Positions 1-64,000 of a stretch of 64,000 nucleotides of DNA are shown here, one piece after another. Positions within the stretch are counted from its first letter, which is position 1; every line of letters starts with the position of its first letter. Source of the stretch: an uncultured Gammaproteobacteria bacterium (GTDB lineage Bacteria > Patescibacteriota > Microgenomatia > UBA8517). Made by a program: the position numbers and the translations under genes. The notes under the pieces were generated by a model. That model saw only the letters and a list, made by a program, of their open reading frames with translations, searched no databases and was not told the DNA's origin. The stretch covers positions 5,983 through 69,982 of the forward strand of contig CAZBTH010000003.1 in assembly GCA_964494885.1 (NCBI GenBank). Reading direction: 5' to 3'.

Positions 1-1
1 C

Positions 2-196
2 GAAAACCCTCGGCGCAAGGTGCTTGAAATGCTTGTCGCGTTGAAGGCACTCCAGAAGATTCTGGACGAAATCAAGGCTTCCGAAAGCACCAACAAGCCC
101 ACCGAACCGAAACAACCGCCTGCGGCGACCGGTGTGCCCAAAGTGGAATTGCCCGAAGAGTTCCAAAAGTTTTTTGACGAACGCAACTTTAAATAA
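2..196 (+). CDS. 3' end of an unknown protein (partial, runs off the window start); GC-richer than the rest of the window
   Basis: Frame-2 translation ENPRRKVLEMLVALKALQKILDEIKASES...FFDERNFK* ends in TAA at 194-196. About 53% GC. Confidence 0.5.
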   Translation, partial: ENPRRKVLEMLVALKALQKILDEIKASESTNKPTEPKQPPAATGVPKVELPEEFQKFFDERNFK

Positions 197-216
197 TTTA
201 GCAGTACTTGGGATCA

Positions 217-254
217 CACCCGTATAAGAACTTTTTATACGGGTGTTTTTTTGC
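217..254 (+). terminator. Rho-independent terminator
   Basis: ACACCCGTATAA-gaacttt-TTATACGGGTGT, a 12-bp perfect stem, followed by TTTTTTT. Confidence 0.85.
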
Positions 255-328
255 TTGCCCGTCAAAAACGCCCTTGCGATGCAAACACGGAGTATTTGAG
301 AGTAAGTAGGTTTTGGCGGGGAAAAAAG

Positions 329-724
329 CTAAAACTCAGCCACGGGCATATGAAGATGTTTTTGGATATCACGGACTTCTCCTTGAACCTTTAAATAGTT
401 TTTGTCATGAAAGTTGAATAGTTTATCGAATTTTCGATCAAGTTTGTCAATTTTTGTATTTAATTTCTTGTCAATTTTTTGAAGCTCTTTCTTAGTAGCC
501 AATGGTTCTAGATCTTTTTTTGTAGCAAGTGATTTAAGATCTTCCTTCGAGGCTAATAGTTCTAGATCTTTTTTTGCAGCAAATTGTTCTAATTCTTTCT
601 TGGTGGCAAGTAATTCAATTTCCTTTTTTGTAGCAAGCAATTTAGTTTCTGACTGTACAATCCTTTTAGTTTCTGACTGTACAATCCCTTTAATCGCCTG
701 AAGGTCCTGCTTTGTTAGTGTCAT
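329..724 (-). CDS. Coiled-coil repeat protein, hypothetical (LATKKELE-type repeats)
   Basis: ORF with repeated (L/A)ATKK(E/D)LE heptad-like units. The DNA has a perfect 23-nt tandem duplication at 649-694. Confidence 0.5.
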   Translation of the reverse strand: MTLTKQDLQAIKGIVQSETKRIVQSETKLLATKKEIELLATKKELEQFAAKKDLELLASKEDLKSLATKKDLEPLATKKELQKIDKKLNTKIDKLDRKFDKLFNFHDKNYLKVQGEVRDIQKHLHMPVAEF

Positions 725-751
725 AACTCATTAAATATCCCCCCACCCACC

Positions 752-780
752 TTGTCAATTATATCTATCCGTATTACAAT
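752..780 (+). promoter_or_regulatory. Sigma70-like promoter for the ABC exporter
   Basis: TTGTCA-N17-TACAAT, about 70 nt upstream of the ATG at 854. Confidence 0.45.
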
Positions 781-853
781 GAAATCTAGCCACAAGATCT
801 CCCCTCGGGAAGCACTTTGAACTTGGTTGAAAAGTTTTTGTGGCGTTCAAAAA

Positions 854-2632
854 ATGTTTAAAATCTTTAAACGATTCTACTGGTTCATTTGGAAGCACAA
901 GTGGTGGTTCATCCTAGCGCAGCTGGCCACGACTATTGCTATCGTGCTTGAACTCATTACCCCCTATTTCTTTAAACTTTTTGTGGAAACTCTTCAAAGG
1001 AATGACTTGAATCATCTCTATACATTAATTCTGATCTTCATTGGAGTTTTGTTCGGCAGTCTTGTTTTTGACAATCTAAAGTTTTTTCTTGGCGACATTG
1101 TCTCGGTAGACACTGCCATAGACATAAGAACAACTATATTTAAATATATTCAGGAATTGGACTTCTCGTTTCATGCCGGAAAAAGCACTGGTTCTTTGAT
1201 TAGCGCTTTCAAGCGCGGTGACAACGCCTTTTGGGGACTTTACGAGCGCCTAAACCAAAGGATGTGGCAAATTTTTATCGGTTTTTTTGTAATGGGTTAC
1301 TTTTTTCTAAAAATCGATCCACGATTCATACTTATTTTCTTTATTTCTTTCCTCCTAACACTTGTGGCAACAAAATATCTGGCCGGTATGAACATCCGTA
1401 CGCGTGAAGAGTTTAACGAATACGAAGATAAAATATCCGGCATTATCACTGATAATTTGATCAATTACGAAACGGTAAAACTTTTTGCCAAGGAAAACTG
1501 GGAAATTGAACGGCTAAGGTCTACATTTCGTGATTGGAAAAAATTTCTTTGGAGGCATTTTTATACTTATAGGTATATTGACATGAGTGTTGGAAGTTTA
1601 ATCAACCTCTCCATATTCATTGTTTTGGCCTTTTCCCTGAACTTAATTAAGGCCGGTCAAATAGGCATCGGAGATTTTATCCTTGTTGTATCTTACGTAA
1701 ATTTGTTCTTTCCCAAGCTTTTTGATCTGATTTATGGTTTGCGCGAAATCTCAACAAGTTATGCTGACATCAAAAAATACTTTGATTTGCTGGATTACGA
1801 AATAGATGTAAAAGACCCAATAAGCCCTGTAAGCAAAGATCACGTCAACGGCATAATTGAATTTAAAGATGTCTCTTTTACCTACGGCGGGCGAAGCAAA
1901 AATGCGATTAATGGTGTTGATTTGGAGATTAAAAAAGGACAATCTGTGGCTTTGGTTGGTAGAAGCGGCAGTGGTAAAACTACGTTGGCAAAACTTTTAA
2001 TGAGATTCTACGATATCGATTCCGGAGAAATAACAATCGATGGAGTAAATATTAAAGATTTTACAAAAAGTACTCTAAGGGGATTTGTCGGAGTTGTTCC
2101 CCAAGAGCCCATTCTTTTCAATAATACTATCGCCTACAACATTGGCTACGGCTTCGGACAGGGTCGTCGGACAGGGTCGGACCCTGTCAAACAACCCGCC
2201 CGGAAAGGGTCCGACCTTTCAGAAATTAGAGCAGCTTCAAAACTTGCCAATATTGATGACTTTATTGAAAGCCTAAAGAAAAAATACGATACAGAGGTCG
2301 GCGAACGCGGGGTTAAACTTTCCGGAGGCCAAAAGCAGCGCTTGGCCATAGCGCGGATGATATTAAGCGACCCCGATATTGTTGTATTTGATGAGGCTAC
2401 AAGCCATCTTGATAGCGAGAGCGAAAAACTTATTCAGGATGCGTTTTGGAAAGCCAGAAAGGGAAAAACTACCATCATCATCGCCCACCGTTTGTCTACT
2501 ATCATGAGGGCGGACAAAATTGTGGTTATGGAACATGGGCATATTAAAGAAACAGGAACTCACGAGGGATTGGTGAAGAAAAAAGACAGTTTGTATTCCC
2601 ACTTCTGGAATTTACAAATTAAATTGGACTGA
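854..2632 (+). CDS. ABC transporter permease/ATP-binding protein (MsbA-like exporter) with an in-frame palindromic insertion
   Basis: N-terminal TM domain. Walker A GRSGSGKTT, signature LSGGQKQR, Walker B IVVFDEAT, H-loop IIIAHRL. The track start at 827 is TTG; the ATG at 854 (MFKIFKRF) is more likely. Confidence 0.9.
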   Translation: MFKIFKRFYWFIWKHKWWFILAQLATTIAIVLELITPYFFKLFVETLQRNDLNHLYTLILIFIGVLFGSLVFDNLKFFLGDIVSVDTAIDIRTTIFKYIQELDFSFHAGKSTGSLISAFKRGDNAFWGLYERLNQRMWQIFIGFFVMGYFFLKIDPRFILIFFISFLLTLVATKYLAGMNIRTREEFNEYEDKISGIITDNLINYETVKLFAKENWEIERLRSTFRDWKKFLWRHFYTYRYIDMSVGSLINLSIFIVLAFSLNLIKAGQIGIGDFILVVSYVNLFFPKLFDLIYGLREISTSYADIKKYFDLLDYEIDVKDPISPVSKDHVNGIIEFKDVSFTYGGRSKNAINGVDLEIKKGQSVALVGRSGSGKTTLAKLLMRFYDIDSGEITIDGVNIKDFTKSTLRGFVGVVPQEPILFNNTIAYNIGYGFGQGRRTGSDPVKQPARKGSDLSEIRAASKLANIDDFIESLKKKYDTEVGERGVKLSGGQKQRLAIARMILSDPDIVVFDEATSHLDSESEKLIQDAFWKARKGKTTIIIAHRLSTIMRADKIVVMEHGHIKETGTHEGLVKKKDSLYSHFWNLQIKLD

Positions 2633-2684
2633 AAAAATAAACAAATCTACAAATAATCAAATAAACAAATAAATTTCAAATGAT

Positions 2685-3050
2685 TTAATGTTTTGAATTT
2701 AATATAATTTTGCTAACTATCAATAATATTTCTTGTGCCTCTTTTATATAAGGCTCAGTAAGCCTTGGATCCAACATTGATGTATCTGAAACGAGAGTAA
2801 GCCAATATTTCGTTTCTTTGGTTTCTTTTTTAACAATCGTATATTTTAAAATAAAGTCTTTGTTTGAGTTGGCTGCGTCTGCTTCCTGATCATTGGCTCC
2901 CATAGATGTAAGCGAAGCTGAAATTTGTTGGATTATTGGTATATTTTCAATATTTTTTGGGATTTTACGAACAATATTTATGAAACACTCAACCACAAAC
3001 TTATGAATCCTTACATGAATATCCTTATCTGTCCCAACATATTCATTCAT
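2685..3050 (-). CDS. Hypothetical protein
   Basis: ORF only; no recognisable motifs. Confidence 0.4.
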   Translation of the reverse strand: MNEYVGTDKDIHVRIHKFVVECFINIVRKIPKNIENIPIIQQISASLTSMGANDQEADAANSNKDFILKYTIVKKETKETKYWLTLVSDTSMLDPRLTEPYIKEAQEILLIVSKIILNSKH

Positions 3051-3109
3051 TAAATAATTCTATCATTTATTTGTAATTTGCAGATTTGACTATTTGTTTA
3101 TTGAAGTAC

Positions 3110-3325
3110 TTACTCTTCTTTACTTTGCATACCCAATAACCAGAGGACAGCTTCTTTCTTATAACGGCGATCCCCTCTTGAATTTATTCTGATTGCAGGG
3201 AGTTTGCCCCGTTTACCCCATCTTTTTATAGTTAAAGGGGAGACGCGGAGAACATCTGCAACTTCACGAACTGTTAGTAAATCCGGTAGATTCTCAAGTT
3301 TTACTTTCTTTTTTCCTTCTTCCAT
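3110..3325 (-). CDS. Helix-turn-helix DNA-binding protein, excisionase/MerR-like family
   Basis: LTVREVADVLRVSPLTIKRWGKRGKLPAIRI is a typical excisionase-family HTH. Confidence 0.65.
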   Translation of the reverse strand: MEEGKKKVKLENLPDLLTVREVADVLRVSPLTIKRWGKRGKLPAIRINSRGDRRYKKEAVLWLLGMQSKEE

Positions 3326-3398
3326 ATTTTTTGTGTTGCTTACCGAAAAGGTAGTTAGTATGTTGTATATGGTATATAGATTCTGAAATTTGCTTTCT

Positions 3399-3445
3399 CT
3401 ATATACTATATACTATATACGATATACGATATACTTTGTACCCAT
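3399..3445. repeat. ATATAC(T/G) heptamer tandem array (intergenic repeat family)
   Basis: ctATATACtATATACtATATACgATATACgATATACt. The same motif family recurs at 13205-13250, 13528-13551, 19011-19090 and 19485-19611. Confidence 0.8.
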
Positions 3446-3529
3446 CCCCTGCCTATCAACGATCTATCTTAGTCAGACAATATCAAAGCGAAACAGCTCC
3501 GTCAAGGACCAATTTACAATAATTACATA

Positions 3530-3558
3530 TTGCAAATTAAATTTCGTGTTGTTATATT
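3530..3558 (+). promoter_or_regulatory. Sigma70-like promoter for the dCMP deaminase gene
   Basis: TTGCAA-N17-TATATT, 15 nt upstream of the ATG at 3573. Confidence 0.4.
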
Positions 3559-3572
3559 GGCTGACAAATTAA

Positions 3573-4067
3573 ATGGAAAGAACTGGAGAATATATAAAAG
3601 AAGCATATAAGTTTGCGGCAGCTAATTCAACTGATCTTAGTACTCAAATCGGCGCAATTCTTGTTGATGGGTCCGGTATACCTGTAGCCTGGGGAGCAAA
3701 CCATTTCCCAAGGGGTGTTGCCGAAACTTCCGAAAGACTCCAAAGACCAGCCAAATATCTGTACGTTGCTCACGCAGAACTTGAATCAATCCTTAATGCG
3801 GCAAGAAACGGTGTAAAAACGGAAGGGCTTAGTATGTACGGCACATGGGTCGCATGCAACGAATGCGCAAAATCAATAATTGACTCAGGAATCGTTAAGG
3901 TTGTAGGGCACAAAAAAGCGATGGACGCGGCACCCGAGAGATGGCTTGAACCGATAAGAATCGCAGCAGGAATGTTTGAAGAAGCCGGAGTTGTATTTGA
4001 AAACTGGGAAGGCGATATTGGCGGAGATATTGTAATCCGCTTTAACGAACAACCATTCAAACCTTAA
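3573..4067 (+). CDS. dCMP/cytidine deaminase family protein (ComEB-like)
   Basis: Zinc motifs HAELESI and CNECAKSI (H-A-E ... C-x-x-C). Confidence 0.8.
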   Translation: MERTGEYIKEAYKFAAANSTDLSTQIGAILVDGSGIPVAWGANHFPRGVAETSERLQRPAKYLYVAHAELESILNAARNGVKTEGLSMYGTWVACNECAKSIIDSGIVKVVGHKKAMDAAPERWLEPIRIAAGMFEEAGVVFENWEGDIGGDIVIRFNEQPFKP

Positions 4068-5599
4068 AAATCGTATATTTTAGAATATTTTTCTTCCAGA
4101 TATTGAAGGTTAACGTTTGGGTCAACCCCGTACATAATTCTTTCAGAATTTTTACGGGGCGAGACTTCCATTTTATTTTTCTTCAAAAGCTCCTCCAGTG
4201 TGTACGTACTCCCATACTTATGTATCTGTTCCTTGAGCCAATGTTCTATATTTTTTATTTTTAAACTGTAATTTTGATCTTTGATTTTTGATTTTTGAAT
4301 TTGATGTTCCCATTGCGCTCCTAAAAACGTTCCAAGACTGTAAGTCGGAAAATATCCCACCGTTCCCCCACTCCAGTGGATATCCTGGAGTACCCCTTCA
4401 GAATCGTTTTTGGGAGTAATTCCCAAGTATTCCTTCATTTTTGCATTCCAAATCTCCGGTAAATCTTTGACTTTCATTTTTCCTTCGATTAGTCCTTCCT
4501 CGATTTCAAATCTAAGCATAATATGGAAGTGGTAAGTAACTTCGTCGGCCTCTACCCGAAGAAGGCTTGGGCGGACTTTGTTAAAGTAAGAAAAATAGCT
4601 GGTTACTGGTAGCTGTTTGCTGATTACTGAATCAAAATCTTTTTTAAAATAATTGATAAACTCAGAGCTTCGGCCGACAAAGTTTTCCCAAAAACGGGAT
4701 TGAGATTCATGAATTGCCAAACTTGACCCCCCACCGATCGGGGTCATTTCCAGCTCCGGTGAAGACTGTAGGTCATAAAGTGCGTGGCCAAACTCGTGAA
4801 CTACCGCCAAAAGACTTCTTCCAAAATCGCGCTCATGATACCAAGTAGTGATCCTTGTGTCCTGATTTGAAAAGGACGTGGTAAATGGATGCGCGGAGGT
4901 ATCAAGCCGGAAATTTTGGCCAAAATCTTTCCACAGGTACCTTAATATTTTGTCATTTAATCCTGACATCTTATGCCTGTCATATTTTGCATTCTCGAGC
5001 GGGTGGGTTTTAAAATAATTTGGAGATGTTACGATACTCTTTAATATATTTTGAAGTGGTTGTTTGATTTTAACGAAAAAATATTCGACCGACTTAGAAG
5101 TTAACCCTTCTTCAAATTGATCCAGAAGCGCGTCATAGGGAGAATCTTTATAGCCCAAATATTCAGCCGCTTTTTTGTTCATGTCAAAAATTTTTGACAG
5201 AGATTTTTCAAATATTTTGAAATCGTTCTTTTCCTTGGCTTCTCTCCAAATAACAGTAGCCGTATTGGTTAGCCTTTCAAAATCTTCAATAAAGTCGCTT
5301 GGTAATTTCTCGTAATATTTTAGAGATCTCAAAAGAATCCGGACCACCCCCCTTTCCTGATCGGTCATTTGCTTAATGTCCTCTGCTTTATGCAACAAAC
5401 TTACAAAGTCTTGATCAAGAAACATCTTTTGCCTGATAACCGAGAGTCTGCCAAGTGCCTCACCGCGCGCAGAAGCTCCCTTTGGAGGCATGTAAGTTTC
5501 TAGATCCCAGTGGGCGATTGCCGAGGTGTAGCTTAGTGCCCACAAATCTTTGTATTTATCCAAAATTGAGAGGATCGTTTTGTTTTTGAAAGGTTTCAT
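4064..5599 (-). CDS. Carboxypeptidase Taq-like metallopeptidase, family M32
   Basis: HEFGHALY zinc motif, HESQSRFWEN, DIHWSGG, GYFPTYSLG. Confidence 0.85.
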   Translation of the reverse strand: MKPFKNKTILSILDKYKDLWALSYTSAIAHWDLETYMPPKGASARGEALGRLSVIRQKMFLDQDFVSLLHKAEDIKQMTDQERGVVRILLRSLKYYEKLPSDFIEDFERLTNTATVIWREAKEKNDFKIFEKSLSKIFDMNKKAAEYLGYKDSPYDALLDQFEEGLTSKSVEYFFVKIKQPLQNILKSIVTSPNYFKTHPLENAKYDRHKMSGLNDKILRYLWKDFGQNFRLDTSAHPFTTSFSNQDTRITTWYHERDFGRSLLAVVHEFGHALYDLQSSPELEMTPIGGGSSLAIHESQSRFWENFVGRSSEFINYFKKDFDSVISKQLPVTSYFSYFNKVRPSLLRVEADEVTYHFHIMLRFEIEEGLIEGKMKVKDLPEIWNAKMKEYLGITPKNDSEGVLQDIHWSGGTVGYFPTYSLGTFLGAQWEHQIQKSKIKDQNYSLKIKNIEHWLKEQIHKYGSTYTLEELLKKNKMEVSPRKNSERIMYGVDPNVNLQYLEEKYSKIYDF

Positions 5600-5650
5600 C
5601 AGGAGATTTTATCACATGACATACTCTCCGCAACAAGTTGCAACTTACCT

Positions 5651-6448
5651 TTAGCATGTCTTCCTTGAATCTGCTTCATCCTTCGCTACAAGCAGCGAGG
5701 TATTTGCAGGTTCTCGAATAAAATATTTATCGATGAATTCACCCATTACTTTATTTACTTCCGCAACCACTGCCTTGTGACGGCGGTAGCCATGATCTGA
5801 ATTTAACTCGTGGAGCATTTTTGGCCCAGGAACAGATTCATATATTTCTTCAATTTCGCGGGGGGTGTAATACCTGTCGTCAGTCCCCGAGAATAATAAT
5901 TTTGGTTTCTTGCATTCTTTCAGAATAGCCAGAGTATCAAATTTTTCTCCGTCCTTAAAATATTCAATAGGTAGAGCAAATTCTTTCTGTTCCTTGGTCC
6001 TTTCACTTCCAGGTGGAATATCCCTATGCTCAATCTGAACTCCATCTTTGACAGACTTGGGAGGTGTAGGCGGTTCATACGAAGACATTACCAAAATAAT
6101 ACCGATTACATTTGGATTAACACTTGCCAATATAGCCACATTTCCACCTCGAGAGTGGCCAAGTAACAAAGTTGGCTTATTTCCATAATATTCAATTAAT
6201 TCATTAACGGCTTTAAGATAGTTGGTAGTTGTAAAAAGTTCGGTTCCTCCCGGACTTTCCCAGGTGCCGGGCGGGTCAATCGCCACAGTATAAAACCCTT
6301 TGCCGTCTAAATATTCCTGGTGGCTAACAAAATTGGCGTAATCTTTGGTATCAATCTTACCGGGAAGCATAAGAACGACTTTTGAAGCGTTTTTGTTCCC
6401 TTTTTCGTTTACCGCCAGTGTAAATGATTTAGTATTAACCAAATTCAT
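5651..6448 (-). CDS. Alpha/beta-hydrolase fold protein (dienelactone hydrolase/esterase-like)
   Basis: Nucleophile elbow LLLGHSRGG. Size and pattern fit an alpha/beta hydrolase. Confidence 0.6.
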   Translation of the reverse strand: MNLVNTKSFTLAVNEKGNKNASKVVLMLPGKIDTKDYANFVSHQEYLDGKGFYTVAIDPPGTWESPGGTELFTTTNYLKAVNELIEYYGNKPTLLLGHSRGGNVAILASVNPNVIGIILVMSSYEPPTPPKSVKDGVQIEHRDIPPGSERTKEQKEFALPIEYFKDGEKFDTLAILKECKKPKLLFSGTDDRYYTPREIEEIYESVPGPKMLHELNSDHGYRRHKAVVAEVNKVMGEFIDKYFIREPANTSLLVAKDEADSRKTC

Positions 6449-6493
6449 ACTTGAAGTATACCAAAGTCTGAAAGATGTGTTACAGCGCCTTGC

Positions 6494-6511
6494 AAGGTCG
6501 GACCTTTAAAG
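6494..6511. repeat. REP-like palindrome (upstream flank of the RAYT gene)
   Basis: AAGGTCGGACCTTTAAAG, a half-site-plus-core copy of the TTTAAAGGTCGGACCTTTAAAG palindrome. Confidence 0.8.
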
Positions 6512-6527
6512 ATAATATTTAATTAAC

Positions 6528-7217
6528 ATGCCCACAAAAAACTCCATTAAAATTTACGCAGAAAACACTATCTATCATGTTTACAATCGCGGCGTGGAAA
6601 AAAGAGATATCTTTCTAGACGAACAGGATTATAAAGTTTTTCTTGGATACCTAAAAGAATACTTGTCCCCACCCCCAAGTCTTGAAGATAGAATAAAAAA
6701 ATCTTTTACCTTAAAAGGTCGGACCTTTAAAGGTGTATCAAGACAGCCCAATAATTACTGCGAAAAAATTGATCTTTTGGCGTATTGTCTAATGCCCAAT
6801 CATTTTCACTTCATATTAAAACAAAATGATGACAAGAACACTTTGAAGGAATTTATGCGATCCCTACTTACAAGGTATTCAGTATATTTCAATAAAAAAT
6901 ATGAGCGTGTCGGATCGTTATTCCAAGGTAAATATAAAGCGATTATCGTAATGGACGAAGTCTATCTACTCCATCTGTCGAGATATATTCACATAAATCC
7001 TTATGAGATAACCAAAGATCTTGTAAACGCATATTCTTCTTATGCCGAATATTTAGGCATTAGGCACACAGATTGGATAAAACCAAAGCTTATACTTTCC
7101 TATTTTACCAATCAAAAAACGACCCCCGAATTTACAGCAATCAATACTTATAAAAGTTTCGTAGAAAATTATTTAAAAGATAATTCGAACATATTGGAAG
7201 GTCTAAGATTAGAGTAG
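6528..7217 (+). CDS. IS200/IS605-family Y1 (HuH) transposase, REP-associated tyrosine transposase (RAYT)-like
   Basis: YHVYNRGVEKRDIF, HuH motif LMPNHFHFIL, catalytic-Tyr motif RYIHINPY (compare YIYINP in E. coli RAYT). Flanked by REP palindromes and carries one internal copy. Confidence 0.85.
   Translation: MPTKNSIKIYAENTIYHVYNRGVEKRDIFLDEQDYKVFLGYLKEYLSPPPSLEDRIKKSFTLKGRTFKGVSRQPNNYCEKIDLLAYCLMPNHFHFILKQNDDKNTLKEFMRSLLTRYSVYFNKKYERVGSLFQGKYKAIIVMDEVYLLHLSRYIHINPYEITKDLVNAYSSYAEYLGIRHTDWIKPKLILSYFTNQKTTPEFTAINTYKSFVENYLKDNSNILEGLRLE
6711..6735. repeat. REP-like palindrome inserted in frame inside the RAYT gene
   Basis: TTAAAAGGTCGGACCTTTAAAGGTG, translated as LKGRTFKGV. Confidence 0.8.
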
Positions 7218-7241
7218 CTTTAAAGGTCCGACCTTTAAAGC
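7217..7241. repeat. REP-like palindrome (downstream flank of the RAYT gene)
   Basis: GCTTTAAAGGTCCGACCTTTAAAGC, a 25-nt near-perfect palindrome that overlaps the RAYT stop codon. Confidence 0.85.
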
Positions 7242-7799
7242 TTAATCGGTTTCGTATTCAATCACGACCCAAGGAGTTGGTTTATTAAAGCCGCACATTC
7301 TTAAGACATCAATTGAAGCCTCCCTATGTTTACCGTTTTCCACTCTTGAACCCCGAATTGCGATTTCGTCATTCTTAAAAAGGTTTTCATATACCACCCT
7401 ATCATGTATCACCTGCCCTAATCCATATAAATATTGCGGAAGGTTGTCGGTATGTCTTTTCAATTCACTGACATCGTGGGTTTCTGAATATTCTTTGAAT
7501 TTATGTTCAAATTCTCCGTATTCAGGATAGCCTTTAGGCTTAATTGGGTTTTGCTCTCTTAGAAACTTTGCCGACATTAATTCACCCCACGCTTGAGTAT
7601 CAATAACTCCTTGGCTATTTACAACACCCAGCTGATTAAGATACTGATTTAATAGCTGTCTAACACCGGCAGCTGCAGCCGGATCTTCGTGGCTTTTCTC
7701 TACAAGCCATGCCCAAAGCTTATCAATTTCTTCTGCACGCGTTTCCGAAGAACGCCTCTCGAATTGCTCTCCTCCTCTACCGAATCCACCCATATCCAT
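7242..7799 (-). CDS. Hypothetical protein, probably translationally coupled to the upstream UppS gene
   Basis: Its start lies 3 nt after the UppS stop. No recognisable motif. Confidence 0.45.
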   Translation of the reverse strand: MDMGGFGRGGEQFERRSSETRAEEIDKLWAWLVEKSHEDPAAAAGVRQLLNQYLNQLGVVNSQGVIDTQAWGELMSAKFLREQNPIKPKGYPEYGEFEHKFKEYSETHDVSELKRHTDNLPQYLYGLGQVIHDRVVYENLFKNDEIAIRGSRVENGKHREASIDVLRMCGFNKPTPWVVIEYETD

Positions 7800-7801
7800 T
7801 T

Positions 7802-9076
7802 TTATGCAACCCTCTCCTTCAGGGCTCTGTAATATTTTTGAAGATAATCTTCTGCTTTAGCCCAATGAGCTTCCCCCGCCCCAGCTATGGCCAAATTGCG
7901 CTCCACTGCGGCCAAGATTCGGAGGTGAGCCGCTTTTGCGGCCTGAAAAAGCGATATGCGATAGACCTCGGCATAAAGTTCTTTGGCAGTTTGCTCCGCC
8001 TCAAAAGAAGATTCCACAGAGTCCTTGCCGGCAAGCTCCCTATTCATTTTGACCTCAAGTGAGGCAACAAGTTCCGGCTCAAATGCCAGTTTGAGTTCGT
8101 CTTTCACTAATTTGTAAAATTTCTTCATTTTTCCTTTCGCCTCTATGAACTTACTTGCTTTTTCATAAACAAAGGCCTCTATTAATAGTTTTGCTGCTTG
8201 AATCGCCAGAGTCTTACTTAACCCATACTGCTCTTTGATGTGTTTCATAACATAGTCGCGGATGCGGACGCCTTCGGGAATGTTTTTGAGGCGCCACCAA
8301 GAAAGCTCCAAGCGGGCGGCGATTTCCGGATTGAATTTTAAGTGCTCCTCGGCGTCATTTCCACCAAACCTGCGCCTGCGGCGGCTAAAATCCAAAACTG
8401 CATCCTTCAATTTTTCGGGTCCAAAGTCAGGAAAATGATCGTTTTCGAAATAGTATTCGGTATAGGGTGACTGCCAAAGCAACATTCCGCTGGTTCTTTG
8501 TTCCCCGCTGGTTCTTATCATCAAATCCACATATGGATAAGGCTGGCCTTTTGTATCGAGATATTTTTCAAACAACTTTTTGTCAATACTCCCGGCAGGG
8601 ACTTTGTCTATCACCATTTTTTGAACCGCGCGGATGATTTCATCGTGTCCGCCGTAATCTATGGCAATATTCATAATGTATTTTTTATTGTCTTTTGTTT
8701 CTATTTCCGCTTTGGCAATTTTTGATAGAAGGAATTTGGGCAGACGGTCTTTTCGCCCCAGGTGAACTATTTTTACGTTGTCCTTTTTGGCATCTGACAA
8801 GTATTGATTTATCATTCTTGAATACAGCTTCATCAGATAGCCTATTTCCTCTGTGGTTCTGTCCCAGTTCTCGGTAGAGAATCCCCACAGGGTAACCGTA
8901 TGAATTCCCCAACTTCTCGACGACTTGCAAATTTCAACAGCAGTGTCAAACCCTTTTTTGTGCCCCTGAAGGGTGTTTAGCCCCCTGGCCCTTGCCCATC
9001 TGCGGTTGCCGTCGGGAATGATGGCAATATGATTTGGAACAACGGTGTCTTTGGGGAGAATTAGATTATTTGACAT
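7802..9076 (-). CDS. uppS: Undecaprenyl-diphosphate synthase (cis-prenyltransferase) with a C-terminal extension of about 190 aa
   Basis: HIAIIPDGNRRWA, plus GH..G and ENW motifs in the first 230 aa. An extra alpha-helical C-terminal domain follows. Confidence 0.85.
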   Translation of the reverse strand: MSNNLILPKDTVVPNHIAIIPDGNRRWARARGLNTLQGHKKGFDTAVEICKSSRSWGIHTVTLWGFSTENWDRTTEEIGYLMKLYSRMINQYLSDAKKDNVKIVHLGRKDRLPKFLLSKIAKAEIETKDNKKYIMNIAIDYGGHDEIIRAVQKMVIDKVPAGSIDKKLFEKYLDTKGQPYPYVDLMIRTSGEQRTSGMLLWQSPYTEYYFENDHFPDFGPEKLKDAVLDFSRRRRRFGGNDAEEHLKFNPEIAARLELSWWRLKNIPEGVRIRDYVMKHIKEQYGLSKTLAIQAAKLLIEAFVYEKASKFIEAKGKMKKFYKLVKDELKLAFEPELVASLEVKMNRELAGKDSVESSFEAEQTAKELYAEVYRISLFQAAKAAHLRILAAVERNLAIAGAGEAHWAKAEDYLQKYYRALKERVA

Positions 9077-9743
9077 GTGATGTGATTATATCAAGAATAT
9101 TGTCGCGATTCACAATTTGCCAGCCGTTTTCCATTGCAATTGCCTGGAGCTTCTCATTAGGCTCCATTACGAATGCGTGCTCAACGAGTTCCAACATATC
9201 AGCGTCATTTTCTGAATCCCCAACTGCAAAAGATCCGCCTTTGCCGTATTTTGAAACCAAATCTGCGACAATTCCTTTATTTCCCGCCAGACTTCGTTCA
9301 ACTCTTCCTGTAAATTTACCATCTTCTATCTCCGCAACCGAGGAAACATGATTTGGAACCCCAAAAATTTTCCCTAAAGCTTCGCACATAAACTGAAAGT
9401 TCGTGGTAACCAAAAAAATGTCATATGTATCTTTAATCTTAGAAGTAAGTTTTTCGAAATACGGAAAAAATTTGGCTTTGTTTTTTGATAGGTATTTAAA
9501 AGTGTCATCAAGCATTATTTTATAATCCACTTCTTTCAAGGCATTTGCTGAAACCTTGAGCATTGAATTTGCGGCGTCGGTATAGTTTTGATTGCCATTT
9601 TTGTATTCGTTAAGTTCCCAGAGTATTTTGTCCCAAGTCCCTTTGGCAATAAATCCTCTTTTTTCTTGGTCTTGAACCTGATCAAAAATGGAGTGACCTT
9701 CGTATATAACGCCGTCAATATCAAAAAGCGCTAGTTTTTTCAT
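9066..9743 (-). CDS. HAD-superfamily hydrolase (phosphoserine-phosphatase-like, subfamily IB)
   Basis: Motif I LFDIDGVI and motif IV GDSENDADML. Confidence 0.75.
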   Translation of the reverse strand: MKKLALFDIDGVIYEGHSIFDQVQDQEKRGFIAKGTWDKILWELNEYKNGNQNYTDAANSMLKVSANALKEVDYKIMLDDTFKYLSKNKAKFFPYFEKLTSKIKDTYDIFLVTTNFQFMCEALGKIFGVPNHVSSVAEIEDGKFTGRVERSLAGNKGIVADLVSKYGKGGSFAVGDSENDADMLELVEHAFVMEPNEKLQAIAMENGWQIVNRDNILDIITSHVK

Positions 9744-9839
9744 ATCTTTATTTTATATCATTTTGAAAAAATTAATTAAATAGCCTTCACACTGATATAT
9801 CTATATATAACGATGTATCAGAAAAATGTTAAAAAAACC

Positions 9840-9869
9840 TTGTTCTATTGTTCTAGAACAGTAGAACAA
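9840..9869. promoter_or_regulatory. Operator-like 17-bp inverted repeat between divergent genes
   Basis: TTGTTCTATTGTTCTAG / CTAGAACAGTAGAACAA, one mismatch, centred on CTAG. Confidence 0.5.
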
Positions 9870-10090
9870 ACAAATAGGATTTGGGGATTTTAGAGAGTTT
9901 CGAGATCATTTTCCTCTCTTTCGGTCGGTTCGTGTATTACAGGTGCCCCTCTCCCCTCGTGCCCGCTTCCAATTGTGCCCAACTCGTCATCAAGCTGGTC
10001 TTCTGAGTTTTGTTCTTGTCTTTCTGTCATATTGAATCACCCCCAATCGTATCGTGCACTAGGTTAGTCTTCTTTGGTATAATTCACCCC

Positions 10091-10318
10091 ATGGCACTTG
10101 CAGAATTTAATAAGTATGAGGATCCGGAAGTCCGTGCCTGGGCTATGATTTGGAAAGTAGCGCCTCAAATGGAAAGAGTCCGTCCTTTGACTGAAGGAGA
10201 CCAAGAAACTATCGATGAAATATCAAAACTCAGAACCGAAGGAAAATTGACAGATGCTCAAAAAAAGGTATTAGATACGATTGGGATGAATGTCTCAATC
10301 GACTACGACGGCTTTTAA
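10091..10318 (+). CDS. Small hypothetical protein (75 aa)
   Basis: MALAEFNKYEDPEV... The upstream part of the 10010 ORF is probably not coding. Confidence 0.35.
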   Translation: MALAEFNKYEDPEVRAWAMIWKVAPQMERVRPLTEGDQETIDEISKLRTEGKLTDAQKKVLDTIGMNVSIDYDGF

Positions 10319-11106
10319 CATATGCGCGTACCCGTTGTCTTTTTGCCCATTACTGCATTTTTGAGACTATTTTTTTCGTTTCCATTTACAATTGAGGTCG
10401 AAATATCATATTTTTTGGCTAAAGAAAGCGCCTGTTCAACTTTATGGAGCATTCCCCCTGTCACATCTACACTTTTTGCCCCAATAATTGAAGACTTTAA
10501 TTGATTAAAATTTTTATTCGTTATTACCGGAATAATGTTTCCTTTTTCGTCGTGAACTCCATTAACATCAGTGACGTAAATCATGCGAATTTTATAGTCT
10601 CTGACTAATTTCTTAGCAACGATAGAAAGTACTTTTTCTGTGGAAAAAATCGTGCAACCTTGCCCCCTGTCCATTATTACGTCTCCATATATGACAGGGT
10701 GCGACCCTGTCAGCAAAGCTTGTTTGATCGGGTCTAAATATGATTTATTAGATACTTGTGTATCAGAAATAATGAAACTTGCGGGAGAAAACGGAAAAAC
10801 CGGGAGATTTCCTTTGATGAAAATCTTTACTAAAATGTCATTTAGAGTTCTCGCCGCGTCTTCTACTATCGTCATTCCCATCAAACTCTTAGAATTGATA
10901 AGTCCTTTTTTTGTTTGATATTTTTTGGCGGGAGTATGTGCAAAAGACCCGGCGCCATGACCGATAACAATCGCGCAGGGAAACACTTTTAGTGCCGCTT
11001 TTATTTCCCCGCCTAATCTTTTTATATTTGCCGGTCGCGCAGTAAACTCCTTGGACTTATCCGTAATTACGCTCCCTCCAAGTTTTATAAATATTAGTTC
11101 TTTCAT
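10315..11106 (-). CDS. Amino-acid-kinase-family protein, probably isopentenyl phosphate kinase
   Basis: IKLGGSVITDK, HGAGSFAH, YGDV, DVTGG and NGN motifs match IPK/FomA-type kinases. Carries the palindrome GACAGGGTGCGACCCTGTC in frame at 10694-10712. Confidence 0.7.
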   Translation of the reverse strand: MKELIFIKLGGSVITDKSKEFTARPANIKRLGGEIKAALKVFPCAIVIGHGAGSFAHTPAKKYQTKKGLINSKSLMGMTIVEDAARTLNDILVKIFIKGNLPVFPFSPASFIISDTQVSNKSYLDPIKQALLTGSHPVIYGDVIMDRGQGCTIFSTEKVLSIVAKKLVRDYKIRMIYVTDVNGVHDEKGNIIPVITNKNFNQLKSSIIGAKSVDVTGGMLHKVEQALSLAKKYDISTSIVNGNEKNSLKNAVMGKKTTGTRIC

Positions 11107-11163
11107 CCCGCTATTCTAGCAGATTGGCAACAAGTGTTATACTTTCTATTGGTCTCAAAAAAA

Positions 11164-11721
11164 ATGGCAAGAACCTCACACTTCGACTCGCAAGGCTCGC
11201 TCGGTGCAAGCACTTTTGAGGCAGTTTTTGAAAAACTGGCTGTACCTCTAACCAAATTTGTAATCAAAAGAGTTTCAGGGGACTCTGAAGCGGTAGAAGA
11301 AGTACTCTCTTCCACTATGGTTGCCGCCTGGCGTGGGTGGAATTCGTTCCGTCATAAGTCGAGCTACTTCACCTGGATGTGCAGAATCGCTTTAAATAAA
11401 ATCGCCGATTATTACCACGATCAGGTGAATCGCAACTCAAAAATTGTGGTACCTCTTATAGACGCTTTTAATAATATTGATGATAAATCCCTTTCCCCGG
11501 AAGAATCGATTGCACTAGATGAACTAAGAAGGTCTGTAAACGATTGTTTAAATCTTATCTCCCCCGAAAAAAGACGCTTGTTGCAGTTTAGGTACTGGTA
11601 CGATCTTTCCTACTCCGAGATAAGTAAAATTTTTGGAATTAGCGAACGGGCAGTTGAGGGACAACTTTACCGCGCCCGTCATGAATTTGCGGAGATTTGG
11701 TCACGCGAAGGCAAAGTGTGA
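11164..11721 (+). CDS. ECF-type RNA polymerase sigma-70 factor
   Basis: Region 2 (IADYYHDQ) and region 4 HTH (LSYSEISKIFGISERAVEGQLYRARHEF). Start codon uncertain: 11134 or 11164. Confidence 0.75.
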   Translation: MARTSHFDSQGSLGASTFEAVFEKLAVPLTKFVIKRVSGDSEAVEEVLSSTMVAAWRGWNSFRHKSSYFTWMCRIALNKIADYYHDQVNRNSKIVVPLIDAFNNIDDKSLSPEESIALDELRRSVNDCLNLISPEKRRLLQFRYWYDLSYSEISKIFGISERAVEGQLYRARHEFAEIWSREGKV

Positions 11722-12281
11722 CCGTTCGGATACCAATCCCTTGTTTGTTTATAAATTGATAGCTCCTGGTGGGTCATTATTTGGACCTCTCCTATGTCCA
11801 GCAGGTTTGAACCCTTCCTTTGAAAAACAAAGTTTATATGCAAAGCGGAATAGATTGGACTCATGTGAGGGTTTGATTTTTCAATATGACCTGCGCGCAC
11901 TTCCGGATTTCTGTAATCTCTAGTGCTGGGTTTTCCCCACGGGAATACATTTGGCGTTAACGGGTATGCAGATTGAATCAAACGGGAAAGAGCCACCCTA
12001 TTTTCCTCTTCGGTAATAAACCTTACCCCATAAATATCTCCTTCCGGCACCACGGAATCTCTCCTTTTGATCTTGTTTTCAATTCTTGACAGCCCTTTTG
12101 CTCTATACCCACTTTCCTCCCAATCAATTTTTACATTATTTAAAACCAGAAAGTAAGAAAAACCAACAAACAATGATTTTGCCATTCTTTCCCGCGTTTC
12201 AACATCCGGAAGACTATTTATTTGCTCATAAACATTCTCAGGCATTCTGACAGCAATATTAAAATCTCTTTCTGTGTTCAT
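11679..12281 (-). CDS. Hypothetical protein
   Basis: ORF only. Overlaps the 3' end of the sigma factor gene by 43 nt. Confidence 0.4.
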   Translation of the reverse strand: MNTERDFNIAVRMPENVYEQINSLPDVETRERMAKSLFVGFSYFLVLNNVKIDWEESGYRAKGLSRIENKIKRRDSVVPEGDIYGVRFITEEENRVALSRLIQSAYPLTPNVFPWGKPSTRDYRNPEVRAGHIEKSNPHMSPIYSALHINFVFQRKGSNLLDIGEVQIMTHQELSIYKQTRDWYPNGHTLPSRDQISANS

Positions 12282-12328
12282 AAGGAAGAAAATTTTAACA
12301 CGGACAAACGGACATACAAGACCGTAAT

Positions 12329-13129
12329 TTAAAGGTGCGTCAGTTTATACCAGAAAATTTTGACGGGGAAAATTGGGAAGGCATTAAAGACACGTTTGAA
12401 TCGATCCGGTTCTGTAATAAGTCGATAGAACCACTCCAGACCTGCTTTTTCCATCCATATCGGAGGTAATTTGGAAACACCCGCAATATAGCGAAAAGTT
12501 CCACCTACTGCCATTGCTCCCTTGATTTTAAGTTTTGAAAGATTATTGTGAATCCAAATTTCCTGTTTAGGATTGCCAAATGCCACAAACAAAAGATCTG
12601 GAGCAAATTTGTTTATCTTGTCAATTGCATCTTTCTGTAATCTTTCGTCTACTTCCGTCTCAGGTTGTCCTTTTTGGTTCAATTTTGGTCCCGCTGCAGT
12701 TTCAATTTTTAATTTTGAATTTTTAATTTTTAACTTTGAAGCTGCTTTAGCAGCTTCATCCCCCAATCCACCGAGAAGAAACACTTTCCAATGTCTTTTT
12801 GCCGCCAGTTTGATCAAACCCTCAAAAAGTTTTCTGCCAGGAATGACATTTAAGCTCTTTCCAAAGAGGAATCTTGAAGCATAGGCAAGTCCCACACCAT
12901 CCGGTACTGCATAGTCTGCCGAATTGAGAGCAATCTTAAGCTCTTTGTTCTTCTGAGCCATTAAAACAAGCTCCGGGTTGGGTGTCACAATACTGAATTT
13001 TGTATTACAGGATATATTTTCTTCCACTCCTGTTAGCAATAAGTTAACCGAACTGCTAAGTATATTAATTCCAAGGATTTGTCCGTATTTCCGACCTTTT
13101 TTGTCTTTTTTTACTCTGATTTTGTTCAT
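12329..13129 (-). CDS. WecB/TagA/CpsF-family glycosyltransferase with an in-frame low-complexity insertion
   Basis: VTPNPELV, ADYAVPDGVG, LLGG, GNPKQEIW and AMAVGGTFRY are TagA-family motifs. The KLKIKNSKLKIE insert is encoded by a tandem DNA repeat at 12700-12745. Confidence 0.75.
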   Translation of the reverse strand: MNKIRVKKDKKGRKYGQILGINILSSSVNLLLTGVEENISCNTKFSIVTPNPELVLMAQKNKELKIALNSADYAVPDGVGLAYASRFLFGKSLNVIPGRKLFEGLIKLAAKRHWKVFLLGGLGDEAAKAASKLKIKNSKLKIETAAGPKLNQKGQPETEVDERLQKDAIDKINKFAPDLLFVAFGNPKQEIWIHNNLSKLKIKGAMAVGGTFRYIAGVSKLPPIWMEKAGLEWFYRLITEPDRFKRVFNAFPIFPVKIFWYKLTHL

Positions 13130-13551
13130 TAACTTTTAACTTTTAGCTCATAGCCTTTAACTTTTTATCCATTAGCCTCATATTTTCCGCAGGTAACTAC
13201 AACCTATATTGTCATTTGTATATTGTATATAGTATGTAGTATATAGGAAACGATAGAACTATACTAAGGGATAGTAGTACAAATTACGCATCAACTACAA
13301 ACACACAATATTGAACAAGTTTTTACTTCTTTTTTCAAATACGTATTCTAAAACTTATCCTCAATCGATCCTCAACTCGATTGACATTTTTTGGCTTATA
13401 CTATGAGTATTTATTTTAGAAAGATATTACTTACCAACCCTACTATTTTATTTAAATCAATAAGTGCAAGTCTTAAAGAAATACTAACCCTATAAGTTTA
13501 TCTTGTTCTAGTTTTTCCCCATACCCCATATTCTATATACGATATACTAGT

Positions 13552-14559
13552 TTATCCCCTCGTGCTGACACTTCTTTTCCAAAGCTCAATATTTTCAAGA
13601 ACTAGACCTGTTCCCCTAACAACGCACAAAAGTGATTCGTCGGCCACATGAGCAGGAACTCCGGTTTCTTGTGTCATCAGCTTGTCAAAATTCCTGAGGA
13701 GTGACGTTCCCCCACTCATTACAATCCCTTTATCTATTATATCTGCCGCAAGTTCAGGCGGCGTATCTTCCAGAACCGCTTTTACCCCACCTACGATTTG
13801 CATCAAAACAAGATTTATCGCCTCACCAACCTCAGTTGAAGTTATAATTACACTCCTGGGAAGTCCAAATACCAGATCGCGCCCGGATATTTCAAGTTTT
13901 TCCTCCTTGGCTAAAGGTGTGGCCGAACCAATTTTCAATTTGATTTCCTCGGAAGTCTGATCTCCGATAATCAAGTTATGTTTCTTTTTCAAATAATTCT
14001 GTATGGCCTCATCAATCTTATTTCCGGCAACCCTGACAGATTTGTGAGTAACAACTCCTCCAAGAGAAATTACGGCCGCCTCGGTTGAGCCTCCGCCAAT
14101 ATCTACTATCATATGCCCGGACGGTGCAGATACAGGAATTCCCGCTCCAATTGCGGCTGCCAGCGGCTCATCAATTAAATAGGCATGGGAAGCACCTGCG
14201 GAGAGGGTTGCATCCAAAGCTGCACGGCGTTCCACCTGTGTACAGCCGGCAGGTACACAAACCATCACATTTGGCTTGAAAAACTGGAATTTGCCGACTA
14301 CTTTACCTATAAAATACTTTAGCATTGCCTCGGTTATCTGATAATCCGCTATTACCCCGTCTCTCATAGGACGACTAGCAATAAGCGCCTCCGGAGTTCT
14401 ACCCAACATTTTTTTTGCCTCTTCCCCCACAGCCACTACTTTATTGTCATCGGCAGAAATCGCTACAACTGTGGGCTCATTCACTATCAACCCCTCTCCA
14501 GCCAACCAAACCAGAGTGTTGGCAGTACCTAAATCGATTGCGATGTTTTTACGAGGCAT
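13552..14559 (-). CDS. mreB: Rod-shape-determining protein MreB
   Basis: Actin-fold motifs AIDLGTANT and IVDIGGGSTE, conserved along the full length. Confidence 0.9.
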   Translation of the reverse strand: MPRKNIAIDLGTANTLVWLAGEGLIVNEPTVVAISADDNKVVAVGEEAKKMLGRTPEALIASRPMRDGVIADYQITEAMLKYFIGKVVGKFQFFKPNVMVCVPAGCTQVERRAALDATLSAGASHAYLIDEPLAAAIGAGIPVSAPSGHMIVDIGGGSTEAAVISLGGVVTHKSVRVAGNKIDEAIQNYLKKKHNLIIGDQTSEEIKLKIGSATPLAKEEKLEISGRDLVFGLPRSVIITSTEVGEAINLVLMQIVGGVKAVLEDTPPELAADIIDKGIVMSGGTSLLRNFDKLMTQETGVPAHVADESLLCVVRGTGLVLENIELWKRSVSTRG

Positions 14560-14679
14560 AATATTAATTCAAAAATCAAAATTAAAAAATCAAAATTTTG
14601 ACTTCTTACTTTTGAATTGTATCAAGGGCATTATATCAGAATTCAGAGATATCATTGGGAGTCTGATATAATATGAGCC

Positions 14680-15873
14680 ATGACTAAAGTCCGTATTTAT
14701 GTATTTTTGTCTACACTTTTAATAGTCGGTGTTTTTGGTGTTTTTGTTTCATTCTATGCAAGAGGATATCGTCTAAATCTCAAAACGTTTAAATTTGAAC
14801 CCAACGGGATTCTGGTGATAAAATCTGAACCTGATGGTGCCTCGGTTTATGTAAACAAAGAGCTGAAGGGTGCAACAAACACCTCCCTTTCCCTAGCACC
14901 AGGCAATTATGACGTTGAGGTCAAAAAAGACGGTTTTTTCCCCTGGTCCAAAAGACTCTCAATAGATAAGGAGATTGTGACAAACGTGTCTATTTCACTT
15001 TTTAAAAATGTCCCGTCGCTCTCCCCAATCACTTTTTCGGGAGCGATTAACCCGGCAGTGTCTCAAGACGGCACAAAAATGGCATTTTTGGTTCCAACTT
15101 CAAAAGATCCGGGAAACGACAAGGAAGGCTTGTGGAGTTTAGATACCTTTAATTTCCCGTTGGGGTTTTCCGGCGACCCTAAAATGATAACCGACGGCGA
15201 TCTTACGGGCTCAACGTATGTATTTTCACCCGACGCAAGACAAATCTTGCTAACTACATCTAACGGTATCTTTCTACTCGATTCCGGATCTTTTATTTCC
15301 CAGTCCCAAAGAATAAATATTGCCTCACGGGTGCCATCAATACTTGCTCAATGGGAAAACGAAAAGAAAATCAAAAATGAGAGTTTGGTTAGAAATTTAC
15401 CTCCGGACGTTGCTGACATTTTAACCAGAAAAAGTAAGACTTTTACTTTCTCCCCTGACGAAACGATGATCCTCTATACCGCAAGTTCTTCCGGAACATT
15501 GCCTGAAGACCTTATCAGCCAACTTCCCGGCTCATCTACTCAAAAACAAGAAAGAAATGTTAATGCGGGCTCAAGTTACGTTTATGATATCAAAGAAGAC
15601 AGAAATTTCCTGATTACCAATAACGAGGTTGTCGTAGGAGACACACCAAATTATTCTTTGCGTTGGATGCCTTCAAGCAAACATATTCTGCTTGCCCAAC
15701 CAGATCAAGTGATTATTATGGATTACGATGGTACAAATAGACAGGTTGTCTATTCCGGAAGTTACTTTGCGCCCTTTGCCTTTCCGTACAGGAATTCGAC
15801 AAAGCTTTTGATTCTAACAAACCTCGGGGCAATATCCCTAGTCCCCAACCTTTACACCCTAACGATTAAGTAA
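14680..15873 (+). CDS. PEGA-domain membrane protein with a beta-propeller-like C-terminal region
   Basis: N-terminal TM helix. PEGA signature GASVYVNKELKGAT...LAPGNYDVEVKKDGF. Confidence 0.65.
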   Translation: MTKVRIYVFLSTLLIVGVFGVFVSFYARGYRLNLKTFKFEPNGILVIKSEPDGASVYVNKELKGATNTSLSLAPGNYDVEVKKDGFFPWSKRLSIDKEIVTNVSISLFKNVPSLSPITFSGAINPAVSQDGTKMAFLVPTSKDPGNDKEGLWSLDTFNFPLGFSGDPKMITDGDLTGSTYVFSPDARQILLTTSNGIFLLDSGSFISQSQRINIASRVPSILAQWENEKKIKNESLVRNLPPDVADILTRKSKTFTFSPDETMILYTASSSGTLPEDLISQLPGSSTQKQERNVNAGSSYVYDIKEDRNFLITNNEVVVGDTPNYSLRWMPSSKHILLAQPDQVIIMDYDGTNRQVVYSGSYFAPFAFPYRNSTKLLILTNLGAISLVPNLYTLTIK

Positions 15874-15880
15874 ACTTTTG

Positions 15881-15952
15881 TGCCCTCAGAGGGAATTGAA
15901 CCTCCATCTTACCCTTAGGACGGGTCTGCTCTATCCGTTGAGCTATGAGGGC
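15881..15952 (-). tRNA. tRNA-Arg (anticodon CCT)
   Basis: The reverse complement folds as a cloverleaf. Acceptor GCCCTCA/TGAGGGC, anticodon loop GTCCTAA, T-loop TTCAATT. CCA not encoded. Confidence 0.8.
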
Positions 15953-15961
15953 ATATTTACC

Positions 15962-16036
15962 TGGTCGGGGTGCTGGGAATTGAACCCAGTGTCTTTACGT
16001 CCCGAACGTAACGTGATACCGATTCACTACACCCCG
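15962..16036 (-). tRNA. tRNA-Pro (anticodon CGG)
   Basis: Acceptor CGGGGTG/CACCCCG, D-stem GTGA/TCAC, anticodon stem TTACG/CGTAA, loop TTCGGGA, T-arm CTGGG-TTCAATT-CCCAG. CCA encoded. Confidence 0.85.
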
Positions 16037-16113
16037 AGTCATACGAGGGGTGCCAAGCTCTGCTTACACCCACATTAGGCTGATTATAACAGGAAAGTGG
16101 GTGTTCATACTAT

Positions 16114-16671
16114 GTGATAATATTATTTTATATGCCTTCTTCCCGCCCGGGATATGAATATCTTTCTGCTTATACACTTGGAAAAGTTATTCAGGATTTA
16201 ACCGTAGAATTTTGCAACCGCTACATAGATTGCAAGAGCAGAACCCACGACCAAATGGTGCAAGCGGCACGTTCCAATTGTCAAAATGTGGCAGAAGGCT
16301 TCAGTAACCCGTCACTAAAAGGTTATATTAAACTCGTAGGTATTGCTTACGGTTCAAATGAAGAACTAACTAAAGACTACCAGGATTTTTTAAGGCAACA
16401 CAATTTACCAATTTGGGAGAAAAATGACGAAAAAGTTAGGGTTTTTAGGGAATTTAGGGCAGTTTGGACTTCCCCAACCTCTCTAAATACCCCAACACCC
16501 CCAAACACCCCAACTGAGTTTGCCAATATGTTGCTTACTTTTTGCAACATGGAAGGCTTTTTACTTAAAAAGTTGGTTGCTTCACTTTTGGAAAAACACG
16601 AAAAAGAGGGTGGCTTAACAGAGGAACTATACAGAAAAAGAGTTGAATATCGCAAAAGCCACTCCATTTAG
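16114..16671 (+). CDS. Four-helix-bundle protein (TIGR02436 / 23S rRNA IVS-protein family, Avd-like), long form
   Basis: QNVAEGFSNPSL family core. Paralogous to 28060-28611. Confidence 0.6.
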   Translation: MIILFYMPSSRPGYEYLSAYTLGKVIQDLTVEFCNRYIDCKSRTHDQMVQAARSNCQNVAEGFSNPSLKGYIKLVGIAYGSNEELTKDYQDFLRQHNLPIWEKNDEKVRVFREFRAVWTSPTSLNTPTPPNTPTEFANMLLTFCNMEGFLLKKLVASLLEKHEKEGGLTEELYRKRVEYRKSHSI

Positions 16672-16686
16672 TGTAAAATCCATAAA

Positions 16687-17685
16687 ATGCTAGCCAAACT
16701 TAAACAAAAAATTATCGATAAGACTTCCGGTAAACGCAAAAACGAGACTTCTCCCGAGATCTTCGACGAGTTTAAGTTAAAAACCGGCAAAAAGAATCAG
16801 CTTTTTACTTTTTTTAAACCCGAAGTGTTTTTGAAAAAGACTCCGGATCAGATCGAAAAAATATTAGACTTGGTATTTAAAAAACTTGAGGAATATGAAG
16901 TCAGCGTTGACGGAGCCGCCCTTTTCCCGGGAGCAGCTATCGGCAAATACACAATAATGGATAAGCACTACGGCGTAATTAATACCCTATCTAAAAATGC
17001 CTCCAAAATTCTTAGCAAAGACGAACGTAATTTGGTCTTAAAGACTCTCGGTATAACAAACCCAAATACAAAGATATTGGGCGGGCACGAAGCATATGAA
17101 ATTTCTGGCTTCGGCAGAACTTACGATTTCGATACTTATTGGTTGGAGGCCCCCTCAACAAAAATTAAAAGTGGGTTCTATGTTAGAAAAATGAAAATTG
17201 GAGACAGCGAAACTGTTGTTGTAAACGGATTCCATCCCCATCAACTCGCCCACTACACCGAACCGGACAGATTTGTGGGAACGATGTTAGTCTCTTCTGA
17301 CCGTGACTGGTCGGTACTCAGAACCGAGATGCTGGGCGAAACCTTTCCGGATAAGGCGGTACCGGGTTCGATTCGCGGAATGCTATACAAAGATGCAAAA
17401 ACATACGGGTTTGAAACAGTAACCATCGCCAATAATGCCCTACATCTCTCAGCAGGCCCAACTGAAGCGTTATTCGAAATCGACAACTTTCTGAACAAGC
17501 CGTTTGGAATTGACTTCATAAAAGAAGAGGCAAACTTAAGTAAAAAATTAATGGATAAAGGTATAAAAGAAGAAGATATAAGGAGTATTATCAATGACAA
17601 AGAGGTTCATTCTCTTTTGGAACACAAGAATACCAGTGAAGCAATCGAATTGATTGAGTCAAAACTGATGCAGAAAGATATATAA
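16687..17685 (+). CDS. Nucleoside-diphosphate-kinase-like protein (divergent, extended to 332 aa)
   Basis: QLFTFFKPEVF resembles the NDK N-terminal strand. GSIRGMLY...NALHLSAG resembles the NDK active site (G-T-I-R-G-D ... N-x-x-H-G-S). Confidence 0.45.
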   Translation: MLAKLKQKIIDKTSGKRKNETSPEIFDEFKLKTGKKNQLFTFFKPEVFLKKTPDQIEKILDLVFKKLEEYEVSVDGAALFPGAAIGKYTIMDKHYGVINTLSKNASKILSKDERNLVLKTLGITNPNTKILGGHEAYEISGFGRTYDFDTYWLEAPSTKIKSGFYVRKMKIGDSETVVVNGFHPHQLAHYTEPDRFVGTMLVSSDRDWSVLRTEMLGETFPDKAVPGSIRGMLYKDAKTYGFETVTIANNALHLSAGPTEALFEIDNFLNKPFGIDFIKEEANLSKKLMDKGIKEEDIRSIINDKEVHSLLEHKNTSEAIELIESKLMQKDI

Positions 17686-17722
17686 ATACTTATTCTGTTT
17701 GTTAACGAATAACCTCTTCAAA

Positions 17723-19009
17723 CTATATCAAGAGCTTTTTATACTTCTCCCCGTCCTTGTATGGCCCTATTATGGCCAAATTCAAGTGATCTTTAACAAA
17801 TATCTTTTTAGCTTCGTTTACGACTTCTTCTTTTGTCACTTTACCGATTCTCTTGTAAAGTTCGTCCGGAGTTAAAACCTCTTTCAAAAACATCACCTGT
17901 TCTGCAAAAAAGTCGCCTGCTGCTTGAGTATCTTCCAAGGAAAGCGCAATATGGCCCTTAAGATATTCTTTTGTTTTTTCCAACTCCTTGGGGGAAATCG
18001 GAAACTTGCCGTCCGCCAGACCGTAGAGTTGATCCAGAATAACTTTAATTGCTTCTTCGCTCTTGCCCGTATCCACACCTGCATAAAACCCTGTATATCC
18101 TACTTCGTTAAATTTATCTCCTGCCGGTTTAACAGCGTATGCCAATCCACGACGTTCCCTGACTTCTATAAACAACCTTGAACTCATAGGCCCTGCCAGT
18201 ATTGTGGAAAGTACACTTTGGGCAAATCGTCCCGAATACCCCCTGCCCTCGCTTAAAAAACCAAGGATTATATGAGCCTGTTCAACCTTTTTGATTTTAA
18301 GTTTAAATTTAGGACTTTTTTGTTCCGCTTTAAAGGTCTGACCTTTAAAGTCACTTATAGTTTTTCCACCTAGTGGGTGGAGAGAAGTAAAATATTTATT
18401 TACTAATTCAAGGGCTTCTTTTTCTGTAATACCGCCAGAAACTGAAACAAACATATTTTCGGGATAGTAATGTCGTCCTCTGTAAAGTTCGAAGTCGCTT
18501 TTAGTTATTCGTTTTACGCTCTTTGCTTCCCCACCTATATCCCACCCCAATGAACTACCTTTAAAAATTAGCCCCTCAAAAACATCGTGAATTTTTACCA
18601 TTGGAGTATCCTCGTACATCGCAAGTTCCTGAATAATCGTCCCTTTTTCGCGTTCTATCTCCTCGGGTTTTAGAAGCGGAGAAAGAACCATGTCACTTAA
18701 TACATCCATTGCGGTTTCGACACTACCTGAACGGGATTTTATATAAAAATTTGTCCAATCCTTACTTGTTGCCGCATTAAACTCTCCTCCTATCGAGTCC
18801 ACCGCCTCACTAATTGCCTTAGCGGAAGGTCTTTTTGCACTACCCTTAAAAACCATGTGTTCTAAGAAGTGGCTGATACCGTTGATTCGTTTGTCCTCAA
18901 ATCTTGACCCGGTTTTGACCCACACAGTTACGGTTACCGACTCCAACCCCGGCATGGGGACAGTTACAACAGTCAAACCGCTTTTTAGTTTATGAAGTTT
19001 GTATTCCAT
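17723..19009 (-). CDS. M16-family zinc peptidase (pitrilysin/insulinase-like) with an in-frame REP insertion
   Basis: Inverted zinc motif HFLEHMVFKGS (HxxEH). The likely start is MEYKLHKL at 19009. Confidence 0.8.
   Translation of the reverse strand: MEYKLHKLKSGLTVVTVPMPGLESVTVTVWVKTGSRFEDKRINGISHFLEHMVFKGSAKRPSAKAISEAVDSIGGEFNAATSKDWTNFYIKSRSGSVETAMDVLSDMVLSPLLKPEEIEREKGTIIQELAMYEDTPMVKIHDVFEGLIFKGSSLGWDIGGEAKSVKRITKSDFELYRGRHYYPENMFVSVSGGITEKEALELVNKYFTSLHPLGGKTISDFKGQTFKAEQKSPKFKLKIKKVEQAHIILGFLSEGRGYSGRFAQSVLSTILAGPMSSRLFIEVRERRGLAYAVKPAGDKFNEVGYTGFYAGVDTGKSEEAIKVILDQLYGLADGKFPISPKELEKTKEYLKGHIALSLEDTQAAGDFFAEQVMFLKEVLTPDELYKRIGKVTKEEVVNEAKKIFVKDHLNLAIIGPYKDGEKYKKLLI
18328..18350. repeat. 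REP-like palindrome inside the M16 peptidase coding sequence
   Basis: CTTTAAAGGTCTGACCTTTAAAG, translated in frame as FKGQTFKA. Confidence 0.85.
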
Positions 19010-19117
19010 GAAGCTAGTATATAGTATATTGTATGTAGTATGTAGGGGGAGCGAAAACCATGAAACTAGGATATAGTACATTGTATATGGGGAAACATAG
19101 GCACAAGGACAAAAGAC

Positions 19118-19471
19118 ATGATATTAAAATTTACTGATTTAATAGCCTGGAAAGAGGCTCACAAATTAGTCCTTCTTACATACAAAGTATTGGAAACTTT
19201 TCCCAAAAAGGAAATTTTTGCCTTATGTGACCAAATTAGAAGATGTGTAGTCTCGATTGGTGCAAATATTGCAGAAGGATTTTCAAGACGAGGCAAAAAA
19301 GAGAAAACTCAGTTTTATTACATTTCCAAAGGTTCACTAACCGAATTAGAAAATCATTTCATAGTTGCCAGAGATGTTGGCTATATTGACAAAAAGGAAT
19401 TCGAAAAGGTACTTGGGCAAATGGATTTAGTCGGCCGCTTACTTACCGGTCTTATCCGCTCAGTCTCCTAA
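19118..19471 (+). CDS. Four-helix-bundle protein (TIGR02436 / 23S rRNA IVS-protein family)
   Basis: WKEAHKLVLLTYKV...QIRRCVVSIGANIAEGFSR...KGSLTELENHF is the canonical family signature. Confidence 0.8.
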   Translation: MILKFTDLIAWKEAHKLVLLTYKVLETFPKKEIFALCDQIRRCVVSIGANIAEGFSRRGKKEKTQFYYISKGSLTELENHFIVARDVGYIDKKEFEKVLGQMDLVGRLLTGLIRSVS

Positions 19472-19484
19472 TCCCGCGCCCTAT

Positions 19485-19611
19485 CTCTTCCCCATATACT
19501 ATATACCACATACTAGTTCCTCTAGTTCCAGGCCCCCCTCTTCCCTATATACGATATACTATATACAACATACTACTTTGCCCCAACATACAATATACGA
19601 TATACTAGTTT
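19485..19611. repeat. ATATAC heptamer arrays flanked by C-runs
   Basis: ccccATATACtATATACcacATACtag...ccctATATACgATATACtATATACaacATACtac...ATACaATATACgATATACtagtttATG. Confidence 0.8.
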
Positions 19612-20124
19612 ATGTCCCAAAATCCTCATGGTAAATCCAGTCAGATCATAAAGAGTTTTGAGGCTAAATTACTTAGTAAAAGGTCTTTTGTGGCCAAAGT
19701 TGTAGATTTCCTTACCTCGTACTTCGGAACAATAGGATTTCTTTTCGCAAACGCGGCTATTTACGGAATTTGGGTTTTGGGAAATTCAGGAAAAATTCCC
19801 GGATTCCCCCAGGTTGACCCCTACCCCTACTCTTTCATGAATTCTTTCGTTTCAATAGAGGCGATCATTTTGTCCGTAATAGTTCTGATGAGTCAAAACC
19901 GGGAAAACCAGCGTGATATTTTACGAAACGAACTAGGACTACAGGTTGAGCTAATTTCAGAAAAAGAAATCACCAAAATACTTAAAATCCTCAAAGAAAT
20001 CCGCTCGGGAAAGAAGAATTCGGAACCCGACCAGGAGCTTGAGGAAATGACAAAAGAAATCGACGCAGGGTATATTGAAAGAAAACTGGAAAAAGAACTT
20101 ACGGAATCAGAAAAAATTACTTGA
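19612..20124 (+). CDS. DUF1003-family membrane protein
   Basis: Two TM helices plus DPYPY...SQNRQ-type conserved core. Paralog of 25477-26001. Confidence 0.65.
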   Translation: MSQNPHGKSSQIIKSFEAKLLSKRSFVAKVVDFLTSYFGTIGFLFANAAIYGIWVLGNSGKIPGFPQVDPYPYSFMNSFVSIEAIILSVIVLMSQNRENQRDILRNELGLQVELISEKEITKILKILKEIRSGKKNSEPDQELEEMTKEIDAGYIERKLEKELTESEKIT

Positions 20125-20275
20125 CATTGAACTTCTATAGGCTTAAACTTCCCTCAAAGTTTGCTGAAAACTTTAATAGATTCCCGCCTACGCGGGAATG
20201 ACAGTTGGGAATGTGCACTTTTACATCATAATTCAAATTCAATTTTCATTTCTTGACCCACGAAAGGAGGTTAAG

Positions 20276-21514
20276 ATGGATAACTATTTGAAAGCGTTTC
20301 CTGATACAAGTCCTGCAACAAAGCACCAACTGCGTCACCTTCTTTCACAAGTTGGTAATGTAGACGAAGTTTTGAGGAAGGCAACCGAAAACGGTGTACC
20401 ACCGAAGAGTTTGGTCCAATGGCTTGATAAAAGCATTCAGAGACAACAAAAATCCCCAAGCAATCAACCGGTTGTTGCAGCGACAGCACCGAGACGAGCC
20501 GGGGATCAATCTTCTGAACGAAAAGTGGAAGAGCCCGCAGAAGAAGCCGAGGATCCAGCAGAGGAAAAACCGGAATGGCGTGAACGATTGACGGGATGGC
20601 TCGGCCGTGGCAAGTCAGGTAAGAAAGCCAAAGCTGATCAAGTTCAAGCTGGCAATCGAGACAGCCAAAAAAATTCCGGCTTGGTTAAATGGATCGGAAT
20701 CGGAATTGTAATTGTAGCAGTTGGTCTGGCCGGCTGGCAGTTTATGAGGAACGGCATAGCCCTTCCCAGTTTCAGCGGTGACAGAACAGATTTCAATCTC
20801 TCTGGCGCGCCAAGTTTTATCATAACTCTACTGTTTGCCCCAACTATTCTTGTAGCCATAAACATTATCTCATTCGCCGAATCATTTTCCAGAAAAGAAA
20901 GATGGCTCCTTGACTGGTGGATCGCAATACTAACAGTTGTTGCTCTGGTTGAACGGGTCGCTATCGGCGAAAAGCTCTGGTTGTTCCTTTTGGGCGCATG
21001 CACCTTTGGAATGGCTGTAGCCATCTTTTTAAACGAATCTCAAGAACAAGGTGGTTGGTTCGATACAATCGACTTAACCCCGTTGGGGAACGCTGCCGGA
21101 ATGCTTTTGATCATACACGCCGCCAATTGGGCCGCCATTCCATATCCTACATATGTTCCAATCTGGATCGTGTGGATTGTTTTTGGCATTTCTATGATCA
21201 AGGAACTCGCACGAACATTTTGGCTTGGGATATTTGCAGTCGTAACTGGTGTAGCGGCAGCAATTACACTTAATATCTCGGTGATTTCTATCTGCCTCGC
21301 AGCATCGGTAATCGCGGTAACCTGGGGTTCACGTAAAGGATGGGTTCCAACGTCTCGGCACCGTAGCGATACCTCTGTTTTCTCGGGAAGTGGTCGAGAA
21401 CTTTCGATCATCATTCCCTATGACGTAGTCCTTGGGCAAGTTTATGCGTTCGCGTTAACAGCGTTTGCCCTGTACGGCAACTTTTTGGTTGCGACATTTA
21501 CAGGCGGGCAATAA
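20276..21514 (+). CDS. Polytopic membrane protein with a charged N-terminal cytoplasmic domain (island gene 1)
   Basis: AAAGGAGG SD 6 nt upstream of the ATG. Roughly 7 predicted TM helices. About 48% GC. Confidence 0.6.
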   Translation: MDNYLKAFPDTSPATKHQLRHLLSQVGNVDEVLRKATENGVPPKSLVQWLDKSIQRQQKSPSNQPVVAATAPRRAGDQSSERKVEEPAEEAEDPAEEKPEWRERLTGWLGRGKSGKKAKADQVQAGNRDSQKNSGLVKWIGIGIVIVAVGLAGWQFMRNGIALPSFSGDRTDFNLSGAPSFIITLLFAPTILVAINIISFAESFSRKERWLLDWWIAILTVVALVERVAIGEKLWLFLLGACTFGMAVAIFLNESQEQGGWFDTIDLTPLGNAAGMLLIIHAANWAAIPYPTYVPIWIVWIVFGISMIKELARTFWLGIFAVVTGVAAAITLNISVISICLAASVIAVTWGSRKGWVPTSRHRSDTSVFSGSGRELSIIIPYDVVLGQVYAFALTAFALYGNFLVATFTGGQ

Positions 21515-21608
21515 CAAATTTCGCATCAACCAAACCCCCCCGTGGGACGGATATTTCTTCAATTCAGAAGAAAAAATCATCTCACGGGGTACAAATCGGA
21601 GGTCCGAA

Positions 21609-21839
21609 ATGAAAAAATTGTTTGCGAAATTCAGTTCGTCAATGTCAACATCAAAATGGCGACCGACTATCCCAACCCAAACCAAAACAATTGGAAAGGT
21701 GTTTTTCGACTTTCTGATCCTGGCTATTGTGATGACATCAATTGTCGTTGGGATCTTTTCCAAGAATCTTATGATTCCGGCGATCGTACTCCTTGCTTTG
21801 TTTGTATTAAGTTTTTTTATCCAGCGAAAGCCCGGATAA
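21609..21839 (+). CDS. Small membrane protein, 76 aa (island gene 2)
   Basis: GGAGG SD upstream. Two hydrophobic helices. Confidence 0.5.
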   Translation: MKKLFAKFSSSMSTSKWRPTIPTQTKTIGKVFFDFLILAIVMTSIVVGIFSKNLMIPAIVLLALFVLSFFIQRKPG

Positions 21840-21849
21840 GGAGGAAGAA

Positions 21850-22743
21850 ATGTTAAAGAAGATCAAAATCAGTGAACGAGGAGATGGTCGGATAATATTC
21901 GTCCTCCTCCTCGCGATCGTGGTAATCGTTATTCTCCTGCTGTTCGGAGGGGGAGCCCAATTAGTGGCTATCAACTCTGTGTCGCGGCTCCTGGAGTGCC
22001 AAGACATGGGAATTCTGGGAGTAAGACTGCAAAATTCATACTCGCCCAAACAGGAGTATGCAATGGAGCACCAATTCCCTGATGACGTCGCTTCTGGGCA
22101 GGTTAGATACATAAGCATTCTGGGTGATGACATCACCATCCCCAAAGAAGGCTGGGGAGACATCTACGCAAGACGGGAAGACTTTTCCTATTGCGTCGAC
22201 GACCTAACCGACGACAAAAAGAAAAGGACTTGCATTGACAACTACTACGGCAATCCCGATGCCGGATTTGCCACAGTTGGCATTGGTGGAACCATTTGGA
22301 AACCCACAGATTATGGCCAACTGAGCGGGCAAAAAATGTACGTCAGCGTGGCATTCATCACCGGCCTGACGGATTTTGGGTTCCCTATCGGAGCAATCGT
22401 CATTAATGACGATTACAATCCGGACTTTTCACCCCAGGCGTATACCCCTGACTTTCAGGCCTCCCTCGCATGCAAGATGCTTGTTTGGGAAGGTACTGAT
22501 AAATCAGAGATCAATTGCAGGGACTTTGGATACTTGCCTTACACGAATAAAGTAATTCAAGGGCCCTCGATAATCAACGGAGCTGGATACTATATCGTCG
22601 AAGGGTGCTCTAATGGGATTTGGGTAAAACCGTATTCAGAAATGCAGCCGGGGGCTTTAGACGGCCTTTCCCAAAAAACGTTGGAATCGATTGTCGAGAT
22701 GTTCGGACAAATCACCGCTCCGGCTCCGGCTTCGACACCCTAA
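21850..22743 (+). CDS. Signal-anchored extracytoplasmic Cys-containing protein (island gene 3)
   Basis: AAGGAGG SD. N-terminal TM anchor followed by a soluble domain with several Cys. Confidence 0.6.
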   Translation: MLKKIKISERGDGRIIFVLLLAIVVIVILLLFGGGAQLVAINSVSRLLECQDMGILGVRLQNSYSPKQEYAMEHQFPDDVASGQVRYISILGDDITIPKEGWGDIYARREDFSYCVDDLTDDKKKRTCIDNYYGNPDAGFATVGIGGTIWKPTDYGQLSGQKMYVSVAFITGLTDFGFPIGAIVINDDYNPDFSPQAYTPDFQASLACKMLVWEGTDKSEINCRDFGYLPYTNKVIQGPSIINGAGYYIVEGCSNGIWVKPYSEMQPGALDGLSQKTLESIVEMFGQITAPAPASTP

Positions 22744-22765
22744 CCATTTCCTGGAGGACAATAAC

Positions 22766-23236
22766 ATGTCACAAAATTCGAGTCCAAAACCGGCCAACAA
22801 AAAGCCGATGTTTTTCGTCCTTGGTATCCTGGGAGCAATCGTCGGGATAGCCATTTTTGGAAGCGCAGCCGGAAGGTTTGTTGCATATTTGATCTGCGCC
22901 TTGTTCATTGGCGCGGTCGGCTATGTGACTTACAATTCTACCAAAGACGCCAAGTACTGGCTCGGCATACCTTTTGCCCTGACTTTCTTCGGCTTTGTCT
23001 TCGGAGCCTTTGAGGATGCTGCCAGATACGGAGCAAAAATCGGTGGCAGTTTTCAAGGCATCGCCTGGCTGCTACTCTGCCCTATTATCGCCATTGCCGT
23101 TGCCATAGGCAGCCGCTTGTATTCAAAGAAAAAGCCTGACATCGACGCAGGAATCAATGATACATTAAGGAATGTTGACACTGCGCTTGATAATGCAGCC
23201 GATGAATTGGGCAAACTGCTCAAATTGAAGAAGTGA
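22766..23236 (+). CDS. Membrane protein, 156 aa (island gene 4)
   Basis: GGAGG SD. About 4 TM helices. Confidence 0.55.
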   Translation: MSQNSSPKPANKKPMFFVLGILGAIVGIAIFGSAAGRFVAYLICALFIGAVGYVTYNSTKDAKYWLGIPFALTFFGFVFGAFEDAARYGAKIGGSFQGIAWLLLCPIIAIAVAIGSRLYSKKKPDIDAGINDTLRNVDTALDNAADELGKLLKLKK

Positions 23237-23250
23237 TACTTAAATCTTGA

Positions 23251-23295
23251 CCGCTCGTTGCGCTTTAATACAAAAAGCAACGGGCGGTTTTTTTT
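23251..23295 (+). terminator. Rho-independent terminator
   Basis: CCGCTCGTTGC ... GCAACGGGCGG stem followed by a run of 9 T. Confidence 0.8.
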
Positions 23296-23345
23296 GCCCA
23301 TCGAAGCTCGAAGAGCGAAGTTGGGTTTGGAGAAACCCGCCCCAC

Positions 23346-23374
23346 TTGACATACCATGTCTATAGGATTATACT
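23346..23374 (+). promoter_or_regulatory. Sigma70 promoter
   Basis: TTGACA-N17-TATACT, about 18 nt upstream of the ATG at 23392. Confidence 0.6.
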
Positions 23375-23391
23375 GCCGGCAAGTCAAAAAT

Positions 23392-24405
23392 ATGGCAAAA
23401 CCCGAGGAATCAGACAATAGCCAACAAGGTGAACTAGAAGGTGAACTAGTGATAGATGTCACCCCACTTAATCAAGCCGAAGAGGATTCGATTGAGGTGG
23501 CCAATCCTTCAAGAATGCGCAAATTGACTGGTGAGGAAATTAAATCACTAGGTCTTCCCGAAACAGTAGCCCCATTAATAACAAGCGCTGTCAGAAAATC
23601 AAAAAAAGGCCCAGACAAGCTCATCTATCTCCTTAGAACTGGTGAAGGAAGCGTTTTTGAAATGGATGAAAGGCATCCGATGGTCCAGGAAATGCAGATT
23701 AAGGCCGCCGGTGCTGCAATCGACACTTTTGAGACTGTAACCCCACTTCAAACGGCAAATGCGATCAAAAATGCAATTAGTCAATTTGGATATACTTTCG
23801 ATGGAGGGCCGCTTCAAGCTTGGGATTTTGCAATAAAAGCGATGGATAAGATGATCGAGTTCCAAAATAAACAATTACAAATTCATCAGATAAATGTGAT
23901 GCAAGCAGCAACAGTACAACTTCAATCGGACATAAGTCTTGGCCTCGCCGGATATTTGACTCTTCCACCGCTTAGAAAACGTGCAGCAGACATATTAATT
24001 CAACTAGGTCTTGCGGCCGCTGTTAAAAACTATTCTGGCCAAGACACTCTAGATGCGGCCGATAGACTTGGAAAAATAAACCTTCTTTTCGAACAGATGA
24101 CACAAGAGGCGGCCACTGCAAAAGCGCAGGGGAAGGCTGACCGGGCATATCTCGCTGCCGATAAGGCAAAAACATTTATCGGAGACATACTCGCACAAGG
24201 AAACGAAAGTACTATCGCCTTTTCTAAAACTTTGATTGGTTTTGTATTTGGAGACGACCATCAAGACGAAGGTGTGATAACGGCAACACTGAACAAAGCT
24301 GGGGAGTCGGGTCAAAAACTTCTTGCCCTTATACAAGGGTCGGGTCAGGGTATAAATGGTTTTTTCAAAAATTTGTTTAATAAAGGTGGAGGAGCACGAC
24401 CTTGA
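23392..24405 (+). CDS. Soluble alpha-helical hypothetical protein (island gene 5)
   Basis: ORF starts MAKPEESDN... The track start at 23356 lies inside the promoter. Confidence 0.55.
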   Translation: MAKPEESDNSQQGELEGELVIDVTPLNQAEEDSIEVANPSRMRKLTGEEIKSLGLPETVAPLITSAVRKSKKGPDKLIYLLRTGEGSVFEMDERHPMVQEMQIKAAGAAIDTFETVTPLQTANAIKNAISQFGYTFDGGPLQAWDFAIKAMDKMIEFQNKQLQIHQINVMQAATVQLQSDISLGLAGYLTLPPLRKRAADILIQLGLAAAVKNYSGQDTLDAADRLGKINLLFEQMTQEAATAKAQGKADRAYLAADKAKTFIGDILAQGNESTIAFSKTLIGFVFGDDHQDEGVITATLNKAGESGQKLLALIQGSGQGINGFFKNLFNKGGGARP

Positions 24406-24520
24406 CCGAAAAGGCCGAGATGGAAAATAACAGTCCCACTCTTGCAATCCCCTAATAATAATCCTACAATCCCCCTGCAACTTAACATTACCCTGAAAAG
24501 GGAATAAAAAGGAGAATCTT

Positions 24521-24955
24521 ATGAACGACCTGATTTGGTATTTGGTCTTATCAATTGCCGGTGCTGTAGGCTTTTTCATCGCGATCTTCATGCCTTTTTT
24601 GTGTGAGATCAAGAAAACAAGACTGGAGATGGAAAAGAAACGCGCGTTACGGGCGAAAAATCCGATTTCTTTCGGCCTCAATTATTTCTTTGACGAAAAC
24701 GACAGAATTGAGGCTGTCGTCACTGACATCGACTATGAAGCCGGAGAGTTATCTATCGACGTCACCTTGCATGTAGCAGGTGACGACACCATCCTAAGTG
24801 CCCCGAACGACAGTGATTTGAGCAATGTCAGACTGTCGGTAAGGCACGCAGACGGAATAGTCGAAGCGCTATCGTTTGACATTGCAAATGACAAACCTGT
24901 CGCCTTTGACGGATGGGACATTGTAATAGACGACGTTCTTGCCAAAACTGGCTAG
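24521..24955 (+). CDS. Membrane-anchored hypothetical protein (island gene 6)
   Basis: AAAAGGAG SD. N-terminal TM helix. Confidence 0.55.
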   Translation: MNDLIWYLVLSIAGAVGFFIAIFMPFLCEIKKTRLEMEKKRALRAKNPISFGLNYFFDENDRIEAVVTDIDYEAGELSIDVTLHVAGDDTILSAPNDSDLSNVRLSVRHADGIVEALSFDIANDKPVAFDGWDIVIDDVLAKTG

Positions 24956-24978
24956 GTCGTTTTCTTAAAGGAGACATT

Positions 24979-25362
24979 ATGCCATTCAAAACCTGGTCAG
25001 CTCTGATATTTTTGACGTTCGTGCTTGCAATATTTGTGATAACGCCGTTATGCTACGCTATCGGCGATAAAAAGGCCGAAACCGAACTATTGAACAGAGA
25101 GTTTACTGTTTTCGCCTCGGTTGTCAACAACACTGAAAAAACGCAAATCGGAACAATTCAGGCCAATTCGGTATCTGGAGTTTGGGAATTTGGATATATT
25201 GGGTATGTGTCTGGTCCAATCCAGCTTGACAACGGCTTTAATCTTACATCGGAACAGGGTGGTTACATTCTTACAAAAGAGAACGTTCCAAACAAGGTTT
25301 ATTTGACAGTCGGTACCGTAAAAGGATGGCAGATAGTTTACGCTAATCCAATTCTTCCATAG
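24979..25362 (+). CDS. Signal-anchored or secreted hypothetical protein (island gene 7)
   Basis: AAAGGAG SD. N-terminal hydrophobic signal MPFKTWSALIFLTFVLAIFVITPLCYA. Confidence 0.55.
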   Translation: MPFKTWSALIFLTFVLAIFVITPLCYAIGDKKAETELLNREFTVFASVVNNTEKTQIGTIQANSVSGVWEFGYIGYVSGPIQLDNGFNLTSEQGGYILTKENVPNKVYLTVGTVKGWQIVYANPILP

Positions 25363-25376
25363 GATGAAAGTCAACA

Positions 25377-25437
25377 AGAGCAGCGCTAAATCACCCAAAA
25401 GGTGAATCCTAACAAAGGACGCTGCTCTTTTTTTTGG
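25377..25437 (+). terminator. Rho-independent terminator with a long loop
   Basis: AGAGCAGCG ... CGCTGCTCT stem followed by a run of 9 T. Confidence 0.7.
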
Positions 25438-25476
25438 TTATTGCCAACCCCAAAAGCCCGGGACTACAATCCAAGT

Positions 25477-26001
25477 ATGCCGGGAGATCATGTAAAGTCC
25501 AGCCACCGCCTAATCCAAAGTTTTGAGGCAGACCAGCTCAAGAATCGTCCAAAATTCATACAAATTGCAGACCGATTAACTTTGTTGTTTGGGAGCATTA
25601 GTTTTTTTACTCTTAATGCCTTGCTTTTTATTGTTTGGATAGCAATCAATACAGGGTCCGTCCCACTTATACCGGTCTTTGACCCCTACCCTTTTATTCT
25701 TTTGACTATGTTTGTTTCGCTTGAGGCAATTTTTCTTTCCATAATCGTTCTTATGAGCCAAAACAGACAGGGGCACATTTTTACCCTCCGCGAGGAACTT
25801 GATATGCAGGTTAATCTCCTGGCAGAACGCGAAATAACTATGTCACTTAAAATTTTGAAGCTGATGGCAAACAAAATGGGAGTAAAAATTAAGGATAAAG
25901 AACTGGGCGAGATGGTTAAAGAAACCGATATTTCTTATATCCAAAGAGAAATACAGGAACAAATTCAGGAAAGAAAACGTCTTTCCAAAAATACAAAATA
26001 A
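25477..26001 (+). CDS. DUF1003-family membrane protein (paralog of 19612-20124)
   Basis: Aligns throughout with the 19612 ORF, including DPYPF...LMSQNRQ. The start at MPGDHV aligns with the paralog start. Confidence 0.65.
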   Translation: MPGDHVKSSHRLIQSFEADQLKNRPKFIQIADRLTLLFGSISFFTLNALLFIVWIAINTGSVPLIPVFDPYPFILLTMFVSLEAIFLSIIVLMSQNRQGHIFTLREELDMQVNLLAEREITMSLKILKLMANKMGVKIKDKELGEMVKETDISYIQREIQEQIQERKRLSKNTK

Positions 26002-26195
26002 AAACAATAAGCAAGTGTCCTTGCGAGGAGCAGTAAGCGACGCGGCAATCTATAACGGATGAGATTGCTTCGTATGACTCGCAATGACAAAAAGCATCAC
26101 ATTCGTTCGGGCGCTTTCCCCACGAGATTTTCGCTCTCGCCTTTAGGTATTATTCATACACGGCTCGTGCCAAAATCTGGCGGGGCTACACGCCC
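26002..26195. other. GC-rich structured ORF-free region with a 20-nt direct repeat that duplicates the ArgS C-terminal codons
   Basis: TCACATTCGTTCGGGCGCTT occurs at 26097-26116 and again at 26196-26215, where it forms the argS 3' end. Nested hairpins lie between the copies. Confidence 0.6.
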
Positions 26196-28025
26196 TCACA
26201 TTCGTTCGGGCGCTTGTATCCCAAGAAGTTGAAGGCCATTCTTAAGTATCTGCCCTGTTGCAGCTGTAAGCGTCACTCTGAATGCACTTATACTCTTCCA
26301 CTCTTCTGCTTTTCTACTCTCATCCTCCAAAATTCTAAATTTATTGTAAAAAGTATTATATTTCGAAGCCAAATCATATAAATAGTTACACAAAAGATTG
26401 GGTGAGTAAGTTTTGGCTGCAGTCGCTATTACCTCAGTAAATCGGGATAAAGCTCTTAGTAACGACAATTCTTCTTCAGTTTCCATTTTCCATTTGCCAT
26501 TTATCATTTCATTTGTAGATTTGCTTATTTGCTTATTTGTAGATTTAAGAAGTACGCTGTTGCATCGAGCAACTGTATATTGAAGATATGGGCCCGAGTT
26601 GCCTTCCAAAGACAGGGAACTTTCAAAATCGAACGCAATGTCCCCGCCTATCCCTTGCTTTAAAAATGCATATTTAACGGCTCCAAGGGCAACCTGTTCT
26701 GCAATTTCATCTTCCATATTGTGTGCATCAAGAAGTTTTTTCTTAGCTTCGTCCAAAACCCATTCCCCCCTAATAATTTTTCCGGTTCTTGAACTCATCT
26801 TTCCTTCGGGAAGACGGACCATCCCGTGCCCTATGTGTGTTGTAGCCTCGGCAAGATCCTTTTTGTACATAGATAGGGCTTTAAGGACAACGTCAAAATA
26901 GGCATCAATCTCGTTACCGGTCACGATAATCGATTTGTCATATGGAAAATCTTTGTATTTGGCAACAGCATTGCCGAAATCCTTGGCTTCGTATGTGGGC
27001 AAATTAAGGGCATTTATAAAAACCCTATTATGCAAACCGTATTTTTCTCCAGGAAAAATTACAGCGCCACGCTCACCCTTCTCAAAAATTCCTTTGGCCA
27101 AACCGTCCAAAACCATTCCATAGCCAAATTCTCCGGTTCTGCTTTCCGGATAATAGCCGTCAAACTTCATCCCAACCCTTTTATAAATTGATTCGAAATA
27201 TTCCAAACTCCATGCCCTACCAATTTCATAAATATTTTTGATTTCAGAATAAGAATACTTGCCGTCTTTTTTGATATATTGATCGTAGTTCACCTGTGGA
27301 GATTCGTTGAATTCCGGCAAAACCACTTCCTGTGCAGCCTTGAAAATTAAAAAGTTAAGCTCTTTCATATCTTCTACTGCTTTCGGATCTTCTTCAAAAG
27401 CAGTTGCACCTTTTGCGTATGCTTGTCCAAAATACTCGATTCTTTCTTTTAGAGGCTTTTCGGTAAGGTCTTTAATATCAACTTTGTCCTCTGAAAACTT
27501 AAACATTAAACCCCAAATCGCCTTGGCAGCATGCATGCCAACATCGCCAAAATAATCGGCTCGCCATACGTCTCCGCCAATCGCGCTTTGCAAGCGGCTA
27601 ATCGATTCACCAACCGTATTTGTATATAAGTGGCCTATATGAAACTCTTTGAATGGGTTGGGATCGGTATATTCAACAACTACTTTTTTACCCTTAAGAA
27701 AACCGCTCTTTCCATAACTTTCCCCTTCTTTCTGTATCTTCCCAAGCTCGTTGACAAGGGTCCCCCCTGTCAACCAAAAATTTATAAAACCCGGGCCGGC
27801 GACTTCAATTTTTTCAATAAATTTGGATAATTCGGGAGACTGGGATAGTTTGATTTTGATTTCTTCAGCCAATTCCCTTGGATTTTTGCCCTCGCTTTTT
27901 GCCATGATTAGCGCAATATTGCACGAGTAGTCGCCGAATGTTTCGTTTTCGGGAAATTCCAAGCTGATTTCCTTTGCTTTGGTTACAGCTTCTAAAGCCG
28001 TTAGTATTTTAGTTCTAGTTTCCAT
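26196..28025 (-). CDS. argS: Arginine--tRNA ligase
   Basis: HIGH-class motif region and KMSSRTG (the KMSKS-like motif). C-terminus ...LLGIQAPERM. The likely start is METRTKIL at 28025. Confidence 0.9.
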   Translation of the reverse strand: METRTKILTALEAVTKAKEISLEFPENETFGDYSCNIALIMAKSEGKNPRELAEEIKIKLSQSPELSKFIEKIEVAGPGFINFWLTGGTLVNELGKIQKEGESYGKSGFLKGKKVVVEYTDPNPFKEFHIGHLYTNTVGESISRLQSAIGGDVWRADYFGDVGMHAAKAIWGLMFKFSEDKVDIKDLTEKPLKERIEYFGQAYAKGATAFEEDPKAVEDMKELNFLIFKAAQEVVLPEFNESPQVNYDQYIKKDGKYSYSEIKNIYEIGRAWSLEYFESIYKRVGMKFDGYYPESRTGEFGYGMVLDGLAKGIFEKGERGAVIFPGEKYGLHNRVFINALNLPTYEAKDFGNAVAKYKDFPYDKSIIVTGNEIDAYFDVVLKALSMYKKDLAEATTHIGHGMVRLPEGKMSSRTGKIIRGEWVLDEAKKKLLDAHNMEDEIAEQVALGAVKYAFLKQGIGGDIAFDFESSLSLEGNSGPYLQYTVARCNSVLLKSTNKQISKSTNEMINGKWKMETEEELSLLRALSRFTEVIATAAKTYSPNLLCNYLYDLASKYNTFYNKFRILEDESRKAEEWKSISAFRVTLTAATGQILKNGLQLLGIQAPERM

Positions 28026-28059
28026 ATAAATTTTATAACTTTTATAATAGTTATAATTG

Positions 28060-28611
28060 TTATACACTGCTTTTTTTATACTCCATCCTCTTTTTAAACA
28101 AGTTCTCTCTAAAACCACCCTCTTTAATAAATTTCTCCTCGGTCCAACGAAGTTTTTGATCCAAAAGTTGGTTTGTTTGGTTTATTAAACAAAGCATGGC
28201 GTTGGCTGCAGCCTCGGGGTTCCCAATATAACTTTTATAAAGGTTATAATTTTTATAATTGTTATACGCAAGCCGTCGGACAGCTTGCGCCTCAGAAGAG
28301 CCCACTTCCCAAACCTTTAACCCTTTTTGTCTTAAGTAATCTTGATAGTCATTTAACAGTTCTTCTAAACTTCCTCTGGCAACACCTAAAAGTTTAATTC
28401 TGCCTTCCAGGCTTTTTTGCAAATATCCTTCAGCTATATTCTGTTTGCCGCTTCTTGCCGCCTGCTCCATTTGGTCTTTGGTGCGAGATTTGTAATTGAT
28501 ATAGAGTTTGCAAAATTCAACAGTAAAATCGTAAACAATTTCGCTTTGAATATAGAAAGGTAACGTTTTGTAACCCTTATTTTCCATTTTTACTATTTTA
28601 TTATAACCCAT
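28060..28611 (-). CDS. Four-helix-bundle protein (TIGR02436 family, long form; paralog of 16114)
   Basis: TVEFCKLYINYKSRTKDQMEQAARSGKQNIAEG aligns with the 16114 ORF. Confidence 0.6.
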   Translation of the reverse strand: MGYNKIVKMENKGYKTLPFYIQSEIVYDFTVEFCKLYINYKSRTKDQMEQAARSGKQNIAEGYLQKSLEGRIKLLGVARGSLEELLNDYQDYLRQKGLKVWEVGSSEAQAVRRLAYNNYKNYNLYKSYIGNPEAAANAMLCLINQTNQLLDQKLRWTEEKFIKEGGFRENLFKKRMEYKKSSV

Positions 28612-29708
28612 TAATCAGGCTTGGCATATTCGCTAATTACTTTCTCAAATATTTTTGCACACTTTTCGACCTTATCAGAATAACAATATTCATTCGCCTT
28701 ATGCATCTGTGTTATCTCCCCCGGACCGAATATTACTGTCGGAATTCCAATTTGCGTAAAAAACGGCATGTCAGTAGACCCCGGGAATGCCACCAGTTTT
28801 GCCTTTGAAACGTTTTTGACAATTTTGGCGATATCTTCGCCGCTTTCCGTAAACCCAAAGCTAACCGGCGGATAAAGGTACTCAACTTTACCAATTCTGC
28901 CTACAGATTTTTTTACAGCCTCAAAAGCAGTTTCATGTATTTCCGGAATGGTTCTAATATCGAATGTTGCGGAGCACGCATCCGGAAATTTATTTGGGGC
29001 TATTTCAGTTCCAGCCATGATAGAGGTGGCAAGGCTAATTGTAGGAAATCCTAAAATCTTATTCTTGTATTTCTTTTTCCACTCGGCACCCAAGTTATCT
29101 ATTCTTGATATCAATTTAAACATTCTTAGAACTGCATGATCAGATTTCTTAATTGGCTTGCTCCCATGCCCCGAGTCCCCCGTCGTAATCACTTTTATAA
29201 ACAAATTTCCTTTATGCGCGACACCGATTAACCCTAATCCTGTTGGTTCACAGACAATTGCTGATACTTTTTTATATACTTTTAGATGCTTTGTTGCCAA
29301 CCACTCAACTGTATCATTTGTCCCGTGACCATCCACTTCTTCCCCCACTGTAAACGTGAGAATTACATCACACTCCGGTTTTTTGACAGAAAATTCTTTT
29401 GCCAAAAGCATAAGTACCGCGACCGAAGCTTTATTATCGCTTGATCCAAGACCAAATATCTTGCCGTCTTTTCCGATTCCACCAAAAGGATCGTGTTGCC
29501 ATAGATCAATATCTCCCGGGCTTACCGTATCTACATGAGAATTAAATATCAGGCATTTTTTACTGTTTGACCCTTTTACGGCCGCAACCACATTACCTTT
29601 AATATTTATGGTTTTAAGTCCACAAGAGGTCAAGAAATCATAAATATATCCGATGATCTCCTTTTCCTCACCTGTCACAGAATTTATTTGTATTAACTTT
29701 TTTAACAT
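28611..29708 (-). CDS. M20-family metallopeptidase (ArgE/DapE-like deacylase)
   Basis: NSHVDTVSPG and GSSDNKAS metal-binding motifs. Size fits the family. Confidence 0.7.
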   Translation of the reverse strand: MLKKLIQINSVTGEEKEIIGYIYDFLTSCGLKTINIKGNVVAAVKGSNSKKCLIFNSHVDTVSPGDIDLWQHDPFGGIGKDGKIFGLGSSDNKASVAVLMLLAKEFSVKKPECDVILTFTVGEEVDGHGTNDTVEWLATKHLKVYKKVSAIVCEPTGLGLIGVAHKGNLFIKVITTGDSGHGSKPIKKSDHAVLRMFKLISRIDNLGAEWKKKYKNKILGFPTISLATSIMAGTEIAPNKFPDACSATFDIRTIPEIHETAFEAVKKSVGRIGKVEYLYPPVSFGFTESGEDIAKIVKNVSKAKLVAFPGSTDMPFFTQIGIPTVIFGPGEITQMHKANEYCYSDKVEKCAKIFEKVISEYAKPD

Positions 29709-30181
29709 TATTTGATGATAACCGGTGTGTCACAGCACACCTTTCCGGCTTTTTTAGCCTCTATAAACATCGGGCAGTTGACGCACTCACCCCAAACCTC
29801 CTTTGGCAACAAATCGGGATCTGTTAATATTTCTACTCCATTGTCCAAAAATATCTTTAAACTTTTTTCGTTACATAAAGCAAAAAGTTTAGCTTCTGGA
29901 AAAATCAATTTGGCCGCCGAAATTAGATCTTTGACCACTTTGTGTCCCAATCCGTGTTCTCTTTTGACCGGATCCACAATCACCGCCCCAAGTTCTTTCC
30001 AGCCATCTGGCCAATCAAATGTTATGGCTCCAAATCCGGCCACTTCCCCATCGCCATTTAAGACAACGATACCCCTTCCCTCTTCCAGAAATTTAAAAAT
30101 TTCTTCGGGACTTTTGGGTAGCATTGACCCCGACTCTTTAGTCCAATCTGATATTTTTATTGACACGTTTTCTCTTTCCAT
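29708..30181 (-). CDS. GNAT-family N-acetyltransferase with a C-terminal Cys cluster
   Basis: Acetyl-CoA-binding region GLGHKVVKDL. C-terminal CVNCP...CC. Confidence 0.6.
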   Translation of the reverse strand: MERENVSIKISDWTKESGSMLPKSPEEIFKFLEEGRGIVVLNGDGEVAGFGAITFDWPDGWKELGAVIVDPVKREHGLGHKVVKDLISAAKLIFPEAKLFALCNEKSLKIFLDNGVEILTDPDLLPKEVWGECVNCPMFIEAKKAGKVCCDTPVIIK

Positions 30182-30182
30182 G

Positions 30183-30219
30183 TGCGCCCGGCGGGAATCG
30201 AACCCACAACCACGGGCGC
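30183..30219 (-). ncRNA. tRNA-like minihelix (acceptor stem plus T-arm only) abutting the GNAT start codon
   Basis: On the minus strand: GCGCCCG-TGGTT-GTGGG-TTCGATT-CCCGC-CGGGCGC-A, followed immediately by CATGG, the GNAT start. There is no D-arm or anticodon arm. Confidence 0.5.
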
Positions 30220-30224
30220 AAGCT

Positions 30225-30267
30225 AGACTACGTTCTTTATTCCCCTTGGAACGTAGTCTCTTTTTGG
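30225..30267 (+). terminator. Strong hairpin plus T-run (plus-strand terminator-like) next to the minihelix
   Basis: AGACTACGTTC-13 nt loop-GAACGTAGTCT followed by CTTTTTGG. Confidence 0.45.
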
Positions 30268-30397
30268 ACTTATTTTGTTATGCAAAAGGTATATCTTGCT
30301 CCAGTTACACAAACAACTTTGTTGTCATTTGTGTTTTTATTACAACCTACAAGTAATAGCGACACCAAGGTCAAACAGGTAAGCAACTTCCTGATTT

Positions 30398-30637
30398 TCA
30401 TCGTCCACCTCGACTGTCAAAAGGGCTTGATTTTGGTGCATCCCCGGGCGGCTCCGGCGGATCATCGTCTACGAGAAGCGACCCAACGAACAGCAATATC
30501 GCTCCGATAGAAAATCCGTCCATCATGCCGGTTAATATTGGATGTGGCGGCCAGACACCCTCTTTGAACGCAAAAATTGCAATGAGCAGACTAAACCCAA
30601 GCAATATTGTGCCCAAATAACGAAATAACTTTTTCAT
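30398..30637 (-). CDS. Small two-TM membrane protein (79 aa)
   Basis: AAGGAG SD 6 nt upstream of the ATG at 30637. The track N-terminal extension (MHIKNVNIKN) is encoded by a 16-nt tandem repeat and is probably 5' UTR. Confidence 0.55.
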   Translation of the reverse strand: MKKLFRYLGTILLGFSLLIAIFAFKEGVWPPHPILTGMMDGFSIGAILLFVGSLLVDDDPPEPPGDAPKSSPFDSRGGR

Positions 30638-30689
30638 CGTATACTCCTTTTTTACGTTTTTTATGTTTACGTTTTTTATGTGCAACTTT

Positions 30690-30900
30690 GGGCCACAAAC
30701 CCTCCTTCGCGCAAGGCTTCGGAAGGGTCGCTAACGCAAAAAGCCCCGTTAGCGTCCGAGAAATAAATCTCAGAAACTAAAGGGGCTCTTCACTTACGGC
30801 TAGAGGGCGGCTTGCCACTCCGTAGCCTTGGCGAAGGGTGGTACCACCCTTGTTCAATTATCCTTAAAACCATCCAACTCCGCACGAGGCTTCGTTGGAC
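30690..30900 (-). other. GC-rich ORF-free structured region (candidate leader, riboswitch or ncRNA) upstream of the small membrane gene
   Basis: Several perfect hairpins: CGCTAACG...GTTAGCG, AAGGGTGG-ta-CCACCCTT, CCGCG-ttgta-CGCGG. Local GC about 52% against about 38% background. Confidence 0.4.
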
Positions 30901-30923
30901 AAAGAAAAACCGCGTTGTACGCG
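30901..30923 (-). terminator. Rho-independent terminator on the minus strand
   Basis: Minus strand reads CCGCG-tacaa-CGCGG then TTTTTCTT. Confidence 0.6.
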
Positions 30924-31125
30924 GTTAATTCAAACTTAAAGGACAATCCTTATTATTTGAGTTCTCCGTTTGACGACAAACTCTAGCTTGCTTTTACGGT
31001 AAGCTCCCGTCAGACATTTTGGTCTGCTGCTCGCAAGGCGCGAACTTGCTATGACGCATTTATTAGACTGGAGGTAATTGTATAATATTTGGACAAATTG
31101 TCAACCATCAATTGCCACCTATAGG

Positions 31126-31154
31126 ATTGACTATTAGGCAAAAATGTCCTATAA
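31126..31154 (+). promoter_or_regulatory. Consensus sigma70 promoter for the lipoprotein gene
   Basis: TTGACT-N17-TATAAT. Confidence 0.7.
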
Positions 31155-31224
31155 TTAGAACTTCCCGTTAGTGCACGTTTAAAAAAACCAACCCTATCCC
31201 GCAATTTCAAGTTTTGGAGGATCT

Positions 31225-31638
31225 ATGAAGAAAAATAAGTTGTTTCAGGCGATTGCCTCGATCTTGATATTGATTTTACTGGTCGCCTGCTCCGTGGAGC
31301 AATCCGAGACAGCACGCGCACCAACTGCCATTGCTGTTCCAGAACCCATATATTATGGGGACTTAACTTTAGACATAACCTGGGTACAGGAAAACAATGC
31401 GATCCACATCGTAGCGCACATGTTTCCACCGGCTGGATTCACGGCAAAACCGCAAGCACTCACAGTTTTGAACAGTGAACTTTTGCCGATTTTTTCGGCA
31501 ACTCTCAGCAACATAGGTTTCGACGAAACGAAATACATCACCCCCCAGACTCTGGCAGTCTATTTGGGTGAGAACGGTCCAATTTTTATTGAAGGGTATG
31601 GGGTTTACCATTACAATTTTACGGTAGCATACCCGTAA
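31225..31638 (+). CDS. Lipoprotein, hypothetical
   Basis: Signal peptide with lipobox LLVAC (MKKNKLFQAIASILILILLVACS). Confidence 0.65.
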   Translation: MKKNKLFQAIASILILILLVACSVEQSETARAPTAIAVPEPIYYGDLTLDITWVQENNAIHIVAHMFPPAGFTAKPQALTVLNSELLPIFSATLSNIGFDETKYITPQTLAVYLGENGPIFIEGYGVYHYNFTVAYP

Positions 31639-31745
31639 GCAAAACCGGATCAGTGTTATTTTTATTTCGCTTTTAACACTGATCCGGAAAGTTTCTTCAT
31701 TCCGCAATTTGATTTCACCCCTATTTTCGGATACAATTCCCCCAC

Positions 31746-32765
31746 ATGTCAAATGAAAGATTGGGCAGGCTAATATCAAATATACCTAATCCCACAAATG
31801 CCGAACTAGCCGAATTAGAAGCAAGGTATATTAAAAATTATCATTTTGATTACTCCGCAATCAAAAAAATAGACATCGACGACTTGTTGGACCTCCATAT
31901 CGCAGATATCCCCGAAGTCAAGTTAAACAGCTTGGAAGAAGATATCGCTCTGGCCAAACGCATTGAGAATGGAGGGGATGATGCCCAAGAGGCCCGTGAA
32001 GCCCTTTTTTACTCTGTTGTTTACATGGTAATCTCGGAAGCCTCCAAAAAAACAAAAGACAAACAAGAAATGATGGATCTAGTTCAAGAAGGAAATTTGA
32101 TTCTTTGGGAAAAGGCGATAGAAAAGTATGATTGGAGACACGGCTTCAAGTTTTCCACCTACGCAATGTGGTGGATCAGAAGCGCTCAATCCAGATATTT
32201 GAGTAGGAACTCTCGACCGTATAGGGTGCCAGAAAAGGTGATTCTTGATTCCAAAATAGTGGTGAGAACCTTCGACCGTCTTTCTGATGAGAACCAACAC
32301 AAACCCACCCTTAAAGACATCTCTGAAGTTACAGGAATAAAACCAGACAAGGCTCGAGAACTTTTTGATTTTGCAAAACAAAAATATGTTTCCCTCTCTT
32401 CACCCACGAACAAACGCGACGACATGGAAGTTGAGGAAACAGCAGAGGACCATAAATCATTACACGGCATAGCCCTGGAAGACAGCATTGACGAAAAAAA
32501 CCACATTGAGTTTGTAAAATCAAAGATAGTGGAAGAATTATCACACCTCATTCCAAGACAAAGAGAAGTTCTAAAGTTCAGGCTTGGAATTGGCAATCAA
32601 AACATATGGAATGGGGATTATATGCCATTCGAAAAAATCGGAAAAATCATGGGGGGTATTACAAGGGAAAGGGTTAGACAAATACAAAGAGATGGACTGA
32701 GAAATATTAAAGACAGAAAGATTCACAACCTCTTGATAACAATTTTATCTTCCAGCAAAATTTGA
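31746..32765 (+). CDS. RNA polymerase sigma factor, sigma-70 family (RpoD-like)
   Basis: Region 2.4 FSTYAMWWIRSAQSRYL. Region 4.2 MPFEKIGKIMGGITRERVRQIQRDGLRNI. Confidence 0.8.
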   Translation: MSNERLGRLISNIPNPTNAELAELEARYIKNYHFDYSAIKKIDIDDLLDLHIADIPEVKLNSLEEDIALAKRIENGGDDAQEAREALFYSVVYMVISEASKKTKDKQEMMDLVQEGNLILWEKAIEKYDWRHGFKFSTYAMWWIRSAQSRYLSRNSRPYRVPEKVILDSKIVVRTFDRLSDENQHKPTLKDISEVTGIKPDKARELFDFAKQKYVSLSSPTNKRDDMEVEETAEDHKSLHGIALEDSIDEKNHIEFVKSKIVEELSHLIPRQREVLKFRLGIGNQNIWNGDYMPFEKIGKIMGGITRERVRQIQRDGLRNIKDRKIHNLLITILSSSKI

Positions 32766-33608
32766 TTTTGAACGCAGGGTCGGCAACCAATATTTATTTC
32801 CATCCGTAACAAACTCCACATCTCCAATTTCATCGGTTCTCAAAACTTTTACATTGTATTTACCTAATAAGTCCAATATCTCTTTATGTGGGTGGCCATA
32901 AACATTGTTCTTCCCGTTACTAATTACCGCAACTTGTGGATTTAGAGCTTTTACAAGCATTTCAGACAAACCATTCTTGCTTCCATGGTGATTCACTTTG
33001 AGATAGTTAACCCCTTCGACTTCGCTCAGGGCTGATAGTCCATCACTAATTTTGTTTTCAACATCTGCTGTAAAAATAGCTTTAAATTGATCGTATTTAA
33101 GAAGTGTAACGATCCCCATGTCATTTGTGTTACCTGTTTCGGAGTTGCCCGAAAGGTTAAGTATATCTAACTGTATCGGACCCACCCTGATGATTTGCCC
33201 CATGTATGGTCTTATAACGTTCACCCCACTACCCCCCACCGCTTTCTCTAGCACTTGGTAATCCAGATTGCCAGAATCAATGTCATTATATAAATAATTG
33301 TCCAACTTATACCTTTTGAAAACTTCTATTAGTCCATAATAGTGATCCTTCTGCGGATGAGTTGAAATTACGAGTTCTATGCCCCGATCCCAAAAGGGAA
33401 CATGTTTACTCAAACATTCCAAAACCTTATTATTCGGCCCACCATCGGTTAAAATTTGAATATTTTTATAAACCACAAGAATTGCGTCTCCCTGACCAAC
33501 ATCGCAAGCAATGATATGAAGGTTTTCATCCGGTACTTGAAAAATGGCGATAAACAACAAAGAAAGTACAAGTGATAATAAAATAAATGTGTATTTCCAG
33601 ACCTTCAC
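32745..33608 (-). CDS. comEC: ComEC C-terminal part: one TM helix plus a metallo-beta-lactamase domain
   Basis: HIIACDVGQGDAILV, STHPQKDHYYG and VNHHGSKNG are ComEC MBL-domain motifs. Confidence 0.75.
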   Translation of the reverse strand: MKVWKYTFILLSLVLSLLFIAIFQVPDENLHIIACDVGQGDAILVVYKNIQILTDGGPNNKVLECLSKHVPFWDRGIELVISTHPQKDHYYGLIEVFKRYKLDNYLYNDIDSGNLDYQVLEKAVGGSGVNVIRPYMGQIIRVGPIQLDILNLSGNSETGNTNDMGIVTLLKYDQFKAIFTADVENKISDGLSALSEVEGVNYLKVNHHGSKNGLSEMLVKALNPQVAVISNGKNNVYGHPHKEILDLLGKYNVKVLRTDEIGDVEFVTDGNKYWLPTLRSKSNFAGR

Positions 33609-33625
33609 AATATTAAAAATTAAAT

Positions 33626-33707
33626 ATAAAAATGTAAAAATACAAATAAAAATTTAAAATCTTTGATGTTTTATATGTCATTTTGATTTTTAATATTTGA
33701 TTTTTTA
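33626..33707. repeat. AT-rich 80-nt element splitting comEC (copy A)
   Basis: ATAAAAATGTAAAA...AAAATTTAAAAT...TATGTCATTTTGATTTTTAATATTTGATTTTTTATTT closely matches copy B at 34789-34866. Confidence 0.75.
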
Positions 33708-34772
33708 TTTTGCAAACAGTTTCACTGTTTGCGCAAACCACCACAGCATAGGATAACCCAAATAAAGTATAAGCTTTCCCAAGCTAGGCATAATTAATCC
33801 GATAATCCCCCCAACGCTCCCCAAAATCATAATATAGGGAATTGTCCAAAGAACTAGGGCGTTGATCAAGGGAGACCATATATTAAACTGTCCAAATGTA
33901 ACAAACAGTATCGGTGCTACCCCAATTTGAGCCGCTAAAGACGTGGAAAGTCCTTCTCTAAGAAACTTGGGTATCTTAAGCAATTTAGAATGAATTCTTT
34001 TTTCAAAAAGTACAAGCGAGGCCGTAGAAACAAAAGACAGTATAAAACCGATATCGATAATCCAATTGGGATTATAAATAAGCATTACTCCTGCGGTAAG
34101 GAACAAAACACGCATGGTTGACACGATCCGACCTATTCCCTGCCCCAGAAAAATGACTGACGACATAATGGCCGCCCGCACGAGTGGTGCATCAAAACCC
34201 GACACAAAGAGATACAAAATAATACCTAACATAGCAAACACTATCGCTTTTTTTCTGGTTAAATACAATGTAAGAATTCCCATCAAAAAAGATACAACGA
34301 AAGTTACGTTGGTTCCTGATGCAACCACAACATGGGCCACTCCCGCAAGTTTTGTCTGATTATAAAAATCCGGTGAAAGCGCCCCTTTGGCCCCGATTAC
34401 GATTCCCGACAAAAGTCCCCCTTCCGGTTCGGGTAAAACTTTCTGATAAAAAGAAATTATGTTGTTTCGAAATAATGACGTATAACTTTTTGACGGATTA
34501 ATTTTCATTAATTTTGGGTCCTCTAATTTTCCACTGCCAACGGTTCCCTCAACAACAATTTTGTCGCCGTATGAAATTTCCGGGAAAAGCGGAAGATAGG
34601 TTCTAAGTTCCGCAACTTTTAAATATTGAGAGGTGGAATAACGGATGGGGTCGGAAAAAACTGTTGTAGTTATACGGACACGGTCACCATTGTGGTAATT
34701 TGGTAAAGTAAAATAATATCTTACCCCAATCAGCACTATCAGAAAAATAAAAATTGTCAAATTCCGTTTCAT
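33705..34772 (-). CDS. comEC: ComEC N-terminal part: polytopic membrane Competence domain
   Basis: LAGVAHVVVASGTNVTFVVSF is the ComEC Competence-domain motif. Many TM helices. Confidence 0.75.
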   Translation of the reverse strand: MKRNLTIFIFLIVLIGVRYYFTLPNYHNGDRVRITTTVFSDPIRYSTSQYLKVAELRTYLPLFPEISYGDKIVVEGTVGSGKLEDPKLMKINPSKSYTSLFRNNIISFYQKVLPEPEGGLLSGIVIGAKGALSPDFYNQTKLAGVAHVVVASGTNVTFVVSFLMGILTLYLTRKKAIVFAMLGIILYLFVSGFDAPLVRAAIMSSVIFLGQGIGRIVSTMRVLFLTAGVMLIYNPNWIIDIGFILSFVSTASLVLFEKRIHSKLLKIPKFLREGLSTSLAAQIGVAPILFVTFGQFNIWSPLINALVLWTIPYIMILGSVGGIIGLIMPSLGKLILYLGYPMLWWFAQTVKLFAK

Positions 34773-34788
34773 AATTCAAAAATAAAAA

Positions 34789-34866
34789 ATAAAAATGTAA
34801 AATGGCAATGGAAAATTTAAAATTTCGATATGTCATTTTGATATTTAATATTTGATATTTTATTTA
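34789..34866. repeat. AT-rich 80-nt element (copy B) in the comEA-comEC intergenic region
   Basis: See copy A; about 85% identical over roughly 80 nt. Confidence 0.75.
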
Positions 34867-35493
34867 ATATACACTTACCAAATCTTTTATCTTGTTATAC
34901 GCAGAACTCTTCAAAACACCTTTTGACAGCAATTCTTCAACGTTTGAGTACGGTCTGTGTTCAATTATGTTTTGGCCATAAACTTGGCCAATTCCAGGCA
35001 ATGAGTCGAGCTCCTGAAGGGTCGCTGTATTGATATTGACAAGGGGGCCCCTTGTCACCCCTAAAACGGGTTGATCTACTTTGATATCATCATAAGTTTT
35101 AGCAGTCAAGTTGTCTGACTGCTGATTGGCGTTGGGTATATACACCTTTTGTCCGTCTGTTAATTTTGCCGCGCGGTTTAGATATTTATCCGTCCAAACT
35201 CTGTCCGCGTTAACCGAAAACCCGCCGGAAACAACCAAAAGATCCTCAACGCGACTACCACCGGAAAGTTTATAAACACCCGGTTTAACTACTTCTCCAG
35301 CAATTTCCACTGTTAAGTCCTGACGAATGTCGAAACCTTCGTTATTATCAAGAATTTCAACCTTTGTTGATGGAGACGCCAGTCCACTTTTAAAAAAGAA
35401 AATCCCCGCGCCGGTAGCGATCAACCCCCCGAGAAGTATTAAAAGAGGATAACGAAAACGGTTTAACATTTCATCTATATTGAAGCTGTGCAT
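34864..35493 (-). CDS. comEA: Competence protein ComEA (SLBB plus helix-hairpin-helix DNA-binding)
   Basis: HhH motif INTATLQELDSLPGIGQVYGQNIIEHR. N-terminal TM anchor. Confidence 0.8.
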   Translation of the reverse strand: MHSFNIDEMLNRFRYPLLILLGGLIATGAGIFFFKSGLASPSTKVEILDNNEGFDIRQDLTVEIAGEVVKPGVYKLSGGSRVEDLLVVSGGFSVNADRVWTDKYLNRAAKLTDGQKVYIPNANQQSDNLTAKTYDDIKVDQPVLGVTRGPLVNINTATLQELDSLPGIGQVYGQNIIEHRPYSNVEELLSKGVLKSSAYNKIKDLVSVY

Positions 35494-35567
35494 TACTAAA
35501 CTATACTACGAAATTAATTACTTTTCCCGGAACCACACTTCGTCAAAACTTCGCGGGGCAAGTAATA

Positions 35568-38126
35568 TCAACCTATTACAAAATTAATTACCTTGCCGGA
35601 TATAAAAATTGTCTTTTTAATGGTTTGCCCTTCCAACCACTTGGCCACATTAGCGTCAGATTTGGCCAATTTGGTTACCTCAGATTCTTGCTTCGAGATT
35701 CCAGATTCCAGCTTCAAAGTAGCCCTTAACTTGCCATTGACTTGAACCACAACCGTGACCTTATTCTGAACAATAAGTTTAGGGTCGTAGGAAGGCCAAG
35801 GAGCCTTGTGAATGCTAAAAGGCATACCTAAGACCTCTACCCATATTTCCTCCATCATATGAGGCGCAAAAGGGGCCAGGAGGAGGGCCAAAGCACTTAA
35901 GACCTCAGAAGTCTGATGACTGATATTTGATGTCTGAATCGAAGTTTGATTTTCGATCTTCGTTTTTCCGACTTCGTTTCTGATTTCAGACTTCTGACTT
36001 CCGGCTTCTGTTAGTGTATTCACCAGTTCCATAAGAGATGAAATTGCCGTATTGAATTTATAGTTTTCAATATCCTCCCCCACTTTTTTGATAGTTTGGT
36101 GGAGCTTTGATAAAACTTCACTGTTGACTGCTGATTGTTGACTGCTGATTGTTGACTGTTGGAACAGACGCCAAACACGTCCCAAAAATCTGGCTATTCC
36201 TTCAACTCCTGTTATACTCCACGGTTTCATTACGTCAAACGGTCCCATAAACATTTCATAAACACGAAGCGTATCAGCTCCAAATTTGGGAATAATATCG
36301 TCAGGTGTAATCACATTTCCCCATCTTTTGCTCATTTTGCGGGAATCAGGTCCAAGTATCCAACCAGGAGCACGGAGCTTTAAAAATGGCTCGTCTCCCA
36401 CAGATTTATCGATTAGACCTTGGTCAAATAAGAACTTCCAGAAAAATCTGGCAAAAAGTAAATGTTGGACAACATGTCCCCCGCCAACGTAGTCGTCAAC
36501 AGGAATAATATTTTCTTTTGAAGCAAACTCTTTAATATTCTTTGGATCGCAAAATCTCATAAAATACCAAGAGGAGTCAACATATGTATCCATTGTATCA
36601 ACCTCTCGTTTGGCCGGCTTTCCACAAATAGGACAGACTACATCTTTCTGGAAAGTTTTAGATCTGGCAATCGGACTTTCACCATGTGGTTGGAAATCGA
36701 CATCGGTAGGAAGAACAACTGGTAGATTTTTTTCTTCTACGGGAAACCAGCCAGCCATACCTTTAAAGGATGATCCTTTAAAGGTGTCGGATGCACAATG
36801 CTCGCAATAGATCATGGGGATAGGACAACCCCAATATCTTTGGCGGGAAATTAACCAATCACGGATATGGTAAGAGACCGTTCTCTTGCCAATTCCTTTA
36901 TCCTCAAACCAGTCCATAGTCTTTTGCAATCCCTCTTCGAAACTCAAGCCGTTTAGAAATTCAGAATTGATAAATTTTCCTTCCATCCCATGTTCAATAA
37001 CCTGTTCTTTTGTTTCTATTTCTGAAGTATCGCCGTCTTTTCCTACAATGACCCTAACAATAGGAAGGTCGTATTTTTTGGCAAACTCAAAATCATTCAA
37101 GTCATGTCCCGGACAACCCTGAACAGCTCCTGTCCCCACACCGGCAACTACAAAATCAGAAACCCAAACCGGAACTTCTTTGTTGTTTATAGGATTAATT
37201 GCATACAAACCGGTAAACACCCCTGTTTTTGTCTTATTGGCCACATTTGTCACATTAGATGAATTAGAAAGATGCTCTTTGATGTATTTATCTACACTTT
37301 CTTGATTCTCTTTAGGGATCTTAAGTTGTTTTAATAGTTTGTGTTCTGGAGCTAAAACCAGAAAAGTCATGCCGAAATTTACAGGAGCAGTTGTAAAAAC
37401 TTCTATTTCCTCGTCGGAATCAACAACCTTATATCGAATATTTATCCCTTCTTTCCTCCCAATCCAATTAACCTGCTGTCTTTTAACTTCGTCTTCCCAA
37501 TCAATTTTTTCAAGACCCGAGATTAAACGGTCAGCATAGGCAGTGATTTTAAAGAACCACTGATCCATATCTTTTTGTATTACTTCTGTATCACACCGTT
37601 CACATTTACCCTCAACCACTTGTTCATTGGCCAAAACTGTTTCATCTTTAGGACACCAATTGACAGGAGACTTCTTTTTGTAAGCCAAACCAGCTTTGAA
37701 AAGCTGAATAAATATCCACTGAGTCCATTTATAAAATTCGGGAGAACTTGTGTCAATTTCCTTATCCCAATCATAAGACATGCCGCTTATTTCCAATTGG
37801 CGTTTGAATGTTTTTATATTCTCGTGAGTGGATTTATCAGGGTGAATCCCGGTTTTAATAGCATAATTTTCCGCGGGAAGGCCAAATGCATCCCACCCCA
37901 TCGGATGAAGAACGGAATGACCCCTCATCCTAAAATATCGGGACAGGATATCTGTGCCAACATAGCCCTCAAGATGACCAACATGCATCGAGGCGCCGGA
38001 AGGATAAGGGAACATGTCCAAGATATACTTTTTCTTTTTTCCGGCTTCCGGAGTTTTGTAAACACCCTCCTTCTCCCATTTTTTTTGCCATTTTGGTTCG
38101 ACAACTGAATGGTCGTATTTATCCAT
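35568..38126 (-). CDS. leuS: Leucine--tRNA ligase with several in-frame repeat insertions
   Basis: HMGHLEGY (HIGH) and KMSKRWGN (KMSKS). Conserved editing and anticodon-binding regions. Confidence 0.95.
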   Translation of the reverse strand: MDKYDHSVVEPKWQKKWEKEGVYKTPEAGKKKKYILDMFPYPSGASMHVGHLEGYVGTDILSRYFRMRGHSVLHPMGWDAFGLPAENYAIKTGIHPDKSTHENIKTFKRQLEISGMSYDWDKEIDTSSPEFYKWTQWIFIQLFKAGLAYKKKSPVNWCPKDETVLANEQVVEGKCERCDTEVIQKDMDQWFFKITAYADRLISGLEKIDWEDEVKRQQVNWIGRKEGINIRYKVVDSDEEIEVFTTAPVNFGMTFLVLAPEHKLLKQLKIPKENQESVDKYIKEHLSNSSNVTNVANKTKTGVFTGLYAINPINNKEVPVWVSDFVVAGVGTGAVQGCPGHDLNDFEFAKKYDLPIVRVIVGKDGDTSEIETKEQVIEHGMEGKFINSEFLNGLSFEEGLQKTMDWFEDKGIGKRTVSYHIRDWLISRQRYWGCPIPMIYCEHCASDTFKGSSFKGMAGWFPVEEKNLPVVLPTDVDFQPHGESPIARSKTFQKDVVCPICGKPAKREVDTMDTYVDSSWYFMRFCDPKNIKEFASKENIIPVDDYVGGGHVVQHLLFARFFWKFLFDQGLIDKSVGDEPFLKLRAPGWILGPDSRKMSKRWGNVITPDDIIPKFGADTLRVYEMFMGPFDVMKPWSITGVEGIARFLGRVWRLFQQSTISSQQSAVNSEVLSKLHQTIKKVGEDIENYKFNTAISSLMELVNTLTEAGSQKSEIRNEVGKTKIENQTSIQTSNISHQTSEVLSALALLLAPFAPHMMEEIWVEVLGMPFSIHKAPWPSYDPKLIVQNKVTVVVQVNGKLRATLKLESGISKQESEVTKLAKSDANVAKWLEGQTIKKTIFISGKVINFVIG
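36760..36784. repeat. REP-like palindrome inside the LeuS coding sequence
   Basis: CCTTTAAAGGAT-G-ATCCTTTAAAGG is a perfect 12+1+12 palindrome, translated TFKGSSFKG. It lies in an insertion relative to canonical LeuS. Confidence 0.85.
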
Positions 38127-38127
38127 A

Positions 38128-38577
38128 TTATTTCCAAAGTGAAAACCTCTTAGTTAAAGGGTCTATATCACTTTTTGCTCCAAACGCGCAAACACCATAA
38201 TATTCCAAATTTTCCTCAAGCGTGTTTTTGGTACGTTCTTTTTGTTCCTCAAACGTTCCCACGGTCATTGTATCTGTAAAATCTACAAAATGAACGCCAG
38301 AGTCCATTAAATTTTTCCTAAAAGTGCGGATTTGATTCGAGTTGTCTGCCGAAAGGATTATAAATCCATGATCAGAAATACTGCTGTGACGCCCATCATT
38401 TTTATCAATATGTGTATCAAACCTCATCTCTGAGATATTTGGATAACTAGCAGATAGGCCCGCTGACATATGCGCCAAGGCATTCATTAGTTTCCCGACA
38501 GAAATTTTTTTATTCAAAACGGCTACAAATTTGTTTTTTAGTTCTCCTGTTTCCATATTTTTATTTCTATATTGCAA
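38128..38577 (-). CDS. DUF2000-family protein (PTH2-like fold)
   Basis: KFVAVLNKKISVGKLMNALAHMSAGL...HGFIILSADNSNQIRTF...YYGVCAFG matches the DUF2000 pattern. Confidence 0.55.
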   Translation of the reverse strand: MQYRNKNMETGELKNKFVAVLNKKISVGKLMNALAHMSAGLSASYPNISEMRFDTHIDKNDGRHSSISDHGFIILSADNSNQIRTFRKNLMDSGVHFVDFTDTMTVGTFEEQKERTKNTLEENLEYYGVCAFGAKSDIDPLTKRFSLWK

Positions 38578-38631
38578 TATTTAACCATATTCTACCGCTG
38601 CAGTCGATAGTTTATGGATACAAAAAAGGGT

Positions 38632-38835
38632 CTAACAACCAAATCCTACCTCAAAGGTTGTGGGCGTTCGCTCCTTTGAACAACCTTGGTTTACAGATAG
38701 CGACTTATCAACACAGGCCTCCGGCGATCCGTTTCCCTGAGCCTCAGTTGCTATTTTTGCTTCTCCGGCCTCACGAATTGCCGATGTTGATTGCTCTTTC
38801 TGACCCTCTCCAGTCATAACTGCAATAATAGGCAT
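38632..38835 (-). CDS. Small hypothetical protein (67 aa)
   Basis: Strong SD (AAGGGGGTG, 7 nt upstream). A hairpin plus U-run lies just upstream at 38866-38898. Confidence 0.4.
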   Translation of the reverse strand: MPIIAVMTGEGQKEQSTSAIREAGEAKIATEAQGNGSPEACVDKSLSVNQGCSKERTPTTFEVGFGC

Positions 38836-38973
38836 ATATTTTCACCCCCTTTCTACAAACAAAAAACCTCCCGTGTTAGAGAGGTTTTAAAAAAATATTT
38901 ATCACTCTCTAACCACAAGAAAGCTCTCCGAGAAGGAGGGCTTTAATGCTTAAGAGAACTGTAAATATTTTCA

Positions 38974-39726
38974 TTGAGTTTTGAGTATATACCCAAACAA
39001 TCTAGGTTTGCAAATTTCAGTACTTGTCATATACTTTTAGAAGATATGCAATTTGTTTCACCTGTTTTGGCCGTCATCACTGTTGTCCTTGCTTTTGTAA
39101 TCTCGGTCAGTCCGCTTTCGAGCTACGGCCTGCAAATTACGGCTTTAATGATTGTCATTTACATCGGAACTTCATTTCTGATAAGAAAAGGTGCTCTCCC
39201 CGGAAGTATTAAGGTCACAATGGATGTTATTATCTTTTCCCTTTCTGTTTCTCTTTTACTTTTTACCACAGGAGGATTTAATTCGCCGGTTTTCTTTTTA
39301 AGTTATTTTTTGCTTTTTGGGGTTTCGCTTTTTTCCTCCCCAATTACCGCAACGGCAATTACAATAACCTTCGCCCTGCTTTTTGTTGTCTCACCCAAAC
39401 AGGATTTCTGGATCGATCTACTCCAAATCGGATCATTATTGGCCATTGCGCCCTTGTCCGTCCTCTTTGGAAAACAGTATCTAAAAGTGCTGGAGGATAA
39501 AAAGATGATTACAGGGCTTTCCCAGAAAATTCAAAAGAATAAAGTTGATGTAGAGGCTTGGACCGAGGGAGATTTTAGAAGACGGGTACTCCGAATTCAG
39601 GATTATCTGCAAAAGCTTCTTAACGACCCCGGAGTCGAAACCGACAAAAAGGAAAGAATCAAGTCTTTGTACAGACAGATTTATGACTTATTTTTGAGCG
39701 GAAGAACGATGGAGAAAAATGTTTAA
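38974..39726 (+). CDS. Polytopic membrane protein with a cytoplasmic C-terminal tail
   Basis: About 5 TM helices. The start may be 39046 (MQFVSP). Confidence 0.5.
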   Translation: MSFEYIPKQSRFANFSTCHILLEDMQFVSPVLAVITVVLAFVISVSPLSSYGLQITALMIVIYIGTSFLIRKGALPGSIKVTMDVIIFSLSVSLLLFTTGGFNSPVFFLSYFLLFGVSLFSSPITATAITITFALLFVVSPKQDFWIDLLQIGSLLAIAPLSVLFGKQYLKVLEDKKMITGLSQKIQKNKVDVEAWTEGDFRRRVLRIQDYLQKLLNDPGVETDKKERIKSLYRQIYDLFLSGRTMEKNV

Positions 39727-40465
39727 TGATATGTTGAAGTTTGTCCTCATTTTTTTTGTGTTCTCTCTATTCTCTATTCTCTATTCGCTCTTCGCTGTAC
39801 CCGTGCTCGGCCAAGCTGAAATTACATCCCCGAATTATATTATTCAGATGCCAAATTTAAATTCCGGTGCCGGACTCCCCACATCCAGTAATTACAAGGT
39901 CAGTTCAACAATAGGTCAAACTGCCCCAGGGCTATTTTCTTCCGCAGGCTATCGCGTTAAATCGGGATTCCAATACATCTATTCAATAATTCCATTCTCT
40001 TTTACGGTTTCCTCGACTTCGATTAATTTCGGAAGCTTGATTGCCCAAACCCCGTCTACAGCCACAAACACATTAACTGTGAGTAGTGGTGGCGCTGGTG
40101 GATATCAAGTTAAAGCTTCAGAAAATAATCCCCTAAAAATTGGCAGTACTGGAACCACAATCCCTGACACAAACTGTGACATCTCCTGCAGTGAGACCAC
40201 GGCCGGAGTCTGGACTTCGTCTTCCAGGTACGGTTTTGGGTTTAACATGTCCGGAGACGATATTCCGGCTGATTTTACCAACTCAACTTACTACCGTCAG
40301 TTTGCTAATAGAGATGGAGCCGAAAGCCCCCAAATTGTGATGTCGTCGATTTATGTAGGAACAGGCAGACAGTCAACGGTAGCGTACAAAGTAAATATTT
40401 CCGGTATTCAACCGGCGGGTGTTTACAATAATATGATTACATATACAGCTATACCAAGCTACTAA
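39719..40465 (+). CDS. Secreted protein, paralog family A (shared Cys-containing C-terminal domain)
   Basis: N-terminal signal. The C-terminal region (C..C.ETTAG.WT...YGFG...SSIYV...QPAGVY...YTA) matches 41499-42998. Confidence 0.6.
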   Translation: MFNDMLKFVLIFFVFSLFSILYSLFAVPVLGQAEITSPNYIIQMPNLNSGAGLPTSSNYKVSSTIGQTAPGLFSSAGYRVKSGFQYIYSIIPFSFTVSSTSINFGSLIAQTPSTATNTLTVSSGGAGGYQVKASENNPLKIGSTGTTIPDTNCDISCSETTAGVWTSSSRYGFGFNMSGDDIPADFTNSTYYRQFANRDGAESPQIVMSSIYVGTGRQSTVAYKVNISGIQPAGVYNNMITYTAIPSY

Positions 40466-40466
40466 T

Positions 40467-41435
40467 ATGCAAATCTACAAATCTACAAATCTACAAATTA
40501 CAAATAAATTAATTAATTCCAAATTTCAAATATTTATTTGCTTATTTGCTTATTTGCTTATTTGCTTATTTATTGTGCCTAGCCTGGCCTACGGCCAGGA
40601 GGTTTCCCTTTCCATTTCCCCTCCTTTAACGGAAATTGCGATTCAGCCCGGTAAGGATATTAGTCAAACGATTACTGTTAAAAATGATGGTGTTCCGGTA
40701 GTTGTTGTCGCCAAAATGATGCCGTTTGTACCCCTTGATACAAACGGACATGTAGAATTAATCGAGGATCAAACTTCTATTGACGCTTTCTCTTCCTGGT
40801 TTTACTTTGACGAACGCCCCACTCCGCTCGGAGTAAACGGGATTCACCAATACATTATAAAAATTTCTCCCCCGAAATCGGCAGAACTTAGAGACTATTA
40901 CTTTACTTTTGTAGTAGAAGTGCAAAACAATAATAATTTGGAAGTCGGAGTAAATAATACTCAATCCCAAGCAAGAATTGGGGCAAACATATTATTAACC
41001 GCAACCAATGACGGCAACCCGCAAAAAAATGTCTCGATCGTTAAATTTACGGCGCCACGCGTTATCGATTCATTCTCCGGTTTTACCTACCAGGTACTTC
41101 TGGGTAATTCCGGATCAGGGTTCTTTAAACCGGTCGGCAGGATTACAGTCGACCAGATTTTTGGCACGACCACAACATTCAACCTAGCTCCTCTTAACGT
41201 CCTTGTGGGAAGCGAGCGGGAAATTGGTTGCCTTGATGGGCAAGAAATAATTCCTTGTAAACTCCCCGGAAAGTTTTTAATCGGTATTTATAGGGCCAAC
41301 TTAAGTTTTACTGTTGACGGGGTAGGAGAAAGTCACGAAAAACAAATTTACACAGTGGCATTTCCGTTTACTATCCTTTTGGGGCTTGCAACTATAGTGA
41401 TCACTTACGGCATAATAAGAAGACTAAATCCTTAA
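40467..41435 (+). CDS. Cell-surface protein, paralog family B (signal peptide, C-terminal TM anchor)
   Basis: N-terminal MQIYKSTNLQI encoded by 9-nt tandem repeats. The C-terminus has a hydrophobic anchor then RRLNP. Confidence 0.6.
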   Translation: MQIYKSTNLQITNKLINSKFQIFICLFAYLLICLFIVPSLAYGQEVSLSISPPLTEIAIQPGKDISQTITVKNDGVPVVVVAKMMPFVPLDTNGHVELIEDQTSIDAFSSWFYFDERPTPLGVNGIHQYIIKISPPKSAELRDYYFTFVVEVQNNNNLEVGVNNTQSQARIGANILLTATNDGNPQKNVSIVKFTAPRVIDSFSGFTYQVLLGNSGSGFFKPVGRITVDQIFGTTTTFNLAPLNVLVGSEREIGCLDGQEIIPCKLPGKFLIGIYRANLSFTVDGVGESHEKQIYTVAFPFTILLGLATIVITYGIIRRLNP

Positions 41436-41498
41436 TAAATTCAATTTTTTTAATCATATTGTTGACAATAACATGCAGCAGTATGAGAATAATAATAT

Positions 41499-42998
41499 AT
41501 GAACATTAATAGACGGGTATTTGTTTTTTTACCTTTTATTTTTATTGCAACTTTTTTTGCTTCATCGGCCATATCAATTAATAGTGCATACGCCTCAACG
41601 ATGACTTCCGCTTCTGCTACAATGAGCAACTCCAGAATGTCATTTAAGGCGCCTATTAGTTCCGGTTCGGCCGGGAGTTCGCTAGTTACAATAAGTGGCG
41701 CAGTTCCCGATACAACAACAAATCATTTATTCCCCGGAGATGCTGTTTGTTTTACAGATGCAGGCAACAACGTTTGTAGAGATAACACAACATATACAAT
41801 AGCCAATGTACCATCAACAACCACTTTCAATGTAACTACACCGCTTACAACAGCGCTGACAGCAACAGACTATGCAGTTGCTTCGCAATCGGGAACTCTA
41901 ACAATTACAGCAACAACAGTTAACCAGGTTCCCATAGGTGGAAAACTTATCATCACCATTCCGGCTAACGATGGAAATTCTACAGCTAAAAATAATGATG
42001 GAATGCCTGATAGCGCGGCAAGTATTGCCTTAAACGGTTTTGATTTAAGTAGTTTTGCAGTTGCAAGAGCAACTGTAACGGGTGATTCCTGTACTGCCGC
42101 AAATTGGGGCACATCGGGGACCGCAACAGAGTTCACAACCGGCGGCGGCGGAACAACAGATACCACAATTTCCTGGACAAGAGCAACCTCCATATGTGCC
42201 GCAGGTAGTGTTCTTACAATTTCTATTACGGGAATTATCAACCCCGCTCCAATCACAGGACACACTCAAGGAACAGCTGATGTGTATGGCATAACGGTAA
42301 CAACCACAGACAGCTCATCAAATACAATCGATTCGGTTGTTCCAAGAGTTGCACCGGTTGAAGCAGTTCTTATTTCGGCTACAGTTGATGAAAGTTTGAC
42401 TCTTACCATCGCGGGGCTTACAGGAGGCGCTCAAACATATTGTGGTAGTCAGACTTATGTAACAAGTACCGCGACTTCAATTCCGTGGAGTACACAAACC
42501 GGTGGTGCCGGATTTAAATATTCAGCTCAGCAATTGACGGTCAGTACAAACGCCGCATCGGGTTACACTGTGACTCTTCAGGAAAATGATCAAATGGGTA
42601 AAAATGGAAACACTTGCACGGGCACAGCACCTTCTTCCGGAGAATTTACTTTTAGTGCAGGAACTTGCATCAGAGATACCGTTTGTACGGTTTCGGCTTG
42701 CAGTGAATCAACCGCCGGAGATTGGACAACTGCAACAAATTACGGTCTCGGTTATTCACTGGCTTCCCAAAGCGGATCCGATGCCCCCTTCTATTACAAT
42801 GAAAAGAACAGAACATACAGCGCTAAACAATTGGCGGATGTCACACAAGGCGGCGAAACGGCACAATCAATTATGAGCAACTCTGCTGCAGTGTCTGCAA
42901 GCAGTATTTATGTTTGCTATACTTTAAGCATTCCCGGTACACAGCCATCCGGTTATTATTACAATATAGCAAAGTACACAGCAACAGCAACCTTTTAA
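41499..42998 (+). CDS. Secreted Thr/Ser/Ala-rich protein, paralog family A
   Basis: Signal peptide. C-terminal domain shared with 39719-40465. Confidence 0.6.
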   Translation: MNINRRVFVFLPFIFIATFFASSAISINSAYASTMTSASATMSNSRMSFKAPISSGSAGSSLVTISGAVPDTTTNHLFPGDAVCFTDAGNNVCRDNTTYTIANVPSTTTFNVTTPLTTALTATDYAVASQSGTLTITATTVNQVPIGGKLIITIPANDGNSTAKNNDGMPDSAASIALNGFDLSSFAVARATVTGDSCTAANWGTSGTATEFTTGGGGTTDTTISWTRATSICAAGSVLTISITGIINPAPITGHTQGTADVYGITVTTTDSSSNTIDSVVPRVAPVEAVLISATVDESLTLTIAGLTGGAQTYCGSQTYVTSTATSIPWSTQTGGAGFKYSAQQLTVSTNAASGYTVTLQENDQMGKNGNTCTGTAPSSGEFTFSAGTCIRDTVCTVSACSESTAGDWTTATNYGLGYSLASQSGSDAPFYYNEKNRTYSAKQLADVTQGGETAQSIMSNSAAVSASSIYVCYTLSIPGTQPSGYYYNIAKYTATATF

Positions 42999-43021
42999 TT
43001 TAAATAAATAAATCTGCCCAA

Positions 43022-44107
43022 ATGAAAATCTACAAATCTACAAATCTACAAATAAGCAAATTCACACAAGTGATGGTTCTAGCATTTGTTTATTTGCTTA
43101 CTAGTTTATTTGCTTATTCCGTAGTCAAGGCTCAGGACATTCTTCCCCTTACCGTTGTTCCCCCTAAACAAGAAATATTGGTCAATCCGGGTGAAAAGTT
43201 TACCACTACTGTCAAATACCTTAATCAAAGTAGCTCCCCCGTAAACGGAACTGTTAGCGTTCTCGATTTTGTTGTGGAAGATAGTGTTGGGACTCCCGTA
43301 TTCTTAGATAACCCGACGGTGGTTGGCACAACGACAATATCAGCAAAATATTCAGCTGCAAAGTGGATCAGTTTCCCGACAGAAAACGTGACGATTGCAG
43401 GAGGTGCCAATATCGCCGTGCCGGTTACGATCAATGTTCCAAAAAATGCAGCCGCCGGGGGACGTTACGCAGCAATTTTGTTCCAACCCACTGTCAATCA
43501 AGCCGAAAATGGCCAGGAAGGAACGGCCATAACTCCTACTGCAATCAGATTAGCCTCTCTAATTTATATTAGGATTGCAGGACCAATCACGGAAAAAGCC
43601 CGCATCATCGATTTCCAGGCACCAAAGTTTTTGGAATATGGGCCGATCGGTATCTCAACAACAATTCTAAATGAAGGAAGTTACCACATTACTCCCAAGG
43701 GTAATGTCACATTGAGAGATATGTTTGGTCGAGTGATAAGCAATTCCCCATTGGATATAAAGAACATTTTTCCAGGCACCACCAGAGTTTATGACAACAA
43801 TATCGGATCAAGATTAATGCTTGGTAAATTTACAGCCACCCTAAACGCCACCTATGGTGAAAGGGAACAGCTTATTACATCTACCCTCGTTATCTGGTTA
43901 TTTCCATGGAAGGCTGCACTCGCGATCACTCTTGCAATCATCATCGTTATTCTCTTAATCAAAATGTGGTACAAGAGAGTTACCAAAAAGGAAGAAAGAT
44001 TGGCCGAAGAGCTCAAGGAGGAAACAAGCGAACTTGAGGCATTGAAAGCAAAGTTTAAAGATCAAATTAGCAATGACAAGCCGGAAGTCCAAAACCCCCA
44101 ACAGTGA
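43022..44107 (+). CDS. Cell-surface protein, paralog family B
   Basis: N-terminal MKIYKSTNLQI shared with 40467. C-terminal TM helix then a charged tail. Confidence 0.6.
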   Translation: MKIYKSTNLQISKFTQVMVLAFVYLLTSLFAYSVVKAQDILPLTVVPPKQEILVNPGEKFTTTVKYLNQSSSPVNGTVSVLDFVVEDSVGTPVFLDNPTVVGTTTISAKYSAAKWISFPTENVTIAGGANIAVPVTINVPKNAAAGGRYAAILFQPTVNQAENGQEGTAITPTAIRLASLIYIRIAGPITEKARIIDFQAPKFLEYGPIGISTTILNEGSYHITPKGNVTLRDMFGRVISNSPLDIKNIFPGTTRVYDNNIGSRLMLGKFTATLNATYGEREQLITSTLVIWLFPWKAALAITLAIIIVILLIKMWYKRVTKKEERLAEELKEETSELEALKAKFKDQISNDKPEVQNPQQ

Positions 44108-44125
44108 TAGCCTCGTGGGTTCCGA

Positions 44126-45043
44126 ATGAAAATTAAAAATTTTAAATTAAAAATTCGTCAGTCGATTATTATATTCCCCGCAATCATAGTCATTTTAACG
44201 CAGTTTGTTTTATTAAATGACGGTTTGTTCGTCTATGGGCAAACGTTACCGAATTATTCGATTACAGGGCCTTTGGTATCAATCTCCGCAAGTATCGGAT
44301 CTCCAATATTAAAACTTTGGGGATATGGCGCTCCCAATTCAAGAGTTGAACTTAGCGGTGATAAAGTCAGTGACTTTACATATACCAAAGTCGACGGTTA
44401 CTTTGAATTTTCAAAAACATATCTGCCACAAGCGACAGATATTTTCTACCCAGAGCTCTGCTTAACAGAGATTGACCAAACCGGGCGCGCTACCACTCCG
44501 ACCTGTATCCCCAGACTTCTCGCAACGAAAGATAGTTATAATATTGGTCCCGTGATTTTACCACCCACACTAAGTCTTACAGAAGGTGTTATTGACACCA
44601 CTGCGCAATCCGGAGCCAGCGGAATAACTATTCCAAACTCAGAAGTCAGGGTCGTTCTTGCCGAGGACAACAAAAACCTACGTCTCACAAATTTCAACCT
44701 CGTTAAGCCTGTGCTGGCCTATTACATTCCAAATTATACCATCAAATCGGATAGCCAGGGCCATTTCAGTTTTAATATGCCGGGAGTAAACCCTAATGGC
44801 TGGCGTGTCTTTGTTTTTACACACTATTCAGAAGAAGCCAGATCTCCAAAAAGTAATACTCTAAAGTTTGTGATAATTTCCCCTACCGTAAGCGCAATAG
44901 GAAATATCTGGACATTTATCCTTTCTTTGTTTACCCTACCATCACTTATCATTCTTGAAATTGTAGTAATTCTTTTGATCTTTGTGGGAGCCTTTCTGAA
45001 CCGAAGAGACAGAAAGAAAGTATCTCCGAATACTATTAAGTAG
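44126..45043 (+). CDS. Cell-surface protein with signal peptide and C-terminal TM anchor plus basic tail
   Basis: The C-terminus reads ...SLIILEIVVILLIFVGAFLNRRDRKK, a sortase- or exosortase-like tripartite anchor shape without a recognisable sorting motif. Confidence 0.5.
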   Translation: MKIKNFKLKIRQSIIIFPAIIVILTQFVLLNDGLFVYGQTLPNYSITGPLVSISASIGSPILKLWGYGAPNSRVELSGDKVSDFTYTKVDGYFEFSKTYLPQATDIFYPELCLTEIDQTGRATTPTCIPRLLATKDSYNIGPVILPPTLSLTEGVIDTTAQSGASGITIPNSEVRVVLAEDNKNLRLTNFNLVKPVLAYYIPNYTIKSDSQGHFSFNMPGVNPNGWRVFVFTHYSEEARSPKSNTLKFVIISPTVSAIGNIWTFILSLFTLPSLIILEIVVILLIFVGAFLNRRDRKKVSPNTIK

Positions 45044-45076
45044 ATCTAAGAATATCGAACCAGTGGATTATCATTG

Positions 45077-45547
45077 CTAGTCAAATGTGACCGTGGTCTG
45101 CTGGATCAGGTTTATTCCGTCGACTGCGGCTTGAATTATATAAAGGCCGGTTGAAGATTCAGAGGAGATATCAAAAGTGGCCCTCCCCTGAGGGTCTGTA
45201 ACCGGCTGAATTGCCATAACCTGTAACAAATTGCCGCTACCGACAACAACTGTTTTTCCGGAAATTCCCAGGCCACGGTTATCTAAAATAAAAACTGTTA
45301 TTCTAATCTTTTCTCCCCCTGTTTTAGCTCTTAACGGCGAGGCAAAGACATATGAATTTTCCAGAGATAAGTCTTGAGAACCTCCGGATTGGGTTACAGA
45401 AGAAGTCAGAGAATATGCGGAACTTCTAAATAACTGCGGGCCGCGTATAAAATATAATATTAAGATAAGCACAAGCAGCAAAACAACAATAACAATAAGA
45501 GTATAGATCGCATACTTTGGCCACCTAGGCAAATTATTTTCATTCAT
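45077..45547 (-). CDS. Membrane-anchored protein with a bacterial Ig-like (Big/invasin-like) domain
   Basis: TM helix, then KIRITVFILDNRGLGISGKTVVV...ATFDISSESSTGLYIIQAAVDG. Confidence 0.5.
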   Translation of the reverse strand: MNENNLPRWPKYAIYTLIVIVVLLLVLILILYFIRGPQLFRSSAYSLTSSVTQSGGSQDLSLENSYVFASPLRAKTGGEKIRITVFILDNRGLGISGKTVVVGSGNLLQVMAIQPVTDPQGRATFDISSESSTGLYIIQAAVDGINLIQQTTVTFD

Positions 45548-46087
45548 GATATAATTAATACTAAGCTTAATACATACGCATTTGCAAGCATCTAAAAAGT
45601 TAAACCTCACTCCCCTGCCTCCGGTAAATATAATAGCCAAAAGTTCGGTCTAAAAGGAGGGTAATTTTTCCTAGCACTCATTTTCTCCATCTGCTAATCA
45701 CAGCCGTATCGCCGAAGTATAAAAATATAATATAAAATTATTTAAGCAGAGGCTGCAATCGAACATTTTTATAGAGACGTTCTTCTAAAACGATTACATT
45801 CTCCGCAAAAAAATTTGGCAGTAAGTAATAAACGCAGTTTTCCGCAAACTAAACTCCATGCCTGTTTTTTTGGAAGAAAACAGGCATTTATAAACATTAT
45901 AAACGTTATAAAATTTATAAATATTATATTTTCGTGCGGAAAAGACGTGCGTTAATTATACTACAAGTACTGTGAAAGTAAATTCTAATATTTAAAAGGG
46001 ATGATATGGTAAATACCCTTGACAGGCTTGAATAATATTTTAATAATAGTCTAATTAGTATAATTTGTATAATCTAGCCTTAATAAC

Positions 46088-46603
46088 ATGCTCACCAACT
46101 CAATCGATTCGACTCAAAAAAACTTCTTAAAATACCTAGACACTCTTGGTTTATCCCCCAAAACGCATAAAAACTACAGAAGTGATCTCAACCATTTTAT
46201 TGACTGGCTAATATTACACATCAAATCAATGGGATCATACGTTGATACCCTGACTGAGACCGTCCCTTTTTTGAACAAAGACATACCTTTGAAATATAAA
46301 TCGTTCTTAACAGAAAACAATACTCCAATCAAAACAATTAACCGACGCCTCTCCACACTAAGACATTTAACCAGATATTTTGTGATTTCGAATCTAATTA
46401 CCACGGATATTATGGAGGATATTGAAAATATAAGCTCAGGGAATAAGGTAATAAAAAATATATCAGCTCCCATAGTTGATGCATTCCGAATGCATCTTGA
46501 AACCGAAAAAGTTTCTAAAAACACCGTCAAAAATTATGTAAGCGATATTAGACAATTTTTGTCATGGCTAGAAAAAACAAATTCGTCAAATCTGACCAGT
46601 TAG
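46088..46603 (+). CDS. Integrase-type SAM-like (core-binding) domain repeats; probably the frameshifted N-terminus of the following giant ORF
   Basis: FLKYLDTLGLSPKTHKNYRSDLNHFIDWL...TINRRLSTLRHLTRYFV matches the phage-integrase N-terminal SAM-like domain. A second copy starts at IVDAFRMHLETEKVSKNTVKNYVSDIRQFLSWLEK and is completed in the next ORF. Confidence 0.6.
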   Translation: MLTNSIDSTQKNFLKYLDTLGLSPKTHKNYRSDLNHFIDWLILHIKSMGSYVDTLTETVPFLNKDIPLKYKSFLTENNTPIKTINRRLSTLRHLTRYFVISNLITTDIMEDIENISSGNKVIKNISAPIVDAFRMHLETEKVSKNTVKNYVSDIRQFLSWLEKTNSSNLTS

Positions 46604-46613
46604 TCTAATTTAC

Positions 46614-49600
46614 ATGGACAAACTACCAAAACTAACATCGAAAATAATCAAATCCTATCAAAATGAGATTGCCAGAAGTGATTCGGCCGCAACCGCAAAG
46701 AGAAAAATAGTTTCTTTGAAAAAATTTCTTGATTGGGCAAAAACCAAAGGCCTTATAGATATAAATTTGGAAGAGACAATCATTACTCAGGCTAAAAACG
46801 AAACAAAATTCCCCGCAAAAAAAGCGTTAAATATCAGATTCCAGAACTTATACAAAAGATATCGCAATATACCAGGAACTTCTTATTTGAATATTGCAAT
46901 ACTTGTAATCCTATCCTCCACCTTAGGACTCGGTATATACAATCAATTCTTTAAAAACGCCACAAACCCATTTGCTGCAACGTCTTTAGTTCGACCTAAC
47001 CGCTATCTTTCTTTTCAGGGCAGATTAACTAATCAATTTTTGAATCCGGTTACAGCTGTAACAAGTGTAGTTTTTACTCTATATGACGCGGCAAGCTCCG
47101 GTACCACGCTTTGGACCGGCACCTGTAATGTAACTCCGGATACGGATGGGGTTTTTTCAACCCTTCTTGGAAGCGACTGCGGTTCGGAGATTTCCAGTAG
47201 TGTTTTTTCTGACAATGCCAGTGTTTGGCTGGGAGTTAAAGTCGCAGCAGACGCTGAGGCCACCCCCAGAATCCAGATTGCAACTGTTGCCTATGCCCTA
47301 AATTCGGAAACTCTTCAGGGATACCCGGCCTCTTCAAGTGCAACAATTAACACAGTGCCCGTGGTCAACAACTCAGGACAAATTGTCTTGGCGGTGAGCT
47401 CCCCTAAAATTCAATCCACGACAGGTACCTTTGCAATCGAAGGGCAGGCCATAACAATACAAACTCCAAGTGCATCAAATGGTAATGTTACTATAGCACC
47501 GGATGGCACGGGACAGCTTAACTTGACATTTACAGGCGCCTCCCCGGGGTCTGGAACCGGAATGGTGAACGCAACCGACGCCAACTTAACCTCCGGTTCC
47601 TTGTATTACGGTTCGGTTGCTTCTGACGCATCAGGTTACAACCTTTTGCAGTTACAATCCGGATCCACTCTTTCCAATAAATTCGTAGTCGATTCAGCCG
47701 GAAACGCATCTGCATCGGGTGATTTAACTTTGGCGGGAGTTAGTTCGATCCAAACAACAACATTTAGTCCCCTTACCATTGGCGGAAGTACAACAGGAAA
47801 TATAGTACTATCACCATCAAACAATATCGCGGGGGGCAATGTTTCGCCTGGAGTTACAAATGTGACCGATCTAGGAACCGCTTCCCTCTTGTTTAGGAAT
47901 ATTTATGCAACAACTTTGTACCAAGGCGTCAACCAAGTCTGTGATGCCGGGGGTGGGGTTGCAGGATGCGCAGGCGCAAACTACTGGAGACTTGCCAATA
48001 ATGTCCTTTCCCCTATCCAAGTTGCATATGATTTGACAATCGGCGGAAGCGCAACAGGTAGCGCCTTCCAGGTTTATGCCGCAACGGGAAATGTGGCTTC
48101 AGCCGGAGTAGGACAATTTGGTAGTACCTCGGTGTCAACCTATTCGAGGTTTGGGTCAGCAACTACAGAGCATTCTCTTTCTTCAGCCAGCGATCTCTTG
48201 GTAAACGGAAAGTTGGAACTTAACGATACTCTCTTTCTCGACGGAGGAACAATTGCAAACTCTGCAGGCACGGGAACTATTACTTTTTCCCCTACACCAA
48301 CAACAGCCTCCAACGCCCTTTCCGCAAGCAACTGGCTTATAGAAAATACCGCCAATGTTGGTCAAGCGGCCCTTATGGTTAATCAGGTAAAAGGTGGGGA
48401 TATTTTTACAGCCTCTCAATCAGGAATTCCCGTATTTACGGTGGCCCACCTGGCAGGTACAGTGGCTAACGGCATAACTTTAACTGGTGCGGCTACAGGC
48501 AGCGGCCCAACCATAACAGCAACCGGTTCCGACACAAACATAGCACTTTCCATAGATTCAAAGGGTACCGGAGCATTAAATTTGAATAATACTGCAACAG
48601 GGGATATTCTCTTGGCAGGAGGAGTTGGAGCAACGGGATGCACACTAACCAACTCCACCGGCGCGCTTTCTTGCGCTGGAAACATATCAACAACTGCCAC
48701 AAGTGGAACTCAAGGCTGGTGGCAGCGTGTTGCCGGTAACCTATCTCCGATTAATCTTAATGATACTATTTCTGCCACCACCTCGGCCGCTACAGCCATG
48801 ACCATCACCCAAACCGGCGCTTTCGACGCTTTCTTGGTACAAGACGCGGCTGGTGACACCACTCCATTTGTCATCGACCAATCGGGCAACGTCGGCATTG
48901 GTGACACCACTCCAAGTTATTTACTTGATGTTGCAGGTACTCTTAATTCAACGGGAAGCACCACGCTTGGAACCGGAGCTTCTTCAGTTAATGTTATTGG
49001 TTCTACCACCACTCCAGGAACATTAACTTTACATGGAGCTACAACTCTAGACGACACTTTCACAGTATCTGGAAATAACTTAACATCTCTAGGAGGCAAT
49101 CTCACTCTTAGCGGTACCACAATTACCGCTTCCTCGCTTGCTACACTAACAACTTCATCTGCAGTTGCTTGGGGTGGGGCTACCGAGCTTACCTTTACTG
49201 CTGATAACGCAACTATCTATGGATCGAATGCTGCTAGTGGAAACCTTATTCTTGATGGGACTAGTAATGCTACAAAAACTTCCAGTTATGTGATTATCCA
49301 ACCAAATGGTGGCAACGTCGGAATCGGTACTTCTGCACCTACGGCTACATTAGAAATATTAGCTGATGTTGATACTCCTTCAGGTAACGCCATAGAGGTT
49401 CAAGCGGTCGAATCAGCTAATCTTAACGACCAAGATGCTGATGATATTACTTTCACAAATGCTACAACATGCTGGACATACGGTGCCGGCTGGGCTCGTT
49501 CTGGTGGGACGGCCCTTCATTCCGCGTTAGTAGGTACTGAAAATTTATCTTGCAATTTAACAGACGGCTATATTGATAATAATCAAATATATAGAATGAC

Positions 49601-51497
49601 TTTTGATATGGGAGGAAGAACAGCTGGCACTGTCACTCCAAAAGTTGGAACGGCAGCTCACGATGCAATTAGTGCTAATGGTTCATACGATCTTACCTTC
49701 GACGCTACAGCTAATAATACAGATATAATTTTTACTCCTGACATTAATTTTAACGGTTATATTGATAATGTTTATATCTATCGAAGAGCCGTCAATACTG
49801 TTATTTCTGATACTGGAAGAGTGGGTATTGGACGAGCAACACCTGCATACTTTCTTGATGTTTTGGCTCCGGAAAATGGAGTCATTGCCAGATTCTTAAG
49901 TGACAACACCACTGGTTGTACTTTGGCAACTGGAGGTACTATTTCTTGTACTTCAGATGTCCGGCTAAAACAGGATATTGAAGACACTTCTTTTGGCCTA
50001 GATACTATTATGAACTTAAGACCAGTAGATTTTAACTGGAAAAGCGGAGCTTCAATTTATAAAAACCTTGGTTTTATTGCCCAAGAAGTTGAAACGCTTA
50101 TCCCTAATCTGGTTAACGTTGATCAAGATAATGGTTACAAACAACTCAATACAACAGGGCTTATTCCTGTCCTCACAAAAGCTATACAAGAACAGCAAAT
50201 ACAAATTTCTACCCTCTCCACCCAACTCGCGGATTTAAAGATCAATTCTACAGGCGATATCACTTTATCCGGTAATCCAGTTTCCGGTTATACTGTCTCT
50301 ACTCCTATCGGCATTACTCAAAAAATTGGTGCTTTTGCCAATTTAGTTGCTGCAAATATACACGCAGGGGCGCTGATTACTGATGAACTGCTTACTGATA
50401 AACTGAATGCGGTTGTAGCAACAGTTCAAAAGCTGACAACTAATAGTTTAGCGGTTAAACTGATATCCCCTCTTCCTGATCAAACTGACGTTACAGTAAA
50501 ACTCGGAGGTGAGGCAACACCATCAGGAAAACTGGCGATTCAAAACTCACAAGGTGATGAAGTGGCTGCTATCGATTCGTCTGGCAACGCAACATTCTCC
50601 GGTACAGTAAACAGTAACCAGTTAACAGTAAACAGTGAAGCAACTATTTCCGGAACTCTTTTTGCAGACAACATAAAATCAAAAAGTCTGGATGAAATTC
50701 AAGCACTTTTGACAAAAGTCCAGACTGACCAGGGTCTTCTAAAGGACGCTCAAAGCTGGAACACCAACACCGCAACAAACTCAGCAACTCTCTCAGGTCT
50801 TTCCGCCAGTGATCTATATATAACAAACCAGGCCGCAATTAATTCACTGTCTATTTCTAAAACTTTAGCTGTCGGTTCTGATCTTGTATTTAGTTCCTCA
50901 GTCAACAGTGAACAGTCAACAGTGAACAGCATTGACACTTTGTCTGCTCCACTTCGGATTCAGAGTTTGACAATGGCACCAGTTGAGCTTATGGCCGGAC
51001 TTGTAACAATAGATACACACGGAAATGTTACGATCGGCGGAGACTTGAATGTAGCAGGCAGAATACACTCCTCCGGTCTAACCTTGCAAGGAACAAACTT
51101 ACAAGATGACAAAATTCTTAATCTCCAAAGTCAAACCGGAATCCTGGTCGCCTCGGTGGACGCAAGTGGATCGGCCGAATTCGAATCAGTTTATACTCCC
51201 CAACTTATTATTGCGGGGGCTGACGCAACAACCCCAGGTGCTGTGGTAAACGGAGCAACAACAACAAACTCAACAATCGGACATACGATAATACCGGCAG
51301 GAACAAATGAGATAACAATTATCAATCCCAAGGTTACCGACTATACCCTAATCTATGTGACACCAACCTCGTCAACCCAAAATAATGTATTATATGTAAA
51401 GAGCAAACAAAAAGGACAATTCACAGTTGGATTTGCAATCCCGATTGATACAGACGTCTCATTCAATTGGTGGATAGTCCAGGTACAAAAATGGTAA
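46614..51497 (+). CDS. Giant (1627 aa) membrane-anchored surface fibre protein with an internal S74 endosialidase-chaperone-like domain
   Basis: N-terminal SAM-like half-domain (SKIIKSYQNEIA...SLKKFLDWAKTKGLI), TM helix, Thr/Gly/Ser/Ala-rich beta-rich repeats. SDVRLKQDIEDTSFGLDTIMNLRPVDFNWKSGASIYKNLGFIAQEVETLIPNLV...GYKQLNTTGLIPVLTKAIQEQ matches the S74 intramolecular chaperone domain. Confidence 0.7.
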   Translation: MDKLPKLTSKIIKSYQNEIARSDSAATAKRKIVSLKKFLDWAKTKGLIDINLEETIITQAKNETKFPAKKALNIRFQNLYKRYRNIPGTSYLNIAILVILSSTLGLGIYNQFFKNATNPFAATSLVRPNRYLSFQGRLTNQFLNPVTAVTSVVFTLYDAASSGTTLWTGTCNVTPDTDGVFSTLLGSDCGSEISSSVFSDNASVWLGVKVAADAEATPRIQIATVAYALNSETLQGYPASSSATINTVPVVNNSGQIVLAVSSPKIQSTTGTFAIEGQAITIQTPSASNGNVTIAPDGTGQLNLTFTGASPGSGTGMVNATDANLTSGSLYYGSVASDASGYNLLQLQSGSTLSNKFVVDSAGNASASGDLTLAGVSSIQTTTFSPLTIGGSTTGNIVLSPSNNIAGGNVSPGVTNVTDLGTASLLFRNIYATTLYQGVNQVCDAGGGVAGCAGANYWRLANNVLSPIQVAYDLTIGGSATGSAFQVYAATGNVASAGVGQFGSTSVSTYSRFGSATTEHSLSSASDLLVNGKLELNDTLFLDGGTIANSAGTGTITFSPTPTTASNALSASNWLIENTANVGQAALMVNQVKGGDIFTASQSGIPVFTVAHLAGTVANGITLTGAATGSGPTITATGSDTNIALSIDSKGTGALNLNNTATGDILLAGGVGATGCTLTNSTGALSCAGNISTTATSGTQGWWQRVAGNLSPINLNDTISATTSAATAMTITQTGAFDAFLVQDAAGDTTPFVIDQSGNVGIGDTTPSYLLDVAGTLNSTGSTTLGTGASSVNVIGSTTTPGTLTLHGATTLDDTFTVSGNNLTSLGGNLTLSGTTITASSLATLTTSSAVAWGGATELTFTADNATIYGSNAASGNLILDGTSNATKTSSYVIIQPNGGNVGIGTSAPTATLEILADVDTPSGNAIEVQAVESANLNDQDADDITFTNATTCWTYGAGWARSGGTALHSALVGTENLSCNLTDGYIDNNQIYRMTFDMGGRTAGTVTPKVGTAAHDAISANGSYDLTFDATANNTDIIFTPDINFNGYIDNVYIYRRAVNTVISDTGRVGIGRATPAYFLDVLAPENGVIARFLSDNTTGCTLATGGTISCTSDVRLKQDIEDTSFGLDTIMNLRPVDFNWKSGASIYKNLGFIAQEVETLIPNLVNVDQDNGYKQLNTTGLIPVLTKAIQEQQIQISTLSTQLADLKINSTGDITLSGNPVSGYTVSTPIGITQKIGAFANLVAANIHAGALITDELLTDKLNAVVATVQKLTTNSLAVKLISPLPDQTDVTVKLGGEATPSGKLAIQNSQGDEVAAIDSSGNATFSGTVNSNQLTVNSEATISGTLFADNIKSKSLDEIQALLTKVQTDQGLLKDAQSWNTNTATNSATLSGLSASDLYITNQAAINSLSISKTLAVGSDLVFSSSVNSEQSTVNSIDTLSAPLRIQSLTMAPVELMAGLVTIDTHGNVTIGGDLNVAGRIHSSGLTLQGTNLQDDKILNLQSQTGILVASVDASGSAEFESVYTPQLIIAGADATTPGAVVNGATTTNSTIGHTIIPAGTNEITIINPKVTDYTLIYVTPTSSTQNNVLYVKSKQKGQFTVGFAIPIDTDVSFNWWIVQVQKW

Positions 51498-53416
51498 AAA
51501 CATTAGAAGAAATCCAAAAATACATCCTTTACATAATAATAGCGATATTCCCTATTTTTATATTCATTAGCTCGACCTCACCCGAAGTTCTTTCTAAATT
51601 GATATTGCTCGCAATCGGCATAACTATCGTCATGGCAACTTGGATCATTAGAATGATCATAACCGGCAACATATCTTTCCATACAGGCAAATTTGATCTA
51701 GGAGTTCTTCTTATAACCCTCGCTTATGTTCTTTCGGGGATATTTAGGACCAATAACAAACCTGAGGCTTTCTTTATGCCCGGTACAGCCTCTTTTGTGG
51801 TTGCTCTGGCGATAATTTATTTCTTAATAAATCAACTGGATAAAAAAGCTAAAACAGAGTCTTTAGTTTCATTTTTTACTTCCGGTATATTCCTTTCTTT
51901 ATCCGTAATCTTTAGCGAACTTGAAATATTTACAAAAATTCCTCAACTTCCCGCATTTATAAAAAGTGTGTCATTTAACCCACTCGGAGGAATTTTACCG
52001 TCAATAATCTATCTGGTTCCGACGGCGCTTATCGGGATTTCGTTAATTATAAAGGACAGTGATATCGTCAAAAGGGTTTTTTGGATTGTGGCAAACGCCT
52101 TAGTTGTTATGGCTATGATAATTCTGATCGGAAAGTCATTCCCCGGAAATGTCCAATCACCGAAATTTCCAAGCCTACAGACTTCTTGGGAGGTTGCAGT
52201 TGGAACTGTTGCAAAAAACCCGATTTTTGGAATAGGTGCGGGAAATTACTTAACCGCGTTCAATCTTTATCGCCCTGTTACTTATAATCAAACAGATCTC
52301 TGGTCAGTTAAGTTTTCAACAGCAAGCAATTTTTATCTGACTACGATCACTGAAACCGGTTTATTAGGATTGGCCACCTTGGCCTTTTTACTGTTAAGTA
52401 TTCTCAGATTCTTTGCGCACTCCCTGACTGCAAAAAACATGAATGAGGCATTAAGTGAAGGTCTGGAAAAGCTGGCTATTGCCGCCATTGTTATAATCCT
52501 GGCATTTTACCCCGCCTCCCCCATATTTGTGATCTTTCCGCTTTTTGTTCTTTTGGGTGTATTTTCGAAATCGGAAACCAAAACTTTTACTGCCTCAAAT
52601 ACAAAATTTGCAACAATTACGATTGGAATTATTTTGGGAATAGGAGTCGCTCTTGCCAATTTCTTTGGAGCCAAGGCGGTCATTGCCGAAGCCACATTTA
52701 AAAAATCCCTTGACTCTCTCAGTAAAAATGACGCAAAACAAACTTTTGATTTAATGCAAAAGTCAATACAAGGAAACTCCGGAATTGACAGATATCACGC
52801 CTCCCTCGCCCAGGTTGACATGGCTCTTGCACAATCAATCGCAAACAAGAAAGACATTACAGATTTCGACAAAAATACAATTACCCAACTGGTACAGCAG
52901 GCAATCACAGAAGGTAAAGCAACTGTTGCCCTCAACCCCGAAAGATCGGGCAACTGGGAGGTGTTGGCACAGGTATATCGAAGTGTAATGCCATTTGCTA
53001 CCGGTGCCGATCAATTCACGATTCAATCTTATTCTCAGGCAATAGCATTAGATCCAATAAATCCAAATCTACGAATAGCATTGGGTGGTGTTTATTACGC
53101 CCAGGGGCGCTACGACGATGCTGTCGATGTCTTTAAGCTTGCCATTCTCGCAAAACCGGACCTTGCTAACGCCCATTACAATTTGGCAATGACCTATAAG
53201 GCAAAGAGGGAATATGCCAAAGCAATAACCGAGATGAATTTGGTCCTATCTCTGGTTGCCAAAGATTCAGACGACTACAAATTGGCAAAAAGTGAACTCG
53301 ATAATTTGATGAAAGATAAACCGGTTTCTGTCAATACTGTCGACGGGCAGGGTCAGTTGACTGCCCCACAATCTGTAAATCCCAGCAATATCAAGCCACC
53401 AATTCCCCTTCCCTGA
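51491..53416 (+). CDS. O-antigen ligase/polymerase-family (Wzy_C-like) membrane protein with C-terminal TPR repeats
   Basis: Many TM helices. NPIFGIGAGNYL is a Wzy_C-like loop. C-terminal TPR repeats (AHYNLAMTYKAKREYAKAI). The ATG overlaps the stop of the giant ORF. Confidence 0.65.
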   Translation: MVKTLEEIQKYILYIIIAIFPIFIFISSTSPEVLSKLILLAIGITIVMATWIIRMIITGNISFHTGKFDLGVLLITLAYVLSGIFRTNNKPEAFFMPGTASFVVALAIIYFLINQLDKKAKTESLVSFFTSGIFLSLSVIFSELEIFTKIPQLPAFIKSVSFNPLGGILPSIIYLVPTALIGISLIIKDSDIVKRVFWIVANALVVMAMIILIGKSFPGNVQSPKFPSLQTSWEVAVGTVAKNPIFGIGAGNYLTAFNLYRPVTYNQTDLWSVKFSTASNFYLTTITETGLLGLATLAFLLLSILRFFAHSLTAKNMNEALSEGLEKLAIAAIVIILAFYPASPIFVIFPLFVLLGVFSKSETKTFTASNTKFATITIGIILGIGVALANFFGAKAVIAEATFKKSLDSLSKNDAKQTFDLMQKSIQGNSGIDRYHASLAQVDMALAQSIANKKDITDFDKNTITQLVQQAITEGKATVALNPERSGNWEVLAQVYRSVMPFATGADQFTIQSYSQAIALDPINPNLRIALGGVYYAQGRYDDAVDVFKLAILAKPDLANAHYNLAMTYKAKREYAKAITEMNLVLSLVAKDSDDYKLAKSELDNLMKDKPVSVNTVDGQGQLTAPQSVNPSNIKPPIPLP

Positions 53417-53441
53417 AAAACGAAATTTAATTTATTTTCTA

Positions 53442-53945
53442 TTATGGAGTTGCTGTCGGACTTACCTCGGGTGTTATCGTCGGCGCCGGTGTTGCCTTGG
53501 CCTTGGTTGAAGCAGACGGCGACAGATCTGGACTTGGTACCTGATTATTTATGTTAACCGCTCCAACCTCAACAATCATATTTGTAGAAGGCCTGTATAA
53601 AATAGCCTTTGCCGCCTTCTGGTAAATTAAAACCTTGTCGTCGTTTTGAGCCTTGGCAAAAAACGGTTGATCTTTAACTTTTGAAGCATCGGTCACTGTT
53701 GCCACTGTAGGCTTTTCGTCGTCCGGAAGTGAAATAAGCTTGCCAACCTGGGCTACTAAAGCATCTACCTCTGCTTGAACTGCCGCAGCTCCTTTAGAAA
53801 GTCCGAACCATTCAGGTTTTTGTTGAGCCGTAAATATTCCTCCAGCAGCTCCAAGAGCAATAATTAAGATATAAGGAATAAGTCTGAAAATTAAAAACCC
53901 CAACCCCCTACTTTTCTTCTGTCCTTCGTCCGTTTGGGCTTCCAT
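53442..53945 (-). CDS. Membrane-anchored hypothetical protein with a Pro/Thr-rich C-terminus
   Basis: ORF with a TM helix. Confidence 0.45.
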   Translation of the reverse strand: MEAQTDEGQKKSRGLGFLIFRLIPYILIIALGAAGGIFTAQQKPEWFGLSKGAAAVQAEVDALVAQVGKLISLPDDEKPTVATVTDASKVKDQPFFAKAQNDDKVLIYQKAAKAILYRPSTNMIVEVGAVNINNQVPSPDLSPSASTKAKATPAPTITPEVSPTATP

Positions 53946-54000
53946 GTTAATAATTTATACCACCGGCAACATCCATATGCAAGACCTTATGCATTTAATG

Positions 54001-55077
54001 TCACGGCAATGTTTCTGGGGGGGTTGAACCGGAATGGATTTGGTGCTCTTTGGTGGCGCCCTCTTTATATCCACCAATCTTGGAGATACGGACGGCGATT
54101 ATCAGAAATCCCAGAAACGCAAGCCCCGCCAAACCCAGGTTTGTGAAATAAAATGGAGTAAGAAATTCTAAAGCGTCGATTGCCGGAGTCGTAACAACCA
54201 ACATCCAATGATGATTTCCAACTACAATCGGTGAAGCGGCAATCAAAAACCGCGTCAATACTCCGTTTTTGTTTTCGTCTGGTAATGCAATGTCCAATTT
54301 GAACTCATCGTCGGACAAAAACGCATTTTTCAGTTTTTGTACCAACAAGTCGCTCCCCACAATCCCGGATTTAGTCAGATAATCAAAGTAATTTATTCCA
54401 ACAAGTTCTTTAGCAGGACCTGAAAAAATTACTCCGTTCTGATCAAATAAATATACTCTTGTGTTGTTGGTAATTTTTAACGAATCCAAATAATAAGATG
54501 TTATTTCATCCAACAGGAACGAGGATACAAAAACACCACTGAATTTACCGCCTCTTATGATTGGAGATGCCACAGGAACTACATATCTTCCACTCGCAAA
54601 GCCAATTTTAGATTGGACCGGACTTCCGATAAGGACATCTCCACCCTTGGCGGTCTTTGCCCACATAAAGTACTGTCTATCGGATAAGTCTATCCCTTTT
54701 CCGGTCGGTCCTTGACGATCAAAACCATATTTAACGACACCAGAACCGTCCACGACAACAGCACCCGACACGGATGTATTTTTCCAGCTCTTGACAAACA
54801 TTTCCAAATCTTTTTGTTCGATCTGAGATAAAATGTCGATTCGATTTGAAAACGATGACACTTGATTGCCAAAACTACTCACGAACACTTTTAAGGCGAT
54901 TGATCCGGACCTTGCCGCAACCTGTTCACGGTGAAGCATTTGTTCAACCAAGTTGTCTGCAGCAGCCTTATTCAAAAAAAGGTAGATGACGCCGGCAAAG
55001 AGAATCATTAAAACCCCGAATAGAACAAAAATGTTGTTGTAAGTTTTGAAGAGTATATTTAGAACACCTTTTATCAC
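54001..55077 (-). CDS. Cache-like extracellular sensor domain protein flanked by two TM helices, no output domain
   Basis: Periplasmic region YFMWAKTAKGGDVLIGSPVQSKIGFASGRYVVPVASPI is typical of a Cache ligand-binding fold. Confidence 0.5.
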   Translation of the reverse strand: MIKGVLNILFKTYNNIFVLFGVLMILFAGVIYLFLNKAAADNLVEQMLHREQVAARSGSIALKVFVSSFGNQVSSFSNRIDILSQIEQKDLEMFVKSWKNTSVSGAVVVDGSGVVKYGFDRQGPTGKGIDLSDRQYFMWAKTAKGGDVLIGSPVQSKIGFASGRYVVPVASPIIRGGKFSGVFVSSFLLDEITSYYLDSLKITNNTRVYLFDQNGVIFSGPAKELVGINYFDYLTKSGIVGSDLLVQKLKNAFLSDDEFKLDIALPDENKNGVLTRFLIAASPIVVGNHHWMLVVTTPAIDALEFLTPFYFTNLGLAGLAFLGFLIIAVRISKIGGYKEGATKEHQIHSGSTPPETLP

Positions 55078-55151
55078 GGCATAAATAGTATGCCACGAAA
55101 GTTATTAATTATGTCAAGTAGATTTTAAGCATGGTAATGTTAAACTAAACT

Positions 55152-55835
55152 ATGTATAAATTTGAAAAGGCTCTGTTTTTTTACAGTATTTTGGCCATAA
55201 CCGTATTTTTTATTTCATTTGGTGTTTTCTCGCCGTCTCCACTAAACTTCATAAGTGGCGTTTTGATGCTCCCTAGCACTTTTTACTTCTGGATAAGGAT
55301 GACTTATCCTGAGCACACAGCCCCGGACAGATGGACCGTAAGGTTCCTTTCGGTTTTGACGCTTCTATCACTTTTTGGCATTTTCGGATTTTACCTACTA
55401 TCAAAAGGCTTACCACAAATCCAAATCCTTACAGTTGAAAATAAGCGTCTCACGACCCAAAACGCAGATCTACTAAACAAACTGGAAAGAACAGACTCTG
55501 AAATGACTAAACTTAAGCAAAATATCGCTACTCCTTCGGCAACCATAAAAGGAGTTGACACGAATGACATAACCGTTGCAGACCTGGTCGCTGGGTCCCC
55601 GACCACAGGCTTAGGACAAAGAATAACAGGCATTACAGGCCAATCTTCAATTGACGTCTACCAATCCACATCTCTTTCCTCCACAAAAATCGGCGCGGTC
55701 GACGCCAACATCACATATCCATATGTAACAAAACAAGACGGTTGGTATAAAATAGTTATAGAAAGTCCAAAAGACCGCCTGCCTGCCGGCAGGCAGGGTT
55801 GGGTAAACGAAAGTCAGGTAATCGAGGTGCAATAA
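55152..55835 (+). CDS. Membrane protein with a C-terminal bacterial SH3-like domain
   Basis: TM helices, then ...DGWYKIVIESP...GWVNESQVIEV, an SH3b-like domain. Confidence 0.45.
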   Translation: MYKFEKALFFYSILAITVFFISFGVFSPSPLNFISGVLMLPSTFYFWIRMTYPEHTAPDRWTVRFLSVLTLLSLFGIFGFYLLSKGLPQIQILTVENKRLTTQNADLLNKLERTDSEMTKLKQNIATPSATIKGVDTNDITVADLVAGSPTTGLGQRITGITGQSSIDVYQSTSLSSTKIGAVDANITYPYVTKQDGWYKIVIESPKDRLPAGRQGWVNESQVIEVQ

Positions 55836-55845
55836 TTAAATAAAT

Positions 55846-56649
55846 ATGAAGTCACTGCTACCCAAATTATTATTTTTTTACTCAACAGTTGTTGCACTAC
55901 TGATAACGGTTAGCAGTGGAAGGTTCGTTTTTCTCTTTTTACCAGTTCTTACCTATTTTCTTTTAGAAACCACACGACGGTTCTTTTTCTCGCAAGACCA
56001 GATTCTCTCGGTAGGCATCGAAAAAATATTGATATATTACAGCTTTGTAATAAGCAGCCTTGTAGTTGTAATGGGGTTTGTATCTGCGGGGAGTTTGACC
56101 CAAATGATCTCCGGAGTGATATTTGTTCCATTACTCATTTATTTTGCATCACAGGTTTTTCCCAGAAGAACCCGCGCTGTCCGCCTTCCGAAGACTCCAG
56201 AAATAATAATTCAAACAAACGAGGATAAAGTTGACGAAAAAACCATAAAGCTTAAGAAGGAGGGGGTAGACATTGACCGCAGAACATTTTTAAAGCTAAT
56301 CGGTTCGGCGGGACTTAGCCTTTTCTTATTCTCGATTTTTACCAAGCGGGCAGAGGCTGCATTTTTCGGAAGCGTTCCCGGACCGGGCACTGTTTCTGTT
56401 AAAGATATTGCAGGAAATAAAATTAACCCTGCCGAAAAACAGCCGACAGACGGCTATAGAATCAGCCGGCTCGACGACGCATCCCCCGCCTACTACGGAT
56501 TTACCAACAAGGACGGCGCCTGGTTTGTGATGAAAGAATTGGAAGACGGGTCCTACCTTTACCGAAAAGGAAACTCCGGTTTTGCCGCCGCCTGGGCAGA
56601 ACGAGGAAATATCGGTATTACATACGACGAGTTTGAAAATGTGTTTTAA
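55846..56649 (+). CDS. Hypothetical protein: N-terminal 4-TM region followed by an internal twin-arginine-like signal and a soluble domain
   Basis: DRRTFLKLIGSAGLSLFLFSIFTKRAEAAF resembles a Tat signal with an AxA cleavage site, but sits about 130 aa into the ORF. Confidence 0.4.
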   Translation: MKSLLPKLLFFYSTVVALLITVSSGRFVFLFLPVLTYFLLETTRRFFFSQDQILSVGIEKILIYYSFVISSLVVVMGFVSAGSLTQMISGVIFVPLLIYFASQVFPRRTRAVRLPKTPEIIIQTNEDKVDEKTIKLKKEGVDIDRRTFLKLIGSAGLSLFLFSIFTKRAEAAFFGSVPGPGTVSVKDIAGNKINPAEKQPTDGYRISRLDDASPAYYGFTNKDGAWFVMKELEDGSYLYRKGNSGFAAAWAERGNIGITYDEFENVF

Positions 56650-56699
56650 AAAGATCAACTTTAACGCCCCTTGACCTTTAACCTAAAATCAGCTATTTA

Positions 56700-57203
56700 T
56701 TGAGTATGAAACTTACAAAAGAGATTTGGCTCGTAGTTGCGTTTGTTGCTTTTCTTATGGCTTGGCTTATCGATAGGCTAGCCGGACCTGTATCGATCGC
56801 TGTCGGAAACCCGATTGCATTTCTTTCCTCCTCAAGACTCCTTAACACCTATCCGTTTACGGCGACGGCAATAATCATAAGAACTCTAGCAATTTTTATT
56901 TCAGCAATGTTGATTTTTTCTCTCTTTAACAGGAAATACTTTACCAAAGCCGTAGTACTTACCTTCCTTTGCATTCTGGCCGAATTCTTTTCAATTCAAC
57001 AGCTTGCAACCGGGTTTAGAGTCACCACAATTCAATGGACGCTTTCTATTGCCTACGCAAGCCTCATCTTGGTGGTCGGAATCGTCTGGCTGATTTTAAT
57101 GGGAATCTGGGCAAGCTTTAACAAAGAAGCAACCCCCACCGAAAGCCCCGGCGGGCCAAGAGAAGATTCAGTGCTCGAACCGCCCTCGGAAAATAGAGGA
57201 TAG
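56700..57203 (+). CDS. Polytopic membrane protein, hypothetical
   Basis: About 5 TM helices. Confidence 0.45.
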   Translation: MSMKLTKEIWLVVAFVAFLMAWLIDRLAGPVSIAVGNPIAFLSSSRLLNTYPFTATAIIIRTLAIFISAMLIFSLFNRKYFTKAVVLTFLCILAEFFSIQQLATGFRVTTIQWTLSIAYASLILVVGIVWLILMGIWASFNKEATPTESPGGPREDSVLEPPSENRG

Positions 57204-57204
57204 A

Positions 57205-58032
57205 TCACAAATTTTTAAGATATTCCTTTGCCAATTCTTGAAAATTCCCGGCGAACGACATTACCGACTCCCTTTCTTCTATAAACGGAGTTAAATCGTC
57301 TTCAATCATCTCTTTTGTAACTTTTTTAATCTTTTGGTTAATCAGTTTAATAGCCTTAACTTTAGACAAGCCTGTTTGGTTTTCAACCTGAACCCAATTG
57401 GGTTTTATTCCCTTCTCCAGATACCAAATCAGATCATAATAATCCCTGCCTTTAAACCTGACAACATTTTCCACTCCTTCGATTTTCTCTCTGGTTAATA
57501 TTGCGCTGATTTTGCCCGCAAACAAATCTTCAATAGAGTATCTCCTCATCACAAAGGAAAGATTCTCATAACTTTTGGCTGTGACCTCCACCCTTGCATA
57601 GGGCTTGTCGTTTTGAGAAAAATCAATCCGGATATGCAATATATTAGTCTCACTTTGATCTACCGGTAACCCAATTTCTTTGAGTATCGGAAACTTCAAG
57701 TAAATTGTTCTTCTATTGTTTGCAAGTTTAACTGACAAATCGTCAAATTTTAGCCTTTCGGAAAAATAATTTTTTAAAGCATCGGAAAAATCTTCTATGT
57801 TAAAATTTGACCCGACCTCAACGTCAAAATCTAAATCTTCCGAAAGTCTTGGCAGCTTAAAACAAAACCTCAAGGCGGTCCCGCCCTTAAATAAAAGGAT
57901 CTTGCCCCAATTGCCCGTAAAGACGAAGTTGAGTACGTAATACTGAATGGCCTCTTTTAACAGGCTTCTAACATAGAGCTTATTTTTATCTTTATTCTCC
58001 AGATATACTTGTTTTAATTTAGAAAGAAACAT
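57205..58032 (-). CDS. AbiEii-like nucleotidyltransferase toxin (type IV TA), copy 1
   Basis: LLFKGGTALRFCFKLPRLSEDLDFD shows the GGTAL and SEDLDF hallmarks of the AbiEii family. Confidence 0.75.
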   Translation of the reverse strand: MFLSKLKQVYLENKDKNKLYVRSLLKEAIQYYVLNFVFTGNWGKILLFKGGTALRFCFKLPRLSEDLDFDVEVGSNFNIEDFSDALKNYFSERLKFDDLSVKLANNRRTIYLKFPILKEIGLPVDQSETNILHIRIDFSQNDKPYARVEVTAKSYENLSFVMRRYSIEDLFAGKISAILTREKIEGVENVVRFKGRDYYDLIWYLEKGIKPNWVQVENQTGLSKVKAIKLINQKIKKVTKEMIEDDLTPFIEERESVMSFAGNFQELAKEYLKNL

Positions 58033-58660
58033 AATTTTTTTCTATACTTTTCAATACCGTTGACATTTTTTTACTCTTGGCTGATTTTACATACAATTTA
58101 AACTCACCCAGATCTTCTTTTGTAAAACTATCCCAATTTATTCTAGCATCCAAAACGGATACACCGATATTCTCCATTCTTTTAAGATAAAAATAATCAA
58201 ACAATGCTTTAGCTTTGGAAGCGATATAAATTGTCTTATCTTGCCATTTCTTTTGCCTAAAACCCAAAAATAAGGTTGACTTAATACTTTTATATATAAA
58301 GTTTCCCAAAAAATTATTATATTTTCTGGTCGTTTTCGTGGTAATTGAAGTTATGGAAAAAACAGATTCGGGGATCAGACCTTCGTTAGAAAGCACGTAT
58401 TCACCGGATATATATGAAGGTTCTCTTAAAACGTTGGTAATATACTCAAAGTAAGGTTCCTTTTCTACTCTTTCGAAAAAAGGGTCGGTTACATACAAAC
58501 CTTTTTTTAAAACTTTCAAATAACCGATTTTAACGAGACGTTCTAATTTTTTGTCAAGATTCCTGCCTTCCTTATCGACAAGGATAGATGCCGTACTTTT
58601 GTTGAAAAAAGGCAATTTCTCGAGCTCCTCCTGATACTTTATTCCAGAAATACTAATCAT
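58019..58660 (-). CDS. AbiEi-like antitoxin/transcriptional regulator, copy 1
   Basis: Lies upstream of copy-1 AbiEii and overlaps it by 14 nt. N-terminal wHTH-like region ...LERLVKIGYLKVLKKGLYV. Confidence 0.6.
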   Translation of the reverse strand: MISISGIKYQEELEKLPFFNKSTASILVDKEGRNLDKKLERLVKIGYLKVLKKGLYVTDPFFERVEKEPYFEYITNVLREPSYISGEYVLSNEGLIPESVFSITSITTKTTRKYNNFLGNFIYKSIKSTLFLGFRQKKWQDKTIYIASKAKALFDYFYLKRMENIGVSVLDARINWDSFTKEDLGEFKLYVKSAKSKKMSTVLKSIEKNYVSF

Positions 58661-58708
58661 TTAGTAGTAATTCTAAAACAAATGGGGGTATTTGTCAAGT
58701 CTTCCCAA

Positions 58709-59431
58709 TCAGAAAAATTTATCCAACTCCATCAAAAGCGGTTTTGGGAATGCGTCAATCGCGGGCTTCATGCTTTTAGGAAGAAAGTGTAAAAGTTCAT
58801 CGCCAAATTTAATTTGTTTTTTCTCCAATATTTCTCGAATTTTCTTCAATTCGTCTTTTTCTGAAACAGTTAGCTCACCATTTTTCAATAAGAAATATAC
58901 ATCATAAAAATCTCTGGGTTTACTTCTTGTAAGTGCTGCTTGAATTTTCTCCCCTATCATTTCTCTTTTAGGCAACAAATATGCCTGATAGGTTGGAATA
59001 TATTCATTCAAAATATCAACTATGTCATAGTCAATACCTATTTTTTTTCTTAATGAAATTTGAATATTAATTGGAATTTTCAAAGTCAAAATATTAACAT
59101 ATAATTTGGCCAAATACCCACCCGTTGTTCCTTTAGACTCTTCAATATCACAATTTAAACCATTGTTTGATAATTCTTCCAAGACAGAAAGAATTATCTT
59201 TTCAATCTCTCTATTGTCAACCTCACAAGCTGAGAAATCTAGATCTTCTGAAAAACGAGGACTTTTATATGCTAGCCTGTATGCAGTCCCGCCTTTAAAA
59301 AGAATTTTATTGGAATTTTCAATTTGATATAACGAAGACAAAAACAGATGCTGGGCATATTCCCTATGAACATTATCAGTTGTAGTTTGAAATTTGTTTT
59401 GTATTATTAACAGTCTTTCGTAAGTTAGCAT
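58709..59431 (-). CDS. AbiEii-like nucleotidyltransferase toxin, copy 2
   Basis: ILFKGGTAYRLAYKSPRFSEDLDFS. Confidence 0.75.
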   Translation of the reverse strand: MLTYERLLIIQNKFQTTTDNVHREYAQHLFLSSLYQIENSNKILFKGGTAYRLAYKSPRFSEDLDFSACEVDNREIEKIILSVLEELSNNGLNCDIEESKGTTGGYLAKLYVNILTLKIPINIQISLRKKIGIDYDIVDILNEYIPTYQAYLLPKREMIGEKIQAALTRSKPRDFYDVYFLLKNGELTVSEKDELKKIREILEKKQIKFGDELLHFLPKSMKPAIDAFPKPLLMELDKFF

Positions 59432-59432
59432 A

Positions 59433-60008
59433 TTATTTAAAAACTTTTTTTAATAAATTGTCCAATCGTTTATCGTTAAAATAATTTGCGTAATTAAAAA
59501 TCTTTTGCTTGTCTAGTTTGACAATATTCATTCGATCATTTAAAACTCGCTTGCCTAGAGCTACAAAATATAAATAATCTACAAGCGCTTTCTCGGGATC
59601 AGCTATAAGTATGTCATTAATTAAATCATAACCTGTATAGGCTTGTTTTTTAATTTTATAATATCGATACATAGTCTGTTCGTCGCCAAATTCTCTTGTG
59701 GCCTTTGTGGTTACAGACGTAATTGTATATACAGTCTCCGGGATAATGTTGTGTCTGGAGAGTGCTGTATCTAAAGATATATATGACGGTGAATAAACTT
59801 TGTTCGCAATTCTAAATTTGTCGTTGACTTCATTTCGCAAATAATAAACACCCCTTCGCGGACTAATTAGATACCCTTTAGCCTTATACCTTGAAAGTTT
59901 AACGGCGACAACTTTTCTATCCACATTAAAAATGTTCACAAAATCCTGATTTGTAAATACTTCCAAATTATGCTCTTTTAATGTCTGCCTGATTTGTTGG
60001 AAATTCAT
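59433..60008 (-). CDS. AbiEi-like antitoxin, copy 2
   Basis: Lies 1 nt upstream of copy-2 AbiEii. ...LSRYKAKGYLISPRRGVYYL. Confidence 0.6.
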   Translation of the reverse strand: MNFQQIRQTLKEHNLEVFTNQDFVNIFNVDRKVVAVKLSRYKAKGYLISPRRGVYYLRNEVNDKFRIANKVYSPSYISLDTALSRHNIIPETVYTITSVTTKATREFGDEQTMYRYYKIKKQAYTGYDLINDILIADPEKALVDYLYFVALGKRVLNDRMNIVKLDKQKIFNYANYFNDKRLDNLLKKVFK

Positions 60009-60111
60009 TTTCTTAACAATTATGTTAACTATGTGAATTCATATTAAAACTGATTTGGGGCTTTATCAAGAAATCGTTTGCTTACCAAATTCTGATTTGG
60101 CCAAGCTTTGC

Positions 60112-60516
60112 TTACACACTCTTCTTCCCCACCACAAGCTTCCAGGCAATTCTCTGAACTATATAAGCCCCAAGGCCAATTGCAAAAGTCCAGAAATAAT
60201 TGGTGATTCCAAATCCTGCCACTTGAGAAAATCTGGAAACTATCCAAAAAGCGAAAACGTTTGCGCTAAAAAAATAGCCGAATGTAACCGCGGAGCTATC
60301 GAACTTGATTCCTTTGCTCATAGCAAAATCCCAAAGTACCCAGATGAAAAAAGTTACCCAAAAACCGGTATAAATAGCCGACTCGATGGGATTAAAGCGC
60401 CAGTTGCCCAAAACTATATTTTGAGAAAACATACTTCCGAAAAAATACAAAACAATAGAGTTGACTAACCAATAAGCAAAATATAATAAATGGTTATACA
60501 TAAATCTCACCCCCAT
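60112..60516 (-). CDS. Four-TM membrane protein, hypothetical
   Basis: ORF with 4 hydrophobic helices. Confidence 0.45.
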   Translation of the reverse strand: MGVRFMYNHLLYFAYWLVNSIVLYFFGSMFSQNIVLGNWRFNPIESAIYTGFWVTFFIWVLWDFAMSKGIKFDSSAVTFGYFFSANVFAFWIVSRFSQVAGFGITNYFWTFAIGLGAYIVQRIAWKLVVGKKSV

Positions 60517-60657
60517 TCGAAACAGTGATTAGTGACTAGCGATTAGAGATTAGTTTAGTTCCAGACTATACCCTAAAACCTATACGCTAAACCCTTTCTG
60601 CAATTTGAATATATCACAAAAACATTCCAACCGAAATGGAAATTTAGTATACTGATT

Positions 60658-62244
60658 TTGAATAACATGGCGGCACCAATTTACACTTCAGACCTAACAG
60701 ATCTTCTAACCGATATGGCCTCAACAACGGGCTGGACGGCTCTTGGGGGTGGAGCCGGTGGTTTGGTTGCACCTGAGACCGACTTTTTTATCCAAGGAAA
60801 CAATTGTATTTCCAAAGCAGGCTGGTCGTCTGCCGTAAAGGGAATGGTCTACAATGTAGGCAGCGGCCAGACAGTTGCTAGTGGCAAAGCAGTTTTTATG
60901 TGGATTTATTACTGGGCGCCAAACTCTTTGGACGTTGAAGCTGGCACTCCAGGAGGACTCCAGCTACTTATTGGTAGCTCTACTACAGCCTACAAAGCCT
61001 GGGACATCCGCGGAAAGGACACCCTTACTTACGGAGGTTGGGTTTGCGGAGTAGTCGACCCAACCACCGGCGCTGATGACGTCACCGGCTCTCCATCCGC
61101 CACACTTCAATATTTTGGCGCAACAGCTAATGTTCCGGGGGCGGGTCCATCAAAAGGACAGCCTTTGGGAATTGATGCTTTTCGCCACGGACGTGATTTT
61201 ACCTGCACAAACGGCGACGCCTCAAATGGTTATGCAACTTTTTTAGGAGCCGCCTCTTATAATGACAATGTCACGAGGCGCTACGGCCAAATCCAAGCAA
61301 CTGACGGTGGTTATTTGCAGCAAGGAAGGTTTTTAATGGGATCCTCTTCTATAGCCGTTGACTTTCGCGACAGCAATAAATCAATACTTATAGCCAGGAC
61401 TCCAAAAGTTTCATCTAGCTTCAACACTTTTGAAGTACAAAATGCTGCAAGCCGTGTTGACTGGACAAATATTACCATCACGGCTTTAGGTACAACTTCG
61501 AGGGGAGATTTTGTCACAACCGACAACGCCAACATAAACATTGATAGTTGTACATTTACGGATATGGGAACGTTTGATTTCCAATCGAATAGCACTATTC
61601 TTACATCTACATTTCGAAGGTGTAATTTGGTAACACAAAGTTCTGCCGTCTTCACCGATTGCACTTTTGACTCAACCAATGACTCAACAAAGGCCATTCT
61701 GTCGAACAATCCCGCCAATATTTCAAACTGCACTTTTATTTCTAGCGGCACCAAGCATGCAATAGAGATCAACACGGCCGGAACATATTCTTTTACCGGA
61801 AATGCTTTTGTCGGTTATGCCACCGGCAACGGCTCAACCGGCAATGAAGTTATTTACAATAATTCAGGCGGTTCTGTAACACTTAATCACTCGGGAACTA
61901 CCGGCACTATTTCTGTCAGGAACGGCTCCGGGGCCACGACCACGGTCGCAGTCTCGGCTACATTAACCATTGAAATCCGCAACTCGGATGACGGAACACT
62001 AATCACCCAAAATTGTGAAGTAACCGTTGTCAAGGTGTCAGATGAATCGATTCTTTTTCATGAGGATGATATAACGGACGGCATAACTGAATATTCATAC
62101 TCCACCGGTTCGGGAACATCAATCTATATAAATGTTATTAATACAGCGGGTTATCAAAACAAAGTTGTGTTTCAAACATTGTCTGCAAACAGTGAAACTG
62201 CGAAAGTATTTTTGGATACAGACAGAATTTACACCAACCCCTAA
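60658..62244 (+). CDS. Ser/Thr/Gly/Asn-rich parallel-beta-helix-like protein, no signal peptide (possibly phage-derived fibre or tailspike)
   Basis: Repeated motifs such as NCTFISSGTKHAIEIN, DSCTFTDMG and TDCTFDS. About 49% GC against about 36% in the flanks. Confidence 0.5.
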   Translation: MNNMAAPIYTSDLTDLLTDMASTTGWTALGGGAGGLVAPETDFFIQGNNCISKAGWSSAVKGMVYNVGSGQTVASGKAVFMWIYYWAPNSLDVEAGTPGGLQLLIGSSTTAYKAWDIRGKDTLTYGGWVCGVVDPTTGADDVTGSPSATLQYFGATANVPGAGPSKGQPLGIDAFRHGRDFTCTNGDASNGYATFLGAASYNDNVTRRYGQIQATDGGYLQQGRFLMGSSSIAVDFRDSNKSILIARTPKVSSSFNTFEVQNAASRVDWTNITITALGTTSRGDFVTTDNANINIDSCTFTDMGTFDFQSNSTILTSTFRRCNLVTQSSAVFTDCTFDSTNDSTKAILSNNPANISNCTFISSGTKHAIEINTAGTYSFTGNAFVGYATGNGSTGNEVIYNNSGGSVTLNHSGTTGTISVRNGSGATTTVAVSATLTIEIRNSDDGTLITQNCEVTVVKVSDESILFHEDDITDGITEYSYSTGSGTSIYINVINTAGYQNKVVFQTLSANSETAKVFLDTDRIYTNP

Positions 62245-62303
62245 CCCTACAGCATATTGACAAGTCGTGGACTAAACACTATAATAATTATAGTGTTTGG
62301 ACT

Positions 62304-62891
62304 ATGAAATATAATAAAAAGTCGATCGCCAGTATTCTGCGTTCTCCAAAAACAGTTTTTACCTTTAAAGACGTTTCATTAATTTGGGGCGACACCAATA
62401 AAAAAAATGTTATAGCAAGCGCTAATTATTACGTTAGAACCGGTCAACTCATTAGAGTTAGAAAGGGAATCTATAGCAAAAACGAAAATTATGACCGAAT
62501 GGAACTGGCTAATAGAATTTTTGTTCCATCATATATTAGTTTCGAAACAGTGTTGGGCAAGGAAGGTGTTAATTTTCAATATTACGGCCAAATATTTATT
62601 GCCTCTTATCTTACCCGTAACATAATTATCAACAACCAAACTTATTCATTTAGAAAAATTAAGAATGAAATCCTTGTAAACCCATTAGGAATCAACAACG
62701 AAAATGACATATCAACGGCAACCAAAGAGCGGGCTTTTTTGGACACCATTTATATAAACGGGGACTATTATTTTGACCACATTGATTCACTTGATTGGAA
62801 AAAGATATTTGAAATCCTTCCAATATATAACAAAAAACAAATGGCCAAAAAAGTTAAATATTGGTACAATTATTTTAAAGAAAACAGATAA
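62304..62891 (+). CDS. AbiEi-like antitoxin, copy 3
   Basis: Immediately upstream of copy-3 AbiEii. ...YYVRTGQLIRVRKGIYSK. Confidence 0.6.
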   Translation: MKYNKKSIASILRSPKTVFTFKDVSLIWGDTNKKNVIASANYYVRTGQLIRVRKGIYSKNENYDRMELANRIFVPSYISFETVLGKEGVNFQYYGQIFIASYLTRNIIINNQTYSFRKIKNEILVNPLGINNENDISTATKERAFLDTIYINGDYYFDHIDSLDWKKIFEILPIYNKKQMAKKVKYWYNYFKENR

Positions 62892-63584
62892 ATGTCGCTT
62901 AATATACCAAAACACAGAGATATCCTTTTACAAATTCTAAAGGATGTATATTCTGATACAACAATTTCTTCATTTTTAGGATTTAAAGGAGGGACCGCCG
63001 CTCTGCTTTTTTATGATTTAAGCCGTTTTTCAGTAGACCTGGATTTCGATTTGATTGATGAAACTAAAGAAGATGAAGTTTTTGAAAAAATAAAAGTGAT
63101 TTCTCAAAAATATGGTGTGCTGGAGGCTAAAAAGAAACGTTTCAATTTGATATTTATTATTTCCTATGCAAAAAATGAGCAAAAGATCAAAATTGAAATT
63201 AACCGCAGACATTTTGGTTCAAAATACCAACTAAGGACTTATTTAGGTATCTCCGTACTTGTTATGAATGAGGAGGATATGTTTGCCCATAAATTGATGG
63301 CTATGAACGAAAGATTTGAGAAAACCAGCCGTGATATATATGACGTTTGGTTCTTTTTGAAAAAAGGTTGGCCAATTAATAAAAAAATTATTGAAGAAAG
63401 ATCGGGTAAATCTTTTATTAGTTTATTAAAAGACAATTTGAATAAATTAGAAAATATGAATAATGGCAATATTCTAAAAGGAGTTGGCGAACTTTTAACG
63501 CAAAGTCAAAAGGACTGGGCAAAGGCAAAACTAAGAGATGATACAATATTTCTTTTGAAATTAAGATTGGAAAACGAAAATTAG
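62892..63584 (+). CDS. AbiEii-like nucleotidyltransferase toxin, copy 3
   Basis: LGFKGGTAALLFYDLSRFSVDLDFD. Confidence 0.75.
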   Translation: MSLNIPKHRDILLQILKDVYSDTTISSFLGFKGGTAALLFYDLSRFSVDLDFDLIDETKEDEVFEKIKVISQKYGVLEAKKKRFNLIFIISYAKNEQKIKIEINRRHFGSKYQLRTYLGISVLVMNEEDMFAHKLMAMNERFEKTSRDIYDVWFFLKKGWPINKKIIEERSGKSFISLLKDNLNKLENMNNGNILKGVGELLTQSQKDWAKAKLRDDTIFLLKLRLENEN

Positions 63585-63688
63585 TATATCAATTCCGTCT
63601 TAAATATATCAATTCCGACGTAAATATAAATCCCCCTTGACAGACCTTGCCACGGTCGCTGTAAACTGTTTCTAATCGATTTCAAAGA

Positions 63689-63730
63689 TTAGAAATATAG
63701 AAGATTAGAAATATAGAAGATTAGAAATAA
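63689..63730. repeat. 18-nt tandem repeat (AGATTAGAAATATAGAAG, about 2.5 copies) just upstream of a start codon
   Basis: agattagaaatatagaagattagaaatatagaagattagaaataaATG. Confidence 0.8.
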
Positions 63731-64000
63731 ATGGCGAAAATTGTTGATCCAGATTCATTAAACCAAGCAACCGAAGTCGTAATTGATACGACTTTAAAGA
63801 CAATCCAGCTTCTCGCAACCGGAAACTTAAGTAATGCCTCCCCCGGTTCAACGTCCGGCGTTACCCTCCAAGCCGTTTATTCGTTCTTAAAAGAGGAATG
63901 GAAAACCGATACGGCACTAAACAAATTTAAATTTCCCATCAAAATGTTTACGAAGACTGACGGAATCATGATTAACGCTTGGGATTGGAAAGATGCAACC
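63731..64000 (+). CDS. 5' part of an unknown protein (partial, runs off the window end)
   Basis: MAKIVDPDSLNQATEVVIDTTLKTIQLLATG... Open to the end of the window. Confidence 0.45.
   Translation, partial: MAKIVDPDSLNQATEVVIDTTLKTIQLLATGNLSNASPGSTSGVTLQAVYSFLKEEWKTDTALNKFKFPIKMFTKTDGIMINAWDWKDAT

Follow-up and report, generated by a model that had tools for sequence, protein, structure and literature searches.

An extra loop in an ABC exporter of a Microgenomates-group bacterium, likely built from REP palindromes of a RAYT-associated family

An extra loop in an intact exporter

How did an intact ABC exporter gene come to encode an additional loop made of palindromic DNA? The gene was located in a stretch of 64,000 nucleotides (hereafter the window) from what the names of its homologues indicated to be a Microgenomates-group (CPR/Patescibacteria) bacterium. 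An initial annotation had described a double palindrome inside the exporter that kept the reading frame open, and this was borne out: the sequence was as quoted and every ABC motif was intact (Table 1). With ABC_membrane and ABC_tran present and all motifs preserved, the product was a type I (ABCB-like) exporter, and its Walker A, Q-loop, LSGGQ, Walker B and H-loop were invariant in a 47-sequence alignment. The exporter was also essential-looking. An identical protein was found in NCBI/ENA and, with an earlier start codon, in JGI (P0001 and P0002), so an assembly artefact was unlikely. A TTG at 827 was an alternative start codon of the gene. Two small overlapping ORFs (2146-2349 and 2085-2276) both fell entirely within the exporter gene, and nothing spoke for either as a gene; the latter had been assigned to the minus strand but was on the plus strand.

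The proposal that the segment was an insertion relative to ABC homologues was supported by alignment. A gap of about 12-17 residues opened at this site against the ABCB4 and ABCB1 structures, and the usual loop, KDxPKL, had six residues where the window had 22. At the DNA level, the nearest insert-free orthologue (L005/P0007) had 15 nt encoding KNDPT in place of 63 nt in the window. The net gain was therefore 48 nt or 16 amino acids rather than the roughly 24 initially proposed. The position also needed correction, since the insert was not directly ahead of the signature motif but about 35 residues before LSGGQ and about 15 residues past the Q-loop glutamine Q417, where it occupied the loop joining two helices of the helical subdomain of the nucleotide-binding domain (NBD). 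Local GC content was 62-63% at the insert versus 39% for the exporter gene; GC-rich islands of 40 nt were common in this 40% GC window, so composition alone was not diagnostic.

Table 1. Coordinates of the exporter, the transposase gene and the palindromes in the window
Feature	Position	Strand	Remarks
ABC exporter gene, type I (ABCB-like), fused TMD+NBD, 592 aa	854-2632	+	ATG at 854; Pfam ABC_membrane and ABC_tran
13-nt tandem half-copy CGGACAGGGTCGT, repeating the left half of the next palindrome	2155-2167	+	Direct-repeat family D1
Inserted/remodelled segment FGQGRRTGSDPVKQPARKGSD, 63 nt	2156-2218	+	DNA comparison with L005/P0007
Palindrome 1, REP GACAGGGTCGGACCCTGTC, TGACAGGG…CCCTGTCA class (type A)	2170-2188	.	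Core GGTCGGACC, centre G
Spacer between the two REPs, 14 nt	2189-2202	+	
Palindrome 2, REP GAAAGGGTCCGACCTTTC, AAAGGTCNGACCTTT class (type B) plus one extra G	2203-2220	.	Core GGTCCGACC, centre C
REP TTGCAAGGTCGGACCTTTAAA	6490-6510	.	Located 17 nt ahead of the start codon of the RAYT
RAYT-like Y1/HUH tyrosine transposase gene, 229 aa	6528-7217	+	HUH motif NHFHF; Tyr motif SRYIHINP
REP-like palindrome in frame within the RAYT gene	6711-6731	.	Peptide LKGRTFKG
REP AGCTTTAAAGGTCCGACCTTTAAAGCT, 13-bp stem	7216-7242	.	At the RAYT stop codon; inverted versus 6490-6510
Type-A palindrome TGACAGGGTGCGACCCTGTCA in the isopentenyl phosphate kinase (IPK) gene	10692-10712	.	
REP CTTTAAAGGTCTGACCTTTAAAG in frame in the peptidase M16 gene	18328-18350	.	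FKGQTFK
Type-A palindrome TGACAAGGGTCCCCCCTGTCA in frame in ORF 26196-28118 (-)	27752-27772	.	
Type-A palindrome TGACAAGGGGGCCCCTTGTCA in frame in the ComEA-like gene	35037-35057	.	
REP-like palindrome ACCTTTAAAGGATGATCCTTTAAAGGT in frame in the LeuRS gene	36759-36785	.	Within 14-aa insertion ASDTFKGSSFKGMA

Orthologues of the exporter were compared at the loop, with loop lengths taken from 118 of them. The closest ones, 83-86% identical, lacked the insert, and a six-residue loop followed the conserved GYG in most of the 120 orthologues listed, the closest (P0003-P0005, P0007 and P0008) included. More distant orthologues carried different palindromes at exactly the same loop. The pattern that would have marked the segment as ancestral, its presence in unrelated lineages, was therefore not seen, in line with the original suggestion. 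Four orthologues (L001-L004) carried AAAGGTCGGACCTT…AAAGGTCCGACCTT, translated as KGRTL or KGPTL; in the window this core was shared but its reading frame was shifted by one base, giving TGSDPV and KGSDLS. Judged from these sequences, conservation at the loop is at the level of nucleotides and not of the peptide. The palindrome arms of L004 had compensatory changes (GGACGGACC / GGTCCGTCC), and the inserts varied among lineages in sequence, length and reading frame. A search for AAAGGTCNGACCTTT among the orthologue loci returned no match, because TTA or TTG closes the arms in the orthologues.

In the AlphaFold2 model of the exporter (mean pLDDT 86.4), residues 436-452 were the sole stretch of at least three residues with pLDDT below 50, and no secondary structure was assigned to 435-454. 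The inserted loop is accordingly modelled as disordered, and the low pLDDT together with the absent secondary structure suggests that it is exposed at the surface. The inserted peptide, rich in Gly, Arg, Ser, Pro and Lys, was probably a disordered passenger without a function of its own, and we infer that it is neutral.

A palindrome family with a transposase

The insert consisted of two palindromes in inverted orientation. The first was a perfect 9-bp stem with a 1-nt centre; the second was inverted relative to it, and its 3' end overlapped the native LSE codons. Since this right arm shared codons (PTLSE) with the orthologues, the boundaries of the element were uncertain. The segments 2175-2188 and 2203-2216 were 93% complementary to each other across the 14-nt spacer, which is the arrangement of a REPIN, and the same layout was present in L002 and L003. 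Next to the doublet, CGGACAGGGTCGT and CGGACAGGGTCGG formed the 13-nt tandem half-copy pair, indicating that local slippage also contributed.

In 100 shuffles, palindrome 1 was matched 0.00 times with up to three mismatches allowed. The 9-nt cores GGTCGGACC and GGTCCGACC (GGTCSGACC) occurred five times in the window versus 0.16 expected; two of these were the insert arms and the other three were at the transposase gene. The centre bases agreed as well, with G in the left and C in the right copy both in the insert and at the transposase flanks. Outside the core of 9-11 nt, the insert arms differed from the copies flanking the transposase. The whole 63-nt composite had no second copy in the window, where only its units recurred.

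The transposase gene was located about 4 kb from the exporter insert, and its product had more than 7,800 relatives. It matched Pfam PF01797 (Y1_Tnp) at 36.2 bits (cut-off 23), and its best and sole NCBIfam match was REP_Tyr_transpos (NF047646, REP-associated tyrosine transposase) at 45.6 bits. The equivalog cut-off of 80 for this model was not reached, which indicates a divergent subfamily. Other features were those of a RAYT: a Y1/HUH domain with NHFHF and SRYIHINP conserved in the window, L063 and L073, and inverted copies of CTTTAAAGGTCNGACCTTTAAAG bordering the gene, with centre G upstream and centre C downstream. There was one copy of the gene in the window, no tnpB-like gene among the adjoining ORFs, and no match in a PDB sequence search. 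A RAYT cognate to the class of the left arm was not visible within the window. The peptide FTL(K/Q)GxTFKG, encoded by the palindrome inside the transposase gene, was conserved in most of the 120 RAYT homologues listed.

In total, 11 palindromes of three related classes were found in the window, nine of them within ORFs with Pfam-supported products; an extragenic location, expected for REPs, therefore did not apply. Searching the window for repeats of the two complete palindromes recovered only the IPK look-alike, and it took a general scan for palindromes to reveal the family. In LeuRS, the 14-aa insertion was a gap relative to the T. thermophilus enzyme (2v0c), and the peptidase M16 loop was about seven residues longer than in 3hdi, although weakly resolved. 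ORF 26196-28118 was read by eye and is presumably ArgRS. The IPK palindrome was ruled out as an insertion because the protein did not differ in length from solved homologues, so that simple insertion does not account for it.

Related palindromes were also present in other genomes. Inverted flank matches of at least 13/14 on both sides were found at 48 of 78 metagenomic RAYT loci and at none in shuffled controls. RAYT homologues in L089 and L115 were flanked by TGACAGGG…CCCTGTCA, the class of the insert's left arm. Moreover, two loci (L063 and L073) were located by the REP pattern alone, and each had a RAYT homologue beside the match and inverted REPs at both ends; in L120 and L063 the RAYT was flanked by REP doublets. 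A pattern scan of 596 Gb of contigs gave 72 matches, near the approximately 70 estimated by chance, and about half of them were due to chance or peptide-driven, such as EVIFG(E/K)GQTFKAGT in Lachnospiraceae proteins. The signal of the scan is in the concentration in CPR MAGs and in full 21-nt palindromes, which were found at 12 loci (about one expected by estimate), nearly all in MAGs named CPR or suspected CPR. Many dispersed copies were in frame in ORFs of 300-800 aa. With 11 copies in the window and further copies in many CPR MAGs, the units were short, dispersed, multi-copy palindromes, as REPs (20-40 nt) are. The GTAG or CGTC head (PMC3733652) was not consistent in the flanks of the copies examined in the window and at other loci: GTAG preceded only the copy at 7216, and CGTC preceded the copy at 2170.

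Origin of the loop

We consider it likely that the extra loop is an inverted REP doublet (REPIN-like) with a slipped half-copy, and that the doublet comes from a REP family linked to a RAYT-type Y1/HUH transposase of a Microgenomates-group genome. Because its 16 additional residues are encoded by palindromes of the family that flanks the RAYT, the loop would represent selfish palindromic DNA tolerated in a coding gene. In the proposed mechanism, the RAYT encoded in the window (6528-7217) or, for the TGACAGGG class, a paralogue at another genomic site would recognise the REP hairpin in single-stranded DNA and cut and rejoin it, as do TnpA of IS200/IS605 and TnpA-REP of E. coli. REP units would thereby be copied into new sites, and in a gene-dense genome most of these would be coding. 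Only those copies would survive that added a multiple of three bases, were read in one of the palindrome's two stop-free frames and fell in a surface loop that tolerated them. One such site would be the loop after GYG, repeatedly struck or remodelled in different lineages. We infer that the element in the exporter was moved by a RAYT.

An origin in place, without transposition, seems unlikely. Template switching or hairpin-primed synthesis plus slippage on a part-palindromic loop would have built the insert, and quasi-palindrome correction would have kept its arms symmetrical. Such a process fits the 13-nt tandem duplication and the codons for K-x-x-P-T-L-S-E, which insert-free orthologues carry and the right arm overlaps. 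It also fits the REP-like peptides found without a change of length in some orthologues (FEGPTL in P0004 and FKGATL in P0103) and the IPK palindrome of unchanged length. However, it cannot account for the same 9-21-nt sequences at unrelated loci of the window and in many other genomes, nor for inverted palindromes flanking RAYT genes. Selection for a function, either of an mRNA or DNA hairpin (for example as a site for translational pausing between NBD subdomains, for an RNase or for protein binding) or of a regulatory peptide loop, is quite improbable. The insert region had a stable predicted RNA fold (-34.7 kcal/mol, z = -2.6), palindromes recurred at exactly this loop in many lineages, and REPs elsewhere have been reported to affect mRNA fate. 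On the other hand, the closest orthologues manage without the insert, its sequence, length and frame differ by lineage, its peptide is modelled as disordered, and a search of Rfam at the insert gave no family match even at E = 1.

That the loop is an assembly or sequencing artefact, or part of a pseudogene, is very hard to sustain. A low-coverage contig (L163) was chimeric or variant within the exporter gene, but it diverged at window position 1936, well upstream of the insert; independent sources had the identical protein, and the frame was open with all ABC motifs in place. The comparison with Rickettsia palindromic elements (RPEs) made in the initial annotation was apt with respect to behaviour, since a selfish-type palindrome in frame adds a peptide to an intact exporter. 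True membership in the RPE families has next to no probability. The shared habit of in-frame insertion into conserved proteins and the placing of RPE-4 and RPE-6 among CGTC-type REPs by Di Nocera et al. (PMC3733652) would speak for it; however, the units here were 19-27 nt and showed no consensus head of the CGTC or GTAG type, homologue names pointed to a CPR bacterium as host, and RPE-1-type elements are palindromic insertions of greater length than the REPs covered by that paper. Unit size, host and the presence of a candidate transposase argue against membership.

Implications and comparison with known systems

Work on REP/RAYT systems has centred on Proteobacteria, and the systems are treated as extragenic. 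The REP doublet in the exporter points to a related system in CPR genomes, which are ultra-small and dense in genes. Most of the copies seen here are in frame in conserved genes: the ABC exporter, LeuRS, peptidase M16 and the transposase gene itself. Short GC-rich loops of low model confidence in CPR proteins are thus at risk of being misread as lineage-specific functional insertions. Such REP loops could serve as presence/absence markers for tracing strains and lineages, and the RAYT is a candidate enzyme for the behaviour known from RPEs. In the literature searched for REP, RAYT or REPIN with CPR or Patescibacteria, no paper was found besides a 2026 Nanobdellota preprint containing "REP-associated" and CPR terms. 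A more speculative idea, to which we give little weight, is that the RAYT/REP system of CPR bacteria may lie mostly within genes and repeatedly reshape particular surface loops. It is suggested by different REP classes at the same exporter loop in different lineages, by REP-like palindromes that replace native codons at unchanged length (IPK), and by the REP-encoded FTL(K/Q)GxTFKG fixed within the RAYT protein. The latter could reflect binding of the transposase to a hairpin in its own gene or mRNA (autoregulation) or an exapted REP-derived peptide.

The GC clusters of yeast mitochondria are likewise short, GC-rich palindromes; they spread through a genome that is richer in AT and can be read in frame within a coding gene (VAR1), but they are unrelated in sequence and host and involve no Y1 transposase. 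RPE-1-type elements exceed 100 nt and are not known to have a dedicated transposase. According to Ogata et al. (2000), as cited in PMC3733652, RPEs are palindromic repeats in frame in conserved protein genes whose function is presumed to be kept. The window shares such in-frame insertion (ABC exporter and LeuRS) and differs in the length of its elements and in having a candidate RAYT. Intragenic GTAG/CGTC REPs, as singles and dimers encoding about 20-30 aa, are found in genes of known proteins, including tRNA synthetase genes, and were interpreted as tolerated decorations (Di Nocera et al. 2013, PMC3733652). The REPs of the window similarly lie inside genes of known proteins, a tRNA synthetase gene (LeuRS) included, but belong to a different sequence class and phylum; one loop of one orthologous exporter gene holds different REP classes in different lineages.

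With IS200/IS605 (TnpA Y1; PMC6006769) the system shares the transposase superfamily and, presumably, the recognition of subterminal hairpins in single-stranded DNA. In contrast to these elements, there is no multi-copy IS and no tnpB here, and the mobile units would be the hairpins alone. The closest likeness in layout is to the REP/REPIN-RAYT systems of E. coli, Pseudomonas and Stenotrophomonas (Nunvar 2010, PMC2817692; Bertels and Rainey 2011, PMC3116915, PMC3337134), where a single Y1/HUH gene likewise lies between inverted short palindromes that also occur scattered through the genome, frequently in inverted pairs that can fold into a longer hairpin. In comparison to these systems, the units of the window are shorter and nearly perfect (21-27 nt, 1-nt centre) with no GTAG head found, its transposase scores under the NCBIfam RAYT equivalog cut-off, and nine of its 11 palindromes lie in coding rather than intergenic sequence of a CPR/Patescibacteria host.

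The extra loop of the ABC exporter

The fused exporter matched the ABCB1, ABCB4, ABCB6 and Sav1866 structures with E values down to 1e-133, and all of its ABC motifs were intact. Between the conserved NIGYG and SEIRAASK its peptide was FGQGRRTGSDPVKQPARKGSDL, and the DNA of this extra loop was TTCGGACAGGGTCGTCGGACAGGGTCGGACCCTGTCAAACAACCCGCCCGGAAAGGGTCCGACCTT. The initial annotation had claimed an in-frame insertion of about 24 residues here, and alignment with ABC exporter homologues bore out the insertion itself: a gap of ~12-17 residues opened exactly at the site in the HMMER alignments to ABCB4 and ABCB1, ~15 residues past the Q-loop glutamine Q417 and ~35 residues ahead of LSGGQ. Most of the best 120 homologues, which were from Microgenomates, Woesebacteria and other members of the candidate phyla radiation (CPR) where named by source, had six residues, typically KDKPKL, between GYG and (S/K)EI. 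A six-residue loop was also found in all six proteins (P0003, P0004, P0005, P0007, P0008 and P0012) that clustered with the window exporter in a neighbour-joining tree with the loop masked. Since the loops of this nearest group and of most homologues were six residues long, the net gain was 16 aa (48 nt) rather than the size claimed. At the DNA level, the insert had 63 nt versus 15 nt (AAGAACGATCCCACA) in an 86% identical orthologue (L005). The extra loop is a lineage-specific insertion.

In the AlphaFold2 model of the exporter (47 sequences; mean pLDDT 86.4, pTM 0.79), residues 436-452 were the sole stretch of at least three residues with pLDDT below 50, and residues 435-454, between helices 426-434 and 455-464, had no secondary structure, so that the insert is modelled as a disordered loop of the helical subdomain. 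From this model, the loop would be exposed at the surface.

An ENA contig (NODE_12711, coverage 2.3; L163) was 100% identical to window 1-1935 and continued from there, in the same reading frame, with a sequence resembling D12-class DNA methyltransferases in place of the ABC nucleotide-binding domain (protein P0066). The contig is either a low-coverage assembly chimera or stems from a variant strain whose exporter is disrupted.

Palindromes in the insert, the window and the RAYT gene

A repeat search found in the insert the pair GACAGGGTC/GACCCTGTC, whose complementarity was 100% and whose arms were 1 nt apart on the second copy, an inverted 14-nt pair (2175-2188 / 2203-2216, 93% complementary) and a three-member direct-repeat family CGGA(C/A)AGGGTC…, one member being a 13-nt tandem half-copy. 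The 19-nt palindrome of the insert would not be expected by chance; shuffles gave 0.00 matches even with 3 mismatches allowed. GC reached 62-63% at the insert versus 39% for the gene, and GC-rich islands as such were common in the window (40% GC). The 76 nt around the insert folded at -34.7 kcal/mol as RNA (z = -2.6) and at -16.6 kcal/mol as DNA (z = -1.9).

Features of the window
Feature	Position	Strand	Remarks
ORF, 131 aa	329-724	-	Repeated (L/F)A(T/S/A)KK(E/D)(I/L)E(L/P/Q) units, coiled-coil-like; matching tandem DNA repeats at ~480-650
Fused ABC exporter, 592 aa	854-2632 (alternative TTG start 827)	+	Pfam ABC_membrane + ABC_tran
RAYT-like transposase ORF	6528-7217	+	Pfam Y1_Tnp (IS200-like), 36.2 bits vs cut-off 23
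Type A palindromes, TGACA(A)GGG…CCC(T)TGTCA	2170		Left arm of insert
	10692-10712		Isopentenyl phosphate kinase (IPK) gene 10315-11106 (-)
	27752-27772		In frame in ORF 26196-28118, presumably ArgRS (by eye)
	35037-35057		In frame in ComEA-like gene (SLBB + HHH domains)
Type B palindrome CTTTAAAGGTCNGACCTTTAAAG	7216-7242; 18328-18350
Type B near copies	6490-6510; 6711-6731
Type B variant	36759-36785		LeuRS gene 35568-38153 (-)
Perfect 20-nt GC-rich palindrome CCTGCCTGCCGGCAGGCAGG	55778-55797		In frame (RLPAGRQG) in SH3_3 domain protein ORF 55152-55835

The window contained 30 perfect hairpins (stem of at least 8 bp, loop of up to 8 nt) versus 4-15 in shuffles. Among them were palindromes of the insert's types at sites unrelated to the exporter gene. 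The exact core GGTCSGACC occurred five times versus 0.16 expected; two sites were the arms of the insert, and the other three (6496, 6717 and 7225) surrounded and entered the ORF of the candidate REP-associated tyrosine transposase (RAYT; REP, short repetitive palindrome). The sole NCBIfam match of this ORF was 'REP-associated tyrosine transposase' (45.6 bits, under the cut-off of 80), and no tnpB-like gene was found among its neighbouring ORFs. The palindrome upstream of the RAYT gene had G at its centre and the downstream one, at the stop codon, had C; therefore, the flanking copies were inverted. The insert had the same G-then-C order. The near copy inside the RAYT gene was REP-like and in frame, and its peptide FTL(K/Q)GxTFKG(V/I)PRQPKNY was conserved in most of the closest 120 RAYT homologues; FTL(K/Q)GxTFKG was absent from the distant homologues L063 and L073. 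This palindrome may be an ancient fixed REP insertion or a self-binding site.

Other genes were decorated as well. LeuRS had a 14-aa insertion (ASDTFKGSSFKGMA) relative to the T. thermophilus enzyme, encoded around the palindrome ACCTTTAAAGGATGATCCTTTAAAGGT directly past the CxxC of the zinc-binding motif, and a peptidase M16 loop at a palindrome was ~7 residues longer than in 3hdi. The IPK palindrome (TGACAGGGTGCGACCCTGTCA) agreed with the left arm of the insert at 17/19 positions and lay within a conserved segment, LLTGSHPVIYGD, that aligned to solved IPKs with no gap or length change. Thus, copies of the REP family were not all simple insertions. The GC-rich palindrome at 55778 was nearly identical to CCTGCCTCGCCGGCAGGCAGG in the exporter loop of L009, and the two may represent a third REP class. 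Elsewhere, window 30176-30850 was GC-rich and structured-looking, with no tRNA or tmRNA by ARAGORN, no Rfam match at gathering score and, at 30191-30207 on the minus strand, weak similarity (13 bits, E = 0.01) to the 3' portion of tmRNA that holds the T-arm; the stretch may contain the gene of a divergent tmRNA or of some other structured RNA.

REP classes in exporter orthologues and around RAYT genes

Longer loops were present in ~20 of the best 120 exporter homologues, and the loop DNA was read in ten orthologues. It was TAC AAAGGTCGGACCTT AAAAGGTGGATCTGAAA AAGGTCCGACCTT ATCAGAA in L002 (similar in L001 and L003), AAGGGACGGACCCTT … AAAGGTCCGTCCTTT with compensatory arm changes in L004, GGACAAGGTCCGTCCCTGTC in L006, GACAAGGGCCCCCCTTGTC in L007, GACAAGGGGCCCCCTTGTC in L010 and a palindrome read as LPRRQAG in L009; L008 had the right arm only. 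The shared layout consisted of a left arm core, GGTCGGACC, and a right arm core, GGTCCGACC, each arm being self-palindromic and the two mutually inverted. The core was read GGG TCG GAC CC in the window (TGSDPV, KGSDLS) and GGT CGG ACC in other orthologues (KGRTL, KGPTL); therefore, the nucleotide sequence was conserved and not the peptide. Orthologues with inserts were interspersed among insert-free ones in the loop-masked tree. The loop would have been struck or remodelled repeatedly, or the inserts frequently lost.

At loci L001, L004 and L005-L009, the exporter orthologue was usually located 3' of a divergent 7TM_transglut gene, past which most had ATP-grasp (RimK-like) genes, and a small MerR/HTH_17 gene was often downstream. 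The arrangement points to a conserved neighbourhood for peptide modification and export; of its genes, the window showed just the HTH one (3110-3325, minus strand).

A scan of one genome per species (596 Gb) for AAGGTCNGACCTTTAAAG (17 specified bases) returned 72 stretches, close to the ~70 estimated by chance, and the full 21-nt palindrome was present at 12 loci versus ~1 estimated by chance. Many copies were in frame within ORFs of 300-800 aa and read FKGxTFK or LKVxPLK, the two palindrome frames with no TAA stop. In tblastn searches with the window RAYT, L063 and L073 had a RAYT homologue directly beside the REP match and inverted REPs at both gene ends. MAGs with CPR lineage names held 17 of the 72 stretches, and a further 14 were in TPA MAGs labelled 'uncultured Gammaproteobacteria'; one of these 14, CAZWNZ01, was the contig carrying the orthologous exporter L001.

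These labels look wrong. Several TPA MAGs so labelled had CPR-type REPs, at loci L013, L020, L023, L026, L033, L037, L053, L058, L059, L063, L064, L072, L075 and L080; among MAGs with this label, L063 had a RAYT homologue and CAZWNZ01 a Microgenomates-type ABC exporter orthologue.

When metagenomes were scanned with the aligned RAYTs of the window, L063 and L073, more than 546 relatives were returned, 80 of which were kept, and 78 loci had both flanks (77 metagenomic or genomic homologues and the window's own). When the 130 nt on either side of the gene were compared, 48 of these 78 loci showed inverted matches of 13/14 or better, and none of the shuffled controls did. The flanking palindromes formed a continuum, xxxxAGG(G)TY-N-RAC(C)CTxxxx, with type A at L089 (TGACAGGGCGAGACCCTGTCA / TGACAGGGTCTCGCCCTGTCA) and L115, type B doublets at L120, and the GGACGGACC variant, as in the L004 exporter loop, at L104 and L132. 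Since both types flanked RAYT homologues, both arms of the insert belonged to REP classes of the RAYT clade. At a threshold of E <= 1e-10 this clade numbered over 7,800 proteins, with source names, where given, of Patescibacteria, Woesebacteria or Microgenomates 'transposase' and, once, 'REP element-mobilizing transposase RayT'.

Origin of the insert and known in-frame REPs

The best-supported reading is that the insert is an in-frame REP doublet (REPIN-like) with a slipped half-copy, derived from a RAYT-associated REP family. By analogy with TnpA-REP and IS200/IS605 enzymes (PMC2817692, PMC3116915, PMC6006769), we infer that the RAYT moved the doublet. The insert would have been tolerated because it was a multiple of three bases, had no stop codons and was placed in a permissive loop. 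Local slippage and template switching clearly contributed, given the tandem half-copy and a right arm that overlapped native codons; however, they are insufficient alone, as they leave unexplained why the same sequences recur at other sites and flank RAYT genes. That the RNA or the peptide has a selected function is disfavoured: the closest exporter orthologues had no insert, its sequence and frame varied between lineages, and no Rfam family matched the insert region.

Our literature search found no paper joining REP, RAYT or REPIN terms with CPR or Patescibacteria, with one possible exception, a 2026 Nanobdellota preprint that contains both 'REP-associated' and CPR terms. For REPs of the GTAG and CGTC types, in-frame copies are on record, among them dimers that encode 20-30 aa and copies within tRNA synthetase genes (PMC3733652), and thus the phenomenon was already known; the Rickettsia palindromic elements RPE-4 and RPE-6 have been grouped with CGTC REPs (PMC3733652). 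In contrast to these, the REP class reported here had neither a GTAG nor a CGTC head, and both this class and its CPR-type host lineage are new, as are the predominance of intragenic copies and the finding that different REP classes have repeatedly occupied the same orthologous loop.

Follow-up and report, generated by a model that had tools for sequence, protein, structure and literature searches.

In a classical RAYT (REP-associated tyrosine transposase) system, the palindrome that flanks the transposase gene is over-represented genome-wide, is typically extragenic, and is present in tens to hundreds of copies. Each palindrome type goes with a single gene copy, the REP is bound and cleaved in single-stranded form, and a GTAG (or CGTC) tetranucleotide is conserved at the 5′ foot of the REP. 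To our knowledge, REP/RAYT systems have been studied almost exclusively in Proteobacteria. Insertion sequences of the IS200/IS605 type also carry Y1 enzymes, and IS200 itself is a lone gene of ~700 bp with hairpins at its ends, one of which also controls expression. A third group of dispersed palindromes, the Rickettsia palindromic elements (RPEs), has no cognate transposase that we know of. In a reduced genome, RPEs sit in-frame in unrelated and often essential genes, with their peptides at surface positions that tolerate insertion (PMC10969869). For the E. coli RAYT enzyme, TnpA_REP, a 5′ GTAG tag at the palindrome is essential (PMC3479197).

Here, we describe a locus in a 64-kb stretch of DNA (hereafter the window) that is probably a REP/RAYT-type system of a Microgenomates bacterium, a member of the candidate phyla radiation, with a mechanism that is read from homology. 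The transposase-like gene has a copy of a short palindrome on either side, contains a further copy in-frame, and shares the window with dispersed copies of the same palindrome family.

The enzyme gene and its flanking copies

Copies of CTTTAAAGGTC(S)GACCTTTAAAG stand on both sides of ORF 6528-7217, and the locus has the following features:

6489-6511, unstranded: 5′ copy of the REP-like element, CTTGCAAGGTCGGACCTTTAAAG, an imperfect palindrome with an equivalent at the same place in homologous loci
6490-6518, plus strand: putative sigma-70-type promoter beginning within the 5′ copy, recognized by cross-locus conservation
6528-7217, plus strand: RAYT-like Y1/HUH enzyme gene, 229 aa, ATG to TAG
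6708-6734, plus strand: in-frame internal copy, ACCTTAAAAGGTCGGACCTTTAAAGGT, encoding TLKGRTFKG, at site A between helix 1 and the HUH strand
6801-6809, plus strand: HUH motif, H92-F-H94, within ORF 6528-7217
6984-6986, plus strand: catalytic Tyr, Y153 in RYIHINP, within ORF 6528-7217
7216-7242, unstranded: 3′ copy, AGCTTTAAAGGTCCGACCTTTAAAGCT, a perfect palindrome with 13-bp arms round a single central base

The HuH and Tyr motifs of a RAYT had been recognized in this ORF by an earlier, sequence-only reading, and both were confirmed, with HFH at residues 92-94 and the tyrosine at Y153. The Pfam search proposed in the same reading gave 36.2 bits for Y1_Tnp (PF01797), above the cut-off of 23. 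All family-invariant residues are present in the 229-aa protein, including H92, H94, and Y153, and no other matching ORF occurs in the window. Judged by these motifs and profile matches, ORF 6528-7217 is an intact Y1/HUH enzyme. The protein misses the cut-off of the NCBIfam equivalog NF047646 (REP_Tyr_transpos), with 45.6 bits against 80, and it is distantly related to the proteobacterial enzymes, not an equivalog. A family-profile sequence search of the PDB gave only marginal matches, to ISDra2 TnpA near the HUH motif (E ~0.06), and a fold search was therefore needed to place the protein. Its AlphaFold model (pLDDT 83, pTM 0.81) has 4er8_A, the E. coli TnpA_REP with a REP hairpin, as the top Foldseek match in the PDB (E = 5.2e-6), at a sequence identity of ~11%; the ISDra2 and IS608 TnpA proteins are significant fold matches too, ranked below 4er8. 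The 229-aa protein also has a conserved additional C-terminal region of ~70 aa.

The two flanking copies differ in quality. The 3′ copy folds as single-stranded DNA with -10.8 kcal/mol (z = -6.8). It fills the space between two stop codons, sharing 2 nt with the TAG of the enzyme gene and 1 nt with the stop of the convergent ORF 7242-7799. The 5′ copy ends 16 nt before the ATG of the enzyme gene; of the 11 positions in its arms, 9 are able to pair, and its folding (-3.0 kcal/mol, z = -1.0) is of no significant stability. Only 16 nt of it, the centre and the right arm, match the other copies exactly. The claim that a near-perfect palindrome lies on both sides of the ORF thus stands for the perfect 3′ copy and fails for the imperfect 5′ copy. 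Rfam at gathering thresholds reported no hairpin family, its sole matches being two tRNAs.

The 5′ copy appears to serve a second role. A candidate -35 box (TTGCAA, 6490-6495) is followed by a 17-nt spacer and a candidate -10 box (TAATAT, 6513-6518), and the ATG lies 9 nt past the latter, a spacing that would leave the mRNA with little or no leader if the putative promoter is correctly placed. The putative promoter matches the consensus at 8 of 12 positions only and is absent from the output of a consensus promoter/terminator scan of 6300-7400; the case for it is therefore drawn from cross-locus conservation. Of 70 homologous loci, 47 reach a promoter score of at least 9, a level attained by 19% of random controls. 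In 34 loci, the end of the -10 box lies 5-7 nt upstream of the ATG. The overlap of the 5′ copy with the -35 box of a putative leaderless-mRNA promoter appears to be new. A terminator role for the 3′ copy was also considered and was dropped, as the scan of 6300-7400 gave no terminator there.

These observations bear on an alternative in which the palindromes are expression signals, an operator/promoter at the 5′ end and a bidirectional terminator at the 3′ end. The protein would then be a domesticated Y1-like DNA- or RNA-binding protein that moves no DNA, and the intragenic copies would be kept for other reasons, such as mRNA structure or binding sites. The conserved promoter overlapped by the 5′ copy, the position of the 3′ copy exactly between two convergent stop codons, the strong full-length conservation of the family, and the new functions suggested by SH3_3 fusions in relatives would all be consistent with this. 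We nevertheless regard it as unlikely. The 3′ hairpin has no T-tract and went unreported by the terminator scan, and the same palindromes lie in-frame in unrelated genes and form intergenic clusters and inverted doublets in relatives. Moreover, the family shows no variation at the catalytic HUH and Tyr residues, which argues for retained catalysis.

Co-variation and gene presence across homologous loci

The homologous set comprises 68 loci with both flanks from Woese-, Gottesman-, Curtiss-, Levy-, Davies-, and Chisholmbacteria and other Microgenomates. Palindromes are found at the flanks of nearly all of these loci, and they are unlike between loci but matching within a locus. The 5′ and 3′ flanks have an exact word of at least 10 nt in common in 56 of the 68 loci, as compared with 17 of 330 permuted pairs. 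Such a pattern, alike within a locus and different between loci, is how a RAYT is expected to co-vary with its REP.

The internal copy takes part in this co-variation, as the 5′, internal, and 3′ copies all vary together across the gene family. In the window, an internal palindrome had been proposed at 6711-6735; it was located at 6708-6734, where it forms 12 of 13 possible pairs, and its peptide TLKGRTFKG is predicted to adopt a beta-hairpin in the AlphaFold model. Across the family, the internal copy occupies one of two conserved positions, at residues ~50-70 or ~150-172. The frame through it varies by lineage (KGRTFK, GSDP, KDSPL, or TRAPLV), which indicates that the DNA is conserved and not the peptide. 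The flanks share at least 11 nt with the coding sequence of the same locus in 55 of 68 cases versus 24 of 203 permuted ones, and these exact matches are locus-specific and 11-30 nt long. The internal copy is not incidental but a conserved, co-varying trait of the gene family, and such an in-frame copy, matching the gene's own palindrome and placed at one or the other of two conserved sites, appears to be new.

The sequence context of the 3′ copy was compared across the same loci. In the window, the 3′ copy is preceded by GTAG, formed by GAG-TAG, but just 4 of 68 loci, the window among them, have the tag at this place, and it was rejected as a family trait. A TAG stop codon at the 3′ copy is enriched (27 of 68 loci versus a background of 21%).

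The family itself is large. More than 7,900 close homologues of the 229-aa protein were found, mostly in Patescibacteria/Microgenomates, and the family forms 391 clusters at 50% identity (E below 1e-30). The expectation in the sequence-only reading that a RAYT would be unusual in a CPR-like genome is contradicted by these numbers. Some homologues are already labelled RayT by JGI, and a literature search found no paper describing RayT-like homologues of Patescibacteria/Microgenomates. Fusions to an SH3_3 domain occur in many close relatives and hint at a non-transposition function for part of the family.

Comparison with orthologous loci, one of the checks suggested earlier, revealed close relatives without the gene. 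In L120 (whose UppS is 94% identical), L118, and L121, no RAYT-like gene lies between UppS and the M32 peptidase, and in L002 one is present there. Since gene presence differs among close relatives, the gene has been gained, lost, or moved. The corresponding position in L120 holds unrelated DNA, with no clean empty site or insertion boundary. Among the homologous loci, neighbors in common with the window occur in L002, L034, L021, and L066 only, and conserved synteny is accordingly weak as proof of strict vertical descent.

Presence or absence at a locus among close relatives would also be expected of an autonomous insertion sequence of the IS200/IS605 type, in which the flanking hairpins are the ends, a unit of ~750 bp moves whole by peel-and-paste, and the other palindromes are unrelated or scars. 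The compact layout, in which hairpins directly adjoin both ends of a single Y1 gene, the weak synteny of the family, and the significant fold matches to the IS608 and ISDra2 TnpA proteins point in the same direction. Its probability is nonetheless low, as no identical or near-identical copies were found: no pair among the homologous loci examined exceeds 90% identity, and paralogues in one genome share 46-56% identity and differ in their palindromes. Furthermore, the same palindrome stands at both ends and also occurs solo, as doublets, and in clusters far from Y1 genes; the best fold match is TnpA_REP and not an IS transposase; a scan of viral contigs found no relatives of the protein; and the replaced segment in L120 has no clean insertion boundary. 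As far as these sequence comparisons go, the enzyme family is not a proliferating IS, and a REP/RAYT-type system remains the better explanation.

Dispersed copies and the proposed mechanism

Beyond the locus, the window holds two copies of the same type and five related copies, all of them intragenic:

2170-2219 (elements 2170-2188 and 2205-2219), unstranded: REPIN-like inverted doublet, GACAGGGTCGGACCCTGTC, 16 nt, AAGGGTCCGACCTTT, in-frame in an ABC exporter gene
10692-10712, unstranded: TGACAGGGTGCGACCCTGTCA, encoding LTGSHPV, in-frame in an amino-acid kinase gene
18328-18350, unstranded: solo copy CTTTAAAGGTCTGACCTTTAAAG, encoding DFKGQTFKA, in-frame in an M16 peptidase gene (ORF 17723-19081, minus strand)
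27750-27774, unstranded: GTTGACAAGGGTCCCCCCTGTCAAC, encoding WLTGGTLVN, in-frame in the ArgRS gene
35037-35057, unstranded: TGACAAGGGGGCCCCTTGTCA, encoding VTRGPLV, in-frame in the variable linker of a ComEA-like gene
36757-36787, unstranded: variant copy CCTTTAAAGGATGATCCTTTAAAGG, encoding TFKGSSFKG, in-frame in the LeuRS gene

Four of these palindromes had been listed previously, with coordinates right to 1-2 nt when the LeuRS palindrome is taken as 36759-36785, and the copies at 2205-2219, 27750-27774, and 35037-35057 are additional. The claim that the family occurs at six or more other sites is borne out by the seven copies, a number above chance. At up to two mismatches, AAAGGTCSGACCTTT occurs five times in the window versus 0.20 expected, a count that none of 100 shuffles reached. 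Hairpins with a GG-N3/5-CC core and at least 8 pairs number 7 in the window against 0.48 expected, with a maximum of 3 in 100 resamples. Copy number is low, with 2 exact-type copies beyond the locus in 64 kb. Of the REP-type dispersal that had been claimed, dispersal through the window holds, but none of the seven copies is extragenic; each is in-frame within a gene, six genes in all (LeuRS, ArgRS, ABC exporter, M16 peptidase, amino-acid kinase, and ComEA-like), a location that appears to be new.

Compared with solved structures and orthologues, the intragenic copies fall in insertions, variable loops, or linkers. The first element of the ABC exporter doublet is part of a 16-aa insertion lacking in the orthologue, and the LeuRS copy is part of a 14-aa insertion found neither in T. 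thermophilus LeuRS nor in an 88%-identical orthologue. The copy in the amino-acid kinase is a same-length substitution relative to its orthologues, as is the ArgRS copy relative to its orthologue, and DFKGQTFKA forms the linker joining two M16 domains. Lineage-specific hairpin variants occur at one fixed LeuRS site. ArgRS and LeuRS look mosaic at the protein level, and the palindromes were considered as recombination breakpoints; this was dropped because nucleotide identity to the comparator is uniform (~75-83%) for both genes, leaving recent recombination without evidence.

The family extends to relatives and metagenomes. It was found at 40 sites on 33 metagenome contigs, with just 3 of the sites at RAYT genes, and the flanks of the homologous loci contain 26 outside copies in 978 kb, where ~1 would be expected. 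In some relatives, intergenic copies reach a density of 2-3 per 10 kb. REPIN-like inverted doublets are present in one related genome, and BIME-like composite clusters in others combine all three palindrome types of the window. That the intragenic palindromes are by-products of conserved or convergent peptide motifs (e.g., TFKG = ACC TTT AAA GGT), or of chance, with no mobile family, is highly improbable and appears largely refuted, for although FTL[QK]GxTFKG is conserved among the closest homologues, a perfect 12-nt palindrome can encode T-F-K-G and likewise T-L-Q-G, and copies include same-length substitutions, the frame varies between lineages while the DNA matches the flanks of its own locus exactly and locus-specifically, the counts are ~15-fold over chance, and the LeuRS and ABC copies sit in insertions absent from orthologues.

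The core RAYT reading is supported by the Pfam match, the fold match, the co-variation of the flanks, and the dispersed palindrome family, and the following mechanism is proposed for it. By homology, the Y1 HUH single-strand DNA nuclease/transferase would bind the hairpin of CTTTAAAGG-TCSGA-CCTTTAAAG in single-stranded DNA and would cut and rejoin the DNA beside it, and hairpins would thereby be copied or replaced round the genome at low frequency. The 5′ copy would double as promoter region, with its left arm as the -35 box of a leaderless or nearly leaderless transcript, and protein binding or hairpin extrusion at this site may throttle transcription. The internal copy lies in a permissive protein loop, and the 3′ copy adjoins the stop codon. 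In this genome with almost no intergenic space, the surviving copies, as shown by the seven in six genes, are in-frame, stop-free landings in gene loops and linkers, where they add or replace 5-16 residues in the host proteins. Since several intragenic copies are same-length substitutions, simple cut-and-paste insertion is insufficient as an explanation. The co-variation of the 5′, internal, and 3′ copies implies either that the same protein must recognize all of them or that they are continually homogenized.

A tentative but possible extension is that the gene's own target hairpin, held in-frame at one of two ancient sites, is a permanent part of RAYT genes in Microgenomates, and that the internal, 5′, and 3′ copies are kept identical despite hairpin drift between lineages. 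If true, either the enzyme overwrites hairpins in place or self-recognition is obligatory, as autoregulation or self-limitation. In-place overwriting would also explain the same-length substitutions (ArgRS, ComEA, and kinase) and the variants at the fixed LeuRS site, and such replacement would bear on how REP populations stay homogeneous. REP-type hairpins would then be a recurrent source of short, lineage-specific peptide insertions in essential proteins of the candidate phyla.

Comparison with known systems

The locus points to a very large, uncharacterized RAYT-like family in the ultra-small genomes of the candidate phyla, with a layout unlike the classical one. Its cognate hairpin lies in the putative promoter, is translated within the enzyme, and is tolerated in-frame in aminoacyl-tRNA synthetases and further core genes. 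The natural three-way co-variation of the 5′ flank, internal copy, and 3′ flank over dozens of lineages could be used for decoding how Y1 enzymes read hairpins. The locus also offers a concrete account of how selfish hairpins could remodel proteins in genomes whose intergenic space is gone.

The RAYT/TnpA_REP system (E. coli YafM, PDB 4ER8) shares with the window locus the Y1 HUH fold with its HUH and Tyr motifs and a cognate short palindrome on both sides of the gene, with the palindrome type tracking the gene lineage. In both, no identical gene duplicates are found, and paralogues have their own palindrome types. The inverted doublets and composite clusters in related genomes resemble REPINs and BIMEs. 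Unlike the classical enzymes, the window protein is ~11% identical to 4ER8, falls under the NCBIfam cut-off, and has 229 aa with a C-terminal extra of ~70 aa. The GTAG tag is not conserved in the Microgenomates loci, and their palindromes are near-perfect, have a GG-N5-CC core, and are few in number. The window copies are intragenic and in-frame instead of extragenic, the transposase gene itself holds an in-frame cognate copy at one of two conserved sites, and the 5′ copy is fused to the putative promoter of a leaderless gene.

The TnpA enzymes of the IS200/IS605 group (IS200, IS608, and ISDra2) are likewise Y1 HUH enzymes acting on hairpins of single-stranded DNA. Insertion sequences of this group have subterminal hairpins that differ between the left and right ends, insert 3′ of a fixed tetra- or pentanucleotide, and exist in several near-identical copies within a genome or on plasmids and phages. 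In the window, however, the two ends share one palindrome that also occurs solo, and the fold match to this group is weaker than that to TnpA_REP. A multi-copy identical element is also lacking, with no locus pair above 90% identity and no relatives found on viral contigs.

The palindromes of the window resemble RPEs in lying in-frame in genes and adding peptide segments to their products. RPEs are ~100-150 bp long with a conserved peptide, whereas the window elements measure 19-31 nt and encode a peptide that varies with the frame. Unlike RPEs, the window elements are tied by co-variation to the gene for a Y1 enzyme.

The RAYT-type gene and its palindromes

The product of the open reading frame (ORF) at 6528-7217 is a Y1 HUH enzyme of the REP-associated tyrosine transposase (RAYT) kind, in a distant branch, because the Pfam, NCBIfam, homologue and fold results together place it there. 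The sequence-only reading had called it a Y1-type RAYT, and a Pfam profile search agrees, Y1_Tnp scoring 36.2 bits over a cut-off of 23 (E = 7e-9); the top NCBIfam model, REP_Tyr_transpos, scores 45.6, below its equivalog cut-off of 80. A word-indexed search yielded more than 7,900 homologues. Among the top 120, almost all have full length (59-76% identity, 221-261 aa), and the named entries in this set are Patescibacteria, Microgenomates or Woesebacteria, some labelled RayT by JGI. An exhaustive HMMER search gave 391 clusters (50% identity) with E <= 1e-30. The AlphaFold2 model, built from 59 homologues (pLDDT 83, pTM 0.81), best matches PDB entry 4er8, E. coli TnpA_REP with a REP hairpin (E = 5e-6, target TM-score 0.62), followed by the TnpA proteins of ISDra2 and IS608. 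Many close relatives, P0367, P0370, P0377, P0400 and P0472 among them, are 350-470 aa long (43-53% identity over residues 1-220) and carry the Y1_Tnp domain fused to a C-terminal bacterial SH3_3 domain, which is odd for a transposase.

Features at the RAYT gene
6489-6511: 5' copy, CTTGCAAGGTCGGACCTTTAAAG, imperfect, 9/11 arm positions paired
6490-6518: putative promoter, -35 TTGCAA at 6490-6495, -10 TAATAT at 6513-6518, ATG 9 nt on, 8/12 consensus match
6528-7217, forward strand: RAYT-like Y1/HUH gene, 229 aa, HFH at residues 92-94, RYIHINP with Tyr153
6708-6734, forward strand: internal copy, ACCTTAAAAGGTCGGACCTTTAAAGGT, in frame, encoding TLKGRTFKG
7216-7242: 3' copy, AGCTTTAAAGGTCCGACCTTTAAAGCT, perfect palindrome, 13-bp arms

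Palindromes had been claimed on both sides of the gene. The downstream half of the claim stands: the 3' copy occupies the whole gap from the TAG of the RAYT gene to the stop codon of the convergent ORF185, and its single-stranded form has a folding energy of -10.8 kcal/mol (z = -6.8). The upstream half was overstated, as the 5' copy has 16 nt in common with the other copies, a different left arm, and a fold that is not significant as a stable hairpin (-3.0 kcal/mol, z = -1.0). The internal palindrome, also claimed, is present, and in the model the peptide it encodes forms a beta-hairpin (strands 56-62 and 65-70, block-mean pLDDT 82-87).

Co-variation, promoter overlap and the internal copy

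Among 80 homologous loci from species-representative genomes and 2 from metagenomes, palindromes flank nearly every gene, with sequences unlike between loci and alike within one. The 5' and 3' flanks of one locus have a common exact word of at least 10 nt at 56 of 68 loci (17/330 permuted pairs), and most of the elements share a design in which variable arms close on RGG-N5-CCY. No two loci exceed 90% identity. An autonomous IS200-like element is a weaker reading of these loci: they differ from proliferating insertion sequences in that RAYT paralogues of one genome are 46-56% identical and carry unlike palindromes of their own, and single divergent copies with their own palindromes are RAYT behaviour (Bertels et al. 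2017, PMC5581495).

A sigma-70-like promoter is tied to the 5' palindrome at 47 of 70 loci; the rate in random controls is 19%. At these 47 loci the palindrome's left arm serves as the -35 box (TTGCAA or TTGACA) or lies next to it, and the palindrome's loop and right arm make up the 17-nt spacer. In 34 loci 5-7 nt separate the end of the -10 box from the ATG downstream of it, and a leaderless mRNA is therefore predicted. The window promoter is putative and supported by this cross-locus conservation rather than by the window itself, because it matches only 8/12 of the consensus and was not reported by a consensus scan; the overlap would account for the imperfect 5' copy, and it makes autoregulation of the RAYT gene plausible. 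In most loci the 3' hairpin begins no more than a few nt from the stop codon, TAG stops are enriched (27/68 loci, background 21%), and a GTAG tag is not conserved (4/68). A domesticated protein with plain expression signals around it is also a weaker explanation than a RAYT-type enzyme with cognate hairpins. The divergent hydrolase gene (5651-6448) has a promoter-like site at 6455-6483 on the minus strand (GTAACA, 17 nt, TG-TATACT), with 6 nt between the end of its -10 box and the ATG; this genome may make general use of leaderless layouts.

The co-variation is three-way, since the palindrome also recurs inside the gene, at either of two positions.

Positions of the internal copy
Site A, residues ~50-70, after helix 1 and ahead of the HUH strand: the window's copy; locus L024, ATTGCAAGGTCAGACCTTGCAAT three times, internal copy encoding TLQGQTLQY; locus L005, CAAGGACTGTCCTTG three times, internal copy encoding MQGLSLQ
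Site B, residues ~150-172, directly after the catalytic-Tyr helix: locus L051, TGCAAGGCGACGCCTTGCA, encoding LQGDALQ; locus L071, flank and coding sequence identical over 29 nt

Peptide-driven or chance palindromes are largely excluded by exact words of at least 11 nt common to flanks and own coding sequence at 55/68 loci (24/203 permuted pairs), and by a palindrome frame that differs between lineages (KGRTFK, GSDP, KDSPL, TRAPLV). It is therefore the nucleic-acid element that is conserved, not the peptide; the reason for retention of the internal copy is inferred.

Dispersed copies and presence of the gene

The core AAAGGTCSGACCTTT occurs 5 times in the window with at most 2 mismatches (0.2 expected), and hairpins with a GG-N3/5-CC core and at least 8 pairs occur 7 times (0.48 expected), so that the related palindromes are indeed scattered, as had been proposed. 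All copies outside the RAYT locus lie in frame within well-supported genes.

Dispersed copies in the window
2170-2219: ABC exporter, inverted doublet, RTGSDPV / KGSDLS, first element in a 16-aa insertion
10692-10712: amino-acid kinase, LTGSHPV, same-length replacement
18328-18350: M16 peptidase, DFKGQTFKA, inter-domain linker, 4-aa length difference
27750-27774: ArgRS, WLTGGTLVN, same-length replacement
35037-35057: ComEA-like, VTRGPLV, same-length replacement, variable linker
36757-36787: LeuRS, TFKGSSFKG, within a 14-aa insertion

Comparison with orthologues, suggested by the sequence-only reading, showed that neither T. thermophilus LeuRS nor the 88%-identical orthologue in CP066686.1, the closest complete genome, has the LeuRS insertion, and that the exporter insertion is missing from the exporter's orthologue and from ABCB4. 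The same exact LeuRS site holds other hairpin variants in other lineages (perfect CTTTAAAGGCCAGGCCTTTAAAG in L123, CCTTAAAGGGTCAGACCCTGAAAGG in L122). A 23-aa N-terminal insertion in the LeuRS of CP066686.1 has no counterpart in the window (L083:10001-10090, window 38126), and lengths of 649-919 aa among relatives indicate frequent insertions in LeuRS of the group. Between two ORFs, at 62274-62298, there is a palindrome, AAACACTATAATAATTATAGTGTTT, whose arms are 12 bp long. G+C is 0.32-0.33 at 58001-60000 and 62001-64000 and ~0.40 elsewhere, and two adjacent tRNA genes (15881-16036, minus strand) are the window's sole Rfam matches.

An exact-pattern scan of metagenome contigs gave 40 sites, spread over 33 contigs and in only 3 cases at RAYT genes; by our own count from the site table, 15 of 16 in-ORF sites read as FKGxTFK(G/A/V). 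Several of these contigs are related Microgenomates (LeuRS 72-75% identical in nucleotides to the window's), with 2-3 intergenic hairpin copies per ~10 kb within a composite repeat that couples the hairpin to TGACAAGGTCCGTCCTTGTCA and in one case also to GACAGGGTCGGACCCTGTC, the palindrome of window 2170. Because composite repeats join them, the window's three palindrome types belong to one superfamily. The composite order is hairpin, GGTACC, TGACAAGGTCCGTCCTTGTCA, then CTTTCGCAACAGACAACAATCAA, a BIME-like mosaic often near LeuRS (some sites: L086:473, 2486, 6616; L100:4476, 10513; L117:5423, 11391). In flanking DNA of homologous loci, outside copies are rare yet far exceed chance (26 copies over 978 kb, ~1 expected). 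Within 10 kb of its RAYT homologue, locus L042 carries four inverted doublets spaced at 33 nt, three of them intergenic.

Inverted doublets of L042 (AGGGTCTGACCCT, then AGGGTCAGACCCT, start-to-start distance 33 nt)
9683-9762
12164-12243
13230-13309
17664-17743

The RAYT gene is not fixed at its locus. L120 (UppS 94% identical in protein, 89% in nucleotides) has an unrelated 508 nt instead of window 6466-7801, which comprises the RAYT gene and the unannotatable ORF185 (185 aa, 7242-7799); L118 and L121 (UppS 82-83%) also lack the gene, and in the more distant L002 it adjoins UppS. A viral contig scan found no relatives. The slot between the UppS and alpha/beta-hydrolase genes is variable, holding an unrelated 104-aa ORF in L120 (L120:1512-2019). 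In L121 three small ORFs separate UppS from the M32 peptidase gene; in L118 nothing does.

Interpretation and known systems

The best-supported reading, which we regard as probable, is a RAYT-type enzyme with cognate REP-like hairpins, which the enzyme would bind, cleave and mobilise. In the literature, incompletely covered, we found no prior description of this candidate-phyla RAYT family, of a RAYT gene with its own REP in frame, or of a REP fused to a RAYT promoter. REP-flanked RAYTs are already known (PMC5581495, PMC3479197), as are in-frame palindromic elements within genes of Rickettsia (PMC10969869). The L042 inverted doublets resemble REPINs, and the divergent paralogues with differing palindromes, together with the absence of near-identical pairs, liken the family to known RAYTs (PMC5581495).

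Follow-up and report, generated by a model that had tools for sequence, protein, structure and literature searches.

How a perfect palindrome came to occupy a conserved motif of an enzyme gene is the question raised by a stretch of 64,000 nucleotides of Woesebacteria-like CPR (Patescibacteria) DNA, the whole of which was analyzed and is referred to as the window. The palindrome lies within the gene for isopentenyl phosphate kinase (IPK; 263 aa; 10315..11106, minus strand). Considering that its arms recur in an unrelated ABC transporter gene, the original prediction had regarded it as a mobile element which had been inserted into IPK and which is tolerated only in an open frame.

A perfect palindrome in the isopentenyl phosphate kinase gene

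The product of the host gene matches Pfam AA_kinase with 98.8 bits and passes the NCBIfam model IPPK_Arch with 182.5 bits (cut-off 120), residues 6-262 being aligned to positions 2-259 of the 259 positions of the profile, and its best matches in the PDB are IPKs. The full palindrome, TGACAGGGT-GCG-ACCCTGTCA, occupies positions 10692-10712 and is perfect over its 21 bases (9+3+9). Its 19-base core, GACAGGGTGCGACCCTGTC, spans positions 10693-10711; the palindrome originally placed at 10694-10712 is real, with coordinates that were off by one. It encodes L-T-G-S-H-P-V-(I), corresponding to residues 132-139, the coding (minus) strand reading CTG ACA GGG TCG CAC CCT GTC (L T G S H P V). As had been claimed, the 8-bp arms are identical to those of the copy in the ABC exporter gene (core at 2170-2188), and the two copies are translated in an identical frame relative to the palindrome, the ABC copy reading ACA GGG TCG GAC CCT GTC (T G S D P V) and thus yielding TGSDPV where IPK has TGSHPV.

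The arms had been considered unlikely to be shared by chance, and this is borne out by the arm pattern (hereafter family A), which has two matches in the window against 0.00 expected and was absent from all 100 dinucleotide shuffles of the window. When up to three mismatches were allowed, TGACAGGG-N5-CCCTGTCA was found at four window sites (2169, 10692, 27752 and 35037) against 0.13 expected. As single-stranded DNA, the IPK copy is predicted to fold with -8.9 kcal/mol (z = -4.0 relative to shuffles). A T-run was sought after the palindromes of IPK, of the ABC and ComEA genes and of the RAYT flanks (see below) and none was found, which rules out an intrinsic terminator; when the window was scanned with Rfam and for tRNAs, two tRNAs were the sole result, and nothing lay at the palindromes.

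Replacement of native codons without a change in length

The palindrome overlays the conserved E-I-G-x-I-P-V motif, which now reads L-T-G-S-H-P-V. An inserted segment was expected to become apparent by alignment around the YGDV motif, yet none was found: the alignment with the solved archaeal IPKs (PDB 8u0k, 3k4o and 7lnt) is ungapped around the motif, and no gap is present across the palindrome region relative to 29 homologues. Judged by these alignments, the IPK copy is a length-neutral 21-bp replacement and not an insertion, no codons having been added. The addition of residues, a feature of Rickettsia palindromic elements (RPEs) and intragenic REPs, was likewise not seen for this copy in the comparison with the PDB IPKs and the 29 homologues.

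Among IPK genes, TGACAGGG-N5-CCCTGTCA is present only in the closest clade (five lineages, 68-83% identity), and all IPK orthologues examined at 65% identity or less carry AT-rich, non-palindromic codons, for example GAA ATT GGT TTA ATA CCG GTT. This distribution suggests that the palindrome is the derived state in IPK, and it was found in independent assemblies (NCBI, JGI, ENA and Logan). The same residues without palindromic DNA in homologues, which would indicate a coincidental hairpin, were found in part: distant IPK homologues keep G..PV in the absence of the palindrome, whereas the nearest homologues share both the residues and the palindromic DNA, so that a coincidental hairpin can be set aside along with an insertion.

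Within the closest clade no synonymous site of the 8-bp arms differs, whereas the loop is variable. Across four full IPK orthologues, the four-fold degenerate sites of ACA, GGG, CCT and GTC are invariant in 4/4 cases, compared to 12/59 elsewhere in the gene (P ~0.002). The loops of IPK orthologues read TCGCA, TGCCA, GGGCA and TGCCT, and in L121 changes in the loop have extended the stem to 10 bp. Two palindrome-free orthologues (P0004 and P0007) nest among bearers in a neighbour-joining tree of IPK homologues, so that a single gain would need two reversions; the tree is too weak to tell such a history from one of repeated gains.

Further copies of family A in the window and in CPR genomes

The copy in the ABC exporter gene (ORF 827-2632) is part of an insertion in the nucleotide-binding domain (2155..2220, plus strand; encoding GQGRRTGSDPVKQPARKGSDLS), in which a partial duplicate of 13 nt, cggacagggtcgt (2155-2167), is followed by the family A palindrome GGACAGGGTCGGACCCTGTCA (2169-2189) and, beyond a spacer, by another palindrome, AAAGGGTCCGACCTTT (2204-2219), and which amounts to about 13-16 residues more than are present in ABCB4 nucleotide-binding domains. 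The orthologue in the sister genome L100 is without the 13-nt duplicate and has one additional nucleotide, the two genomes thus differing by a compensated frameshift. An imperfect family A palindrome, TTGACAAGGGTCCCCCCTGTCAA (27751..27773), is located inside the ArgRS gene (26196-28118, minus strand), where it encodes W-L-T-G-G-T-L-V-N and entails no length change relative to the sister genome L026, which has the non-palindromic FWLKTDVLVSNL, or relative to human ArgRS; together with IPK, at least two well-controlled equal-length replacements are available. The variant TGACAAGGGG-G-CCCCTTGTCA (35037..35057) lies inside the ComEA-like gene (34864-35493, minus strand) and encodes V-T-R-G-P-L-V-N. 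The orthologous site of L026 is TTGACAGGGTGCGACCCTGTCAC (VTGSHPVN), of equal length and with two compensatory pair changes, so that two palindrome variants hold one ComEA site, and that of L062 reads NKTESLIN with no palindrome. The ComEA copy adds no residues relative to two close orthologues, and sits in a variable linker.

The family pattern TGACAGGGTCNGACCCTGTCA is enriched in CPR genomes, its consensus being (T)TGACAGGGTC-N-GACCCTGTCA(A), with sister variants that include TTTAAAGGTC-N-GACCTTTAAA. In the sister genome GW2011_GWB1_39_10, IPK, ComEA and a ComF-like gene all carry the 21-mer unchanged, even in its loop, and further family copies are found at three other places, giving at least six in total. 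Since about 140 chance matches to the bare 16-base pattern are expected in 596 Gb by our own estimate, the bare-pattern total is uninformative and many matches outside CPR are probably random; loop and flank composition was used instead. For CPR together with low-GC 'gamma-labelled' loci, CNG loops were found in 33/65 and T..A flanks in 50/65, the corresponding counts in other taxa being 4/63 and 7/63. When the 'uncultured Gammaproteobacteria' MAGs with many copies were searched by tblastn with the window proteins, no shared housekeeping genes were obtained.

Of the copies examined, 19/35 in CPR and 15/30 in 'gamma-labelled' loci fall within open frames that are 150 codons or longer, and eight of the ten window copies are inside ORFs. 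The preference for one frame that had been noticed extends to the wider set, 24 of 34 in-ORF copies being read as T-G-x-x-P-V, and in a third frame translation is stopped by TGA. The recurring T-G-S-[DH]-P-V peptide in unrelated CPR proteins is accordingly the mark of a DNA repeat and not a protein motif. Tolerance only in an open frame does not hold, as long ORFs account for only about half of the copies in CPR loci, and some copies are intergenic, on either side of the transposase gene (see below). The copy number is low, with a handful of copies per ~100 kb; four copies of family A and four to six of a second family, B, are dispersed in the 64-kb window.

The copies in ComEA and the ComF-like gene raised the idea of a DNA uptake sequence. 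Known DNA uptake sequences occur roughly once per kb, and the idea was rejected because only a few copies are present per 100 kb.

A RAYT-like transposase gene is flanked by its own palindromes

A gene encoding a 229-aa Y1 (HUH, IS200-type) transposase akin to the REP-associated tyrosine transposases, and hence called RAYT-like, is located at 6528..7217 on the plus strand of the window, 3 kb from the IPK palindrome. Its HUH motif (HFH, residues 92-94) and Tyr motif (RYIHINP, residues 152-158) are invariant in an alignment of RAYT-like homologues. The product obtains 36.2 bits with Pfam Y1_Tnp (PF01797; cut-off 23) and 45.6 bits, below the cut-off of 80, with the curated RAYT model NCBIfam REP_Tyr_transpos (NF047646). 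At least 7935 homologues were found, mostly in CPR, one of these being named RayT by JGI. A phmmer search with the protein against the PDB returned no matches, and a profile made from seven RAYT-like sequences returned ISDra2 TnpA alone (E = 0.018). The gene is absent from the syntenic place in L100 and L115, from which a clean empty site of the RAYT unit was not recovered, because the interval between the flanking genes has there been replaced by unrelated sequence.

The gene is surrounded by palindromes of family B. The element TTGCAAGGTCGGACCTTTAAA (6490..6510) is situated ~37 bp upstream of the start codon and overlaps a -35-like hexamer (TTGCAA, 17 nt, TAATAT), a layout that is also found in ten homologous loci and whose conservation points to a putative RAYT promoter lying beneath the palindrome. 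A promoter and terminator scan of positions 6400-7300 did not flag TTGCAA-N17-TAATAT (8/12 matches, sub-threshold) and gave no terminator at the palindromes. A palindrome with the core AAAGGTCGGACCTTT (6712..6730) lies inside the ORF, encoding T-L-K-G-R-T-F-K-G (residues 61-69), and RAYT homologues have their own cognate palindrome at this place. The palindrome AGCTTTAAAGGTC-C-GACCTTTAAAGCT (7216..7242), with 13-bp arms, overlaps the stop codon and is predicted to fold as single-stranded DNA with -10.8 kcal/mol (z = -5.3); the same element follows the stop codon in L151, the RAYT of which is 73% identical.

Family B also reaches other genes. The palindrome CTTTAAAGGTC-T-GACCTTTAAAG (18328..18350) is inside an M16 peptidase gene (17723-19081, minus strand) and encodes D-F-K-G-Q-T-F-K-A; it is length-neutral relative to the orthologue in L115, which has the non-palindromic TTTGAAATTTTGACTTATA at the same place without a gap, and comparison with a distant homologue runs over a linker rich in indels. 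The family B-like palindrome ACCTTTAAAGGAT-G-ATCCTTTAAAGGT (36759..36785), inside the LeuRS gene (35568-38126, minus strand), encodes T-F-K-G-S-S-F-K-G and belongs to an inserted segment of 14 residues (ASDTFKGSSFKGMA) that T. thermophilus LeuRS lacks.

The association between palindrome and gene is not confined to the window. RAYT-like genes were found by tblastn to adjoin pattern matches, and in the window, as in 7-8 of 11 other RAYT loci, cognate palindromes precede the start by ~37 bp; they also occur at the stop in nearly all of these loci, and inside the ORF at ~+180 in most and at ~+470 in three. Cognate hairpins flank the gene in the window, L046, L027, L128, L125, L006, L112 and L151, and partially in L152, while close flanking palindromes are missing in 3-4 of the 12 RAYT loci examined (L076, L101 and L153, L152 being the partial case). 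The sequence of the palindrome covaries with the RAYT-like gene from locus to locus. No conserved GTAG/CGTC tag was found next to the stem, where flanks of the form T...A or TT...AA extend the dyad; GTAG was seen in the window and in L151 alone, where it coincides with the stop codon of the RAYT gene. Since the RAYT-like gene of the window is flanked by family B and not by family A, the family A copy in IPK is without a demonstrated resident enzyme within the 64 kb. What stands of the mobile element first envisaged is a single dispersed family tied to a transposase-type gene; its insertion into IPK does not stand.

Origin of the IPK palindrome

Starting from the observed family membership, RAYT association and covariation, length neutrality and stem conservation, we consider it probable that the IPK palindrome is a copy of a REP-like hairpin family belonging to a REP/RAYT-type system that is largely intragenic, and that a hairpin of this family replaced IPK bases in place, the stem having been kept since. 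The hairpins would be cognate to a family of RAYT-like Y1/HUH tyrosine transposases, one that is very common in CPR. The genomes concerned offer little intergenic space, and protein-coding genes hold about half of the copies, mostly in the T-G-x-x-P-V frame. The IPK copy would have arisen in a Woesebacteria subclade when a family 21-mer took the place of the 21 bp coding for (E)-I-G-x-I-P-V, the invariant Gly, Pro and Val being preserved because they are supplied by the translation of the repeat, and from then on the DNA of the stem would have been kept constant, with drift confined to the loop. The hairpin may be recognized by the transposase as single-stranded DNA. In the replacement, another family member may have served as the template from which a short patch was copied at a proto-site, GGG-N6-CCTGTCA (Gly and Pro-Val codons), as exemplified by GAAATAGGGATAATACCTGTCA, and ongoing homogenization or selection would maintain the stem. 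The repeat and the native Pro-Val-Ile codons share CCTGTCA as a microhomology.

As a more speculative proposal, which we regard as doubtful at present, the CPR RAYT-like HUH system or another templated process would spread the hairpin by length-preserving 'cassette exchange', in which ~21 bp at a loosely similar proto-site would be rewritten to the family master sequence and essential genes would be edited in place. Against replacement in either form stands that no Y1 transposase reaction is known to exchange a target segment for one of equal length.

Stem conservation at synonymous sites over deep divergence would also be expected of a host cis-element with a function of its own, being either a double-stranded operator or nucleoid-protein site (TTGACA...TGTCAA symmetry) or an mRNA hairpin in decay or translation. 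Perfect dyad symmetry, as a dimeric DNA binder would give, and the ten RAYT loci in which the palindrome spans the -35-like hexamer and spacer upstream of the start codon are in keeping with such an element. Nevertheless, we hold it to be unlikely, given that the host genes are unrelated (IPK, ABC exporter, ArgRS, ComEA, ComF-like, an epimerase, IleRS and others), that copies are gained and lost among close relatives, and that the sequence covaries with a transposase-type gene and not with any regulator; the lack of a T-run excludes an intrinsic terminator.

In-frame insertion of a small mobile palindrome into IPK, as described for RPEs or intragenic REPs, followed by deletion of an equal length of native codons, is distinctly improbable. 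In-frame insertions of the same families do exist in the window (the ABC exporter and LeuRS segments), indels occur at such sites, as illustrated by the 13-nt duplication and 1-nt loss that distinguish the ABC gene of sister genomes, and the CCTGTCA shared with the native codons could guide a deletion. However, the net length change in IPK is zero relative to every homologue, as it is in ArgRS and ComEA, and apparently also in a GalE-like gene of L153, which was judged against the family motif and not by alignment. Repeated, independent and exact 21-for-21 outcomes would be unlikely products of two-step events, and the insertion intermediate would add seven residues to a conserved enzyme core.

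An origin in place and without a donor has the advantage that the left arm, TGACAGG(G), is exactly reverse-complementary to (C)CC TGT CA, which is conserved in the Pro-Val-Ile codons, so that one intrastrand template switch, perfecting a quasi-palindrome formed by Gly (GGG) and Pro-Val (CCT GTC A), would produce the changes E-to-L/M and I-to-T without a change in length; the likeness to the ABC copy would then be coincidental or convergent. Arm-to-arm correction would fit the compensatory double changes at the ComEA site, and perfect hairpins with arms of at least 9 bp number ~15 in the window against roughly 3 expected by our own estimate. We give this origin little credence, since it does not account for the loop CGC, which is not templated by the arms and is identical in other copies of the same genome, for arms that match a family with non-random loops and flanks across many CPR genomes, or for the RAYT-like link.

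Chance likeness or an assembly artefact is hardly credible: the bare pattern does have its ~140 estimated chance matches, and many of its non-CPR matches are probably random, but none of the window shuffles matched, the independent assemblies carry the palindrome, and loops and flanks in CPR are non-random.

Relation to known systems

The preferred origin, replacement by a REP-like hairpin, brings the element close to the REP/REPIN and RAYT systems represented by E. coli TnpA-REP/YafM and the Pseudomonas REPINs (PMC2817692, PMC3116915, PMC3333891). Shared with these are the dispersed, short, GC-rich hairpins, a Y1/HUH-type gene (HUH plus YIxxNP-type Tyr motif) flanked by its own hairpins as a 'REPtron', and a hairpin that differs between lineages and tracks the gene. 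In contrast, the repeats described here are perfectly symmetric, without a GTAG/CGTC tag and of low copy number, about half of them are in ORFs, the RAYT-like gene itself holds copies in its ORF and across its putative promoter, several of the copies within genes have taken the place of native sequence of equal length, and the protein scores below the NCBIfam RAYT cut-off. Classical REPs number in the hundreds per genome (100 or more), seemingly far above the handful per ~100 kb found here. Nor do the copies show the extragenic location of classical REPs, with about half of those in CPR lying in open frames. A literature search for such a system in CPR found no report.

Intragenic REPs have been described (Di Nocera et al. 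2013, PMC3733652), with REP dimers adding 20-30 aa. The present copies resemble these and the RPEs as in-frame palindromes in functional proteins, including aminoacyl-tRNA synthetases, and the ABC and LeuRS copies add residues in surface loops. They differ in that RPEs and intragenic REPs are described as insertions, RPE-1 adding more than 20-30 aa, whereas the IPK and ArgRS copies add none and lie on conserved motifs. The cyanobacterial HIP1 is an 8-bp palindrome that occurs about once per kb and is linked to methyltransferases. It likewise enters coding sequence by replacement and is kept at orthologous positions, whereas the element described here is 21-23 bp long, rare and tied to a Y1 transposase-like gene. 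With IS200/IS605 elements (ISDra2, PDB 2xm3) there is in common the Y1_Tnp Pfam family, hairpins near the ends, which in IS200/IS605 are recognized by the enzyme and here may be, and a transposase promoter, putative here, that overlaps one end. The likeness to ISDra2 TnpA is marginal at the above E-value, however, and the CPR proteins are of ~227 aa with extra N- and C-terminal regions and have the same palindrome on both sides rather than distinct ends.

Implications

We propose that the element of the window belongs to an undescribed, large CPR branch of the REP/RAYT family, the hairpins of which are mostly intragenic and are found within its own transposase gene as well as within the conserved cores of essential enzymes. 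REP/RAYT systems have been seen as extragenic, with copies inside genes regarded as insertions by which proteins are decorated. If equal-length replacement mirrors the copying mechanism, the long-open question of how REPs are copied would become directly testable, with substrates, enzyme candidates and proto-sites defined. Cassette exchange, if true, would let repeats spread in a way other than insertion, and by it hairpins may persist intragenically over long evolutionary time. Selfish or domesticated DNA signals can dictate residues in conserved protein motifs of streamlined genomes, as exemplified in IPK, where I, x and I have given way to T, S and H.

Palindrome families in the window

The palindrome described in the original prediction (GACAGGGTGCGACCCTGTC) is present in the isopentenyl phosphate kinase (IPK) gene, its true position being 10693-10711, one base to the left of the coordinates first assigned to it. 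It is contained in the perfect family A palindrome TGACAGGGT-GCG-ACCCTGTCA (10692-10712), which lies within ORF 10315-11106 on the minus strand, where it is translated as L-T-G-S-H-P-V. A second family A copy (2170-2188) is found in the ABC exporter ORF 827-2632; as had been claimed, its 8-bp arms are identical to those of the IPK copy and the reading frame relative to the palindrome is the same (T-G-S-D-P-V versus T-G-S-H-P-V), and the sharing of arms is beyond chance, 100 shuffles of the window with dinucleotide content preserved having given no match. With up to three mismatches allowed, four family A sites were recovered in the window against 0.13 expected, the mismatched members falling within the genes for ArgRS (27752) and a ComEA-like protein (35037). 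Family B (TTTAAAGGTC-N-GACCTTTAAA) is related to family A through a common GGTC-N-GACC core and is represented by four close copies in the window against 0.06 expected, with additional variants in the genes for LeuRS and the ABC exporter.

The window also contains approximately 15 distinct perfect hairpins whose arms are 9 bp or longer (for example at 216-246, 12737-12758, 22395-22414, 55778-55797 and 62274-62298), compared with about 3 by rough expectation, and not every one of these falls in family A or B. Furthermore, overlapping inverted repeats of operator-like appearance (TGTTCTATTGTTCTAGAACAGTAGAACAA) are present at 9841-9869, where ORFs 9066-9743 (minus) and 10010-10318 (plus) are separated by an intergenic region.

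Stem conservation in the IPK gene

The product of ORF 10315-11106 was identified as an IPK (NCBIfam IPPK_Arch, 182.5 bits against a cut-off of 120), with residues 6-262 matching profile positions 2-259 of 259. The palindrome had been proposed to represent an inserted mobile element; no inserted segment was found in IPK, since alignment to the archaeal IPKs, which are the closest solved structures, shows no gap through ‘alltgshPViyGDv’, and a 29-homologue alignment (consensus A-L-x-I-G-x-I-P-V-V-Y-G-D-V) is gap-free across the region. The palindrome covers 21 bp that otherwise encode (E)-I-G-x-I-P-V.

The closest named relatives are Candidatus Woesebacteria, and synteny with the window was observed in Woesebacteria GW2011_GWB1_39_10 (LBVU01000002.1; L100, L119, L026) and CP066686.1 (L115). 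Homologues with the same residues but no palindromic DNA had been named as the mark of a coincidental hairpin. All IPK orthologues of at most 65% identity whose DNA was examined keep G..PV in AT-rich non-palindromic codons (e.g. GAA ATT GGT TTA ATA CCG GTT); the palindrome is present in five lineages of 68-83% identity. It reads TG ACA GGG TCG CAC CCT GTC A in the window and GW2011_GWB1_39_10 (L118, L119), TGACAGGGTG-C-CACCCTGTCA in L121, where two loop changes extend the stem to 10 bp, TGACAGGG-GGGCA-CCCTGTCA in L115 and TGACAGGG-TGCCT-CCCTGTCA in L154. The preceding codon always ends in TG among bearers (CTG, ATG, TTG), and is GAA, GAG or GAT in the other orthologues.

Four near-full-length IPK orthologues all agree at the 4-fold degenerate position of 4 of 4 codons in the stem versus 12 of 59 outside the palindrome (rough P 0.002), pairwise 4-fold identity being only 38-59%, which indicates that the stem is under constraint or homogenisation of its nucleotides; such a stem, combined with a free loop, is the classic signature of a conserved hairpin. 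In a weak neighbour-joining tree of IPK with the motif masked, the palindrome-free P0004/L155 and P0007 are nested among bearers, implying either one gain followed by two reversions or repeated gains.

Insertions and length-neutral copies in other genes

The ABC element is a genuine insertion of approximately 13-16 extra residues relative to ABCB4 nucleotide-binding domains. Comparison of the window (2155-2220) with L100 (3010-3075) revealed a compensated frameshift, consisting of a 13-nt duplication (cggacagggtcgt) and a 1-nt loss, so that about 15 codons are read in different frames (GQGRRTGSDPVKQPARKGSDLSE versus GQGRTLSMSLSEKGPTLSE) and the gene stays open. The LeuRS copy likewise lies within a 14-residue insertion relative to the T. 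thermophilus enzyme. The ArgRS copy is length-neutral (W-L-T-G-G-T-L-V-N versus W-L-K-T-D-V-L-V-S in L026) and gap-free against human ArgRS, and the M16 copy, in an indel-rich linker, is length-neutral relative to L115. The same holds for ComEA (V-T-R-G-P-L-V-N in the window, V-T-G-S-H-P-V-N in L026, N-K-T-E-S-L-I-N in L062), where different palindrome variants of equal length occupy the same position in the window (35037-35057) and L026 (6290-6310), the two compensatory stem changes between them being A-T to G-C and G-C to T-A. Another ‘G..PV’ overlay was noted for a family A copy in a GalE-like epimerase (L153, 19495-19513; R-L-T-G-C-D-P-V-V-L-D-N-L), on the usual strand G-x-x-V-V-V-L-D-N-L, with no apparent change in length relative to that motif.

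A dispersed family

A pattern scan over one genome per species (596 Gb) returned at least 114 loci, a raw count near the approximately 140 that we estimate for chance, yet loop and flank composition among the matches listed is non-random. When Patescibacteria (CPR; Woese-, Beckwith-, Gottesman-, Blackburn-, Shapiro- and Saccharibacteria) were pooled with low-GC MAGs deposited as Gammaproteobacteria, a C-N-G loop, which lengthens the dyad to TGACAGGGTC-N-GACCCTGTCA, was present in 33 of 65 listed copies versus 4 of 63 from all other taxa, and T...A flanks in 50 of 65 versus 7 of 63. Among the listed matches, 19 of 35 copies from CPR loci and 15 of 30 from gamma-labelled loci fall within open frames of 150 codons or more; 24 of these 34 copies are translated as T-G-x-x-P-V, and one of the three frames is shut by the TGA within TGACA. 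Host ORFs, named by eye from sequence, include IleRS-, PheRS-beta-, acetyl-CoA synthetase- and TatD-like genes.

In GW2011_GWB1_39_10 an identical 21-mer, loop included (TGACAGGGTCGCACCCTGTCA), is found in IPK, ComEA and a ComF-like gene, with more family copies at three other places. An identical loop across loci is beyond the reach of arm-to-arm correction, which argues for copying between loci. Two of these hosts are competence genes, ComEA and a ComF-like phosphoribosyltransferase (L026, 6290; L014, 524; window ComEA gene, 34864-35493), and intragenic REPs favour DNA-metabolism genes according to an earlier survey (PMC3733652). The same 21-mer family is present in low-GC gamma-labelled or Legionellales MAGs (a subset of L009-L114), together with a RAYT-like gene whose product is 50% identical to that of the window (L046), reflecting either horizontal spread or mislabelled bins. 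The scan also matched unrelated repeats (L017, L019, L074, L091, L092, L099, L105), including CCGGACAGGGTAGAACCCTGTCCCTAC, present many times in one Planctomycetia MAG (CAIYVX01), and a 174-bp tandem array in an Oscillospiraceae MAG.

A RAYT-like transposase with cognate palindromes

ORF 6528-7217 (plus) encodes a Y1_Tnp protein (36.2 bits, cut-off 23) with an HUH motif (HFH) and a tyrosine motif (RYIHINP), scoring 45.6 bits against NCBIfam REP_Tyr_transpos, under the cut-off of 80. At least 7935 homologues were found, chiefly in CPR assemblies, one being called RayT by JGI; by tblastn, homologues adjoin palindrome matches in L046, L027, L006, L112, L076 and L101, and IPK in L125 and L128. In the latter two, a RAYT-like gene with its own palindromes (L125, 445-1107; L128, 1771-2433) lies approximately 570 bp upstream of IPK, the distance in the window being 3 kb, and this could represent a recurrent neighbourhood or a hotspot. 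Neither sister genome has the transposase gene at the syntenic position.

A common architecture was seen in the window and at 7-8 of 11 other RAYT-like loci examined: a cognate palindrome precedes the start codon by about 37 bp, a second lies, at most of these loci, within the ORF at about +180, a further one, at three loci, at about +470, and another, at nearly all, at or just past the stop codon. Its sequence varies by locus: AAAGGTC-N-GACCTTT in the window and L151, TGACAGGGT...ACCCTGTCA in L046 and L006, TTGACAAGGTTAGACCTTGTCAA in L027, TTGACTAGGACTGTCCTAGTCAA in L128, TTGACAAGGCCAGGCCTTGTCAA in L125 and GTTAAGGTTCCGAACCTTAAC in L112. The window transposase is paired with family B, and the enzyme for the IPK copy of family A, if still present, lies outside these 64 kb. 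ORF-internal copies map to indel-rich loops of the protein alignment, with peptides such as TGFHPV and MTRPGLV. The upstream palindrome (window 6485-6530; L151, L046, L027, L128, L125, L006, L112, L152, L153) overlaps a conserved C-TTGACA/TTGCAA, followed by 17 nt, a TAATAT-like box, 5-9 nt and ATG, so that the 23-bp repeat would constitute a -35 hexamer plus spacer. This coincidence suggests autoregulation or a portable -35 element in a putative promoter; a consensus promoter scan did not flag the window's upstream copy.

Relation to known systems and origin of the IPK palindrome

Among known kinds of repeat, REP/REPIN-RAYT systems, intragenic REPs and Rickettsia RPEs come nearest. The window and related loci match the arrangement known from REP/RAYT systems as a REPtron (PMC3733652), here extended into the transposase gene itself. 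Unlike these known kinds, the CPR repeat is a perfectly symmetric dyad that lacks the GTAG or CGTC tag, is low in copy number and predominantly intragenic, occurs within the transposase ORF and over its putative promoter, is associated with a protein under the curated RAYT threshold, and replaces conserved motifs at equal length. A full-text literature search found REP/RAYT systems covered, with intragenic REPs described as insertions, and no description of such a system in CPR.

Replacement may have proceeded by patch conversion, possibly with the HUH enzyme cleaving twice and exchanging strands, by intrastrand template switching, or by an insertion that was later offset by a deletion of equal length. 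The shared loop and the repeated, exactly zero-length outcomes favour a templated, length-preserving process. Native IPK codons provide GGG-N6-CCTGTCA, half of the repeat. Templated short-patch copying might have used this half as its proto-site, or its presence might just have made the gene tolerant of the replacement. For the IPK palindrome, the best explanation is a REP-like hairpin belonging to a CPR-wide RAYT-like system: the family 21-mer would have replaced native IPK sequence where its preferred translation, T-G-x-x-P-V, restores the invariant Gly, Pro and Val, and the stem would have been maintained ever since.
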